A DNA stretch of 62,582 bases, counting the filler, from Perkinsus olseni (lineage: Eukaryota), in the NCBI GenBank assembly GCA_013115125.1. It is 9 parts of 9 records of this genome, joined end to end, with 100 filler letters (N's around TTAATTAATTAA, not from the genome) between each part and the next. Parts side by side here need not be neighbours in the genome. Positions count along the whole stretch, not along the records: positions 48,818 to 55,653 come from JABANN010001064.1; 8 more parts are not named here. The stretch is one strand, 5' to 3'. Positions within the stretch are counted from its first letter, which is position 1, and each line of letters opens with the position of its first letter. Shown here in pieces: positions 1-62,582 of the stretch. The notes beneath the pieces are model-generated. The model was not told the DNA's origin, did not search any database, and saw only the letters and a list, made by a program, of their open reading frames with translations. The position numbers and the translations under genes were made by a program.

Positions 1-228
1 TATTCGAAGTGTTCGGTGACCGTTGATTGACTGTCCCGTTTTTGCGTGCACGTGTGACGCGCGCTTTGTTCCTCGGACGTTTCTAGTGAATAACTGCTCC
101 TCGAGAAACGCTCCTGTGATTTATTACTCATTATTATGCTCATGTCATCGTGGCTCGACTGTATTACTCGTTGTTGTACTGTAGAGTCATATTTGCTACT
201 GATTGCTGGCTTGTAGGCTGTTTATTCA

Positions 229-1128
229 ATGCCTAGCGTGTTGACCAAACTTCAGGAGCTTCTTGAAGTTCGGCCCGAGAAGCGAGGAGATAATCTGCAA
301 TGCTTCGTCGAGACCTTCAACCAGCAAGACCCGCCTGCTTTGACGATACCTATGGCTGCCCGGACTTCTTGAGGAAGGATTTTGTCGCCTACAACCACCC
401 TCTGGTTGCTGGCGTGGTCCCCAGTTTCGACGAAGAATGTTCGGCCCGCCTACTGTTCCTCAGCGAGCTTGGTGAAGGTCCCGAGAAAGGTAAGGATTCT
501 CGTGAAGAAGCTTGGCCTGCGGAGCCGCGTATCGTCTCTGCGGCTGGTATTCTCCGTTGGCTCCATTCGGCCCAGCTCGGCGCGATGTCTGTGACTATTC
601 ATTGCTCTGGTGGTGCTACGGATGGTGAAGTGAGAACGGAATGTGACGTGCTGTTCTGTTGCTACCGACATCTTGAAGCTGCCCTGCCTGTGGTTATGAG
701 GCTGAGTCGAGAACGCCCCCTAGCCAAGAACAGTTTTCGTATTTTCGGCCCGGTCTATGAGAGCCTTCGAGAGTAACTTGCTGGACGACTTGGGACGACC
801 TTCCGGTCTAGATCGGCCCGAAGTTTTGGTAGATATGCTCTATAAGTTCGAGTCCGTCCGTGCCAAGTATGGTTATCCTCTGCCGAGAGCCTCATTGACT
901 CCGTTTCCCGAGCCATTCGAGACTCGGCCCGGTGAACGTGTGGTGGCTCCTGCCACTGGTGGTAATCGCCGACGTCAACAACGCTATTCCATCAACTATG
1001 CCTGGGCTCAGCGTACCGACTCCTCCGATGCGGTAGTTCGGCCCGTGTTGGACAATTACTCCAAGGCGGAAGATTCTATTGAAGATCGCGGAAGTCCTGA
1101 GCAAGAGCATTGGTGGAGACGATTCTGA
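229..1128 (+). pseudogene. Frameshifted gag-like ORF of a putative LTR retroelement
   Basis: ATG at 229, then overlapping ORFs 300-776 and 757-1128 in shifted frames. Followed by a polypurine tract and TG start. The gag call rests on context, not on a motif. Confidence 0.35.
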
Positions 1129-1307
1129 AGAGCCTGCATGGTGTGTTTCGGCCCGTTGCCTAATTGAGTGGTTCACTTCGGTGAGGTTCGGCCCGTTGCC
1201 AGTGCCAATGCCAGCTAGCTAGAGTAGAAGATGACATCTGAGTATATGATGATTGAGTATATAATGACTATTCTCATTCCAATTTTGAGTATCCGTGCCT
1301 AGGTTTT

Positions 1308-2125
1308 GCGGGGAGGGGATGTTATGGGACGAACTTCGGCCCATTTCCGTCACTCGCCACGAAAACCTACGGCCCGTATATGGGACACTCGTCCCTTGTG
1401 TTGTGACGATTGCTTCATAGTGTTGCAAGCTTACGCGGTCAATTTATTGGGCAAGTTCAAAGCTCGACTGAGAAGTAGACCAAGTTGTGAGATGGGGACG
1501 ATACCTGAGTGTTCACCCATCCCAACCCACCCAAGTCTAGGTTGTTAGGGAGGCACAAATCAGCGATATGTCTCTCGGGCATTAGAGACCTTGTGAGGGT
1601 TGTACCCTTGTTTGAGGGGTTAACTTCGATTGATGAATGTCCGAGATGAGATCGCCTGTTTTGTGCAGCTAGATACTCGGGTTGGGGATATTTGTGAATG
1701 TACTGTATAATGTACATCGCAACCCCAACGAAACGAGTTTCGGCACGAGTATCAGGCCCAAATACCCACACTCCTTAATCAACCAAACTCTCAACTTATG
1801 AGTATCAAACCAATCTCTGAGACACCCTTATCCATGCCAGGCGAGACCAAACACTCACAGCTCGAAGAGCTGTGGTGTTTGGTGGGCTTCTACGGCGAAG
1901 GAGGCTTTGATGAGCTACAAACCTAGTACGCTAGAGAGTGTTGCAGCGTCATACTCATAAGTACGTGTGAATTCCATAGTGGATTCGTGGATTCATATCT
2001 ACGTATTATCGTATCTATTGTACGCTTGGCAGTGTACTCTAAGGTGCAAGGTTTGGATTGCGTTATCTATAAGTTGGGTTATTACGTAGCGACAAGTCTA
2101 TCAAACTTGCGTTCATACCTTGACA
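1308..2125 (+). mobile_element. Polypurine tract plus putative 3' LTR (TGTTA...TGACA)
   Basis: GCGGGGAGGGGA at 1308-1319 directly precedes TGTTATGG at 1320. A candidate LTR end TTGACA lies at 2120-2125. The right boundary is uncertain. Confidence 0.45.
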
Positions 2126-3027
2126 AGTGCTCTCTCTATCGCTAGCATTTCGGCTTGTCCTGAAACGGCACATGCTGGCAATTTGAAAAAATCCTTCAGC
2201 GAACGGTTCGCGAGGTCGTTAGAACATGTATGCTGCTCCTATAACGTCGTGGTCATAGCCTTCTTCGCCCTCTTTTCGGAAACCATCTGTGTAGACGACA
2301 AGCTATTCTTCGTCTGGCTGCGATCGCCTTCTCTTGCGATGCTTATGCCCCCACCCACGTCGTGATTCTCTTCGCTGCTGTTAATCCATGCTCTCTCGGG
2401 CTCGTATCCCGACGTCCTTCGGTCAGTCGTGGTGGCCACCCATTTCTGGCACAGGACTTCCCATGCCCTACTGTGCAGCATGAGAGTTGACAGGCAGTCC
2501 GTCGGTCTGCCGTCGACGCTCCTGTTTTAGGTTAAGACAACGATCATTCAATCAATGAGGCGAGCGGACAGGGGTTGCTCACCCACGAGAATCTCAATCG
2601 CTGCCTTAAATGATCTTTTAAGGTAATCGCAGGCCCATTCTGAGGAAGGATCGGTAGGCTCCGTCGATCTGCTCTCTGCTCCCTTCGTTTGCCAAGGCTA
2701 GCCTCCATACGGCGAATCCATTCTCCGTAATTGGCTGCCATACTGGACGAGCCGCCTCCCGATTGCCGACGGTGTCAATATTCCGATTAACTCAGTTTTT
2801 CGTTGTCAAACGCGCAAGATTCCGCCTCGCGGTGCACGTACGTGCACGCCCGGCGTGGCGTGGTGACACGTGCCAGGGTTGAATGAGCAAGTCCGAAGGA
2901 CGTCACGTGGTTCTGAGGTTCGAGGGGTGAGTCTCTCGAGGTCTTGAGTTCCACATCTTCTCGACCCTGCCCATCCCTCCCTTGATAAGTTATTACGCGG
3001 GAGGATCAGCCTCCGTGGCGTTTCGTC

Positions 3028-3300
3028 CTCTGATACGTTCAGGCCCCTCTGACAGAGGGCCTCTGTCTGCGAAGCTCGTTTGCTTGCGTCGCTTCCCACT
3101 GCCTAGTGCGCGAGATAGCGAGATCGCAGTCGAAGTTTCATCCGTACGTTCTTCTCACGTAGCGGGTGACACTTGCCGTGAAGGACTTGCATTTGGCGAT
3201 CTTGGCCAGAACATGTTGGTTGAAGGTGAGGGATCTCGCTATGACTATACCGATCTCTTTCATTATTGCTCGTCTATCTGTCGCTGCGATAGCTACACAG
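3028..3300 (-). pseudogene. Degenerate non-LTR (LINE) reverse transcriptase thumb fragment
   Basis: Minus-strand translation MKEIGIVIARSLTFNQHVLAKIAKCKSFTASVTRYVRRTYG* resembles the LINE KYLGV.LD..LTF..HV.....K........R.WG signature. Confidence 0.6.
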
Positions 3301-3413
3301 TGTAGCGGTCTCCTTTCTGGAGAGATTCAGGTTCGCCCCCTGGAAGGCCTCCTTGGGTTTTCCGGCGACAGCGAGTAAACTGACCTGCCCTGGCATCAGG
3401 ATCGCTGGAGAGC

Positions 3414-4443
3414 GTGTTGGGCTTGATCGAGGTGTGTTCCGATCTGGGTCTGGGGCGTTGAGGGAGCTTACTGTTGTAACTGGCTGCTGCCTATCGTTAT
3501 CCGTGCATATTTTTATCAGGTAATTTTTGCGTAGATCGTTCTCTTTTCACCAGTGATGTCTTCGCATTACAAGTGATAATCCCTCAAATACACCATCTGA
3601 TTCTGCCACATTTATGTCCATAATAATTTTTCGGCCGTATTCATGAACCATTCTCTGCTTTTACATGTCCCATATACAAACGAGCTCCGTATGCTGTTCG
3701 GCTCGCATCGACGTCTAGGGTCCATTTCTGATTTATATCCAACTACCATTCGTCTTGTGCTGGGGCACTCCTTCCTTGTGGATTATTTCCTGATAAGAAA
3801 ATATGCACGGATAACGATATGCGGCAGCCAGTCACAAGAGTAAGCCCCCCAGGGCCCCAGACCCAGATCGGAACACACCTCGATCAAGCCCAACACTAGC
3901 ATCAATGGACTCAAGCACGAGGTGGATAAGCACCAACCAGTGTCAGGAAAACGAATAGAAATTTGCAACAAATTAGGAAATAATCCACAAGGAAGGAGTG
4001 CCCAGCACAAGACGAATGGTAGTTGGATATGGGACATGTAAAAGCAGAGAATGGTTCATGAATACGCCCGAAAAATTACTATGGACGTAAATATGACAGA
4101 ATCAGGTGGTGTATTTGAGGGATTATTACTTGTAATGCGAAGAACCGATCACTGGTGATAGGAGAACGATTTACGCAAAAATTAACTGGTAAAAAATATG
4201 CACGGATAACGATATGCGGCAGCCAGTCACAAGAGTAAGCTCCCCCAGGGCCCCAGACCCAGATCGGAACACACCTCAATCAAGCCCAACACTAGCATCA
4301 ATGGACTCAAGCACGAGGTGGATAAGCACCAACCGGTGTCAGAAAAACGAATAGAAATTTGCAACAAATTAGTTAATTTTTGTTTGTTTTTCTGACACCG
4401 GTTGGTGCTTATCCAGCTTGTGCTTGAGTCCATTGATGCTAGT
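3414..4443. repeat. Complex repeat: 395-bp tandem unit with an inverted copy and a terminal hairpin
   Basis: ATATGCACGGATAACG... occurs at 3801 and 4196 (period 395). 3414-3790 is a reverse-complement copy of about 3975-4292. Arms at about 4291-4348 and 4386-4443 are inverted. Confidence 0.9.
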
Positions 4444-4959
4444 CTTGTCAACATAGCACACGCACCCCGTAACCATCCTACTAAATAATCTGCTCGAATC
4501 AGGTTGTTGCTGCCACGGACAAATTATGGCAGTCAAATTATTAATTATTACCCCGCAGTCTATCGAACTGCGAGTCTGTTCTTAGTCTCCACTAGGGGAG
4601 CAGCAGAAGCGGCAAGTCGCTCCCATGCTCACTCGATGAGGCGCATAGCTAGGAAATGGGCCGGTTGTGACACTGTATGCACTGATGTGGAACAGTGTAT
4701 GACATAAACCTGTTAACAACCACGACGTCGAAGGAGAATACCGATGGATCACCAAAGATTCCAATTACCAGCTCCCTCCCATTCGTTGACGTCCACTTTA
4801 CATTTCAGGCCTGACAGGCGGTCGTTCTGAGTCTCGAGTCGACTACTGATCACCTCACTAACGATCTCCATGAATGATGGGTTCGCTATATATCCAAGCT
4901 CGTGAGTCGATGATGAGGGAACTGCTCACGCCATCGGACAGTCGGGATGCTCTGAATCT

Positions 4960-5300
4960 ACTTGAGACTCCAGCTGCTACCTGTATCACCCTTTTGTAGG
5001 TTGCCTTTTGCAGTAACAGGCAACCACTCTTCTGAGTTAAACCCGCAGGGTTCGACATGGGTAAAACCTAAAGCGAGAGGAGGCCATCCTTCTTGCTTCC
5101 GAAGACGACACAAGCTACAATGTCACTCTCACATTACCTAACTTTCAATAGTCATCCGCTTACTAATCACATCCCACGACTTGTGGAATGCAGCCTTAAG
5201 GAAAGTTGTGTCCAAACCACGTAGGGCCCCCGAGCAAACAAACTTGCTTACCACACGCTGTTGCGCAGGAAAAGGCATCCTGGTGATGTACATAACATCC
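4960..5300 (-). pseudogene. Possible highly decayed LINE ORF2 pre-RT region
   Basis: GLDTTFLKAAFHKSWDVISK and GCLLLQKATYKRV weakly resemble the GPDG....LK and GKLLEKI...RL segments. It lies between two RT fragments on the same strand. Confidence 0.25.
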
Positions 5301-6663
5301 GCTAAGCAACTCGAACCCGTTGCCAACTGCCAATATAAGCTCAAGACCTGCCTCTCCCGTCCACGCCTCGCTACTACTGCTACCATCCACGACGTGTCTG
5401 ATGCGTTCATGGAATTTCGCGTTTCTGATGCGCTGGGGTCCTTTTCAAAGTTTGGCGAAGAAAATACCAGTTCTCCCGCATGATCTACGGGAGCTCCATG
5501 GCTCCCTCTTGCATCCAGAGTGGGGTGGCTCACGTGGAAGCCAGCTTAGCCCCTTCTGTTGAGCATCCCCTTTTCACTCCGGTTCTCACCCCCGACGGTA
5601 CTGTTGACTTTTGTCCCGACGACATCGTCGACTTCGACGACTCGGAGCTTAAGCAATGCTCTTGCATGTACGACATCTTGGACTTTCGCAATCCCCGGAC
5701 ACCTCTGCCGCCATTCCACTCATCGACACGTACCACGCTCAATATTCACCTCTCAAGGCTGATTTATCACAGGTGCCTCTGCGCCCAGTCCTATACTGGT
5801 TCTAGGTCTCTAACTGATCGATTCAGGGGACGCTCTGCGCTACTCCGCGGAAGCTGTCGACCAGGTTCTCCACTGTTCGATGAGCACTCACTCGCCCTAC
5901 CACGAAGCCTTGAGCCTCTTGGGCGTGTTGCTACAGGAGCCTGACTTCTTCGCGTATCACGTCATCCCAGCCAAGAACCTTCTGGTAGATCTCATCGGTG
6001 AACCTCCGTTTGTACATCGCTGTTTCATACATTGTATATTTTGTCTAAGATTTTTTCAGCAATGGCCGGGTTCATCCCGCTCGTTCGCTGCTGTTCCTCA
6101 GTCACAATGCCGTTACAGTCTCTTTCGTATGTACCTCATTCATCCACGGGTCTAACATACATGATCCTTTCAATGACGCCGTTCCGTCCAATCATGCGCT
6201 AACTCCGCTTCTCCGACTAGGACTGGAAAGAAGGCCACTTTGACATCTGGACCTTCCAGGAATGGTTCGAAGCATTATGTCCTTGTCACTTATGTCCGTT
6301 ATGTCTCATGTCCTATGTCACTTGTGCTTGCCGAAGCGGCAAGTTCCTGCTTCCATCTCATTCTCATCTCTCCTCTCCGGTCTCTCCGTGTTTCTGCTAT
6401 GACCGCGTTGGGTAGCCTTGCCCTCTCCTCGCCAGGGCCAGGCCGCCGAACTCACTCGGTTAGTTTGTGCCATCACTACGATCACTGAGGCTGGGGGCTG
6501 GCATTCTATCTTCTTTTGACGGATATCTTTCCTCTACTCTACCTTTCTCCACTCCTCTCGCCGCATGCTCTGAGGCTTCGGCCAATCATCTTACTGCTAC
6601 GTGCTACGTGCTACTGCTTGCTTCCACTCTTACCGGACCTTCATCTCGTTGATCACTTTCGCT

Positions 6664-6911
6664 CTCTGATACGTTCAGGCCCCTCTGTCTGCGGAGCTCG
6701 CTTACTTGCGTCGCTTCCCACTGCCTAAAGCGCGAGGCAGCGAGATCGCTGTCGGAGTTTCATCCGTACGTTCTTCTCACGTAGCGGGTGACACTTGCCA
6801 TGCATTTGACGATCTTGGCCAGAACATGTTGGTTGAAGGTGAGGGATCTCGCTATGACTATACCGATCACTTTTATTATCGCTCCTCCATCTGCCGCTGC
6901 GATAACTACAC
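6664..6911 (-). pseudogene. Second diverged copy of the same LINE RT fragment
   Basis: Direct repeat of 3028-3299 with substitutions and small indels, truncated by the contig end. Confidence 0.6.
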
Positions 6912-7011
6912 NNNNNNNNNNNNNNNNNNNNNNNNNNNNNNNNNNNNNNNNNNNNTTAATTAATTAANNNNNNNNNNNNNNNNNNNNNNNNNNNNNNNNN
7001 NNNNNNNNNNN
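6912..7011. other. Artificial contig spacer (N44-TTAATTAATTAA-N44)
   Basis: Identical 100-bp block with an all-frame stop linker. It recurs at 13897-13996, 20882-20981, 27862-27961, 34824-34923, 41776-41875, 48718-48817 and 55654-55753. Contig lengths run 6911, 6885, 6885, 6880, 6862, 6852, 6842, 6836, 6829. Confidence 0.99.
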
Positions 7012-7127
7012 CAAGTCGAATGTGATTGTTTTTCGGGTATGTGTAATCATGCAAAGTTTGAGGAAAATTGAACGGTACACAGCGGAAAAGACCCTTCGTT
7101 GCTGCAGTCCGGTAGTAGGATCAAGCG

Positions 7128-9024
7128 GTGAGTGTCACCCGAAAAGCGCGCGCCCGCACGGGCCCCTCCCCGCGCGGGCGAAAAGTGTGTGAATGGGTGG
7201 GGGTGGGATCGACGCTTTTCCACCGTCCACCAAGCCACATGCAGCTGAAGCTTCTTGAGCAAATACTCGACAACATTGACCAAAGGCCATCATATGTACC
7301 GACTCCTGTATCAACGACGATAGATCTATCCCTTGTATCTTTGTCTGAACAAGGAAATGATTGGAGTGACGTCGACTGTGGTTATTATCCGTGGCCCCTA
7401 TTCGAAGACGAGCAAGCTGAAGGAGCTGGGATCCCACTGAATTATCTTTCACCGCGAGCTGGTCCCCTACCTGTTCCACTCCCGGAAACGGAAGAAGATC
7501 AACTCCCAGTGCTCTCCGATCAAGATCGTGAACAACTCGACAGCCTGATTCAATCCTCCGTTGAAGAGGAACCTGTCTTCGGTAAAGTACAGTGCTTTCT
7601 TCGAGATGGTACGGTAACGTCCCCCTACACGTACGAACGACTCCGACGTGCAGCTTCCGAGTATGTCTTAGAAGAGGTTACTGGTTATCTATACAGAGCG
7701 GTGCTGCAGAGGCCGGACGGTACGCTCATTCGACAACGAGTTATTGGGAGGAGTATGCGACAGCTGGCTTACAAACTAGTTGCCGATCTGCACATCAAAT
7801 GTACTCATCTCGGTGCCAAGCAGCTTCTGGAGAAGGTGAAGGAGAAGTACCACTTCCGCAATCAGCCGAAGATCGTACGACGTTGTCTTCGACTATGTCG
7901 TGCGTGTCTGAAGGCCAATGCGGTGCGACGGTTCAACTCGGGTGCCGGCATGCACCACGTCGAGGATTTGCTACCGTTCCAGGTATTGGGTGTTGATGTG
8001 TATCTACCATACCTGAAGGACGGAACAAAAGCACGACGCCCTTACTCTGGTAGTCTGGTGGTTACCTGCCTCGGCTCTGGCTTCCAACGAGTCTCATTGC
8101 TGACTGGTCCGATCACAACAAAGAGCGTTTGCTCAGCGTTGGCTCTTCTCTTTGACAACAGTCTTTGGCCGTGCATTTTGCTCATCCTGCTCTTGTGACC
8201 CCCATTTCTATGAGGGGCGCCCATGGTATGATATCTTACCTGAGATCATCGCTAACCTCAACGAGTTGCCCTACTCAGATGATTGCTGGTTAAGCCCGAA
8301 AATGATGATATTTGGGTTCTACTCTCCAGATTCGTACTACAATAATAGTATGTCGATGGATCATCTATGCGACAAGTTGGTCGGTATTGAGAGCATCGCG
8401 AACATCAAGAAGATTCGAGCCGACTCACAAAAAAATCATAAACTCCGTTTGGTGGACTACCTGAGGCATTGGACTATCTACAGAGAAGCGTCCAGGGCGA
8501 GGGTACTATCAGCACACGGTAAACCGTGTGACTTGGTTGAAGGCGATTTATGTTATCATTTGGTTGATAACCCCAAGACTAAACTATCATCGCGAGTCTT
8601 GGGACCGTATACAGTTCAGCAGTTCGAGCCTGGGAAGTCTACGGCGGTTATTATGGGATTCAACGGTGCTACTACTAGAGCGTGGGTATCAAATCTCGTC
8701 AAAGTCCCCAAGAATGACATATTCAACTCCGCTGAGACGTCTCGTGATGTGATGGCTGACGCCGACGAACACGGCTCGGCAGGTGCTGGCGCTTCTTCAT
8801 CTACTTCGACAAATCCTGTCCCTTCGAAGCCTGTTATTGACGATTCCAGTGCCGCCCCCTCAAAGCCCGTTATGGACGATACTGACTCCAAATCCGCAGA
8901 AAGTGGCAATGGTGACAAAGCTCTACGCTACTTGGATCGTTTACCATATCAGTGGGATCTGAGAGATCTACCTCCTCTTGTCGTCCTCCCTCCTCCTGGC
9001 CGCTCGGGTGCAACTGCAGGATAA
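7128..9024 (+). mobile_element. LTR retrotransposon integrase (HHCC zinc finger plus partial core), internally deleted/frameshifted, BEL/Pao-like
   Basis: LHIKCTHLGAKQLLEKVKEKYHF...CRAC; PFQVLGVDVY...LVVTCLGSG; C-terminal LNELPY...SPKMMIFG and KLSSRVLGPYTV. The core between ORFs 7128-8198 and 8152-9024 is missing. Confidence 0.85.
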
Positions 9025-9097
9025 GGCTGGCGAACTCTATTTATATTCTTTTTCTTGCGGCCGGAGAATTCAGTGATGCCACTGAATATTGAGGAAT

Positions 9098-9288
9098 TGT
9101 AAGAGCGCAAGATCACTAAGCGCTCTCTCGCGCAACAATTCACACAATTGCATCTGTCCCCATTAGCCTAGCTATAGCTGTGTCTCGTCACCAGCCTCAT
9201 ATACTCTAACATACGTATATCACTATTACCGCATCCACGGTCTGGTTGCGTTGTGTTCCTATATTCGCTTGGTAAGGTATCGACTACA
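9098..9288 (+). mobile_element. Putative short LTR (TGTA...TACA)
   Basis: TGTAAG at 9098 and GACTACA ending at 9288, 73 bp after the integrase stop. No clear PPT or target-site duplication. Confidence 0.35.
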
Positions 9289-10379
9289 CCCTCATCAACG
9301 AATTCGCGCCCCCCAACATGAGATGCAGCACACGTAGAAACGGTGAAATAAAAGACATGGATACTGCAGGTACGGGTCGTCAAAACGAATCTCTCGTGAT
9401 GAAATCAGTGATTGGATATTGGTTGTGACTTTTAGGCCTTCGACGGTTCATGTCCATATCCTTTAGAGTAATCCTGTACCTGACAAACAAGGTCGGATTT
9501 TGAAACAATGGTTTAGGACCATCCGGCGAGGATAATATTTCCATAGGACCGTCGAGAGTCGCATGAGCATCTCAATTCTCCTTCCGAGGCGAAGCCCTCT
9601 AGTACTGGCGGCGCCACCTCATAGTAGAATCCTTCACGCCATACGATCAACGAACAGGACGACAGGAACCAGTCGGGTTATGCCACAAATCGAAGCTACG
9701 AATAAGTTTGCCGCCGAGCATGTACATCGCTGTTAACACGTTCTGAGCGATTATTATGGTGACTCCATCATCCCGAGGTGAGTGCGAATTCAAGATTACA
9801 TCTTATCCCAACGTTTGCCAGTTATGATAAGCTCTTTAGCGTTGCTACCATAGCTCTCCTCCGCTCCTCTGGGCTTAGCGATACCATTCATAACGAAATT
9901 GAAGAGATCACCAGTGGGCTGATGGATACCGCGCAAGTTCTAACGAAGGAAGCGTTACCAGGAAAGAAACTACCAAATAGCATTACCAGTATCTTCGTGA
10001 CCCTACATGTGGCCGGGTCGATAGCCACTATGTAATAAGGGAAAGTCGGAGGAATCACCTCCCTGTGGACAGCAAGTGGGTAAACATTCAGGCTGATGAA
10101 ATTACATGAAAATGTTGGCGTAGAGAGTGCCATCAATCCACTCCAGTTCGTTGAGCATACCCACGGGACGGTCCTTTCCGTCACCAATATCAGCCATCAC
10201 TCTACAACCTGAAGGGAAAATGCATACTCGACCTAACACTGTCATTAACGCAGTACTGGATAGATCTCTAAAGTCCTCAACTGCCAGTGTGTAGAGAGTA
10301 CTACTACCATCACTTGCGTAAAGTACCTACCCGGTAGGTCCTACCGCCAAAGCGTTGACGATCGGCACAATCGCCATCA

Positions 10380-10886
10380 TCACGAAGCATCACCACGCAG
10401 CGTCGGTCCCAGTCTAACCAAGCCGTACTGTCGGCTTTGGACTTCAAACTCACACACACGCCACGCAGCAATACCCCTCCTCGGAAGCACTATTAGTAGT
10501 ACCTTATCGTTAGAATCATAAGCTAAGCCCCATCCAACATGAGGATACTCAACCGACTTCAACTCCTCGCCACTGACAGCATCTATCACATATGCTCTTT
10601 TGTTTCTCCTGAAAACCATCGCCATCAACGCGTTACCGACATTCCCTCACTACCACGTCAAGGCGTGAATCTTCCCCTTCTCAGCGACAGTGATGCCCTC
10701 CGCAAACTCATCGTCCTTGAAACGATAAATAACCTCACCATTACGCAAAATACGAGACTCTTTCAACCTAAACAGAGTCAACATCATCCAACTGACTCGT
10801 TGCCCACCATTACCATCCACAACTCTCAAGAAGTGCCCCATCGTACGGGTCATACTCAAGTCCTTGCGTAAAACAACTGGCGTCAT
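10380..10886 (-). pseudogene. Disrupted beta-strand-rich (propeller-like) hypothetical gene fragments
   Basis: Collinear ORFs 10650-10886 and 10380-10628 with AEGITV..KGKIH and GWGLAYDSNDKVLLI segments, interrupted by a stop. Confidence 0.35.
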
Positions 10887-11421
10887 GTGGCATCACCTCC
10901 AACACTTCATAATCATAGTACCTACAGGAGTGTCGATCACACGGAAAGACGAAGGCAAACCGCTCACTTCGCCTCCTTTTCGACAGCTGGCGTGGCGCTC
11001 TTCAGTTCAACTCTTCTTCCACTTAAAGATGCACTTCTAGAGTACCACACCGCCAACGACGCCAAAATCAAGCCGTAGACGATCAACATCTGCAAGAGCA
11101 GTTGGGATCAACCAACGCACGGATTGTGGAGGAGAGAGAAGCTTACTTTGTAAAAACGCGTTGTAGAACGGGGTGCCTGAATGAAGTAGCTTGAAGAGAG
11201 ACTGAGGATCGGCATTACCTGCTGAGGCGGTGCGGCGTGGTCACTCCAGCCTGAGGTAGCTGTCTGGTTGTTTCTGCGCCTCTTGTAGGGGGTTGATGGC
11301 ATAAGCAAGAGGAAGCGTCGAGGGACGAGGGAGCCAAGCAGAGTGAGGGTAAGGGAAAACTATCAGATACCGTTGAATAAAAGTGAGAATAGTCCGTAAT
11401 GTGGGGGTTCCGAAGTACTCA

Positions 11422-11588
11422 GGGTTGGAAACTGAAAGATGCCTTAAAGGGGAAACCGAAAGATACCATAAAAGGGAAACCGAAAGATACCATAAAAGGG
11501 AAACCGAAAGATACCATAGGAGGGAAACCGAAAGATACCATTAGGGGGAAACTGAAAGATACCATTAGGGGGAACTGAAAGATACCAC
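11422..11588. repeat. 24-bp minisatellite, about 7 copies (AAAAGGGAAACCGAAAGATACCAT)
   Basis: Head-to-tail copies read directly, with gradual divergence. Confidence 0.95.
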
Positions 11589-11745
11589 AAATAGAAAATA
11601 ACTGACACCTAAGACTAGGTACTGAAGTCTACCATATGACAAGCCGAAGAATGGGACATGGAGAAACTTGAGATTACAGATCCTGCATACGAAAGCTGTA
11701 AGTCATTCACCTCTTAGGTTAAGAGTCTCAACCACCACCGAAAGT

Positions 11746-13279
11746 TCACAACGGCAACCCTCCCCACACTGACGTCCCAGACCCCACATCACCAACAAGT
11801 AACAACACAGAACACAGCACTTTGAACACGTAGAAGGACATCATCCATGCCACTGCCATAAGGTAATGAAAGTTTCTATCGTCTACGAGATTTCGATGAT
11901 ACGGACTTTGGCTGGCTCTGCTTGATTTGCCAGATAAGTTGGTACGACATGTACGCTGGGGGAGGCAGAGACTCCTCGTACTGACAGGCAAACCATAGCG
12001 GACAAGGCAAGGAAGAAGGGAGTACATTTCCGAATATCCACGGATGTGTGTTGTAGGGAGAGGTAAAGAAAGATGCTGGCACATCGCCCAGTATCTTGTA
12101 CGGTTTGTCAGCAGATGGTAAACCAGCGTCCGATGAGGCCCTTCGCCCGCTGAAAAAACAGGATGGAAGTGATCACAGTAGCAGTGGTAGTACCATGCCT
12201 TGCAGTATTCACTTTCCTCCGACACCTCAGTGACAGAAGCCCTACCCTTATCTTTGCTATCATCACTAAGACACTCATCGTCCTCGGTGCCAGGTACCGC
12301 TGACTCCTTATCAAAACAGGCGCCCACTCCCTCGGGTACCAACTCCCCTCCCAGCAGTACTAACCTCTCCTCCCCGACCTCACCAGCGTGTTTCAATTCT
12401 TCTGTCTTCTCCAGCAAGAGGCCCTCCTCATCACTACCTTCCTCCCCCTTCGGGTCTTGTATCAGTTCCCCTTCTCTCTCCCCCAACAAGCTCCCCTCGT
12501 CACCCCCTCCCTCCTGATCATCAGCTACCCGCATCCCTTGACTCAGTGACAAGACCCCTCCCTCTGAACCCCGCTCGGCGTCTTCGCCAATAGCAACCTC
12601 ATCATCACCAACTCGTCCAGACTCCCCTAGGCCATCCGATGCAGCCCCATCCTCACCCGATAAACGCTCTTCAACAGCCGCATAGAGCTGCCCTTCCTCC
12701 TCCCCGTTCGCAGTAAATCGGTCCCTAGCCGGAGTGGGAGGGGGCAGCTCAGCAGCGAGTGCCTCCAACGCCTGCCGACCCTCAGCTTCCTCGTCATCTT
12801 CAATCTCAGGCGGTGGCGCGTCCGGGTTCAACACAGATACTCTCCGCTCGTCCCAAATTGCAAGATAGAGTTCCTTCAGATCGTCTAAGTAGATCTGACC
12901 TGTTTGAGCAGGGTCCAACTCGTCCAACACTATGGCATAGAATTCCTCCGTCAGGGGAGTCCGCAGACCGTGAAACCTGCGGGAAACAGCGATGCAGCCG
13001 CAAGAGGGCAGGGGATTCTGAAACGACGGGTTGACTTAGCTACACAGTAACCTTCAAGACGACAACATTGGGAGAAGTTCAGCATACGAGATGGCCAAGC
13101 TGGTGTCGTTTCAGGAGGCTAGCCTGGGTTCAGGATAAATGCATCCGCCTTTTCGACACTATGTGCCTTCAGCTATCAATTTACTCGGCTACACCGTAAA
13201 TGCCTCACAGAAAGACCTTACCGCGCTCCAACGAATTGTGACGCGTCCAACTCTACTGAAATGAAGGGGGCGCTTCATT
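11746..13279 (-). CDS. Multi-exon EF-hand-like protein with acidic low-complexity region
   Basis: LDELDPAQTGQIYLDDLKELY resembles an EF-hand loop. An acceptor TTCCCGCAG lies near 12977, with a long Glu/Asp/Gly-rich tract downstream. Both ends are uncertain. Confidence 0.55.
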
Positions 13280-13996
13280 CCCGCTGTGGACTTTAGTTTG
13301 ACCACCAGCAAAACATGTTTTTTCTGCTGAGTGAACCGGGTCGTTTATCATTCAGGCATGCAAAAGACTAGTACGAGTATTACTACATTCTGATGGCATC
13401 ACAGAAGCCGTTGCACTCTCGGTCATTCAGAGCCCCATCACCATTCAAGTCGGCCTGCTCGAACAATTCCCTTATCTGCCAGCATCAACCTAAGATACCC
13501 AATATTCGTATCCATATTACCTCATCATCATTCAGCGGATTGGCGGTGGCCGATCGTATCTGCCGACCACCCATTTGCATGAACGCGGACTGCTCCGAGA
13601 CACACATTGAGCGTTTTTAGGCGCGCTAAAGCAGCCATTTATCGGATTGTCTCGCGCACCTACCGACGATTATACTTATCGCTGAGCGTGATGGTACCAG
13701 CGTATCTAAAACGTATCTCACACTCCAGTTTTGTAACAGGTGATGTTAATCGGGCATCATACTGGTGACAGCGGTTTCTAGTTCGTTCGGGTGATTTTGA
13801 TGGGCGTCACCAGAGGCTATCACCGAGCGTGGCTTAGGTGGTTCCCTTTCTCAGTTCCTCCTTCGTTCCTTATCATTTTCAATGGGCCGTGGTCCTNNNN
13901 NNNNNNNNNNNNNNNNNNNNNNNNNNNNNNNNNNNNNNNNTTAATTAATTAANNNNNNNNNNNNNNNNNNNNNNNNNNNNNNNNNNNNNNNNNNNN

Positions 13997-16900
13997 CAGG
14001 TTTACCTAGTCCGGAGAGGAGGACAGCTCCTGTACTGGGAGAAAAGATCATGGATGAGGTAGTCAGACCGCCCTCCGCTGATGATGAGGAGACCTCCTGC
14101 GGGAAGGATATCAGTGGTAGAGGCGTAGACGTATGATGAACTCACTGTGAGTATGATCCATGCCAACAGGTAGGCTATGCTTCCCCCTATTATACCGATA
14201 TGAGTGAACCAATACCGTATATTAGACAACATGTAGACAACGAAATTACAAAGTATTATTATATGAAGGAAGATCAATGACCCTACCCCGGCAAGGGGAG
14301 GTGATGAATTACCATTAGAATCGATAGAAGCGTTATAGAGATATACCATTGATGGTACTGTGGAGCATACACTAACCCATGCTGCTGCCAATAACCATAA
14401 TAGTAGGTGCTTGTTGCCAAACAGATTGAATGGTGAGAACTTGAGACGAATAAGTTCGCGCGAAGTGCATTCCATACGGCAGAGCCTCTTGAGGGATATA
14501 CCAGGCCATAGATAGAGGTAAGGGCAACTGGATGTGATGTTCGTAAGGAGTTGCCTATCGAAAATACCGTACAGTAATATCGGTAGCAGAGTGAATATAA
14601 CATTATACCCTTGCTTCAGTATAGGGTCATAGAGGCTAGTCCCAGAGAACTGGGATACGAAGCCTAGCAAGAAGGCAGGTAGAGAGAAGGCAACGTTCTT
14701 GAAAACAGTATAATAGATGAAGGTAGAGTTCTTGCGGATACTCTCTCGTCCATGCAGGAATAACAATCGGCGGAGGAAGTGAAACTGCGGTATGGCGTAG
14801 TCAGCAGAACGGGCTGCCTGGGCACCTTCCTTGCCGTTGATGCCGACCTGAGGAGGTTGGATACATCGGATACAGGAGGAAATAGGAACCGGTGTGATGA
14901 CTCAGAACCGTGATGATTATTACCCCAACATCAGCTGATACTATCATACCAACATCATTAGCACCATCACCGATAGCTAGCATAGTGTTGGCAGGAAGGT
15001 AGCTGCCACTCCATCTGGATACTACAGTCCTCACTACGCATGCTGCTGCTGCTCATCGTTATCCTTACCTCACGATCTGGGCCTTCTGTTTCGGGGACAC
15101 TCGACAGGCGATAACCGTGATACAATGGCTGAGGGCGAACTTGAAGAACTTCTTGCGGAGTGGCCTGATGATGATGATGAGCAGGAGAGGGAGCAGAACT
15201 ACTTGGAGCGTCATTGTACTGAATGATACCTGTCTTTAAGAACGACTGCCAGACTATCTCCGGATATAGTGATAGCCACGGAGGTCCAGGAGGACGAGGG
15301 AGAGGAGATGGTAGGCTTATTCATGTCTATACACACACCTTCCTCCTCAGACTCAAGCTGTTCATCACCAACATCAGTTAGAGAGGTTGTCTGAGAGAGA
15401 CGGTACTAATGTTAGCATAGGAAAGTAGTGGAAGCTGCTCTACTGGCTCCTTCTCTGCCTCCTCCCCACGACCGTGCCCTGATAGAGGTAGTACTGCTTG
15501 ACCGACATCCATATCGATGGATGATAGAGACAACAAGCCTCGCTTCGCTAGCTTGACTTCAGCCAGATCATCCCACTCAAGCGTTGCCAAGGACGATCTG
15601 TGTGACCACTTGCCGTCAGGACGAGTCCCTGAGTCTCTATACCTATCCCCGTGCTGGTGGTGGTGGTGATGGCCAGCTGAGGGACGCCCTGCTATGCTTG
15701 ACGATAATGCTGTTATACGATGTGATAGTGTATCCAGTGTCTTGTGTATACTCGGTGGAGTTGTGGCTGTTATCACTTCATTCAGTACTGTAGAGTCCAA
15801 CAGTCTACTGCTGTACCTGAGTACCCACCCTAGTGAGAGTCCCCTCATCCCAGCTGTCGCAAGTACGCTATATTTATCGCAGTTTCAATCTTGTCCCCTG
15901 TCAAGACCCATACCTTGATACCAGCCTCGTGTAGGTCTGCTATCGTATCCGGCACGTAGTCCTGTCATGACTGGTAACCTATCCCGTATCCCCTCTCACC
16001 CCTACTTGTAGTTTATCTTCGATACCAGTGCAGCCCACTATATCGATATCATACTCCATCTCCTCTATGCATTGCTTCAAGGCCCTCTCCTTTGCATCAC
16101 CAACGAGCCCTCTAGCGTCATTATAAGATCTTCGCCAAGATTCGAGGAAGGGCATATCCGAGGTCAGATCCCGGACGCCATAGACCAGCGTACGGAGTCC
16201 CCCAGCCGATAGCACATCCAGAACGCTCTCAAGCTCTTCCTCGGGAGATGCAGCATCTGAGGATGAGAGGAATGGTGGCGATGGGGACCGTATGATTGAT
16301 GACAGTGCCTCCTGCCCTGCATGATCTGATCCATATGTCTTTCATACTTGAGTCAGCGCCTTTAATTAGCAGGAGGATTCTTGTAGTAGTTGTCGAGCAC
16401 TGCCTCCCGTCTTCCCTAAAGACAACAGAGCGGCACGCTAAAGGCATGCTCGCAGCGTTGAGTATGATAACCTCACTCAGCCAATGGAGATATTATCTTC
16501 ACCAGAACACTCATCCGCTTACGATCATTATCAAACTCGATAACCTCTAGTAGTTCGACGTCTATGCTAGTATCTCCTTTTTCATATTCGCCTTGAATAA
16601 CCTGTGAGTCAATCACTTCACGAAGAGCGATAATGGAAGACCCGCCACCTTCCTAGCGAAGGGAGTAGTTAGATTTATCCTTATTGTATCCGGAGTAGGT
16701 CTAGCCGTGAACTCAAATCCAAGATGCCGAGCACCAGCTACTAGCGCTAGCTCATCAGGAGAGGAGGCGTCGTATCTATCGCGAGGACAGAGGGTGAATA
16801 CCATTATCGTCGGTAGGGGAAGACTACAGAGACTCTGATCCCAGCCGCTTGAGGGGGTCGTCCGATGCTTCGATGGAGTCCTTGATGAGGACCGAATGAC

Positions 16901-19517
16901 ACAGGCATAGTCCGAGCAGGAAGAGTAGCGGTGTGTTGTGTGGACTATAACGTGAGGGCGAGAATGACGTTACGCCTGTCAGTAATAGTAAGGCACCTAC
17001 TCTCGATCCTCTAGAACTATTCTCTCGAAGACACGAGCATCGAACTGACCGCTGACATGACGTTCTGGGTTGGGTGGTATGCCTGTTATACATAATAATA
17101 CGAGTTATACACCAGAGCATACTGACCATTCGTCTGATATCGACCGAGTAGGGGAGAGTCCGCAGCGCCACTGCCCATAACGTAGGCACCTGAATGATGA
17201 TGCTCCCATGTGAGGCTCCCATGATGATGATGGCAGTGCACTTGTGAAGATCATGAGGTTGTCAGTGAGAGTGCCGGTCTTATCACTGAATACATGGGTT
17301 ACTGATCCAAGCTCCTCAATCAGTGTTGAACTGTTGGATGCAGCACGCAGACCTGACTAGGTGTGGTTGGGAGGTCGTGAGGGAGGGATATGCCGACCAT
17401 TGTGCTGCATGCGGACATCTGCTGATACAAACCTGCCCTGGAAGTACTTGACAATCTCCAATGTAACCTGCCACCGAATGTGTACTGGTTATGAGATAGA
17501 CGACTGAGGGGAGTACCAGCAGGGATATCGGTACAAAGTACGTGAATTGGAGCAGGAGCGAGCCGGCAACACGTAGTCCTCTAGACAGCACATCACCCGC
17601 ATCTACTGACTGAGGGCCAACGTACAGATACCTATTCATAAGCTACGGGGTGCAAAGGGTAAACGGTCATAATACCAATAGTAGGTCGTGGTGGTATCAT
17701 CGTCATCAGCCTTGCTGTTGTCTGTAGTAGTAGTAGTAGTAGCATAGATCCAACCATGTGTGAAGGCTGCTATTATGCATATCATAGCTTGAAGCGTGAA
17801 CAACACAATAACATGTTGGTTATAGGTCTGCATCAGTTTACTTATCTTATTCCTTCCCGTACCTAACAGCAGCTAGGGAAGAGAGGCACATGAAGGTTGA
17901 GCGATACCTGATTCGGCGGAGTTACGGTATATCCTAGTGTTCATACCACAGTAGACCACAACACCATAGGCGTACTTGCCACTCATACATGACTGTAGCG
18001 ATGATCCACGCAATAGTAATTGATCAATACTCAGAGGGATGCTGCTCACCACACCAGGCGGGCTACTGCTGCCTCCACCGCCTGAACACTGCTCATTTTC
18101 GTCGCCCAGCGCCGAAGGGTGATACAACAGCTGCCCTTGGAACTTGTACAGCTGAGAGTTTGGGTTTTCGTAGTGCAGCTCTGCACGGAGATTGAGGATG
18201 TTCTCCTCCAGTGTACTAGCAGCAGCTGTATTCTGTTGTAACGCGGTCTGTAGTGTCGGACTGCATATCTTGGGCTTGAGATTCGTCTCACCATCAAGGT
18301 TCATAGTTTCGACAAATATCATACCACTAGGGTCATCACAAGTGAGCAGTACTAGATCAGCAGGGAACTGTTCACCAATACCGATCCTAACCACGTCGCC
18401 AACCCTAAGCTCATCCCAATGCACCGTCTCAATCGACATGCTGCTGCCTCTGTCATGAATGATACCGGTATTATTGTGGTCAACATCAGAGCACCAACGA
18501 CGTAGTCGATGCACCGTCCTTTTATTCTCATAATTATCATTATTATGTCTTTTGATATCTTCCATGATGTCCCGGACTGCAGCCACTGTGATTACGAACA
18601 GGAGTGGTATCAACAGCAACGGTCTACCACCAGAATCGCTGATAGCTGGTATCATTTGTAAAGCCGCAGCACACAGAAAATATACATTAGCAAATAAATG
18701 TAATTGATACCATAAATTCTTGGGTATGAATGATAATATGGTGTACTTGGATGTCCTTACTCTATTACTCCACTTCACATTGCTGACCTCAGGATGATGT
18801 ACGACTGCCTTAACGGTACTGATGACAGTATTTTTACCATTAGTATGACCAATGTAATTCATGGCTGTATTTTTCATAGCCTTAATATTGTCTAGTAATC
18901 TCTTCCATAATAAAGTATACCGAGAGGTATCTTTCGTAGGTTCTTCGTTGATACGTACGACTACCTGTAAAGATCGTTGTGATAATGACTAACACATGGC
19001 ACCACTCACTGATTTAATATCATCAGTATCGCCTTCGCATGGCGATGCACCAACTCCGGGCAAGACATTCATGCTGCAATCGATTACAGCCGATGACGGC
19101 GTTGGCAAATCTTCATCAGTAGCCGCTGTGCCAGGGCAATCTTGCGCACTTGCTGTGTCTTACGTATTTCCTAACGCTCTCGGCACAGGCCAACGTGAGA
19201 AGAGCCGAGTTGGCCAACCGGGAGGTATGGAGTACGCGGTTGTATTTTATTGAGTGCGAGGAGCCCACCTCATAGTGGAGCAGCGCTGGAAGGAGGACAT
19301 GATGGTACTAAGGGGAATACGCGAGCATGCGGGCATTCTTATCGGTATGATGGTGATGATGAATGTAAAGGTATACGTTACTGCGGCTCGCAGCATCACT
19401 ATAGGAATGGTTATAGGCGCTGCATTCATTTAATCGACTGGCACATGCTCGCCAGGTACGGTTACCTCTAGCTGACTGTTCAACACCAGGACCATGCGGG
19501 GATAATCGAGGCTGCAT
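13997..19517 (-). CDS. P4-type ATPase (phospholipid flippase), multi-exon, 3' truncated by contig end
   Basis: [42 protein letters not shown] (about 17265-17293), [40 protein letters not shown]...YNVIFT. The start codon is tentative. Confidence 0.96.
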
Positions 19518-19612
19518 GCTTGGATGATCATTGGGCCACTGCTGTCGGGTAGTGCCCGATAATTAGGGACAACACTGTTATCAGATACATACCGTTGTAA
19601 CCTCTACCACTA

Positions 19613-20881
19613 TGTCGTGTGAGCATACTGGATGCACCATCTTGACTTAGCGCAACATAGGCCGGGGTCTTTACTAGGTTGGTCATATATGAATGAATTA
19701 GTCAAAACACCGGTAAACCTGTACGGCGAAATGACGATACTGCAACCTATTGATAGTCGTCTACTTACGATAGATGGACTACTCAATGGGTCAAAGCGTT
19801 TCCTACGGGGTGTCCCTATAGGGCGAAACGCTTGGATATCAATAGTAAGAAATGCAAGAGTAGAAGTGGAGCTCTTCTTGGTCACAGAGCCCCCTATGCA
19901 TACGGAGGGTATCGAGTAATGCATACAGCATGAATGAAGGAGCTACTCAGAACTCTTGTCTCACGCAATAGGGTCTTCGAATAGGCTTACTCCCAGTCGA
20001 CGGAGTAAGGCCTTGCACTCCTCGGTCAGGCAACCATTCTTCAGAGGAAGGATGCATAGGATCTGCTTGGGGAAAATGTCTTCGGTCAGGGCTTCTTCTC
20101 CTGGCTTTGCTTCTCCTCTTCTGGTGGTAGCGGATCCCGTCGTCCAGATCGGAAGAAACCGGATTATCTTCCGCCCACCAGACCCATAGTGATGCAGAGT
20201 GATCTTGTCGTCTGCATTGCCGACCGAGATGACCTTCGCCACGAAGTAGTCGACAGTTTCGGTAGAGTCAGCGTGCCCGCTACCAGCAGAATCTTCTCTT
20301 GTGAAGACAACGAATTCGTCCGGTGACGGGACTACGTGAGTAAGCCCCCCGGCCCGACAAAAATAGTGGCGCTTGACGGGCGGGTGAAAGCAGTCTTTGG
20401 TTGGAACCCTGGAGCCGTCCTCAAGTACCAGCACTCGGGAGTCACCGTTGTCGTCAGAGTAGATCTTGATGATGGAGAGAGGCACTTCTAGATCTCTTCC
20501 TTTCACAAGGACTTGTTGTCCGGCAGTGAAGTTATGGGATAGACCACGACTTCGCTGTTGATCAGCCACTCGGCCAGTCAATGAGTAGTGGGCACGGGCG
20601 TCAGCGTGAGCATGGATCGACCCCAGAGACTCCCGAATGTTATACCGGATCTTGTTGATGAAATCGTCGTCAATGGGGTCTTCTTCGAGAGTGGCTTGAC
20701 CGTCTTCCCGATGGTAGTCCCCGATGGCCTCCACCAGCCTGTTAGGGGGAGCGCCGAAGCAGGCTTCAAAGGCGGTGAACTCTCCGTCTGGCCTGGAGAT
20801 CTGATTCGCCTTGGTGGTAAGGCGCCGGGTTTGCCAAAAACCATAAACTGTCGCGCAAGCGACACATCAGCGAGCCTGGGC
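19613..20881 (-). mobile_element. 3' end of a Gypsy-like retrotransposon: integrase C-terminus plus putative LTR
   Basis: FTAFEACFGAPP and FTAGQQVLVK are typical post-core integrase segments (ORF 19961-20734). A candidate LTR end ...CACGACA lies at 19613. Confidence 0.6.
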
Positions 20882-21488
20882 NNNNNNNNNNNNNNNNNNN
20901 NNNNNNNNNNNNNNNNNNNNNNNNNTTAATTAATTAANNNNNNNNNNNNNNNNNNNNNNNNNNNNNNNNNNNNNNNNNNNNTGAGTGATACTGAGAACAG
21001 TGAGATCACTGCAAGAGAGCAAGAGAGCAAGCGCGATGACTCAGTTCTCACAGCGCGGGCAATCGATCACTGTGGCGAGCGCGAAAACTTCGACTACCAC
21101 AACTGTTTAGCAGTTTTGTGGCATGCTATTTTCGCTAGTGCCGCTAATTGATTTTTCCCTTTTCTAATTGTAGCCCGATTTGCGAAAATTCCGCGTCGGC
21201 TGATCGGTCACGCCAGGCGTGGTCGTCTCCAGGTTTTCTCTTGCTAAATTCGACACAGCATTTTCTCGTTTTTCGTATTTTTTTCAGACACTTTGGTTCT
21301 CTTTTTTACGCGCTAAATTTAATCGACGGAGTTCTCTTGAAAGTCGGGAGATGCAGTCTCTCGAACAGCCCCATTAATTCTTTCGGGAATTAATTCTTTC
21401 TTTTTTAGAAAAAAGGGAACTTCGCTCCGCTCGACCCTAGTGTTTTTTCAGCTAATAATTTCTAGTTTTCGTTGCTATTATTATAATT

Positions 21489-22482
21489 ATGGATCCTAAA
21501 ATTGTTATGTACGTAAACCGCGTCACGGAGGCTATCGCCAAGGTGAATCTTGAAATGGGAAAGATACGTTCTAAGGTTGATGACCAAACCAACGAGCTCG
21601 CCAAGAAAGGTGATTTGAGGGTCTCTGGGAATTCGGTGGAGAAATTATTTTTCTTAACGAAAATAGTCCCTCGTCAGAGCGGGCAAATTCTCACTTGAAA
21701 GAATTCCCGAATTTTTCTTGGAAAATCTTGCAAGTGCTGAAATCACACCGAATTTTCACCGAAAATTCTGAGTGGTTTTTCCGAGGGACGTTCAGGTATT
21801 ATTCGGGCATTTTTGGTCTGACCGAGTATCTGACAGAATCATCGTCTTTCCTGGGGTCGTTCAACTGTTTTCCGAGAACTTTGTAGAAGAAGTCTCTCCT
21901 GTTCCTCGAAAATCATTTCTGTTTTTTCTCTCAATTTTTTCAGGTTTCTGCGAAAATCGTTCCATATTTTGGTTTTTCCCCAATTTTTTCCGCGAAAATC
22001 GTTCAGTGCTTCGCGCCTTTCCGAAATACATCAGCAATTTATTCTTTTACGCGGAAATCAGGAGTGCTGAAATCTTTTCTGTTACCCTTAAAGCGTATGA
22101 ATATTTTTTGTGGTACTTGGGGTTACTGGCAATTTTCAAGTTGATTCTACCGTTGTTTCCCGCAGTGCGTTCTGTGCATCTCTGGAATTTTCGAATTTTT
22201 AGATGACGAGATCGCCGAACTTCGGTCGCAGTTAGAAGAGCAGGGAGGCGAAATAGAGAAGCTGAAGAACGAGGCCGCCTGTCTGCGTCAACGTCTCGGA
22301 GGGAGCGATCTCAAGTTTTCTGACACCTCTAGCTCCCCGTCGTGGGGAGTCCCGGCTTCGAGAGCTCGAGAACTATCTATGGCATCAAGTAAGCCTCTCG
22401 TGTAATTTTCAGTTTTTTTTCCGAATTTTCTGTTTTTTCAGCTCAAATCGGCGATGATCGCGCGCCCACACCGCGACAGTAA
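21489..22482 (+). CDS. Small three-exon coiled-coil protein
   Basis: Exons 21489-21609, 22203-22388 and 22442-22482 join in phase through GT...TTTTTAG/TTTTCAG introns, giving ...NELAKKDDEIAELRSQLEEQGGEIEKLKNE... Confidence 0.6.
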
Positions 22483-23523
22483 GAAGTACAGTGTTTCTGA
22501 TAAGGTACATCTGGTCCATGCTGAGTACGGGCCCTACTACTGCGGCACACTTGCTTTCTTGATACGACTTGCAATTCCTCAACGCTTGTTCTTATTCTAG
22601 CCGTTCGTATATGGCAGGAGCTTTTGTCGAGATGGTGGACACTTCACGCGGTCCGATCATTGCTGCAATTTTTGGGCGCGTGACGATTCTATGGTTCTGT
22701 AAAAAAGGCTCAGAGCTTCATCATTTTATAACCCTTCTGATAATCCTGTAAGATACTCATTAGTTAGTCGATCATTTATTATCGTCTCGTGCAGAGGCTC
22801 GTAGTTGATCGTTGCTTCCTTGCCGTGTGTGCAAGATCGTGGTTTCTGTGAAAGGTGTGGTACTCCAGTGTTGTTGGTTTTTGTGAAGCGCTGGGATACC
22901 ACGTGTAAGTGTGGGAGCGCCTCAGCGTGAATCTGGACGGGAACTCACGAAAGGAATGGCCCATTCCGCTCCCATTCCGAATGGGAGCTGTCGCGGCCAA
23001 GGCAAATTGGCTATATGGTGTACGAGTTCACAAACGCTCGCTGTCTCTGCAGTGAGTTAGGTCAGTGGCCTCTTTGCCAGAAGAAGCGAAACTCCTTGGT
23101 GATCTCACATCACGCATTCTCACCGCGCATGACTTTGTGGTCTTCTGCTTTCGGACTGTGCCTTTTACACAGTGTCCCTAACTCAGGCGATCGCCGCCGG
23201 TTTAGTTGAACTTTTTTCGATACGAATGAAGGCATTGCGTCGGCAGAGTGATACTACTTAGTTCTCGTGCTCCGAGTCACTGATCAAGCCAAGTTCGGTA
23301 TTAGAAGTTCACTCAATTCTGACAGCCTCGAGTTGAACCCGAGTGGCAAATCACAAAAGTCGGTCCCAACTCGGATGTGAATCCAATGTCATCGTTCAAT
23401 CAGGTCTCGCCCGTGTTACGCGAAGTACAATTTTCGAGAGATAGTGTAAGTACGTCATAATGGCACGGCTCATAATGTGGCCATAATCACACCTGAGAAT
23501 CACGGAGAGATAACGGGCCGTTA

Positions 23524-24693
23524 TTAACGGCTCTCTTGGGTGCAAAGCTCGCCTTCAATCACTACGTTCTCAGTGGTCTTATTATCACGCAAATTCGAAG
23601 GACACTGTGCAGACCTGTGCCCTCGTCCATTGCATGTAAAGCATCTGATGGACCTTTCTCCTTTTCCTATGGTCTTATAACGGAAACTTTTGCCCTTTCC
23701 ATACCAGAACCCTTTGCCTTTTCCTTTCGCCCCTTTAGCTTTTCCTTTGCCTTTATACCCGTGAGCAATAGCAGACACATGCTGGGCTTCATCTTCTGGG
23801 GGCTTAGCAACAACAAATCCTTCTGATAACGTCAAACAGCCTTGTACTATATCTCGCCGATTCTGCCATAATTCGCGCCACTGTGCGCGAATGGCGGCAA
23901 GACCGGGTAAGTCTTGCGGAATTCCATTCCAATATTGTAAGCAGGCAGTCGCATTGACCCACGTACGGTCTGGACGCACACTCGGGGGTATGGCTGCTGA
24001 CGCGAGCCTTTGTAGCTCCGTAAGGTACTTCCCAGGAGTTTCACCAACCTTCATCCTCCTTGTGGTTAACTCCCGCCAGGCCGCAAAAGAACACGGGCCA
24101 TACCTGTCCAGAAGGACTTTTTTAGCTTGCTTGTACGCAGTCTTGTCATCGATACCACTACCAACCTTGACATTCGCACTTACAGTATTATAAGCCGACC
24201 CTCTCAGGTTCAACTTCAATAGAGCAAGGCGCTTGTTTACCGGTAGAAATTGTGATAGCATCTCCATAGACTCTTCAAATTTTTGTAACCATTGTACCAC
24301 ATCTTCGCCATCATGACCACCGGAGAAAGGGGTTGACATAATGTTGTAGTTCTTCAGTGAACCATTTAGACCATTAGTAACCGATGATGTTGAAGTCAAC
24401 GACGGCACGCTTTTACCATCATTAGAGTCACTCTTCTGATTAGTTGATGTGCTGCTGGAGCTCTTACCTTTTTCCACCTGCTCCTCAGTATCTCCATCGA
24501 CAAGATGCTGTTCACGGAGGGAGTCTTCTGTTCTTGCTTTACCATCATCGCCGTCCGCGACGACATCTTCTTGCGTTTCTGCTTGCTCACGCTGTTCACT
24601 CTCTTGCTGCTCTTCTTCCGGAGTCGCGACTGCTATGAAGTTCTCGAAATCACCAAGCTCGAGGTTTAAGTCGTCAAAGGGTCTGGGCACCAT
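23524..24693 (-). mobile_element. Retrotransposon Gag with CCHC zinc knuckle
   Basis: Intact 389-aa ORF with PFSG..GEDVVQWLQKFE, LRGSA, MKVGETPGKYLTELQRLA and CFTCNGRGHRSAQC. No pol follows. Confidence 0.92.
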
Positions 24694-25035
24694 GTAGAAC
24701 GCAACCAGGGTAAACGTGGTAGATAAGTTGGGAATCGATGGTATGATAGGAATTGGCTAATGGTAGACAGTATGTAGCTTAATAGTAGCGCTCGCCCTGA
24801 CACAACTCATAGTCTTGTGGTATAACAACCACAGGGGAGTCGATATTGTTCTCGTCTCTCTCTCATCATATTCCCATCGAGCAATCGATACAGAATCTCT
24901 ACGGGCGGAGTAATGTATAGCCAGACTATCGCGGTTCGATGCGCCCACCATTCGGAAGCTTTCGTAATGATCGGAAGCTTCGGAAGCTTGGGACATTCGG
25001 AAGTGATGAAAAGTTCGGAAGCTTTCATCACTACG
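24693..25035 (-). mobile_element. 5' LTR of the gag element, followed by a primer-binding site
   Basis: On the minus strand it runs (C)GTAGTG...TTCTACA, then TGGTGCCCAGA (24692-24682), complementary to a tRNA CCA end. Internal TCGGAAG repeats lie at 24951-25022. Confidence 0.75.
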
Positions 25036-26413
25036 TGATGGAACCATCAAGTGCACAGATTCCGAAACCTACCAATGCGCTGAGCAGGATTGGGGCAACT
25101 GCGATGTATGTACTTGGGCAGTCTGTTCCGTTCCTACGACCACAAAGTCGGGTAGACCTAAAAGCCAAAGTTTGGTGACCAAAACGAAACCGCAGTCTGC
25201 ACACTGGCCACGAGAGCCGATCAGAACAGAAGCCTCAGACTGACGTCCGCGACGGGACAGCGAGCTATGGTGAGATCTAAAAACCAGATCAATTCGTCAT
25301 AGCGCAATAAATGAAGAAAAAAGTTAATTTTTTTGTGACGATTATGATTATCCGAAACGGCCACGGTTTCGTTGAAGGATACGTGGGCACGTACGACTTT
25401 TCTTAAGCTAGCCGGGTCACCGTGCGCGTCACCCGCCGTTGTATCGGATCTTTCGTATAATCGGAAGTGCCGGCTGTGAGTGACGGCAGCTGGTACACCT
25501 GCAATGATGTGGGATAGCATCCGCTGAGAGAAATCCAGGGTATCGTGCCCACCCGGCGGGCTCAGGAACGTTAGGAAATCCTTTTAGGCGCCTTGAGGTG
25601 AGGTTTCTTAAGGTTTTTCGAGTTAGGACTTTTAGGGAGCTAAGTACGTTTCACTAACGCTCCTCATCTAAAGGCTATTTAAAGATCTATTAAAGCAGGG
25701 CAGCCTCGCCTTCAACCCTCCCTCCCCTCCCCTTCTTCAAGTGACTTGAATTAAGTCTCCTGAGGTTAGATCCCTCTCGTTAAGGCCCTTGAGTTAAGGG
25801 ACCTACAATGTAGGTCCTACATCCTTCGAGCGCGGAGTCTCGTACCTTGAAACGGCTGTCTGCGCGAGACGAGGTAGCTGAGGCTCGGTTGAGAGCCGAA
25901 CTATAAGATTTTTGATCCCCCTCGACCTTTGATCTAGGTTGATATATAACTTATCCAGGATTAATAATCCTCCTGAAGCGAATGACCCCGACGGCTCGTC
26001 GGCGACGAATCCGCGCAATCGGATGGTACTGAGAGTGATCTCGGATTGCACCAGCAAGAGACAGTGCGAGAAATCTAGAGGCTGGAATTTCCGGTCTGGA
26101 AATGGCACTGCAGAGGTATCCTCTACTTCCTGGTTTTGTGCACCTCCACTGGAGGTCCTCCAGCACAGAGCGCTTCCAGACGAGGTAATCAGCCCTCACT
26201 TTCCTGAGACTGAATGCAACACATGGACTCCTCAAAAGCGACATACAACGAATACATCATTATGGACATCATCATGCGTTTCTTGGCACATCAACTCCGA
26301 AGTCACCAAGAAGGGAGAGTGAGAGCACTTACTGATAAATGACGAAACAGCCTGTGTTCGAGCATGACGAATGTTCATTCACATCGACTTATCCAAGGCC
26401 GGTCAAAATGTGT

Positions 26414-26992
26414 TCAAGTGTCGGCCCGCAGATCTTCCTCGAGAAAATTGGTATATGCTCGGCACAACTCTTCGAAGGTATATATTTCTTTCACGGAGGT
26501 GAGCACGGCCGAGCAGATCCCCTCAATCGACCCTTTCATGGCAGGATCATTTTTGAAAAACTTGTCTCTAGGATCTTCCACCTCACGGAGAGCCGAGTAA
26601 AGCCCATTAAGCTGACGACGGAATCTTGAGGTCTCCATTGCGAATGGATCAAAAACATGAACACGATCAAGCTTCTTCATGGGACCGTCGGGCAAGTAAT
26701 GGAGGTTAACTGCAGCTGGATAGAAACTGCAGGAGAAAAAAAGAATCCACCATGACTCGTTTAGTATCTCCTACAACATTTCGAAAGCTGGTCGGTCTCC
26801 AATCCTGGGGCAAGCAACGTTACTTGTTGAAACGGTAGTGGCAGTCACTTTTATGCTGAGCCTCGGAGAGCCGCGGCCATCTGCCACATAGATTGCTTCG
26901 CCGAATTCACAGAAGGTGGTCTCCAAGTTGCCGTGATAGAAGGAGCCATACTCTGCAGGATAATCCTGAGGATGCGAGACGTAATATAGCAT
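26414..26992 (-). CDS. Hypothetical lineage-specific protein, two exons (partial)
   Basis: Two collinear ORFs with a GTAG...TTTCTCCTGCAG intron near 26727-26773. No recognised domain. Confidence 0.4.
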
Positions 26993-28301
26993 TTACAGGC
27001 TCGTATCATACGAGTTGTATAGCGTGAATCATGAGAGTTGAGTTTGGAAGAAGCTCACGACTGTTCCTCCCGACAATCGAAGGTATGATATATATCATAT
27101 TAATGAGTTGAGCTCACAGGGTTCGGATTTCGGAACCACCTCCTCCCGGCCCCTCACGGCCACTTTTCCATACTATATTATAGTCACGCTGCTATAGGAC
27201 AATATCACGGCCACTGATGGTACATTATCTGGATGCATACGCGCTACGAAAGATTTTTTCTGCTCTCCTTGTTGCAATGGGAATTTTGAATCTCATTTGA
27301 CAGAAAGAGTGCACAGATTGTAAATTCAACGTTTACCACGCCAGTGTCCTCGATGCTGGATGAGCGCTGCCTGGTTTCCATCGCGATTGCAGACACTGCC
27401 ATAGCTGAGAAAAAAACACGAAAGCGCAGATGAGGTGCACATAATCGTCATCTCTTCTGAGAAAGTTATGATCATTTCCGAAGAGACACTTCAAGGAACG
27501 TCATACTGTGAAAAAGACAGCAAGCATATCTTAACCCTTTTGAGGTCTCGAAGTTCGAAGTGCGCCCTCGTAACAGAAGAGGGCTCGCAAACTGATGAGT
27601 GTCACTAAAATAACTACTTGGGCGGAGGTTCTTCATCGTTGATAGGCGGCTCCACGTTCCTAAGGACATACTTATGCCTCACTGACCGACAAAGAGGTCA
27701 AGACAGGCCTCACCTGATTTCTTGGTGGTTCAGCATTGTAGGGGAGTTCCTAAAAGCAGAGTGACGCGCTGATGAATCAGAAGCTCCAATATACAGTGCG
27801 TTCGCTTTTGATATGCAAATCGCAGAAATTGAGCTTTCTCCGTTACTACGGAGCTTTTACGNNNNNNNNNNNNNNNNNNNNNNNNNNNNNNNNNNNNNNN
27901 NNNNNTTAATTAATTAANNNNNNNNNNNNNNNNNNNNNNNNNNNNNNNNNNNNNNNNNNNNATTTCATTTGCACTAACTCCTGGTGCTTTGTGTTTCCCA
28001 TATGACTGACGGTGACTCTTCCCAACAGCAACAGCGCCGACGAAGGGACTGCAAAGTCGCTACGCCCAGCAAATCGAAACTGCAGGAACGGATTTCGCTT
28101 CGCTCCGCCTGCGCCACGAAATTATCAGATCCGGCGTGGAATTGCGACCGTGGCAGGCGGGCTAAGTCCACGTAAGCTCTCATCAGCGGTGAGCCACCCC
28201 TTATGTACGCCAGTTGCCCAACAGCATCATTCACGCTGAGTTGAACTCAGTCGTGTATCGTGCCCTTCTCAGCGTTCCCATTCCTTCAACACTCAATCAA
28301 C

Positions 28302-28448
28302 ATGTACTTCCCCCGCTTTACTCTCGTCGTAGCCGTGATGGCGGCCCTCCTGACGGAGACCTCAGCCGTCAGACTGCATCGTAAAGGCAAGGGCGGTGGT
28401 GATACCAAGCCTAAGTCGGGCCTGTTCTCTAAGATTTTTAAACGGTGA
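28302..28448 (+). CDS. Putative small secreted cationic peptide (48 aa)
   Basis: MYFPRFTLVVAVMAALLTETSA is signal-peptide-like and is followed by VRLHRKGKGGGDTKPKSGLFSKIFKR. Confidence 0.5.
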   Translation: MYFPRFTLVVAVMAALLTETSAVRLHRKGKGGGDTKPKSGLFSKIFKR

Positions 28449-28496
28449 AGCTCGGAGTGACGACCATCCCCTCAATTACACCATTCATCGCATGAC

Positions 28497-29060
28497 ATGG
28501 CGATGACCATCAACCACAGTTGGTTACGTTGTTGCAATCACTATGATGTTGTGTTCAAGTCGTTCGGCATCCCGGGATGCGCCACCCCAGAGGTCATGCT
28601 CTGGGCTACAAAGCTTTTAAATCGCCCGTACCCTTGGCAGTTCCCAGATTCGTGGTCTCCCACTGGAGTTCGACCGCTGACCAAAGTCCAAAGAAACCAA
28701 AGAAGGTTCTTCTTTTTCTCTGCTCGGGCCGCCATCATCACCGCTCCTAAGTTGGAAGCCCCTCGTGGAGCGAGGATTAGGCTAATTGTTTTGCCCTTGC
28801 GAGCCAGCGTCTTCGCTATGATCAACAGGACCCTATTCGACAAGCTCAAGACCGCGTTGTGTTCGAGTCCTCTCCTTCGTGGGGAGTCCTTTCCTTTCGC
28901 CTTCAGTGGGCCTCTGATGATGTCGGGCTTCGTTCGGCGAGTCGGGCCGAGGTTGATGCAAGTGAACTCGTTGAGACCTTACGGTCAGCCTATAACCACC
29001 AAGCTACCTTATGAGCCTTGGCCCTATGACCACCGGTACATTGGTATGACCGCAAGGTGA
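28497..29060 (+). pseudogene. Decayed Gypsy-type RT/RNase H linker fragment
   Basis: LFDKLKTALCSSPLLR...FPF resembles the F..LK.AL...P.L....PF linker. The rest is scrambled. Confidence 0.45.
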
Positions 29061-29999
29061 GTGCATAGCGGAGCGAGCAAGGGCTAACCGCCATTAGCGA
29101 CCGCTCCGGTATCAACGGTGGCCGTCAACGGCATTGTCGAAAACGGGGAAATCGGCGAAAATTTTGGTGATTTCTATGCGTTCTATGCATAGTAGAAGGC
29201 GCTGACGACCTAGACACACGCGTTCGGAGTAGTGGTGGTGTATCCTGTCCTAGAAGACGGAGCCTGATTAATTTGACTGCCATTCGTCAGGGAAGTAATC
29301 ACCAAGTTTAAAGTGGCTGCCTTTCCGTTGAAGAGCTTCCCCGAAATCTTACTGGATGCCAAGGTGGATGAGATCTATCAGAAGAGCGCGAAGATGCGGT
29401 TGAAGTCCTGTATTAACGCCATGCAGCTCCTGCAGAAGGGAAAGTGCCGTTGTCTCCTAGCCTATCGTCAACCCTGTCTGTAGCGTGCCAGTCCAGGTAC
29501 GACAAGGTACGGACAATCCGATCGGAGGACTATTATAAACCCCCGAAGCGGCCACGATTCTTCCAAAGGCTCAACAGAATGCGACGGTGAGCTGACGACG
29601 CCCCTGAGCGAACGCCGTTGCCATCATCGGCGTCGTTGTCAGGTCTACCAAGCTCGGCATCAAACGCAATGGACTGAAGCGTATCAGCGGTCTTACTGGA
29701 AAGACTCGAGATGTGAGCATATTTTCATTAGACAGTTCCATTTCGGATCGTCATCGTAGATTGTCATTTTCTGAATACTGTTTTCTCTCCGCCATTTTCA
29801 GGAGTGATCGCGGCAGCTGGCACCCACTACCTTCGTGCTCCTCCGGCCATGTTTCTGACGCCTTCGCCGTGAGTTGTCAATTAAAAGTTCTCTTGGCGTA
29901 CTCGAAGAATCGATTGTAGTCGGCACGGTAGCATATGTTACGACATAGAGACACCCTGTACCTTGTCGCTGTGAGGACGGTAGTTGGCCAAAGACGGCC

Positions 30000-31752
30000 A
30001 TGTTGGTTGCCACCTTGTCCCTCTTGGCATGCCTCTCTGCCGCATCCCCGACAACAGTCCGCGTGAACATAGTGGTGACGACACAGGTGCCCAGTGTGGA
30101 AGTGTTTGTGAGAGCCATCGATGCTCATACGCCCGACGACAGTAAGTATCGACAGTATCTTCGCGATAGTCTTGCCCCTGAAGATTGCATTGACCGAACA
30201 AACGAATCATGTTGGTCGATGCCAGAGATTGTACAAGGAAGCTAGTGGACACTCCTATTCGCGTTACTCGGCGATCATCCATCGGCCACCTGTTATCAGG
30301 CCCGCCTTGGGAGTGGCTGGGGAAGGTTCAGCAGCAGCGCTTCTCCTCGTAAGCTGAGGTCCCTGTGAACTGAGAGATCTCTTTGGTCGGGCGATTCGGT
30401 GGTCTAGAGAGAGATCAGGTACAGCCTCCCATTCACCTCGACCCTCCGCATACAGTCCCTTTGGGATAACTCCAATGAGGGATCGTCAAACATTACTAAA
30501 GTCGAGTATCATCCGAAGCACAGAGACGTCAACCTTTCGTCATCCACAAAAGGCAAAGACACCCTTAACCTGGCCATTGGCAAACATGTAACCGTTGAGA
30601 ATTTGCAGCTCCTCTCGACAGTTGGTCCATCTCGTACAGGATCTCATCGACAATGACAATGGCGAAGTGCTCGAATGGTGGCCATTGAACGGCACGGCAA
30701 CGACGGTGATCGGAAATGCAGATGTTCTCTTTGCTTGCACTGCTTGGACGTGGCGTTGTTTGTCTCTCGTCCACACTCATGCCTACCAGTTCACCGGAAC
30801 CGGAGTCCCCGCAAGGGGACCCCGAGGCAATGCGACTCACAGCCGCTTCGTAAGGATGATGTACCGTTCCAGTGCCGCAGCTAGGTGCTCGGGAATACAG
30901 ATCACAGCGACCAGCTTTTCCGTGCCCGATTCGAGGTTGAGGATTTGGGCGTGAAGGTGACCCGAGCTGTTGTTGGTTGAAGCGTCACCGATTCCTCAGG
31001 TGGGAGCATGGCGGGAAGGTTGCGAAGATGACGAATTCGTCTGCGCCCGCCCTGACCGCAATTTCGTCATGGCCAAGCTGATCTTGAAGGAATCTATGTG
31101 GTCTGCGGCCCAGCAAGAGATAGTCGACCGAGCACTACAGGACAGCCGCATTGCTCATACCAAGTATCCAAGGTTCACCAGCAACGGGCACAAGCGGAGT
31201 AAAGTATCCTTCGCGCTGCGCAAAGATATCATCGAATGGTATGCATCCAAGCGCCAGGCAGCTCGACCAGAAGAGATGCCTTTAGTGAGTGGTGGAGTGG
31301 CGGCGGCCGAGAGCGACACCTGGATGCTCACCTTGCCCGATGACATCCACGCCAGGGTCCGTCGCGAATGCATGGCCTCCCTGTACAAGTGGATACGCCG
31401 CTCCCACGTTCTCGAGTTCACCGCCCTTTACGGTGTCCGGATCTACCTCGAAGGAAGTGTGTTACACGTCCATACAGACAGACCGATGACGCACATTCTG
31501 AGTTGCATTCTCAACGTCCGCTCCAGAGGTCCCCAATGGCCTCTGATCATTCAAGGCTTCGATGACGAATTCGAGGAAGTCGTTCTCGAGGAAGGAGAGC
31601 TCCTGTTGTATGAGAGCGCATCATCCCCACACGGCAGAGTCGGGAGACTGGGCCGGGGTGGCGAGGTCGCCAACGTGTTCATACACTTCAAACCGCAGGG
31701 CTGGCCGCAGATGTTCCTTGGCGATGAGAGTGTCCGTCGTAGTGAGCTTTAG
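30000..31752 (+). CDS. Secreted/ER 2-oxoglutarate Fe(II)-dependent oxygenase-like protein, multi-exon
   Basis: Signal peptide MLVATLSLLACLSA. The C-terminal YGVRIY...HVHTDR...WPL...LLLYESASSPHGR...NVFIHF carries the HxD...H triad. Confidence 0.8.
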
Positions 31753-31839
31753 TTGATCACTCGCGGTCGCGTTGAAGGTCGTAATGAGGAAATTTTCGGG
31801 GGCCTGCGTATTTCCGTATTGACGCCATGGCAGCCGCTG

Positions 31840-33590
31840 ATGTCACTGCCAGTCTTCCTGAGATCGCCGACCCTCCCACGCTGCACTTCGGAGAGTTCAA
31901 GTTCTCGAATGGCGGCCGCTATCGTGGACAGTGAGGGTCCCTCAGCGCTGCTGTCGGCTGAGCTGCGTGACTGATAGATACATCCTGGAACCAACAACAC
32001 GGCCCGTAGGCGATGCCGAGGGAGGGGATGGAGAACCGCCGCCGATCGAATATCGGAAAATAATCCACGGTGAAGGAGAGTACAGAAATAAAGGTGAGTT
32101 GTATACTGCGGACAGGGGGGCTGAGGTCGAACAGTAGGCCACCACTTCAAGGGAATGTGGCACCGCGGAGCTCGTGTGTGCGGCACCCAGACGTTCAAGA
32201 ACGGTGACAGCTACACCGGCCACTTCGATTACACAGACAGGAAAGGTGGGCTATTGGCGAACTGGGACATGGCCATCACCGTCAGGTGGGGATTCGGCTA
32301 GGGTCCTCACCAACACTTACCAAGGCTTTGGAGGCTACGTGTGGTGCCTGCCTATGGGCCGACATCAGAAGGACCAAACGTGAGACGCCCGACGGCGCCA
32401 AGGGGTAGACGTGCTCAGTTACGAGGGGATGTGGCACTCTGGGAAGATGCATGGCTTCGGCAAGTACTCGCATTTCGTGGAGGGTGTGAACTGCAAGGAG
32501 TTCTATGGCGTCAGTCTGGAAGGTGCTCATGATCATCGCTATCGTCTGAGGGACCATCTCAGGCTTATTCGACTCTGGTCGGCAGAGTGCTGCGGAGTAC
32601 ATGTCGTGGTACAGGAGTATTCTAGAATCGGGGCTGAGAGAAGCGATGAGGGAGGTGAGCCAGAAAGTCGCTGCTTTAACGGCTGAAGGTCAGTAGACTG
32701 TGGACGTGGTTTTGGCGACTGTTGTGTGGATTATCGTAGGGCTGAACCCCGATGACCCTACGCGCCAGGCCCTAGCGACAGAGCACCTCATGGCGGACCC
32801 CAGCGAACAAATCGCCCCACCGGCAGGAGATGATGAGCCGGATCCCCAAGGCCTGTAAGCGCCTCGGTGCCAAGAGATGCTCCGCCGTTGGAGCTCCCTC
32901 GTCCCTGAGAACATGAAGATCTCGAACAGTTGAGCTCTGCCGAGAACAACGACCTGCCTGCAGGTGGACACAAAATCCGCCTGGAGTCGTGGAGGCACCC
33001 GCTGGCCTAACTTCAAAGGCTAGAGAATCCCTCCCGACCGTTCGAGCTTTGGTCGTGCGGGAGAAGATGCTGATCGCTATTGGAAGCAGGCTCGGCGACA
33101 GTGTAAGTGCTGTTCAACCGCTGATCGTTACAGTATCAGAACAGACCGATGCAGTAGAGCAATCGGAGGGCGCAGAGGCTGACAACAGTGGTCAGAGAGT
33201 TGTGTTCGAAATGCTCACGGATGAGGACGCGAAAGGCCTCATTGATTCTCCTCAGCTACGCATATCCCATCAGGTGAGAGTGTCGCCGTTTGTGCTTTTC
33301 CGTTGCCAGCTTGTGGGCAGGTGGCCCGTGTAAGCATCGTGTATCCAGATCCTCGTGGCGATAGCGCTGAGCCGCTACGAGGCTATATGGACTTTCTGAA
33401 CATCAACGAGGACGCCGTGGATGGCTGCACGTGAGCAATGATCAAGTTCTTCGCCTTTCTCCTGTCCGTGGACAGGTGCGAGTGGAGGCTGCTTCGTGTC
33501 AACTGCGGCTACGAGGACAGCATAGACGAGACAGCGGAGTTTGAGGCCCTCGTGTCGGGCAACCGCGGCGGCAAGGGAAAGAAAAAATAG
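31840..33590 (+). CDS. MORN-repeat protein, multi-exon
   Basis: HGEGEY, FKGMWHRG, NGDSYTGHF, YQGFGGYVW and YEGMWHSGKMHGFGKY in successive exons. Ends are approximate. Confidence 0.75.
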
Positions 33591-36457
33591 TCGAGACTCG
33601 AACATGCATGACAACCCTTCTCGTCGTATCGGTTATATTACGTGTTTGTAGTGCAATAGGGGTAACCAAACATACGAGAGCGGTGATTGGCCTTTCCCTG
33701 GAGGGCCCTGATGGTTTTTGACGGCTGACTTCTCTCCGGAAACGTTAATCATCGGATTATGTTATCCCTTGGCCGAGTCTTCCGAATGCTAACTCAAGGG
33801 CGTCATCGAGAGTGATGTTAACTACGAACGGGATATCAACCTCGGTATGTTAGAGGCCAAGTTGTAGGATGTGGACTTATCAACTCTCGGAGATTAAGCT
33901 TGAGCTCGGCACACTGTGGGAAGGGCTAGTGTTGAGTGGTAGGACAGCCACCCCAACTGTGGGAGCGGATTCTGCCGGGAGGAAGGAAAGCGTCCCAGAT
34001 TTGCCCTCTGTCTGAGCGCTACTTTCTGTACTCAATGATCAAGCCCAAGCTAATCCCTCTTGAAAGAAGATCCATCGATGCTTCTCTGACTGAGCCAGTT
34101 CTCGGTGTTGGACTCAAAACTCAAACGCGATACGATCGAAAGTTCTTCGAAAAACTTTCCACCGCTCTCTGGGAGAAATCGATCCAGACGGATAAGTTCG
34201 CTCGTAACGATAATCTCGCGTCACCAATGAGATGAGTTACTATTCGATGAAACGGGTCTGTTTCTGATGTACACAGGCTGATGCAGGTTTCTCCCTCTCG
34301 AAGGCTCATACGTGTGTCTTCAAGTCATCTATTGCTTTCTCTCCCCTGGTCATTAACGGGCTGTTGAGGCCACTAATTTGGGTGCAGGTGGTAGACAGTT
34401 GAATCGAGATCATGATCGATTATCAATGAGCTCAGCTTAGCTCGGACCTCCTTGCACTAAAGTGGCAACATAGTGACAACTATAGTGTTAGCTGGGTAAC
34501 AGTTACAGCCTGGTTCGGTACCACTCAGCTCTTGGGTTGCTGCTACTACGTACCATTAGTATCACATAATCATCTTACCTCATTCTGCGCCCTGCACTCG
34601 CGTACATGAGTACACGTACTACACTCAGCTTAGCTTAGCTCAGTAAGCTGTGAATCACATTATTGCTTAGCTCCAGCTGAATCCAAATTTACCTTTCTTT
34701 GATCCCCGTCTCAAATAGCCACACTGTACTGAGTTATAGTGCATCCTCATATGTAGTGAACCGCCTTTTCAATGATTGCCTACTGTAATACATTATTGTG
34801 GCCGATCTGTCCCCATGGCCTGTNNNNNNNNNNNNNNNNNNNNNNNNNNNNNNNNNNNNNNNNNNNNTTAATTAATTAANNNNNNNNNNNNNNNNNNNNN
34901 NNNNNNNNNNNNNNNNNNNNNNNTGTTGATGAAGCTCATCATTTGACTAAGTGAATGGGCAGCCATACGACAGGTGTGTTTTGGATCGTTCAGAATCAGC
35001 ATGTGCCAAAACCGGGGTGGACGTGCTGTGAAATATGAAAGCGAAATTTCATGCTGAAATTTCATGAAATTTCATGAAACGCACGCTCAAATCTTAAACG
35101 CGCTCCGCGCGTCAAGAATTTCGCTCCCCATCGGTGTGGCGCTCAACAGTTTTGCCGGTTGCATAAATGTGGGCAAATCAACGTTGGCAGCCCGCTTAGT
35201 GTATATACTCTGTACTTCCAGATAATATGTGAACACTGTGTGTCCATGATGGACAGTCCATCATCGTGACGAGGACCTCGTCCACATTGTGAAGTTTTAA
35301 TTGATCTGTGCTGCGACCAGTGCTAATTCTTCGCCTGATTTGCGATATGAAAGTTGAATTTGCTGGATCTTGTTGAGCTACTCTGAAGTTCGATTAGAAC
35401 TTTTCGAGTGATATCCACTGGATATTATCCTCTGCGGTGTCTCTTGGCTCAAGGTCGAGTCTTCCCAGTGCTAACTCAAGGGCGTCATTGACTGGAAAAG
35501 CAAGGACCCTTGCTTAAGAGTTCAAGATCGGCGCGAGGGTAATGGAGGAATTGCAAGAGTGCAAGGGCAGGCTGATAATTGGTTATGATGACGATGGCTA
35601 TGATGATGATAGTGTTCGTGATCATGATGATGTTACGGCACGTGCCTGCATTCCTCGTTACTAACTAGGTCTAAGAGTAGTGGTTAGGATACCTGTTTAC
35701 TTCATTCGATTGCTAGTTGTATCTGAGACTGTCCGATACGGGAGCGTCGAGTTAGCGATGCTTTGGGTGGGTACAGTGGATATACCGATACCGGAGCAGA
35801 AGAGATTGACTACGGAGTTAACCATTAGGAAATGAGAGTGATACTAACTACGAATGGGATATCATCAAATAACTCGTACTCATAGTCCGATGATTCGGGA
35901 GTAATCCGCAGCTGCGGCACGCATATGCATAGCCCAGTCCGCTATGTTCCTGCGTGCAGCGGAGCGGTCGCCAGCATATTCATGAAAAGTAGGCTGTGCT
36001 TCAATAAGGAGCCCTTCCTAGAGATAGTGCGGTGCGCAACACCAACCGCACCTCCATAACTAGCCGTATCAGAATAACGTAACGAGAATGTGAGGCCACG
36101 GATTAATAACAGTTATTCCGGAGTTACTCCGGGATATGGAACCCAACTCTGAACCGACGAGATACAAGCCGTGATCAGCTAGCTGTACCAATGGTATTTC
36201 ACCCGGCTCTAACACCATGGTACTTCCATGATGCTGGTAGACCGGGTCTACTAGACCCTGGAATCATGGTTTCAAGCCAGGTGCACTCGGCCTGGTTAAG
36301 CGCACTGGATAACTGCGCGGGAGATTGTGTTATTGCCCGGGGTGATCGATTTCATCGTGATGAGATTTCGTGAGTCCGGAGTGTTGCTACGGCCATGACG
36401 CTGTGACGCCTTTGGCCCGCACGCCCGGCGGGACCGCACGCCTGTGACGCTCCATGA

Positions 36458-36512
36458 GACGTGACGGACAGCGTGACGTGACGGACAGCGTGACGTGACG
36501 CACAGCGTGACG
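36458..36512. repeat. 17-bp tandem repeat x3 (GACGTGACGGACAGCGT) upstream of gag
   Basis: Read directly, within a GTGACG-rich leader. Confidence 0.85.
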
Positions 36513-36543
36513 TACGCAACCCGGACTCCTAGCTTTCATTGCT

Positions 36544-39500
36544 ATGCTGCTCCTACTGCTCACGCCTTTCCTTTCCTCTCAGTTTTACAGCCCGGAATAC
36601 TTGTCTACTTTCGTTGTAGATCTTAACATGGCGACACCTGAGGGATTCAATCTGAATCTCTTGCCCTCGGCTGATGACTTCAACGATTCCACGGTCTATG
36701 AAGCTGTTCTATCGGTGGCCCAGAGCGAGGACATGCCCTCCCTCAAGCAGCAGTTGGCGAACTATCGCCGCAAGCGCACCAACGCCTACAATGCCATCAA
36801 GGACATCCGCCAGCGTATGGCAGCGGCCGACCCCGCTGACACGAACGAAGAAGCCGAGACTCTCCTGACACAGAGTCTTCTGTGGTCAGATGCGAAACTT
36901 GCCGTCAAAATGCTGGAGGACCTCGAGGAGCACCACGAGCACTACTTGGTTTTTGGGACACAACTAACACGTCCGTCAAGGCTGGTGGAACCTACCGCTC
37001 CGGTGGCTGAACAGGAAGGTGAATCTTCTCCTCCCAAGGAGCAGGGTCCCCCTCCACCGCCTCCACAGCCCCCAGTAGGTCAACCAGCGGGGTCCCTCCC
37101 TCCCGCTGTGGTCTCATCGGCGAAGAGCTCTCAACCTTTCCTCACCCCGCTTAGCACGGCCTCCTATGGTAATCCTGCAGCCGCAGCCTCAGCAGCGCCG
37201 TCGCGGCGTCCTACATCGAGTCAGGTGTCTAAAGTCGACCTACCAGAGTTAGCGGACAAGTTCTCTTTGCAACACCACTTGTCCATCTGTGAGGCACTGA
37301 TGGCCGAGGCGGAATTGGGAGCGTATGAAGAAGGTATCTTTCGGCCATAACCGCACCTACGCTTCAGCGTCGTCAACAAGATCTTAACCTCTCTCAAGCC
37401 TGTAGCGGACATCTCCTCTTTGGCATCTTCTACGGCTGAACAGCAAAACTATGACTGGCCTGCGGTCCGGCAGGTACTCCTGGCGACGTTTGCGAAGAGA
37501 GAGTCGCTGTTGATGCAACTAAGGGAGGTCGTCGGTGGTCTGAAGTTCAGCAACATAGATAAGTTCTATGCCGACGCTCGCAAGATCCACGCTATGGTGA
37601 TCCGTCTTTTCGGAGCCGACAACTAGTACGAGATACGAGGTTTCATCGAGTCTCTTGTCGCCAGGCTGCCTGCCAGCCGTGCGTCTGCTTTGATCTCGGA
37701 GGTGCACCGTGTCGCTCGTCTACAAGCCTACACCCCTGACTGGTCGCTCGCGGTCCCTTTCGATGGAACCGAGACGTCACTTCTCGGCATTCTTAACCGG
37801 CTCGAACGACAGGAGGTTGCTGCCCGCATTCTAACGGCCAGGGGCATAAGTGCGAGTGCGGAGCTCGCCGTAGCAGCTCTGGCGAGCCAGCCCGGTGCGC
37901 CCGCTATCCCTCCGAGACTCTCATCAAGGTCTTAGACTTGTGGGGTGATGCTTTGCGGCAGAAGATACCTGAGATGCTCGACAGCTTTGCTCTTCGTGGC
38001 CGAAAGCGCAAATTCCCATTGTTTCGGATCGTGGCCCTACCGAAAGACTGTGATCGTAAAGCCGTCCTGACTAAGCTCAAGGAAATTGGCGTACGAGCTG
38101 ATGTGTTCACCCCTTTTCCCTAAGCCCTGAGTACGGCCGGAAACTGCTCACGGTTCCGGTCGGTCCTGAGCAAGACTGTAAACTGCTTCCGGCGGAGAGG
38201 ACCGAGGGGCAAGCCGTTTATGATCTACGCTCGCTGCCCGTTGACTCTTCCGGTTCCGCGGCGCCAAAGGCATTGTGGCTGCATTGTTTACTGGAGGCTG
38301 CCGATGGTAGCCGAATCTCCGTCCCGGCTTTGGTTGACACTGGTGCTGGTCTGAACTTCCTGGTGGCTCCACGCGGCTACGCTTCGTCATGTCAAAAGAG
38401 GTTCTTGCTCTCTGCCCATACGCCTGGCCGACGGTTCGGTACGTACGGTCGACAGATGGATAACTCTCTCCTTGTCGGTGCATCTGAAGGACGGCCTCAC
38501 CACTCCGAAAGCACAGCATTGCTTCTATGTTCTTCATGGACCTGAGCTTTCCTCACGAGGAGATATGCCTCTCCTCATCGCTGGTCGACGTTTGCTTTCC
38601 GATCTGAAGGTGTCTGTGATGGCCAACCCGTCTAGGGTACTGCTCGATGGCAGAGAAGTAGCCTTTTATCCAGCTCCCAGTGCCAAATCTACCCAATCCC
38701 ATTGCCTCGCTCTCGTAGCTCACCGAGAGCGCCAGGGCGACGCCGGCATCCAGGAGAGCGAGCGCCGAGTATTGGAGCCCATTGAGGCAACATCTGATGA
38801 CATAGTCGACATCCCGTTCGGTGAGGCTCCCGCTGTCTGCACCCGGCTTCTCGATGACCTCGTTGCCCGGTCCTGGGAGCCGATGCGCAGCTGCCCAGGC
38901 TGGGAGGCCAGACTCCGTGCCCTGCAAGTTCACCAGCTTCGTGATAACCCTGCCCAGTCCCATGTTTTCGAGCTACGCTGCATGTCCGTTGCTGCTGGCC
39001 ACTGCCCGGTCCTGCCGGCCAGCTCTCGGAGAGCGGCCACGGGGGCATATTCTCGCCTGTCGCCGGCTGAGAAGGCCAAGTTTGATCAACTCGTTCTCGG
39101 CTATGAGAAGCGCAAGTGGTGGGTTCGGTGTGATGAGACTCAACTCACTGACTTGGCCAGGGAAGAATATGTGCTTGACCCGTCCATCGTCCTTATGGTC
39201 CCGGCTGGTCCGCGACGGAAAGCGGGCCTTGTTGTGGATCTGCGCAGGGCTAACCGTCGCCTGAAGAAGGGTAGCAGTCCGTCGATTGATGTATCTACCT
39301 GCATATCCACAGTCCGGTTGCACTCGTCCGGGTGCATGCTCCTACTCGACGCGGTCCAGGCATTCTACAGGCTGAGATGGGTCCACATGCGGGCTCTCTT
39401 ACTGGTTAGAGAGAGGTTGTACCTCTCTGATAGATGCGTTTTTGGAATCAGTACGGGTCCGGGAAGTCTCTCCCATACTCTCGGAGCCTTGGCAGAAGCG

Positions 39501-41759
39501 TTTCGTTTAGCTTGCCGTGATGACTTCCACCTACTTCTCAACGACTTTGCCGATGACATCTTGTGTGCAGGTGAGAACGCGGCTAAGGCGGTCTGCTGGC
39601 TCATCTATGTTATGGCTCGCTGCGGGTTCACGGTGGGTTCCTCGAAGTTTCAGCCCTTGGCCACTTCCAGAATGAAGCTACTTGTCCTCACCGTACTGAG
39701 CAAGCTCGGGCTTCCGGCGGAGCTTTTCGCATGGCACCCTGAAGTGAGCCTCCTTGGTTGCACCCTCTCCTACGACGAAGTTGAAGCCGGTACTTTTTTG
39801 GTGGTCAGCTGCGGGCGTCAGGAGCGACTGGATGCGGCTCGAGCCCAGATTGAGCAACTGGTCGCGGCTCTTGACGGTGATGCCCAGGCGAGTAGGGCCA
39901 TAACGAAGGCGTTCATCTTCTCTTGCGGGGGTAACCTCGCCTACGATAGTGGTGGTGTTCACGCGGTTGAGCGCGCGATCGCAGCAGCGCTGCGGAGCTG
40001 CTTTGCCCGAGTCTTTGCCGCCGATGACTGGAAGCGCCCCTGTGATCTACGACAACTACCGGAGGCTGAACGCGCAGCTGTACGTGGCCTCGCGGAGTGG
40101 ATCCTGGAACTGACATCACCTGAGTTACTCTCGCAGCCGTGCTCTCATCGAACTCCCACGCGCAACGATGCTGACCCGATCGAGCTGGAAGTGGTATCGG
40201 ATGCATCCGCAACTGGTGCGGGGTATGTCATTTCGGTCATCGGTAAGGACGGCGCCAGGTATGTCATCGCCAATGGAGCCTGGAGATTCACTTCGGCGCA
40301 GCGGGTCTACCACAGCAATCGCCGCGAGCTAGCGGTCTGCTGCAAGGCGGTGCACGCGGCAGCAGATCTCTTGTCCCACTTCAAGTCGAGGAGTACTGGT
40401 CTTCCGCTCATTCACCTTGTGGTGCGCTCTGATAATCGGCCAACGGTGGCGTGGCTCCAGGGCGAAGGTACGGTATCGCGTTCGTCCCTAGAGCGGCGGG
40501 CCGTCCTGCGAACTTTGAACGCGCTCAAGGATGAGCTAGATTTTCTGAGATCTATAAGTGGAGGAGGCCAAGAGTGCGGAATTGAGATAGAGCATATCGC
40601 AGGGACAGCCAACTCCGAAGCCGACGGGCTGTCTCGTCTCTTTGAGAGACTGGTCCCTACTGGTCAGGGTAGGAAGATTTGAGAGACTTTGGCCGACGCT
40701 CTTTTAGGTGGCTCTGAGGTTCTACCGGATACCGCGGAATACCCGGATGTTTTTGACGAGCCTCACTCCGACCGCCGTGGTATATCCTGGCTTATGACAG
40801 AAGCCGATGAGCGGGTTTGTCAGCAGGTTGACATCTTCCAGGCACTGAGCTACATCCACTTGGATCCTACCTTGGACGGTCTCCCAGGACCCGCCGATGC
40901 GGATGCTGTAGATCTGGCAGCGTCGCCTATAGACGCCGGTGACAACGAGCCCATACTGACGCACCTGTGCAACCGTAACTGGGATATTAATGGTGTCATC
41001 TCCGACTTCGACTTCCTCCGCTCTGTCTTCCATGCCCTGAGGCCTAAGGCGAGGCAAAGGCAGCTTTTCCGAGCCCTACGACCTGCAGAGGTCTTGAGGG
41101 AGGAGTCGAGAGAATGTATGATGCGCGCCCTGCAGCAGGATTTGAAGCCCGTTGTCGTCAAAGCTGCCGGTCCTCACGTTGTAAGCAAGGAGGGTATATA
41201 CTGCTTTCGGAATGGGAGCCCTGACGGAGGTTACGCACTCCTTCCCATCCTGCCCAGGAGTGACGATCGGTGCTTGCATTTTCGGCGCAAACTTCTACTG
41301 GATGCTCACCGGCGCTCAGCTCATGGTGGTATTGGCTCTACGGTCTCACGGATATCCTACGCCTTCCATCTGCCTGGGGTCCGACGCGAGTGTAAACGCC
41401 TTATCCGCTATTGCTATTGTTGCCAGCTCCAACGGGCTCGCAGGGCGTGGCGGCAGCCGCCGGGTCTGAGCGACTCGAGGAAGGAGCAGCTGAAGTGGGA
41501 ACCTTACCATGACGTTTACATTGACTTCCTTCACCTTGGGGAGGTGCGAGGCTACGACGGCCCTACGACAATTTTGACGGTTTACTGCTTGGCTACTGGT
41601 CATTCATGTTGGGTCCCGTGCAGGGAAAATCTTGACGACGTGTTACGGGGCCTTCGCCGAGTCCAGGCCCAGGAAGGAGGGTTATTCACCATTCGCTGTG
41701 ATCTAGCAACACTCGCAGCTGAGCCGCTAGACGTGCAACATAAGATCAGGAGGTACTGA
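36544..41759 (+). mobile_element. Near-complete but inactivated LTR retrotransposon (gag-PR-RT-RH-INT), BEL/Pao-like
   Basis: Gag frame has stops at 37348, 37624 and 37933. Protease LVDTGAG; RT LDAVQAFY, CVFGISTGP, DFADD; RNase H VSDAS, NRRELA, SDN, HIAGTANSEADGLSR; in-frame TGA at 40680; integrase HRRSAHGG...CYCC and YIDF...VYCLATG. Confidence 0.92.
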
Positions 41760-41875
41760 GATGTGATGGAGATCGNNNNNNNNNNNNNNNNNNNNNNNNN
41801 NNNNNNNNNNNNNNNNNNNTTAATTAATTAANNNNNNNNNNNNNNNNNNNNNNNNNNNNNNNNNNNNNNNNNNNN

Positions 41876-41876
41876 G

Positions 41877-41944
<68 letters not shown>
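41876..41944. repeat. (GTT)n microsatellite
   Basis: Read directly at the contig start. Another (GTT)n tract lies at 44163-44217. Confidence 0.97.
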
Positions 41945-42776
41945 ATTACGATTCTTGAATTGATGTTGGATTGGGGCACAACTCCGTTAAGAAGACTGCA
42001 AATGCTACTGCTGAGTCTATTGCCGAATGCTCCATTGCTATATCGAAAGCTATACTATTGACTGATGATAATAATGATCGTTGTACCTTACTAAAATTAT
42101 GATGACGACAATGATGATAATAATGAAGAAGTGTAGTACCCGATGAAAACCTCCGATAACACCATTGTGCATGAATATGAATTTACCACAACGAAATGGA
42201 TGACATAATGATTGCCCTACTGGTGTTGAAGGACCTGCTGCTCTTACCTGATATATTGGATAATGATAATAATAATAATACGGATAGGGTAGTAATGGTA
42301 CATGTGCGAATATAAGACGGCTCCTGATTCTATCACTCAGTTGTGCTAGATTCCTGTCATTCCATGCTGGATTGCCTGATAATGATTATTACTTATTACT
42401 GATTACTCAATCATCATCATGATGAATTAATATTACTTGATACAAATACACATGCTCCACCATCACCACCACCACCATCATGAGCATCGCCACTGTGGGG
42501 AGGATCATCGCTGGTATTAGTATCGTACCATCCAATGCCGTAACCGTCACCATTAAGGAATGGCTGTTTATAACTTTGATGAGGTACGGCCCCTGGGGGT
42601 AGTTGTTGTCGTTCTTGACAAGCGTATCTGTACAATGACACTGATGATAATATTACTATAACTGGCTGATATTGTTATTATTACGATTGTCTTATTATAC
42701 TCATATTAGGTCTAGTAGTTACATCAGCTAACACTACTGCATCATCACCTGATATTAATGCTGTTAAGCGACACAT
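41945..42776 (-). CDS. Class II glutamine amidotransferase (DUG3/EgtC-like), 3' truncated
   Basis: N-terminal MCRL nucleophile, NGDGYGIGWY, PAWNDRNL, IFAH|VRAA, CHPF and FMHNG across short introns. Confidence 0.92.
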
Positions 42777-43185
42777 GAGGGAGGGGGGGGGCTAGTCTCA
42801 GGTGAAGCAGGGGGTGTTGGAAGGGGACTACGTAGTATTGGAACACAAGATCAAATACTGTGAGACTGATGGTAATACTTCTTTTTACATGCTCATCTAT
42901 GCTGTCTTACTACATCATCATCATCATCACCCACACTGGGAAGGGACTCGGTGATAGTGATACTGATTATCATTAGCATCGAGATAATCACGATGACGAT
43001 ACGATGAGTGTTGTATTATTTACACGATGCATACTTGTGTCTTCGATAGTAGACAGCATCATCATCATCATCATTATCATCCTCATCATCATAGGTTGAA
43101 GGGTAATAAGAATAACGAGCACTCTGCGGTATGAGACTACGTGCCCTTGATGATGATGATGCTGCTATGCAGGTATCGGGCATCA

Positions 43186-44162
43186 TCAGAATGCTGACTT
43201 ACTATGATAATACCGACCCGCATGGGGCACGCCTGAATGGGGAGAACGAGAATTCAACGGTTGCGCGTGTAATATGATATTACTGTCGGTGTCATCGTCA
43301 TCATTATAATAATAATTGATATATAACTTAGTGCATTGCTCATATACCAGGAAAGTTAACATAGTCTGAGGTCCAAGCCTTATATAATTGGGTAACCACC
43401 CTTTCAACCTACGATGATCATGGATCATCATAATAGCAGATAATTATTGGGAGGCACATATTACAGTGCCATGGGTCCTTCTCTTCGCAGGAGCTTTGTG
43501 ACAAGACTGCTAAGCCCATTGCTGTTCGGTACCACTCCTTTCGGTGATGATGATGATGCCATTAGCATGGTCTTTAATACATCAAATGGTGATGTTATTG
43601 TAGTAGCAACTATACCCGATATTAAACCCGCTACTACGCTTATCTAAATGTAACATGATGATGTATTAATAATGATTGCAATAATCTTACATTAAGATCA
43701 CTGAGATGTATCTTAGCCACCATACTGTTAGTATGGAGATACCCCTTTACTGTGGTATAGGGTCCTATCTGTGATGCTGTTAATAATGCCCCTCGTATTA
43801 CCGACATTGATGTACCCCTCCACAAATTAGAGTAGTCTTGGTGGTGGTGGTGCTGAGGGCATGATGATGGGTAAGATGATATAATTGGTGAAATATGATA
43901 TAGTACATCTTACGTTACATTTACATGATGATCCATCGTAGATGGTGGCTGCTGCTGCTGGTGTCGGCCATGGCCTTACGCAAGCATTATTATTATCAGC
44001 AGCTTGGCGTCTAACTTTAAGGACTTCTAATGGATTACCAATAACAGCAGCCAAGGAACCTATCAATACACGTATTAACTATATAGTACATTATTATTAC
44101 TACCAGATAATAATGCTGCTGTGATACTTATCATAGACGATGATGAAACATTATTATTATCC

Positions 44163-44217
<55 letters not shown>

Positions 44218-44729
44218 AGGTGAGCATACTACGATCCATCATTCCTGTAGGCTGCTGCTTCTCACAAGATGTTTCCAGATATGATTTAATAGGTGAGTAT
44301 CTAGTACAATATGTACAATGATACCATGCAATAGTAGTGCTACTACAATCCAAGCCTAGCACCACCATAAATGGATGCTCTAGCCAATGCTGGTAACCAC
44401 CCTCTGAAGAGCCCACTAAAGCCATCTATATATATTATCTAATAGTATCAAGTACTACATTACCCCCCTCCCATTGGTAAACCTCATTACTTCTTTAGCT
44501 ACATCATAGGCCATCCGTGGTGAGAATGCTAGTCTAGTGACACTACTACCAGCAGTAGTAAGAGAGTGGCCACCACGCTGTTGTTGTAATAATTGTAATC
44601 GCACCTACTAATAATATAATTAGCATGACCTTATTTTATTATTACCTTGACAAGATCCAATGGGTGAGTTATTAATGTGGCGCATGATACTGATAATGAT
44701 GATATTATTATGTGTGTCGTAGTACTCAT
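43186..44729 (-). CDS. Mitochondrial carrier family protein (oxoglutarate/dicarboxylate/UCP-like)
   Basis: Three PxD/ExxK motifs (HPLDLVK, NPLEVLKVR, SPFDVLKT), plus WRGTSMSVIRGALLTASQ and KGWLPNYIRLGPQT. Confidence 0.92.
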
Positions 44730-45004
44730 CATAACATCACTTTCCTTATTCATTCTGTTAACTATGGTAATCATGCGTTAACATCTACTCCAAGAACAGC
44801 AAGTCTATCATGTGCTCTCGGTAGTCTGATTAAAATCTTATTGGTAGTCGTCTAGTGACCCAGTTAAGGAAGCGCAAGAGCGCAAGGCCCATCAACGACG
44901 GTGGCCTCGAGATGAAGGATTATGTTGTCATAAACTAGATGATGGTAGTGGTAGTAGTTATGATAGTAGGTGTCTGGTGTAGTTACCTGGTATTGTTGAT
45001 ATTA

Positions 45005-47428
45005 ATGAAAGCTCAACGTGTATCGATTACAGGAGATACTCCCATCTCATCGTCAAATACTGGTACTGATAATACTAGTACCACATCATCAATACATCAT
45101 CATCATCCAGCACTATCGTTCTACCGTACACCTCCCATAGGTATGGTCAGTATTGGGTTATTGTTGTATCTTGGATGATAGGTGATATATCAATATCGGA
45201 ATTGGACACTATATGTAAAGCAAGACTAGCACTATTACAATCGATTGATAGGAAGTTAACCAATTATGAAAGGGATAACAACAACAACAACAACAACAGT
45301 GGTGGTGGAGGATCAACTGCTGATAATAATAATACGGACATTCATGGTAGCTCTGTACTGCTCAATGGTAGGACAAAATACAAATTAGGTTTCTGTTCAA
45401 GGGAAGCTGGCAATATAGTTATGTCGATACCCAGTTGTTTGATGAGTAAACATCATCATCATCAAGGGTCATCATCATCGTCAGGCGTGGGGAAGTCATC
45501 ATTCGAGGGTGATAATGATATAACCAGTCATTTTATGTTGAGATTAGCGTAAGGTTACATCACCAGAGTACTCTGATCATTATTATTATCTCGAAGGTTC
45601 TGTCGATCCCCTGAGCTGACCAATTGGTTCATTAAATGTGAGGAGTTACTACTACAATGTATTCTGCATTATTATGGACAATCTGCCCTGACTAAAGTAA
45701 TGCTCATCATTGTGTGGTGGTATCATCATATTCTACAGGCACTTCAACAGACAGGTGTATCCAATCTCATCAACCGTGTTTTTGGCGATACTGACATGTT
45801 ACCTCAACATCCCACAGGAGGTAACCATCAGCATCATGATGATGGGCCAGTGTGAATGCTATTGCTATTGTAGATGGGAAAACCTCTCTCGTTGATATGT
45901 TGCGTAAGGCTACTCTCGGCTGTAATGGGGGGCATCAGCAGCCTCAGCAGTCCTCTACTACCACAACGACTTTTTATGAGATACCATTCATGGTGAGATG
46001 ATCATCATCATACGAATGATGATGATCATGTTCATTCATATCATCAGTATTGTTCTCCTCATCTAATTGCCCGGAGAGCCGTGGTAATTATTGGCGGTAT
46101 GGCGTATATACCAGACGCACAACTCAGTTCTCTATTGTGCAAGTAGTAGTACCAACAACAACAACAGTAGTTATGATGATATTGCTATTATTAGGACGTA
46201 TCGTGAGGAGCTACGTGAACATTTAAGAGTTGCATTACAGGTAGTAGACATTACCTCTACCACATTCTTGTGTATTCTATCAGGAACGTGCTGTATTCAT
46301 GAACGACCCTCGTATAGCGACCATAGTGCAACAGATGCATCCAACATACAGGTCATAACTACTACTACCACCTTCTGTTGTGATACCTCCTCTAGGCCAT
46401 CCAATGGTAACAGTATGGATGATCTTCCCGACTCTGAGAAGCTATCTCTCGATAATTTCAACTTGGTAGTAACAATAAGGGGTATCATCAGCATCACTAC
46501 TCTGTAATGATCCACCTATTCTTTATCAGCTACTGGAACGATCCTTCCCACCGTGTATGAGGAATTTGATAGAACAGATGAGACAGAAGAAAACACATCT
46601 CAAACATCGAGGAAGACAGCAATTACCACCCTTCTTAAGGGCCGCTGGTACTACTTCTACTACTACTCGTAGTAATGATAGTGTCAGTGTATCTGTGTTG
46701 TATCAGGATTGAATATGGATGATAGTTTGAGATGGTTCAAGACGGAGTTTACGCGTGATCAGAGCATTGATCCAGATAAGTTTGATCGTCATTACAGTTA
46801 TGATATCAAATGGGTCTATGGTAAAGTAATGGTCATTGATGATATCATCATCGATGAACATTCCTAGCGTATCATCATCATCATCAGGTTGGACGTATGA
46901 AACCGGCACAAGCGTTAAGCTGCAGTACAATTCTTGGTTTCGAGTATCCGACTGCTCAGCAAATACATGGATGCCCTTTCAAGTAGGTCATTCTCCTCTA
47001 TACCATCTATTACCTATACTCTTATTAGAACCATGGATGACTCTGTCTTACGTAAAACTTTGAGTAATTGGGCTGAGAGAGCTGGATGCAGTCAGCAGCA
47101 GTCGTCGATAATGATTGAAGATATCACCAAGAAAAGTAAACGTGAAGGCCAACTCGCCTGCCAGGTGAAGATGATCATCAGTATGCTTCGTCTTCTCATG
47201 TTCAATCTCATTATATTCAGGAATGGTTCCGCGTAATGCACCCGGGAAGCAGTGGAGATGGGGTTGGTAATCATCCTAATTCATACTTCAGGTAACAACA
47301 GTGTCAGGATCCTCAGTCTTAGTAGTACTGTTATTCAATCATCAGCGAATCAATCGCCTATCATCTACCAAAAGATGGCAGGAATGATGCGGACGATAAA
47401 ATGGAGAATGTAGATGAAAGTGTTTGAT
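45005..47428 (+). CDS. PRIM2: DNA primase large subunit, multi-exon
   Basis: LSFYRTPP, DITSHFMLRLA|FCRS, FPPCMRNL, HLKHRGRQQLPPFLK and HPNSYF match the eukaryotic PriL Fe-S domain. Ends are approximate. Confidence 0.92.
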
Positions 47429-47830
47429 GATATCATACTTAACATGTGCAACTTATTTCATCATCAATGATTTGCGTTATCAGTCATGTTCTTGTACTAT
47501 GTTACATAACAAAGCTCAGTCCTCAACTCAACTATTCAACACAATTCTACTCATCTGGAAGCAAATGCCTTAAAATGTCGGTTACACAAGAGTCTTCAAA
47601 AACATCTAAGATATGATGATGATGATGATGATGATGATCGAAACAATGAGTGTCTTACTCGAGTAACTTGGCGTTCCTCATTCTGAGTATCCTTCCTCAG
47701 TGCAACATCCCGAGGGTTCATATCCAATGAGCACTTGGACGAGGTATTCCAATTATCAGTGACAAGTTGACAACCGTACACAACCGTTGACGCCTTTCTG
47801 GACTCTTCCTCTGCCAATCTCTGATAAACA

Positions 47831-48562
47831 TCATGAGTGAGGATAAAGGATGCCCCGGAAGAGCATCGGTAATGAACCATGATGATGTGATATTACATTC
47901 AACCACATCATACGGCGCTTCGATGAGGTTGATTCATTCTTATGTGTAATGGGGTTGAGCTTGGGATCCCGTAATGTATTATCAGTAGCTGCTGCCTTGT
48001 TATCATCTCTCTGATATAAACTACTCATCATCAACATGTTTTTTCATATCACTACTTCTTGCGGTGGGTGGATTCCTAATTCTGGTACTGATAGATCGTT
48101 GGGGTCTAATTCTGGTATCGGAGATCTTATTATTTTCTCGATTTCTTTTACTGTTTTCCATTCATCGAACCAGATCGTACCTGAATTGATTACCATAACC
48201 TCAGTAAGAATACTCCATCGTTGTTGTTGTTGTTGTTGTTGTTGTTACATCCACCATCCTTGACTAATCTCGTATCAGTACACCCTCTGCCCCTGGGTTT
48301 ATTGCATTTATGAAACCATACCCTTTCCCTAACCTCATCAGCTGCGACTATAGCTATAGCAAGCCCCATATGTCCCGCTCTACCGACTCTACCAATCCTG
48401 TGTATGTACCTGAATAATAATAATAAGGATGAATACATGAACACTGAGTGAATAGACTTTACGTTTGAGCATCATCAGATGGAGGTAAGGTTAACATGAT
48501 TTCGAAAGGTAATCCAGATATATCGATACCACGAGCAGCAACATCAGTACATATCAGGAACC
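47831..48562 (-). CDS. DDX1: DEAD-box RNA helicase DDX1, 3' part
   Basis: [32 protein letters not shown] and the DDX1-type RVWFHKC...[16 protein letters not shown] tail. Confidence 0.88.
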
Positions 48563-48618
48563 TGTGAGGATGATGAGGATGATGATGATATTAGTAATGT
48601 ACTGATAATAATGACTGA

Positions 48619-48619
<1 letters not shown>

Positions 48620-48650
<31 letters not shown>

Positions 48651-48717
48651 AGTAGTAGTAAGTAGTAGTAAGTAGTAGTAAGTAGTAGTAAGTAGTAGTA
48701 AGTAGTAGTAAGTAGTA
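48620..48717. repeat. (AGT)n / (AGTAGTAGTA)n microsatellite
   Basis: Read directly at the contig end. Confidence 0.97.
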
Positions 48718-48833
48718 NNNNNNNNNNNNNNNNNNNNNNNNNNNNNNNNNNNNNNNNNNNNTTAATTAATTAANNNNNNNNNNNNNNNNNNNNNNNNNNN
48801 NNNNNNNNNNNNNNNNNGCTTTTCTGCGATTGT

Positions 48834-49208
48834 GCGCTGGCGCGCGCTCACTTCACGAGAATAGCGCTCGTCATCACAACTTTCAACGATCAACTGTCAG
48901 CGTCTGATTGGCACGATGCCAGTTGGTTCACCTTACCGGCATCGTGCCAATCTGACGCGATTTTCAAAACTGGCCTGTGGATTTCGCTGATAACTTGCAT
49001 CAGCACGTATATCGGTGAGACTAAGAAAAGTCGATCATAAAAACTGTACCTTGTCCAGCTATCTCGCGCGATATAATCGTTGAAAGTTGTGATGACGAGC
49101 GCTATTCTCGTGAAGTGAGCGCGCGCCAGCGCGACGTGGGTAGCGTACGAACGTCAATTAATGTGTCGTATAATACGACAATACCGCAATACGACTCGTA
49201 TTGCGGTA
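48834..49208. repeat. Nested inverted repeats and palindromes
   Basis: Perfect 57-bp arms at 48834-48890 and 49076-49132. Inner 21-bp arms at 48900-48920 and 48938-48958 (1 mismatch). Palindromes at 49164-49180 and 49182-49208. Confidence 0.95.
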
Positions 49209-49296
49209 GTAGCCGAATATATTGTAATCGTGTACTATATCGTTATTGCCAGATTGATCACTGATGAATTATCAGTATCATTAAGTTAGTAATATA

Positions 49297-52200
49297 ATGA
49301 TACCTGTGAATCACTCGCTTGGACCAGCCAATCTTAACATATACGAAGTCGATCCGGAGCAGTCTGAAGCAAGTAGAGAGTGGAATACTTATTTGGCTCA
49401 TCATGCAGATTACATCAGACGTAATCTTGTTATAGGTAAAAAGGGAGCAATCCGAAGCATTGTTAAGTGATCGGTAGCTAGTTATTACTTTTTTCAGGTG
49501 AGAGATATCTTCTGTCGGAAGGTGAGCTTTTGGAGTATTTTCGTAATGCTCTGGGGGATGGAAATTGCTTCTTTCATTCTGTGATCGCCTCTTGTCTTTC
49601 GGAGAGGACTCTTGGCGATGACAGAGAATTGGGTAGAGCGGTGCATAGTTGGAGTGCTATTGAAATGGGTCGGTTAGTGGAATGTGGGATTTTAGATCGT
49701 GAATTTTTGGCGGACTATTTGGAGTTTTCCGGTGGAACAATAGACGATGCAGTTCGTATTGCACAAACAGATCAAGCTCGTCCGACGATACAGTTTACTT
49801 TGTCGCATCTGATAGGAAGACCTATCGCTTATATAAGCCGACAATCAGCTAATCGCGCAGAAAATCCGAGAGTTGGACTGTACGTACCTACTGATCCATC
49901 ATCGGCGTTGAGGGAGCCGGTTTTTGTCGCTCATGAGTATTATGGGGTTTCGTCATCTGCTGATGGGGGGTCGGGGCATTACATGGTCTTGAGACGCAGA
50001 AGACAAGCACAGCATTTGGCTCCAAGGAGTGATTCGAGAAGTGCAAGCTTACATTGTGAAGGTGATAAGCGAAAAATGGAACCAATATCTGTTGGTCGAA
50101 GTAAGCGGATTTCTATTGAGTAATTTGTTTGGGTTTTGAAGCAGACCATCTCGCCATAATAGTTTGTTGTACAAAATTATCCGTGTATTGAAGTGCGATT
50201 GAAAGGGTGTATAATTTGACTTGCATTAAACCGTGGGCGGTAGTTTTTGCTTTGTCAGATTCTAATCTGGTGGCTTCTGCGGTATTGACTTCACAGAAGT
50301 CGCATAGGGAAAGTACATCGATAAGGAAATTGAGTAGTCGTAAGAGGCGTTGTCCAGAGAAGGATAAATGTCGGTCATGTGGAACATTTTTGGGAAGAGA
50401 TGGGATATGTAGTAAATGCTCAAAACGTGTAGACAGGTCTCCCCATGCAATAGGAATGGTGCATGAAATAAGTGGCGCAATGCAATGTATCCAGAAAAAT
50501 AAGACGGCCTCATCTCGTTCACATGGGACCCATGATACTCTAGAATGTGCACAGAAATGCAAGATATCTTCATGTCGCAAAATTACAATTGATAATGTTC
50601 AACAACGTGCACAAAATAGTAAGGTCTTATCACCTCGTGGTAATACAGCTGGTAATATTTCAAAGTGTGCGCAAAATCGTAAGTCGTCCAAATCTCATGA
50701 ATTGACAACCGAAAATGCTCGAGAGCGCGTGCAGAATAATGAAACGTTACAGGCAGAGGTAGGTGAAAGTCCCACCTCCTTTGGAGATGTTTATGGTTTA
50801 CAAACGCCTCGTTCCCATGTCAACAGCAATAGAGATGGCCAGAAATTAGATAGTTCGTCAGTCGTCATCGAAATGACGGACGTTTTCTTTAATCAGGTGC
50901 AGTTTTATTTCCATGTTCGAAATCATCTTCTTAATGAAGAAAGTGTATTTCATTGTCACAATTGTTTGCGATGGTCAACTGTAGGATATCCTCTTCGATT
51001 GAAAACTATAGCAGCGAAAGACGTTATATGTCGAAAATATGTACTTCTTACGAGAAAATCGAATCGATATTCTGGAAAGCGGGAATATAGTGTATGCGAG
51101 GCGTGTTTTTCGTATATTACTAGTAAACGACGGGAAGGTAATGCTTGGGCGGTTGCTTGGCCTACTTTCATTGCGTATAATTTGGTTAAAGCCGGGTTCA
51201 TGGAAATTTGGTCTTGGATACCTTTGGAATTGAGGGTAGCATGGTTGCCGTCTGTACCATTATTCCATTCGAGTCTGAGTCATGTAACATTGCGAGATCC
51301 ACCTCCGTTTTTCGAAGATTGTACCGAACGGCGATTACATTTACTTGAAGTTATTGATAGAATGCGAGGGGCTGAATTACGGCATGCTCTTAATGAGAAT
51401 TGTGTAGCACAAGTCCGATGTTATTGTGGTGCCCAAGAATTTTTGGAGGATACTCATCTTCTGTCGTTGCAATTCGCGTTGGTTCGTCAGTATTCACAAA
51501 TGTCTGAATTAGGGGTCCTGTTACCTCGTTCGCAAGCAAATAAAGACTTCATGGCAGCATCTAGATCGGACTGGCTTCATTCGTGGATGTTTTTGGAAAA
51601 ATGGAGGGTTGGCCCAAGTGTAGTAGTGGATAGTGTCAAAGGATTGTGTCTTCTTGTTTGCAGAGAACATAAAAAAGGTAGTTTGTTGAAACATGTAAAT
51701 CTAGCGTACAATCCAATTCAATTGAATAAGCCATGTTCGTATCCTGATCGTTTAGGTGGCTTAGTTGTTGCACCACAAATTATTAAACCACTAGTAAAAA
51801 AATACAATGTGAACACTTATGAAGTACTGCGTCTTACTGGATCTTACAGCGGAATGAGCTCTTCTATGTTACACACCAGAAGAAGATGGGACATCACGTC
51901 TAGCCAATTAGCGGAATCAGAGAGGCTTCAGGTAATATGTAGAAGAGATGTTCGCGAACGGTTGAAACATATGTTACTCAGTGGGGAAATTTCGGACGAA
52001 ATATTCTCCTCATTGTTAGAGAGTACGCATTTGTCTGCTGCAGAAGAAACTCGCTTAAATTATTGTAAAAAGTCCGCGACTCTCTTTGATCTTGATAATT
52101 TACTTGATTGTCGGAAAGCATTATATGAAGGTCACTGTAATAGGAGGAATGTCGTGAGTCGTCTCATTGAGGATTCGGAAGGAGAGAAAAGGGTGTCATA

Positions 52201-54170
52201 CAACCTTCCGTGGCCTTTTCGATTATTGAAAAGTTCTTTCAATTCTTGCGTGCAACCCTTAGAAATAGTCCCAAAGAAAATGAAGAAAAAAGGGACGGAT
52301 TCACGATATACGTGGCTATTGTGTACGCTACTAGTCAATGTCTCTTATCTATGGTCGTTGGTTTGCGAGTTTGTCTTATTGTGTGAAAGAGAAACGTGGG
52401 AAGGGCACTTACTAAAATTTATATCGATTAAAATTTTGAAACTTAACATTCTTGCAATAGGAAAGGAAAATCCGTACGCTAAAATTAAGGACCCTTGTGG
52501 TTTGGAAGCTACCGTTAAGTCTGCCTTAGAAGGACACGGAGAAGTAGAAGAAGATATTGCTTCTTATTTAGCTAATCTTCGTACTGTTTCTCGATATGAA
52601 ATAAGCTCACATCAGTTGGGTAATTTACAACATCATGTGGAGCCTAGTAAGTCTTGTAAAATCTTAATATTAACACGTACAGATAAGAGTAGATTGAATG
52701 GTAATGAAATTCCCTCGATATTTGAGTTTGACAAAAGAAAATATATACTACGGTACGTTGGTTTTGCTCGCTCTGCAATAGCGTCAGATAATATAAGCAC
52801 TTTTCATGCTGAGTCTTGTACTACTCCCCTACTATCTTCCACGGAATTCATTCATTATTCATCCGCAACTACATATCCGAATACAGTCTCCTGTATACCG
52901 TCTCAGCTGACCCAACATTGGACGTTATTATGCTATGAGATATCGAACAAAGCAAACTTACGTCAGCATAGAGTTGATTATATGCAATCTATTGACACTA
53001 CAGCTGTATTGTTCTGTACTCGTCATAGGTTACCTCTAGCGAGAGATAGCGCTGACACAGTTTTTACTTGTTGCATTGATGTTCATCTCTCCAGAAATAA
53101 TTGTAAAAGGAAAAGTTATGTTAGGTGTCTTTCAAAATCATGTAGTGTTTGCTTGTGCAGAGAACATTATCAAAATTTTTTCAACCCAAACGTTCCATTA
53201 CCGAGTGAATTATCTCGAAATTTGCCTAGTTCTGAATCTTCGTCTTCGGCTTCTTCGTTTGTCCCTTTTTCGGCTGAAGAACTGTACGATCCGTCATGCT
53301 CTTCGGAGTTGAGCTTTTTGGAGAGTGAATCCTCGTGTGCATTATCATGCACTGGAGCCACTTCTGAAGGTGATAGTAGCGAGTATATAAGTAGTGGGGA
53401 TAGTGTCACGACTCATTCTGATTCTAGTATATCAGAAAGTGGCGTTTCTATCGGAAGCCATTTCGCTGATTCTTGTGATATTCGAGTGATTGAAAATACA
53501 GATAGCTCTCAAGTATTATCTTGTTTTGTAGATGAAGAAGCCGAGAAAACATCAATCCCTCGCCATATAATCTTCAATGTAGATAGTCAGCTCTTGAAAA
53601 GGAATAGTAGAAGAATAACAGGAACTCTTGCTCAGAGACGCTATTTACATTCCATTGTTTCTAATGATCCGGGCAAAAGTCTACCCTTGATAAACTTCGA
53701 AGGTGATGTTTTTCCATCAATATTCTATAACCAAGCTGATGATGGTCTTTTTTCGGGTAGCATTCCGCAATTTCTTTATAATAGCGAGGCAGAAAATCGA
53801 TACTTTGGCTTTGCGAGCGTTGATGCGATGCTGCGCAGCCGAATTAAGGATGGTGCTTCCCTTACCGGAACGGATCCGCGATATATAGCGCATGCGTTTG
53901 ATGCCATTGTTAATTTGGAATTACGCGCTTCAGACACGAGATTGGTTCAAAGTCGGGGCTATGAACATCTCTTGGGTTATCACACTCATAATCCGGCTGA
54001 AAGTCGGATGAGTTTCGATAGCGTCGATTCGCGTCGTCGTATTTGTGAGTTAGCTTCTTTTACTAAAAGTTCTCCTGAGTATTTTTATACTCACACGGTG
54101 AGTATGAGACACCACCCAGGTGTGAGTCCTATTTTCGTGGAAGCAGAAAGGCAGGGGTATACTGATAGCG
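49297..54170 (+). mobile_element. Spliced OTU protease / Cys-rich / Helitron Rep-N-like giant protein, 3' truncated
   Basis: Exons 49297-49435, 49498-50100 and 50259 onward join in phase. OTU motifs GDGNCFFHSV...GHY; many CxxC motifs; EGDVFPSIF, DPRYIAHAFD and ELASFTKSSPEYFYTHT resemble the pre-HUH region of Helitron RepHel. Confidence 0.72.
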
Positions 54171-55560
54171 ATACCAACTGCACGAAATTTGCACAAACGC
54201 GCGGGGTCCCCTCCCCCGCGCTCGGATTGTTTTGTCCCTGTGGGGGCCCACCTAGATGTACCGGGGTAGTTGATGACTTAGTAACAGTCATACAAGATGC
54301 CGATACATCGTTGTTGTTGATCATGCGCACGGCATGAGTCGTAGGCTGTTGTGTGACCGGAACTTCCTCGCTGGTTGATCTTGGGAGTCGGGCCTTGGCA
54401 GATCTAGAGATGGTCTTGTAGATCTGGCTGTGGAATGAGGAAGTCATATCTTCTATACCAGTGAAGATAATAGGACCCGTCACGGTGAACACGATAGCAC
54501 ATTGGAGTTGTTGAAGCGCAGGACAACCCAAGATGACCGGGCTTGATAAGGTGTTACCAGTCACCGCGAAGCGTTCGTTGATCTTAATGTGCTTCGTCTG
54601 GATAGGTAAACTGACGAAGCCGATGATCTGCATGCTATCCGTGTTGGCCACTTTGACGTTAGATTGGGTCTTCTTCGGGAAAGTAGGGCAATCAGCGCCG
54701 AAGATCTTCTGAAGAGTACCGATGGCGATTAATGAGATATCAGCACCGGTATCGAAGAGGACTGGTCTTGTCTCAGGCCCTATCTTCACGATGCCAACGA
54801 CGATATCACAACCAGTTGATGCCTTGGATGATGAGCATGACTTAGGCGTAGGTAGGCCACTGTTCTCGGATCTGTGTTGGATCACACTACACAGTTGGAT
54901 ACAGTTTGAGATAGTCTCAGTAGCCGTAGTCAAAGTGCTCGTATCCTGCCGCATCGTGATGGTGTTAGTCTGATTGTCGTTGGGAATATCTTCGTCACTC
55001 GATTCTTCTGGCGCATCGTTGTGGTCATTGGGGTCGATACCAGAGATCTTCACATTAGGTGTTGTGGGGGCTGATGTCGGTAGATCGGTTGTCGTTGATG
55101 ATGTCGTGGCTTGGGCAGTCCCACTGGATTTGCCTTTGCCCTTAGACGCTGCCTTCCCTTTACCCTTGGATCCCTTGTTCCGGGATGTGGAGGTAGGTAA
55201 CGGATCCGGGCACACATAGGCTAGGTGACCTTGTCGACCACAGCGATGACAAGTAGCGGTAATCGATACGTTGCACTTATCGATACCGTGAGTAGGATTA
55301 CCACACCGAGAGCACCGATCGTCCTTCTTGCCGACATCATTGGTACAATCTCGTGCTGGATGTCCATCTTGTAAGCATCGGTAGCACGTGATAGATTGTT
55401 GATCTCGAACTACCGCGTAGACGTAATAAGTGTCATCGTCCGGATGATTGGAGCCAGGCAGATGCTCGATATCTTGATCTTCTTCAACAGTGTCGGTGCC
55501 CATGATGTGGTTGACAGTAGCATTGTGTCGTTGATCAGGGAGTCGTCCACCATATAGTCT
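54170..55560 (-). mobile_element. Gypsy-like gag C-terminus (3 CCHC knuckles) plus aspartic protease
   Basis: CYRCLQDGHPARDC, CSRCGNPTHGIDKC, CHRCGRQGHLAYVC, then VLFDTGADISLI...VILGCPAL in ORF 54091-55503. Confidence 0.92.
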
Positions 55561-56299
55561 CAGAGTAGCAGGATCTACTTCCTTCTTGGTGGACGGAGGC
55601 CTCGCTCTATGCGGGGTACCTCACAAATGTAGCGGCCCGAGCGGGGAAGGACCNNNNNNNNNNNNNNNNNNNNNNNNNNNNNNNNNNNNNNNNNNNNTTA
55701 ATTAATTAANNNNNNNNNNNNNNNNNNNNNNNNNNNNNNNNNNNNNNNNNNNNATTTGGAGCCGGAACCCCATGACTCAATCACTTAGAGCCCTAGAGCC
55801 GGGGCACGTAGCTGTCTCTGACACCTGATCCATCTGATTTGTCCTTCGGTACTGGCAGTGAAAGCGGTAGGAGAACGAGCTACGCGCAAAGAAGTGTAAA
55901 GATGCTCTTCCCTTTGAGCATTTGTAGACCAGCCTTCCATAAAGATCCGCGGGGCGAATTTCGCCCTCTGCACTTGGCAGACGCCTGCCTGGTATTGAGG
56001 CACGGGACAGCACGCATAAACGAGACGCGTGTTTACGACCAGTGCGGGGGGCATCTATCAACATCGAAGGTAGGTGCACTGGCCGGCCCTTGCCGAGCCG
56101 AAGATCGTTGCTATACACGAGTTCTAAGTTACGACTAGTGGCTATCCCTTCTTCCCGTCTGTGAGACAGCACGACAATTCACAGGCTTGAGTCACTTGAC
56201 GGAGCCCCTGTCGGCTTCCATCGCGGAAGGTCATGCACCACCTTGCTTCTGCCCAGTACCACTCACACAACAAATAAGCGTTGGTCCATGGGTTCATTA

Positions 56300-59200
56300 C
56301 AACAATCATTTCAGATTAGGTTCGAGGGCACAACGTTCCCGTCATGTATCCACTATCAGCTTCAATACCATGCTGCCCCTCTGCGGCTACCAGTGCTTGC
56401 CTCCATCACCGAGCTGCTGCTGAGCAAAATGCTCGTCGGTCTCCAGGAGGAACTTCAAAGACTCCGAATTCCACGGCAGCCCGTGGCCGCTGCCTGGCGG
56501 GAGCAGATCCACAGGCATCGACTCTGACGCTGCCGGAGCGCCAACCAATGATTGTGGAGAGGAGCAAGAAGCTGTGCCCGCGGCTGTAGAGGAGGCAGCG
56601 CCGATCACGAAGGTGTCATCGGGGTCGGCTATCTCGCTAAGTAGTCTCTCCTCGAAGCTCGTCAGGGCCAGCTCCATCATGGCACAGGATTGTAGCTGAG
56701 GGGAGCAGATGAGTATCAACTACAAAGCTATTCAAATTCCGAATCATCAGTTGGTTACGCAATTGAGAAAAGTCTAAAGGAACGAGATTCAAACGACCTG
56801 TTTTTTTTATGAAATAGCATAAACAAGAGGACAAAGAACTTGTGGGGTGTCGGTCTGGAGCGGTTCTGGTACACAGTCCTGTCAAAGGAAATTATCCGAA
56901 GAACATTCCAAAACGAAACTTGCCAAGTGAGTAAAAGCCTAAGGCATCGCAAATTTACTAGCATTTGTTTTCCAGGCAAATTCCGAGGGTATAAAGGCAA
57001 GAATGATGCCAGCACAGCTTACAATTGACTTGATCTGCTCCGCCCCTAGCGTGTCGAGGTTCTGCAGTATCCTAGCGCACGCCGAGAGCAGGAAGCCACC
57101 ATTGCTGGGCCTAGCCTTCATCCCCAGACGAGCCATCAAGTTGAACAGCTGCACCTACAGCGACCCAACCATCACACCCGCACCAGGACGACTAAACCCA
57201 CGATCTTCTCCAGGGAGACCTCCTCCAGCTTAGCAACGGTTGATAGTTTGAGAGCCGCTGCCTGCATAAGGGCATCCACTCGATAAGAGGCCGCCTCGTA
57301 TTCGAGCAAGCCAATGGAAGGGCTAGGACGGCGGACCGAGGCCGAGAGGGTGTCCTCCTCTGAGTCGGAAGGTGGAGCTCTGATGCCCTCCTGATGGGAA
57401 CAGCATTGGGAGTTCACAAGAAGCCTGTTGAACTGTTATCACTTGTGCAAAGCCTTGCATGACGATAGCCATCTCATCGACGCGTATGGCTCCCACATGG
57501 TCCAGAATGTACCTGAGGGTGGCGCGTGACGTCGACAGCCGACGGGGATCTTCATTTACTTGCTGGTCGTCATCAGCATCGACAGGTTGGTGTATCCGAG
57601 ACTGTGCATCGGGCGGAGAATCTTCGCGATGAGGAACTTGCCGTACTTATGCGGCGTGTAAACCACATCAGCAGCCACTGCCTGACCAACTCACCGTGAA
57701 ATGACCGCACAGCGGCAACGACTCACGTCCAGCAACTCCTTGCTAGGGTAGTTGAGCCGTGCAAGGGAGCACATAATGTTGCCAACGCCATGGCCATCGT
57801 AGCGAGGCATCATTGCAGAAACGCAGGCGGAGATCTCTTGCAGTAGCTGCTCATTGAAACTGCACAGCAGAGCCTTCCGATGGGCGGAGGTGCTCTCACT
57901 CACCAGTTGAGACGCCCATAAGCATAGAGGAGGTTGGAGACCTCCTGCGGCTTGAACGTGCATAGGGTGCCCGCCACCTTCTTCGACACCAGCTCCATCA
58001 ACGCCTTATCACAGTAGCCAACCCGGGAGAGCCCGTACAGCATATTAGAGAAGTTTTGCGGGCGGAAATGGCTGATCGGAAGGTCGCACTGCCGACTGAT
58101 TCGAGACTAGCGGCACTCACTCTAGCCTGGTCTTGGCAGCTTCCACGATGGCCTGCATGACCTCCTTCTCCTCGACCATCTGCAGCTTGCCAACCGCCCA
58201 GGATATGTTGGACAGGGACTGGCAGCTCGAGGTCGGCGCCAGCTGGAAAGAAAGTGATGCTCAGCGCTGCTACGGCCAGCTCGGTCAGCACTCACTTCGA
58301 CGGCCCTGCGGAGAACCCGCTTCATCCGGGGATCTCTAGTGAGCGCCTTCTGACTTTGCTCTTGGTTTTGGGTTATACTGGCGAGACGATGAATAAGAGT
58401 TGACACGTTGACCGAGTTCAACTGATTTACGTGCATGTCCACGATGGCCAGGAGGCCGTTCACGGACCTGCACGCCAGCTACGCCTCCCTCGACCAGCGA
58501 CCAGCGGCAGCGGCGAATTACCGTGAGTTGGCAGCAGTTAATATAGTCCTTTGGATTTCGAACTCATTTGCAGTCGGTTGGCGATGGTTTTGGTATCCTC
58601 CAGCTGTGTCTTGCTGTCGGAGGTGGACACCTCCACTCCAGACGGGCTGACGAGAACGTCAATCCTCAGCCGGCTGCCGCTACCCACCCTATGAGTCTCG
58701 AAACCCGGCGGCTCTCCATCTTCCCCTCTGTCGTGCGCCCCAACCCGCTTTTCCTGCTGAGCAAAATGACCGTCCATCGCTATGGACGGGCATCGTCTTC
58801 TTACTTCAGCTGAGTTCGCAGTGGTGCTTTGACCCCCGTCCACAGCTTGAGGCAACGTACCAGCGGGAGAAGTATGCTCCACTGTCGACCTCGAACTTCC
58901 CGCGGCAGCCACATCTACGCGTGCCGCCGCCGCCGCTGCCGCGATGACCCCAACCTCGGCTGTCTTCGGTACATCATCACTGACGATCGGAGGACCGCCA
59001 ACAGACATCACAGACTCTCCGGCGGCCTGAAGCTCAGCCGTAGTCTCAGGAGCCCTCTGAACAACGAGAGCCCACGCTGCAAGGACGCGGATGAACCTGT
59101 GTTCCATACCACTCCTTCCCGAACTTTATCTCCGCGGGTCCCATCTTCTTCCTCCTGCTCCCCCGCGCTTGTGGACTTGCTCTCGAAAGTCTCTTTGGCC

Positions 59201-59434
59201 GGACTCTTCCGAGACGTCTCCACTCGGGTCTTCAAGGGGGCGTCAACTTCCGGCACTCTCGCCGAGTCTGGCTGAGCTGCAAGCAGCGAAGGTGATAGCA
59301 ACCGGCAGAGCCTGAGGCAAGGCCCTTGGACGGAGCGACGAAGGGAGCTCAGCGAACCCAGTGGGTTCAACCCACCAGATCGTCAAGGGGATGCTGATCA
59401 GATAGTAGAGGATGTCAGAAACACCGAATATCAT
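56300..59434 (-). CDS. Helical-repeat (OPR/HPR/FASTK-like) RNA-binding protein, multi-exon
   Basis: Repeats of about 37-38 aa: LNSVNVSTLIHRLA, SCQSLSNISWAVGKL, FRPQNFSNMLYGLSRV, FKPQEVSNLLYAYGRL, YDGHGVGNIMCSLARL. Ends are approximate. Confidence 0.8.
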
Positions 59435-59602
59435 CTGTCAGTGGCAAAGTTACTTGATAACTGCAACCGTAGCCCATACCACAAATTGACCAATTCAAGG
59501 ATCATGAACGCGAGACTTGGCCCTATTTTCATGACTCGAGAATACACACCACGCACGGTCGTCGCAAGGCTGAGAGCGATAGCGTACTGCTCCGTACCCG
59601 AC

Positions 59603-62200
59603 TCAGCGTCCGACCTGGCAATATCTCACCGTCAACCCCTCAAGAGCAGTGCCCGGAGCGAAATTCACTGCCAGTAGCCCGGACGGCCCATCAGCTAGCT
59701 CCCCTCTAACAGCCTCGTCGCAGGAATATCCTGATCCCCGACACAGGAAGTGCGCCCCCCCACACAGTGGAGTGGAGTGCCTTTCTGATGGCTCCCCCAT
59801 GACCGCAGCGCCACGAAATCCAGCCGGAACACTACCGGAATTCCCGGCAGCATGCACCTACAAACAGCTTGGCGGCAGATTTTGCCCACCCGCCCTCAGA
59901 CCACTGCTGCAGTAAGCACCCACCGCCAATCGTAAACGGCAGCCCGATTTCGACACTTGTGACAGTGAGGCAGCTACAGGCCAACGGCACCGATTTCGCA
60001 GTCCAACGACAGCATCGGTAATAAGGCATAAAAAAACAACGTAATCCTAGCAAATGGCTGCGGCGAAGACTATCAACCCAGGGAGAAGAGTAACGTATCT
60101 CCCAGAGAACGAAAGGGGGAGAACACAACTCGCACCCAGGAAAGAAGTTTTCGCGCAGCGTCACGTAGGAATAGGACAGGCGGCACTTCAAGCAGCAGCA
60201 GCCGAAGCCCCGATCGAAAATGCAATGCCTTGGTAGACGATGATGACGGGCCGGTAAGACCAGTAAGGTCATGCAACGATCCCACTCAAATTCTGACGCA
60301 TGTCGTCGAGATGGTGCGGATCGGAAAAAATCGCGCATTTTTAATTGGTCTCTTCAACGAGGAACTTTCAGGCACCATGGGAGCTGAGCCTCAAACTGTT
60401 GTTCGTGCCCCCATCCAGCTCATGACAAAAGCTATCAGAGCCATCCTGCTTGCCGACATCCTCGTCTATTACACAGCAATCGCCTACGCTCGCGGTCAGG
60501 CGTTCTCGCCATCTGCCAACGAGGAGGGGTACACAAGACCGGCCCCGTTGGGGGTCCTCTCACCCGTGATGGACCTCCTCGTGCTTCGCATGATCGCTGT
60601 TTACTGCACCGCCACCATCGTCCGCTGACGGAGACGCCAAGGCATCCACTGCGCCTGAATGACAGCCATCCGAGCAGAGTGCGCACTCGCCTTCTCCGTC
60701 GTGTCACCATGACTCGAGCTCAAGCCCATAAGGAGACGAGTCTGCAGATTCTGAATGTAGGCGAAGCGGAGGTCACAAACCTTGCCGCCCCTGGGGTTGC
60801 AATACTTCCACATACGGCCCTGAAAACGCCACCATCGGGCCATCCATCGACCACGACCAGCCCACCTGGAACTTCTCCACGAACGCTGCGGTCAAGCGCT
60901 CATTCTTGAGGTAGATGAAGGCGAAACCGCGATTGTGGTCGGTGCCAGACTTCCTAGGTAGCTCACTGAGGTCCGGGTACCACCTCGTGTTATCCCCTGT
61001 ACCAACAGGTAGCCCTACATGAAGTTGAAGCAGTCCTTCAATCCGGGCTCGGAGGCAATCTCGGAGAGCAGCAAGTCGTAGTCGTAACTGCCCTGCACAC
61101 GTAGCTGCTCGCTCGCGAACCGGGTGCCTAGTGTTACTAAGTCGGGACGCCCCGCATCAACAGAGTTGTGCGATGCTCGTTGCCGTCGACCAAGCAGTCA
61201 GGATTGATCTCCTGGGCTCTTCTATCGTGAGTACAGGAGGGTTGGGCCCACCAGCGCGGATCCCTGGGAGCCCTCGACGAGGAGTCTTCAAGGGCCCTCT
61301 TCCATCCCCCATGCGACGATGAGCTGCCATCACTCGAAACCACGGCAAAGTCCCCATACCGAACTAAAAGCAGCAAGCCGGGATCCTCACAGCAGCCGCC
61401 AGGAGAGGAGCGGGTCGTACAAGTAGACGGAGATGGGTAGCATGAAAGCTCCTGCTCGTGAGCAAAGTACAACAGGCATGGGCGCTCGGCCCGGTGGTCG
61501 AACTTCCATACATAACCCTGTAAAGAACAGCTGGCCGGGTCTTGTCACGGCTAGATCGCGCCGCCCACTTCCAGTCTAGCGACCAGCATGGCAGCCAATA
61601 GCGGCGTCTTCATGTGAATGAAGCCGTAGGAACGATTGTAAGTCGTGGACGTCGGCAAGTACCTAACAAGGCTCCCCAGAGGATGACGAGCTGCACTCGA
61701 GCCCTAACAGGTCTACAGGTAGTCGTAGGCGTCCACCAGCTCCGGAAAAGCGTCGATCTCAGTGACGAGCATGCTGTACGTGTACCTGTGGATAGGGTAG
61801 GATGTGAGAAAGGGGGGCAGGTCGGGCCGACGTCCTGGGGATGTTCTTTATAAGAATCATCGTCCGGGTTTCAACACCATCAAGCAGGGCTTTTACGTCG
61901 ATACGCTGATAGCCCATCGGTTGCTTCAATCTCGGTGATTGATCTCCGCCAAGCGCCTGATGAGGAGAGGAGGAGCCGTCGCTCGCCACGAGCGATCTAC
62001 CTTATCAGATTTGAAGTTGTGGCCGTCATAGACCAACTCGTCGTAGAGTCGTATCTTCACGCCGCCGCTCCCACCAGCGGTCTCCAAACCATCACTCTGA
62101 TTGCAATGTGAGGCTTTTCAAGTGTAAGAGGACCATCCGTACCGCACCTCGAACAACTCATCGTCCTGAAACTCGTCGAGGTTAGGCCAGGGTTCTGATG
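59603..62200 (-). CDS. Mei2-like RNA-binding protein with two RRM3-type domains, multi-exon
   Basis: IDVKALLDGVETRTMILIKNIP...YLPTSTTYNRSYGFIHM and INPDCLVDGNEHRTTLLMRGVP...LPRKSGTDHNRGFAFIY...CDLRFAYIQ. Ends are approximate. Confidence 0.8.
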
Positions 62201-62582
62201 CCGCACGAGGCGAGCCTGTCTCAAGTCGGTCACTGGCCTCGTTGCTACTATGAGTGTCAGAGTATGGCACGAAAGCCTGAGAACAAGCGCGACACCCGAC
62301 TGCCCCGCCCTGGAACCCACCTCAACGGCGGAGGTGAGCAGAGGGCAGAGGTAATCATCAAGCAGGACCGTCATGGAGGCAACAAGCCTGCAACTCAGCA
62401 CGGTGGTCGGTGATCCTATGCCTGTCTATCGGTGGGGTGCGCGGTAGCGCGGGTTCGATACTATATTACTGTGACGCCGGGCGTGCGCGATACGCAACGG
62501 TTGTCCCTTTTTTTTGTTGAAGTTGTCCTTCCGAGACTCCTTGTGAGTTCTATTCCGATAGTTGTGACACTGCAGGTCACAG

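Follow-up and report, generated by a model that had tools for sequence, protein, structure and literature searches.

The Helentrons (HLE2) of animals and fungi carry a RepHel protein with a C-terminal AP endonuclease, often together with an OTU protease. The features they share with the lineage described here comprise an HUH/two-tyrosine Rep nuclease and a PIF1 helicase within one giant protein, a third domain, a nuclease, at the C-terminus of that protein, and an OTU-like protease upstream of RepHel; at Helentron ends, palindromes and inverted repeats are described in the accessible portions of two reports (PMC4067079, PMC11417382). The differences concern the third domain, which is AP/Exo_endo_phos in Helentrons and an SLX1-like GIY-YIG nuclease in the relatives of the protein studied here, and the ~1300 amino acids that stand ahead of the Rep motifs in this lineage. 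Canonical Helitrons (HLE1, the plant, bat, and fungal RepHel proteins) display the same order of FP..F, ..FD.., F.T.T, HUH, and Y..KY before the helicase, and Helitron_like_N and PIF1 of Pfam are matched in our relatives as well, but the canonical proteins have no nuclease domain and a shorter N-terminus.

GIY-YIG has been reported together with RepHel in HelenSM92, an HLE2 element from the moss Sphagnum magellanicum. In the accessible text of the HELIANO paper (PMC11417382) it is treated as a captured domain of one family, in contrast to its stable C-terminal position reported below, the two being likened by description only; no other printed case in a Helitron-like element was found in the searchable open literature. 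According to the same portion of that paper, OTU ahead of RepHel had already been published for both Helitron-like groups, a precedent missed by the initial annotation of this DNA. VTD domains of zebrafish Helentrons cleave ubiquitin chains, and OTUs replace or accompany these VTDs; in the accessible part of this work (PMC9741609) the authors left the activity of transposon-borne OTUs as an open question. Whether such OTUs are active deubiquitinases can now be tested.

The window, i.e. the whole stretch of 62,582 nt from Perkinsus olseni that was analyzed, is a chain of ~6.9-kb contigs joined via N44-TTAATTAATTAA-N44 linkers, a structure overlooked at first. An OTU-like ORF and a giant ORF lie alone on the contig 48818-55653. 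With a probability of about 0.85, the 5.0 kb from 49133 to 54173 on this contig are the 5' portion of a Helitron-like rolling-circle transposon with an OTU-like gene ahead of its transposase gene, present as a truncated copy. The copy is dead, a fragment of a Helitron-like member and not a working member, and the element is of a known kind, from an unusual and little-described lineage. Its features are as follows.

48818-49132, strand not assigned: left flank, nested inverted repeats of a high-copy repeat (arms 48834-48890 and 49076-49132, inner hairpin ~48907-48953)
49133-49296, + strand: untranslated stretch of the element fragment ahead of exon 1, containing small hairpins
49297-49435, + strand: exon 1, from the ATG, 46 codons plus one base, joined to exon 2 by splicing in run X6
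49436-49497, + strand: intron 1, 62 nt, GTAAAA..TTTTTCAG, removed in the RNA-like run X6
49498-50100, + strand: exon 2, OTU-like cysteine protease (GDGNCFFHS at 49554-49580, GSGHYMVL at 49968-49991)
50101-50258, + strand: proposed intron 2, 158 nt, GTAAGC..TTTGTCAG, in phase
50259-54173, + strand: N-terminal ~1300 aa of a RepHel-type transposase, ending before the HUH motif (687 relatives, best E 1e-82)
50369-50419, + strand: zinc-ribbon-like motif CxxC-x10-CxxC after a basic stretch, conserved in the relative P0152 and upstream of the ATG at 50456
50948-52450, + strand: conserved block A, 501 aa, with near-invariant Cys, His, and Trp columns (alignments, predicted fold)
53015-53458, + strand: Cys cluster (53015-53179), then Ser-rich linker (53228-53458), the Cys columns being conserved in alignments A2 and A5
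53699-54172, + strand: start of the Rep domain, with FPSIF, DPRYIxxAFD, and the first Rep motif YFYTHT (54074-54097), aligned to relatives
54174-54252, strand not assigned: 79-nt piece of the left-flank high-copy repeat in the other orientation
54253-55503, - strand: LTR-type retroelement fragment, gag with CCHC knuckles and aspartic protease (zf-CCHC 2.4e-5, RVP 5.4e-3)

The giant open reading frame and its relatives

A search with the residues encoded by 50570-54169 returned 687 relatives (cluster representatives) at E ≤ 1e-3, 80 of them at E ≤ 1e-30; the likeness spans 50930-54172, and P0152 is 50% identical over 50744-54199. In full-length relatives (2300-2900 aa), the protein runs on into a Rep of the HUH/two-tyrosine type, followed by a PIF1 helicase and, at the C-terminus, by a GIY-YIG nuclease; the giant ORF is therefore the N-terminal half of a Helitron-like transposase. 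Its initial assignment to the N-terminal part of a Helitron RepHel protein has held, and the homologues, far from never reaching HUH and PIF1 domains, carry both. A Pfam scan covering 13 relatives found Helitron_like_N and/or PIF1 and/or GIY-YIG in P0002, P0003, P0004, P0005, P0010, P0011, P0013, P0023, P0045, P0064, P0024, and P0152, and none of the three in P0006. The Exo_endo_phos domain found C-terminally in Helentrons was matched in none of these 13, with GIY-YIG in its place, and DUF6570 in no member scanned. A family HMM, built from 9 of the 44 relatives of at least 2300 aa, located GIY-YIG at the C-terminus of 41 of these 44; the relatives' GIY-YIG reached Pfam E-values down to 3e-10, and P0152 matched PDB chains of PIF1 (1.8e-12) and SLX1 (7.6e-4). 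This domain had escaped the initial annotation.

The C-terminal motifs of the window protein, EGDVFPSIF, DPRYIAHAFD, and PEYFYTHT, had been read correctly and correspond to motifs that the family conserves ahead of HUH. They line up, column by column, with relatives in which Pfam Helitron_like_N is matched and in which the motifs matching 53699-54172 stand just before PHxHxLI and RYxxKY, both kept in 6/6 aligned relatives; this segment is thus homologous to the N-terminal Rep region and first Rep motif (F.T.T) of RepHel proteins. The window ORF itself gave no Pfam family match, Helitron_like_N included. The HUH motif and the two catalytic tyrosines, present in all six aligned relatives, are absent from the window copy, which is cut at 54173, as are the PIF1-type helicase that follows Rep in relatives and the GIY-YIG core; a search of the whole window found no Rep, helicase, or GIY-YIG coding sequence elsewhere. 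On the sequence evidence, the HUH, tyrosine, helicase, and GIY-YIG parts of the window element are known from its relatives alone.

The ~900 aa of Cys/His-rich sequence noted earlier as unrecognised are conserved and correspond to no known family or fold: the middle region has no Pfam or Atlas match, and its 501-aa block A is predicted to fold confidently (pLDDT 85.4, pTM 0.82), with a model that matches no solved or viral structure (best E 2.8 in Foldseek against the PDB, best Z 4.0 over 48161 chains, best E 0.67 against BFVD). CxxC clusters and the Ser-rich linker are present in the joined product as described. The 20-aa repeats are not: Tandem Repeats Finder detected no such array, and by eye there are two loosely alike stretches of ~27 aa.

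Intact members of the lineage

Intact members encode one protein of 2300-2900 aa in four parts, the first (~1300 aa) comprising a zinc ribbon, a ~500-aa module without known fold, a cluster of Cys residues, and a linker rich in acidic residues and Ser, followed by the HUH/two-tyrosine Rep nuclease, the PIF1-type helicase, and the C-terminal, SLX1-like GIY-YIG nuclease. The window element has, in addition, an OTU-like cysteine protease gene immediately upstream, whose short first exon is linked via a 62-nt intron. In intact copies, Rep would nick one strand and hold it covalently and PIF1 would unwind it, leading to rolling-circle 'peel and paste' movement as in Helitrons; the GIY-YIG nuclease may take the role of the Helentron AP endonuclease and cut the target or the second strand, and OTU might be a deubiquitinase that shields the transposase or cofactors of it, or else a protease that cleaves itself. 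The window copy is capable of none of these activities; its element sequence ends at 54173|54174, right behind the first Rep motif.

With 687 cluster representatives and GIY-YIG in nearly all long ones, the relatives form a populous Helitron-like lineage. A more far-reaching proposal, which we put forward tentatively and consider doubtful when its parts are taken jointly, is that they constitute a third architectural class of Helitron-like elements, large, essentially undescribed, and residing in microbial eukaryotes and metagenomes, with an SLX1-like GIY-YIG domain parallel to the Helentron AP endonuclease, a ~1000-aa N-terminal region, and, in the branch of this element, an OTU deubiquitinase recruited and spliced to the transposase; perhaps the ~500-aa Cys/His/Trp-rich module of the N-terminal region, with a fold so far absent from solved and viral structures, chooses targets or binds the palindromic ends of the element. 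Two questions have become testable, namely whether a second nuclease (AP type, GIY-YIG type) was gained twice, independently, by rolling-circle transposons, and what role is played by a conserved N-terminal module with a confident, unmatched fold.

The OTU-like gene and the question of fusion

The OTU-like ORF (49530-50123) and the 1376-aa ORF (50207-54337) lie in different frames, as initially stated. A first exon of 46 codons added by a 62-nt intron at 49436-49497 is borne out: GTAAAA stands at 49436, a CAG ends at 49497, and the frame joins OTU. In X6 the joint 49433>49496, its cut shifted by +2, equals 49436-49497 (62 bases, GT..AG), with a spliced depth of 5.3 beside a depth of 11.9 for the unspliced contig; it is absent from all three DNA runs. 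Three GT..AG joints on the + strand, with introns of 55, 61, and 62 nt, occur in X6 only, and the window copy is still transcribed from its + strand. For the OTU ORF there is one near relative only, P0160, whose likeness begins at 49500, the first full codon past the acceptor. Run X9 shows a 1-nt insertion at 49488 within intron 1, tolerated as in non-coding DNA.

The upstream ORF probably encodes an OTU-type protease, judging from its motifs. The GDGNC..H signature noted earlier is present: in translated exon 2, GDGNCFFHS is found at residue 19 and GSGHYMVL at residue 157, in the order and at the spacing of OTU deubiquitinases (nairovirus L-protein OTUs included), in which the D-G-N-C Cys loop and the G-H-Y His motif lie ~137 residues apart. 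The best solved match is, likewise, a viral OTU (6dx2, E 0.019, PDB), and 30/30 named Atlas matches fall in OTU sets (0.92-0.93). The window OTU is very divergent, however, and stays under the Pfam cut-offs: the HMMER-type check proposed at the outset gave a weak Peptidase_C65 (Otubain) match below its cut-off (E 1e-3, 19 bits, cut-off 24.3), no match to Pfam OTU, and, on the window ORF, none to Helitron_like_N. Profile comparison with OTU-bearing relatives (hhalign) aligned 16 columns, covering the Cys loop only, and the structure model (pLDDT 35) is unusable.

The initial annotation was headed by a spliced OTU-RepHel fusion, which here is a candidate only, intron 2 being retained in the X6 contig and the transposase ORF of P0152, the closest relative, starting with its own Met at the matching place. 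GTAAGC at 50101 and TTTGTCAG ending at 50258 do join A|AT to SNLVASA in phase, and the joined length to 54172 is 1552 codons, in agreement with the product of ~1550 aa claimed before truncation. Of the two proposed junctions, 49435/49498 was recovered in X6 but 50100/50259 was not: the contig 49496-54049 of this single RNA-like run, in which intron 1 is spliced, crosses 50101-50258 without a gap, and no joint for intron 2 is listed. At 158 nt, intron 2 would be far longer than the three observed introns. In-phase status alone is weak evidence, 38 of the 152 GT..AG pairs in the interval yielding an open join by chance.

These data would suit two separate products of one element, an OTU protein from exons 1-2 with its stop at 50121-50123, where the ORF ends if intron 2 is not removed, and a transposase whose start codon was lost or is non-ATG, with OTU as an extra ORF as in Helentrons. 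This arrangement has a little less than an even chance. It is consistent with the Met that opens the P0152 transposase ORF opposite position 50264, no more than two codons away from the acceptor proposed for intron 2, with the calling of P0160 and P0152 as separate proteins, and with the literature, where OTUs of Helentrons appear as additional ORFs (PMC4067079) and 17/20 captured domains are encoded outside the RepHel ORF (PMC11417382), each according to the accessible text. Against it, the window copy has no in-frame ATG between 50192 and 50456, the latter being the first, so that fusion via the 158-nt intron is the only observed route to translate the zinc ribbon conserved with P0152; and the GTAAGC donor with its pyrimidine-rich CAG acceptor is the best-consensus pair among the 38 open joins. 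Furthermore, the distant relative P0064 combines OTU (7e-9), Helitron_like_N, PIF1, and GIY-YIG in one protein, and P0004 has an OTU Cys loop within the transposase polypeptide. Contigs lose rare isoforms, even intron 1 being spliced in only ~1/3 of the X6 depth, and the gene callers behind P0152 and P0160 probably worked without intron modelling. For a single OTU-transposase polypeptide, the odds are about even.

Boundaries of the fragment

On the left, the repeat/element boundary is 49132|49133, where sequencing depth drops to element level, as defined by an X5 contig (49102-54201) and an X6 contig starting at 49135. The flanking repeat, whose 57-nt arms are 100% complementary (DNA fold -144 kcal/mol, z -21), reaches a summed depth in the thousands in X5, and in other copies its right arm extends 16 nt beyond 49132; it is probably not part of the element, although its nested palindromes adjoin the boundary. 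Helitron-like termini consist of 5'-TC and CTRR-3' with a 3' hairpin, or of short terminal inverted repeats with TT targets, in both cases without target duplication. The ends of the element were not found for the window copy, whose 3' half is absent. In X7, a 30-nt deletion is seen at 49166, in the upstream untranslated region.

On the right, truncation had been recognized, but its placement at 54170 was off: contigs of X7 and X9 depart from the window at 54173, so that the element breaks at 54173|54174, directly after the first Rep motif, and is followed by the 79-nt repeat piece and then by the truncated retroelement. The joint 48920<>54181, linking opposite strands with 7 letters (CCAACTG) common to both sides, is found in all 4 runs. 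A copy that continues beyond 54173 is present in other strains. An X7 contig of 13148 nt covers 49079-54173 and then 8088 nt more, and the X9 loose end continues in the window frame with DLTRIRDVS, to be compared with NDLSRMRDTS at that point in P0152. Compared with the window, the longer X7 and X9 copies lack 5 nt at 54093, a deletion which would break their frame, and thus no intact copy has been seen. In X9, the 288 nt of 52592-52879 occur in two versions, one with 2 differences and the other with 21. Of the 27 listed coding differences between the window and the X7/X9 copy, 13 are synonymous (0.289 expected, P 0.027), pointing to past constraint.

That the junction is an assembly artefact and the genome holds an intact element here is improbable. 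The contig is small and unplaced, with repeats at its ends, and the continuing copies would fit; however, these copies differ from the window by ~1% plus indels and are therefore other alleles or copies, and the X5 contig, 5100 nt long and from another study, spans the junction, if only by 28 nt where the tool rule is 31 nt. Slightly less probable still is a host gene or role-less captured passenger merely adjoining a transposon fragment: phmmer detected no similarity between the window OTU and the N-terminal ends of 150 family proteins, the OTU Cys-loop motif is rare in the family (3/150 proteins, 0/5 metagenome loci), and in the Atlas the closest clusters are OTUs of haptophytes and giant viruses, yet P0160 (64% identical to OTU) and P0152 each come from a single 13975-nt Logan contig, so that a relative looks to have kept both genes together, OTU and transposase lie, in X5, X6, and X7, on a common contig at equal depth between the two repeat boundaries, the catalytic Cys and His are both kept in the window copy and P0160, and 3/5 listed differences in the OTU exon are synonymous. 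The P0160/P0152 pairing, the P0064 architecture, and the Atlas OTU matches sustain the original view of a rolling-circle element that carries an OTU-like gene.

For genome annotation, it would be best to mask this region, a dead transposon fragment with a retroelement fragment next to it, and not to record it as a host gene of ~1500 aa. The retroelement fragment is truncated at ~54252, with many contigs diverging at 54252/54256 and high depth in X7 and X9. A listed ORF at 54091-55503 extends by chance into the repeat and the element.

The giant frame and its relatives

The OTU and transposase reading frames are found alone on contig 48818-55653 (6836 nt), where their parts are arranged as follows.

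Parts of the element on the contig
49297-49435: exon 1
49436-49497: intron 1 (62 nt)
49498-50100: exon 2, the OTU exon
50101-50258: proposed intron 2 (158 nt), which would fuse OTU and transposase
50207-54337: giant ORF, with its transposase part at 50259-54173
50948-52450: block A, a conserved middle region of 501 aa

The translation of the giant ORF matched no Pfam family and no solved protein. Among 1.84 billion representatives, all of which were scanned, 687 relatives were found at E ≤ 1e-3, of which 365 reach 1e-10 and 80 reach 1e-30; many are 2300-2900 aa long and continue beyond the ~1300 N-terminal residues to which the window aligns. Pfam assigned Helitron_like_N, PIF1 and GIY-YIG in varied combinations among 13 relatives, P0006 being the sole one without any match, and in six aligned relatives the Rep motifs follow the order YF.T.T, PH.H.LI and RY..KY. 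EGDVFPSIF, DPRYIAHAFD and PEYFYTHT of the window match the conserved pre-HUH motifs of these relatives column for column. The Helitron identity proposed in the initial annotation is borne out, since homologues do reach HUH-type Rep motifs and PIF1. An HMM built from nine family members located a C-terminal GIY-YIG domain in 41 of the 44 relatives of at least 2300 aa, with 43 of 47 matches at most 250 residues from the C-terminus, and a cluster look-up gave two members labelled 'predicted GIY-YIG superfamily endonuclease'. Among solved structures, P0152, which at 2519 aa is the nearest relative of full length (50% identity across 50744-54199), matched PIF1 helicases (1.8e-12) and SLX1 (7.6e-4). 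With a probability of about 0.85, we read the finding as the 5' fragment of a Helitron-like rolling-circle transposon with an upstream OTU-like gene. Proteins P0161 and P0163, from the cluster of relative P0010, are each encoded by one 2742-aa ORF that takes up almost all of its contig (8.3-9.4 kb); the transposase is intronless in those organisms, and the element there may be little longer than its gene.

In alignments of 26 and 51 members, block A shows Cys, His, Trp, Pro and Arg columns that are invariant or nearly so, and AlphaFold2 gave a confident model on the 51-row alignment (pLDDT 85.4, pTM 0.82). Pfam returned no match on block A of 26 members save one chance-level Ima1_N, and the language-model Atlas no usable match. 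Searched as a whole 501-residue model, from which a small known domain inside could escape, it found nothing above chance with Foldseek against the PDB (best E 2.8) and the viral models of BFVD (best E 0.67), or with VIA-align (wide) against 48161 representative chains (best Z 4.0). Tandem-repeat analysis gave nothing corresponding to the '20-aa repeats' of the initial annotation.

Alignment A2 of the family contained no stretch conserved enough for a locus search, and no relatives of P0064 (a family protein with an OTU domain) in metagenome contigs, or of P0152 in viral contigs, were found. The search with alignment A5 yielded five distant metagenome loci, at which the only Pfam-matching upstream ORF was a MYND finger. 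At metagenome locus L003, the transposase, a distant family member, is split in two ORFs (9623-12370 and 12640-17856) and is preceded, at a distance of 1.8 kb, by an ORF with a MYND zinc finger (6849-7847, plus strand, 2.5e-9).

The OTU gene and the question of fusion

The catalytic Cys loop GDGNCFFHS and the His motif GSGHYMVL of the OTU ORF are 137 residues apart, and both are kept in P0160, its only near relative. Profile evidence is weak: Otubain, from the same clan as OTU, reached 19 bits (cut-off 24.3), and the best solved-structure match was a viral OTU (E 0.019). In the Atlas, 30 of 30 named neighbours fell in OTU-bearing clusters (0.92-0.93, 179-190 shared features). The AlphaFold2 model, built on a 2-row alignment, had a pLDDT of 35.4.

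We assign the OTU to the element because the Logan contigs that encode P0160 and P0152 are both 13975 nt long and we infer them to be one and the same; because OTU and transposase are found in three runs on one contig, at one depth, between repeat boundaries; and because OTU domains are fused inside proteins of the family. P0064 combines OTU (7e-9), Helitron_like_N, PIF1 and GIY-YIG in a single protein, and weak OTU matches occur in P0004, in the corresponding position, and in P0024, close to the C-terminus. The Cys-loop motif is rare in the family (3 of 150 proteins) and was found at none of the five distant metagenome loci. None of the 150 relatives was matched by phmmer when the OTU, exon 1 or the leading 230 residues of exon 3 served as query, hhalign of the OTU pair against P0064 and P0004 aligned the Cys loop only (probability 1.9%), and no OTU relatives were found among proteins of 351-2000 aa, a range that excludes the proteins of 2300-2900 aa. 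Since neither phmmer nor hhalign detected kinship between the window OTU and that of P0064, sequence comparison suggests that OTU domains were captured repeatedly in the family.

The initial annotation had described an OTU-like and a giant ORF, both of which are present, and had joined them by splicing into one product. The sequence letters at both proposed introns agree with that description: exon 1 comprises 46 codons from the ATG at 49297, removal of 49436-49497 places it in frame with the OTU ORF, removal of 50101-50258 places the OTU frame in frame with the giant ORF, and the joined codons up to the break number 1552, in line with the ~1550 aa predicted. Phase alone means little: when donors within 50000-50122 were combined with acceptors within 50189-50419, 38 of the 152 GT..AG pairs kept the frame open, and the annotated pair 50101/50258 has the best donor and acceptor among these 38.

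Four public runs, none recorded as RNA, were compared with the contig; X6 was taken as RNA-like, being the only one with GT..AG joints (three). Here the two predicted junctions part ways. Intron 1 (49435/49498) is removed in X6 exactly, as 62 nt, the spliced form having a depth of 5.3 alongside an unspliced contig at 11.9, whereas no joint occurs at 50100/50259. The likeness of P0160 to the OTU ORF (64%) begins exactly at the first full codon past the intron 1 acceptor, upstream of which P0160 is unrelated to the window, and this onset lends independent, homology-based support to intron 1. Intron 2, which creates the fusion, is the intron without splicing support in X6: one unbroken contig (49496-54049) includes its 158 nt, and no spliced form of 50101-50258 is listed, a read-through that is not proof of absence, given that assembled contigs can drop rare isoforms.

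We put the odds of a spliced OTU-transposase fusion via intron 2, in this exact form, at roughly even. It is favored by good splice sites and by a CxxC-x10-CxxC ribbon at 50369-50419 that is conserved with P0152; the giant frame is open from 50192 and its first ATG, at 50456, lies downstream of the ribbon, so that translation of the ribbon in this lineage would require either an exon further upstream or initiation at a codon other than ATG. On the other hand, the X6 contig reads through intron 2, whose length is atypical (158 nt versus 55, 61 and 62 nt for the introns spliced in X6), and P0152 has a Met of its own at most 2 codons from the proposed acceptor.

Proposed mechanism and known elements

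For Helitrons, nicking by Rep, unwinding by the helicase and re-insertion of a circular intermediate have been shown. Extrapolating from the named families to intact members of this one, the HUH/Y2 Rep would nick and bind one strand, the PIF1 helicase would unwind it, and a circular intermediate would re-insert. Transposition of Helitrons via such an intermediate is summarised in PMC6431247. By analogy, the GIY-YIG domain probably makes the target or second-strand cut, a step for which the AP endonuclease has been put forward in Helentrons (PMC4067079). The OTU would deubiquitinate host factors or the transposase, or cleave the polyprotein; VTD deubiquitinases borne by Helentrons are active on K48 and K63 chains, transposon OTUs being left untested in that work (PMC9741609).

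An OTU upstream of RepHel has already been published for both Helitron-like groups, and GIY-YIG receives a single mention, in one moss HLE2 family (PMC11417382). Literature on Helitrons in combination with GIY-YIG, with both GIY-YIG and Pif1, or with Slx1 gave no other such architecture, and the supplements of PMC11417382 may hold more. The window copy is a broken member of an already known kind of element, and the lineage, combining an N-terminal module of unmatched fold with Rep, PIF1 and GIY-YIG, may merit description as its own variant.

Truncation and flanks of the window copy

Eight N44-TTAATTAATTAA-N44 linkers (6912-7011, 13897-13996, 20882-20981, 27862-27961, 34824-34923, 41776-41875, 48718-48817 and 55654-55753) split the window, which is not one chromosome stretch, into contigs of ~6.9 kb arranged by falling length; GC ranges from 39% to 58% between the pieces. 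As the contigs are separate, genes on either side of a linker are not genomic neighbours. Paralogues of the element were approached via protein libraries and public runs only. The neighbouring low-GC contig bears long GTT/AAC and AGT trinucleotide runs at its ends (41853-41990, 44136-44253, 48210-48277 and 48620-48717), which probably caused the assembly to break there. A giant-virus or bacterial origin of contig 48818-55653 was rejected because of its spliceosomal GT..AG introns and retroelement neighbour.

In tBLASTn with seven full-length relatives, likeness was confined to 50930-54172, and no Rep, helicase or GIY-YIG coding was found elsewhere in the window. Contigs of X7 and X9, DNA runs from another study and ~1% different, depart from the window at 54173, the X7 record (13148 nt) continuing for 8088 nt beyond. 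The loose end of X9 reads DLTRIRDVS in the window's frame, where P0152 has NDLSRMRDTS ahead of its HUH motif. The departure and this match place a cut in the window copy between 54173 and 54174, a few codons past the first Rep motif; the copy is without everything from the HUH motif on and is only a transcribed relic. X5, a run whose study is not the one that probably supplied the window, has a 5100-nt contig (49102-54201) that spans both boundaries, the right one by 28 nt only. The longer X7 and X9 copies have a 5-nt deletion relative to the window at 54093, in the region of the first Rep motif, which would shift their reading frame, and no copy observed was intact. X9 also has a second variant of 52592-52879, ~7% different.

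Constraint was assessed on 40 listed differences between the window and the X7/X9 copy (165 others exist), of which the 29 from 49334 on were analysed and 11 in the upstream non-coding part left out. The proposed exons contain 27 of the 29, and 13 of these 27 are synonymous (expected share 0.289, one-sided P 0.027), which mildly suggests selection on the family during the divergence of the window and X7/X9 copies.

Features flanking the element
48818-49132: nested palindrome with 57-nt perfect arms (z -21), left flank, a piece of the same high-copy repeat as 54174-54252
54174-54252: piece of a high-copy repeat (79 nt), right of the break
54253-55503, minus strand: retroelement fragment with two CCHC knuckles (gag) and an aspartic protease
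54551-54605, plus strand: intron (55 nt) spliced out in X6, GT..AG joint
54716-54776, plus strand: intron (61 nt) spliced out in X6, GT..AG joint

Other contigs, present in each of the four runs, connect the reversed stretch 49132..48920 straight to the sequence from 54181 on, with the seven letters CCAACTG shared at the joint between 48920 and 54181. These joints indicate that the fragment of the element is flanked by two pieces of one repeat that neighbour each other and are oppositely oriented. An explanation of both flanks by one inversion was rejected, as the way the element continues in X9 is not matched by the 102 nt to the left of 48920. The retroelement fragment is cut near 54252, is without reverse transcriptase, and has a depth much above that of the element in X7 and X9. 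The plus-strand transcript with the 55- and 61-nt introns runs antisense through this gag-protease fragment and may arise by read-through from the promoter of the element together with cryptic splicing; its 61-nt intron takes out the part that codes, on the opposite strand, for the protease active site.
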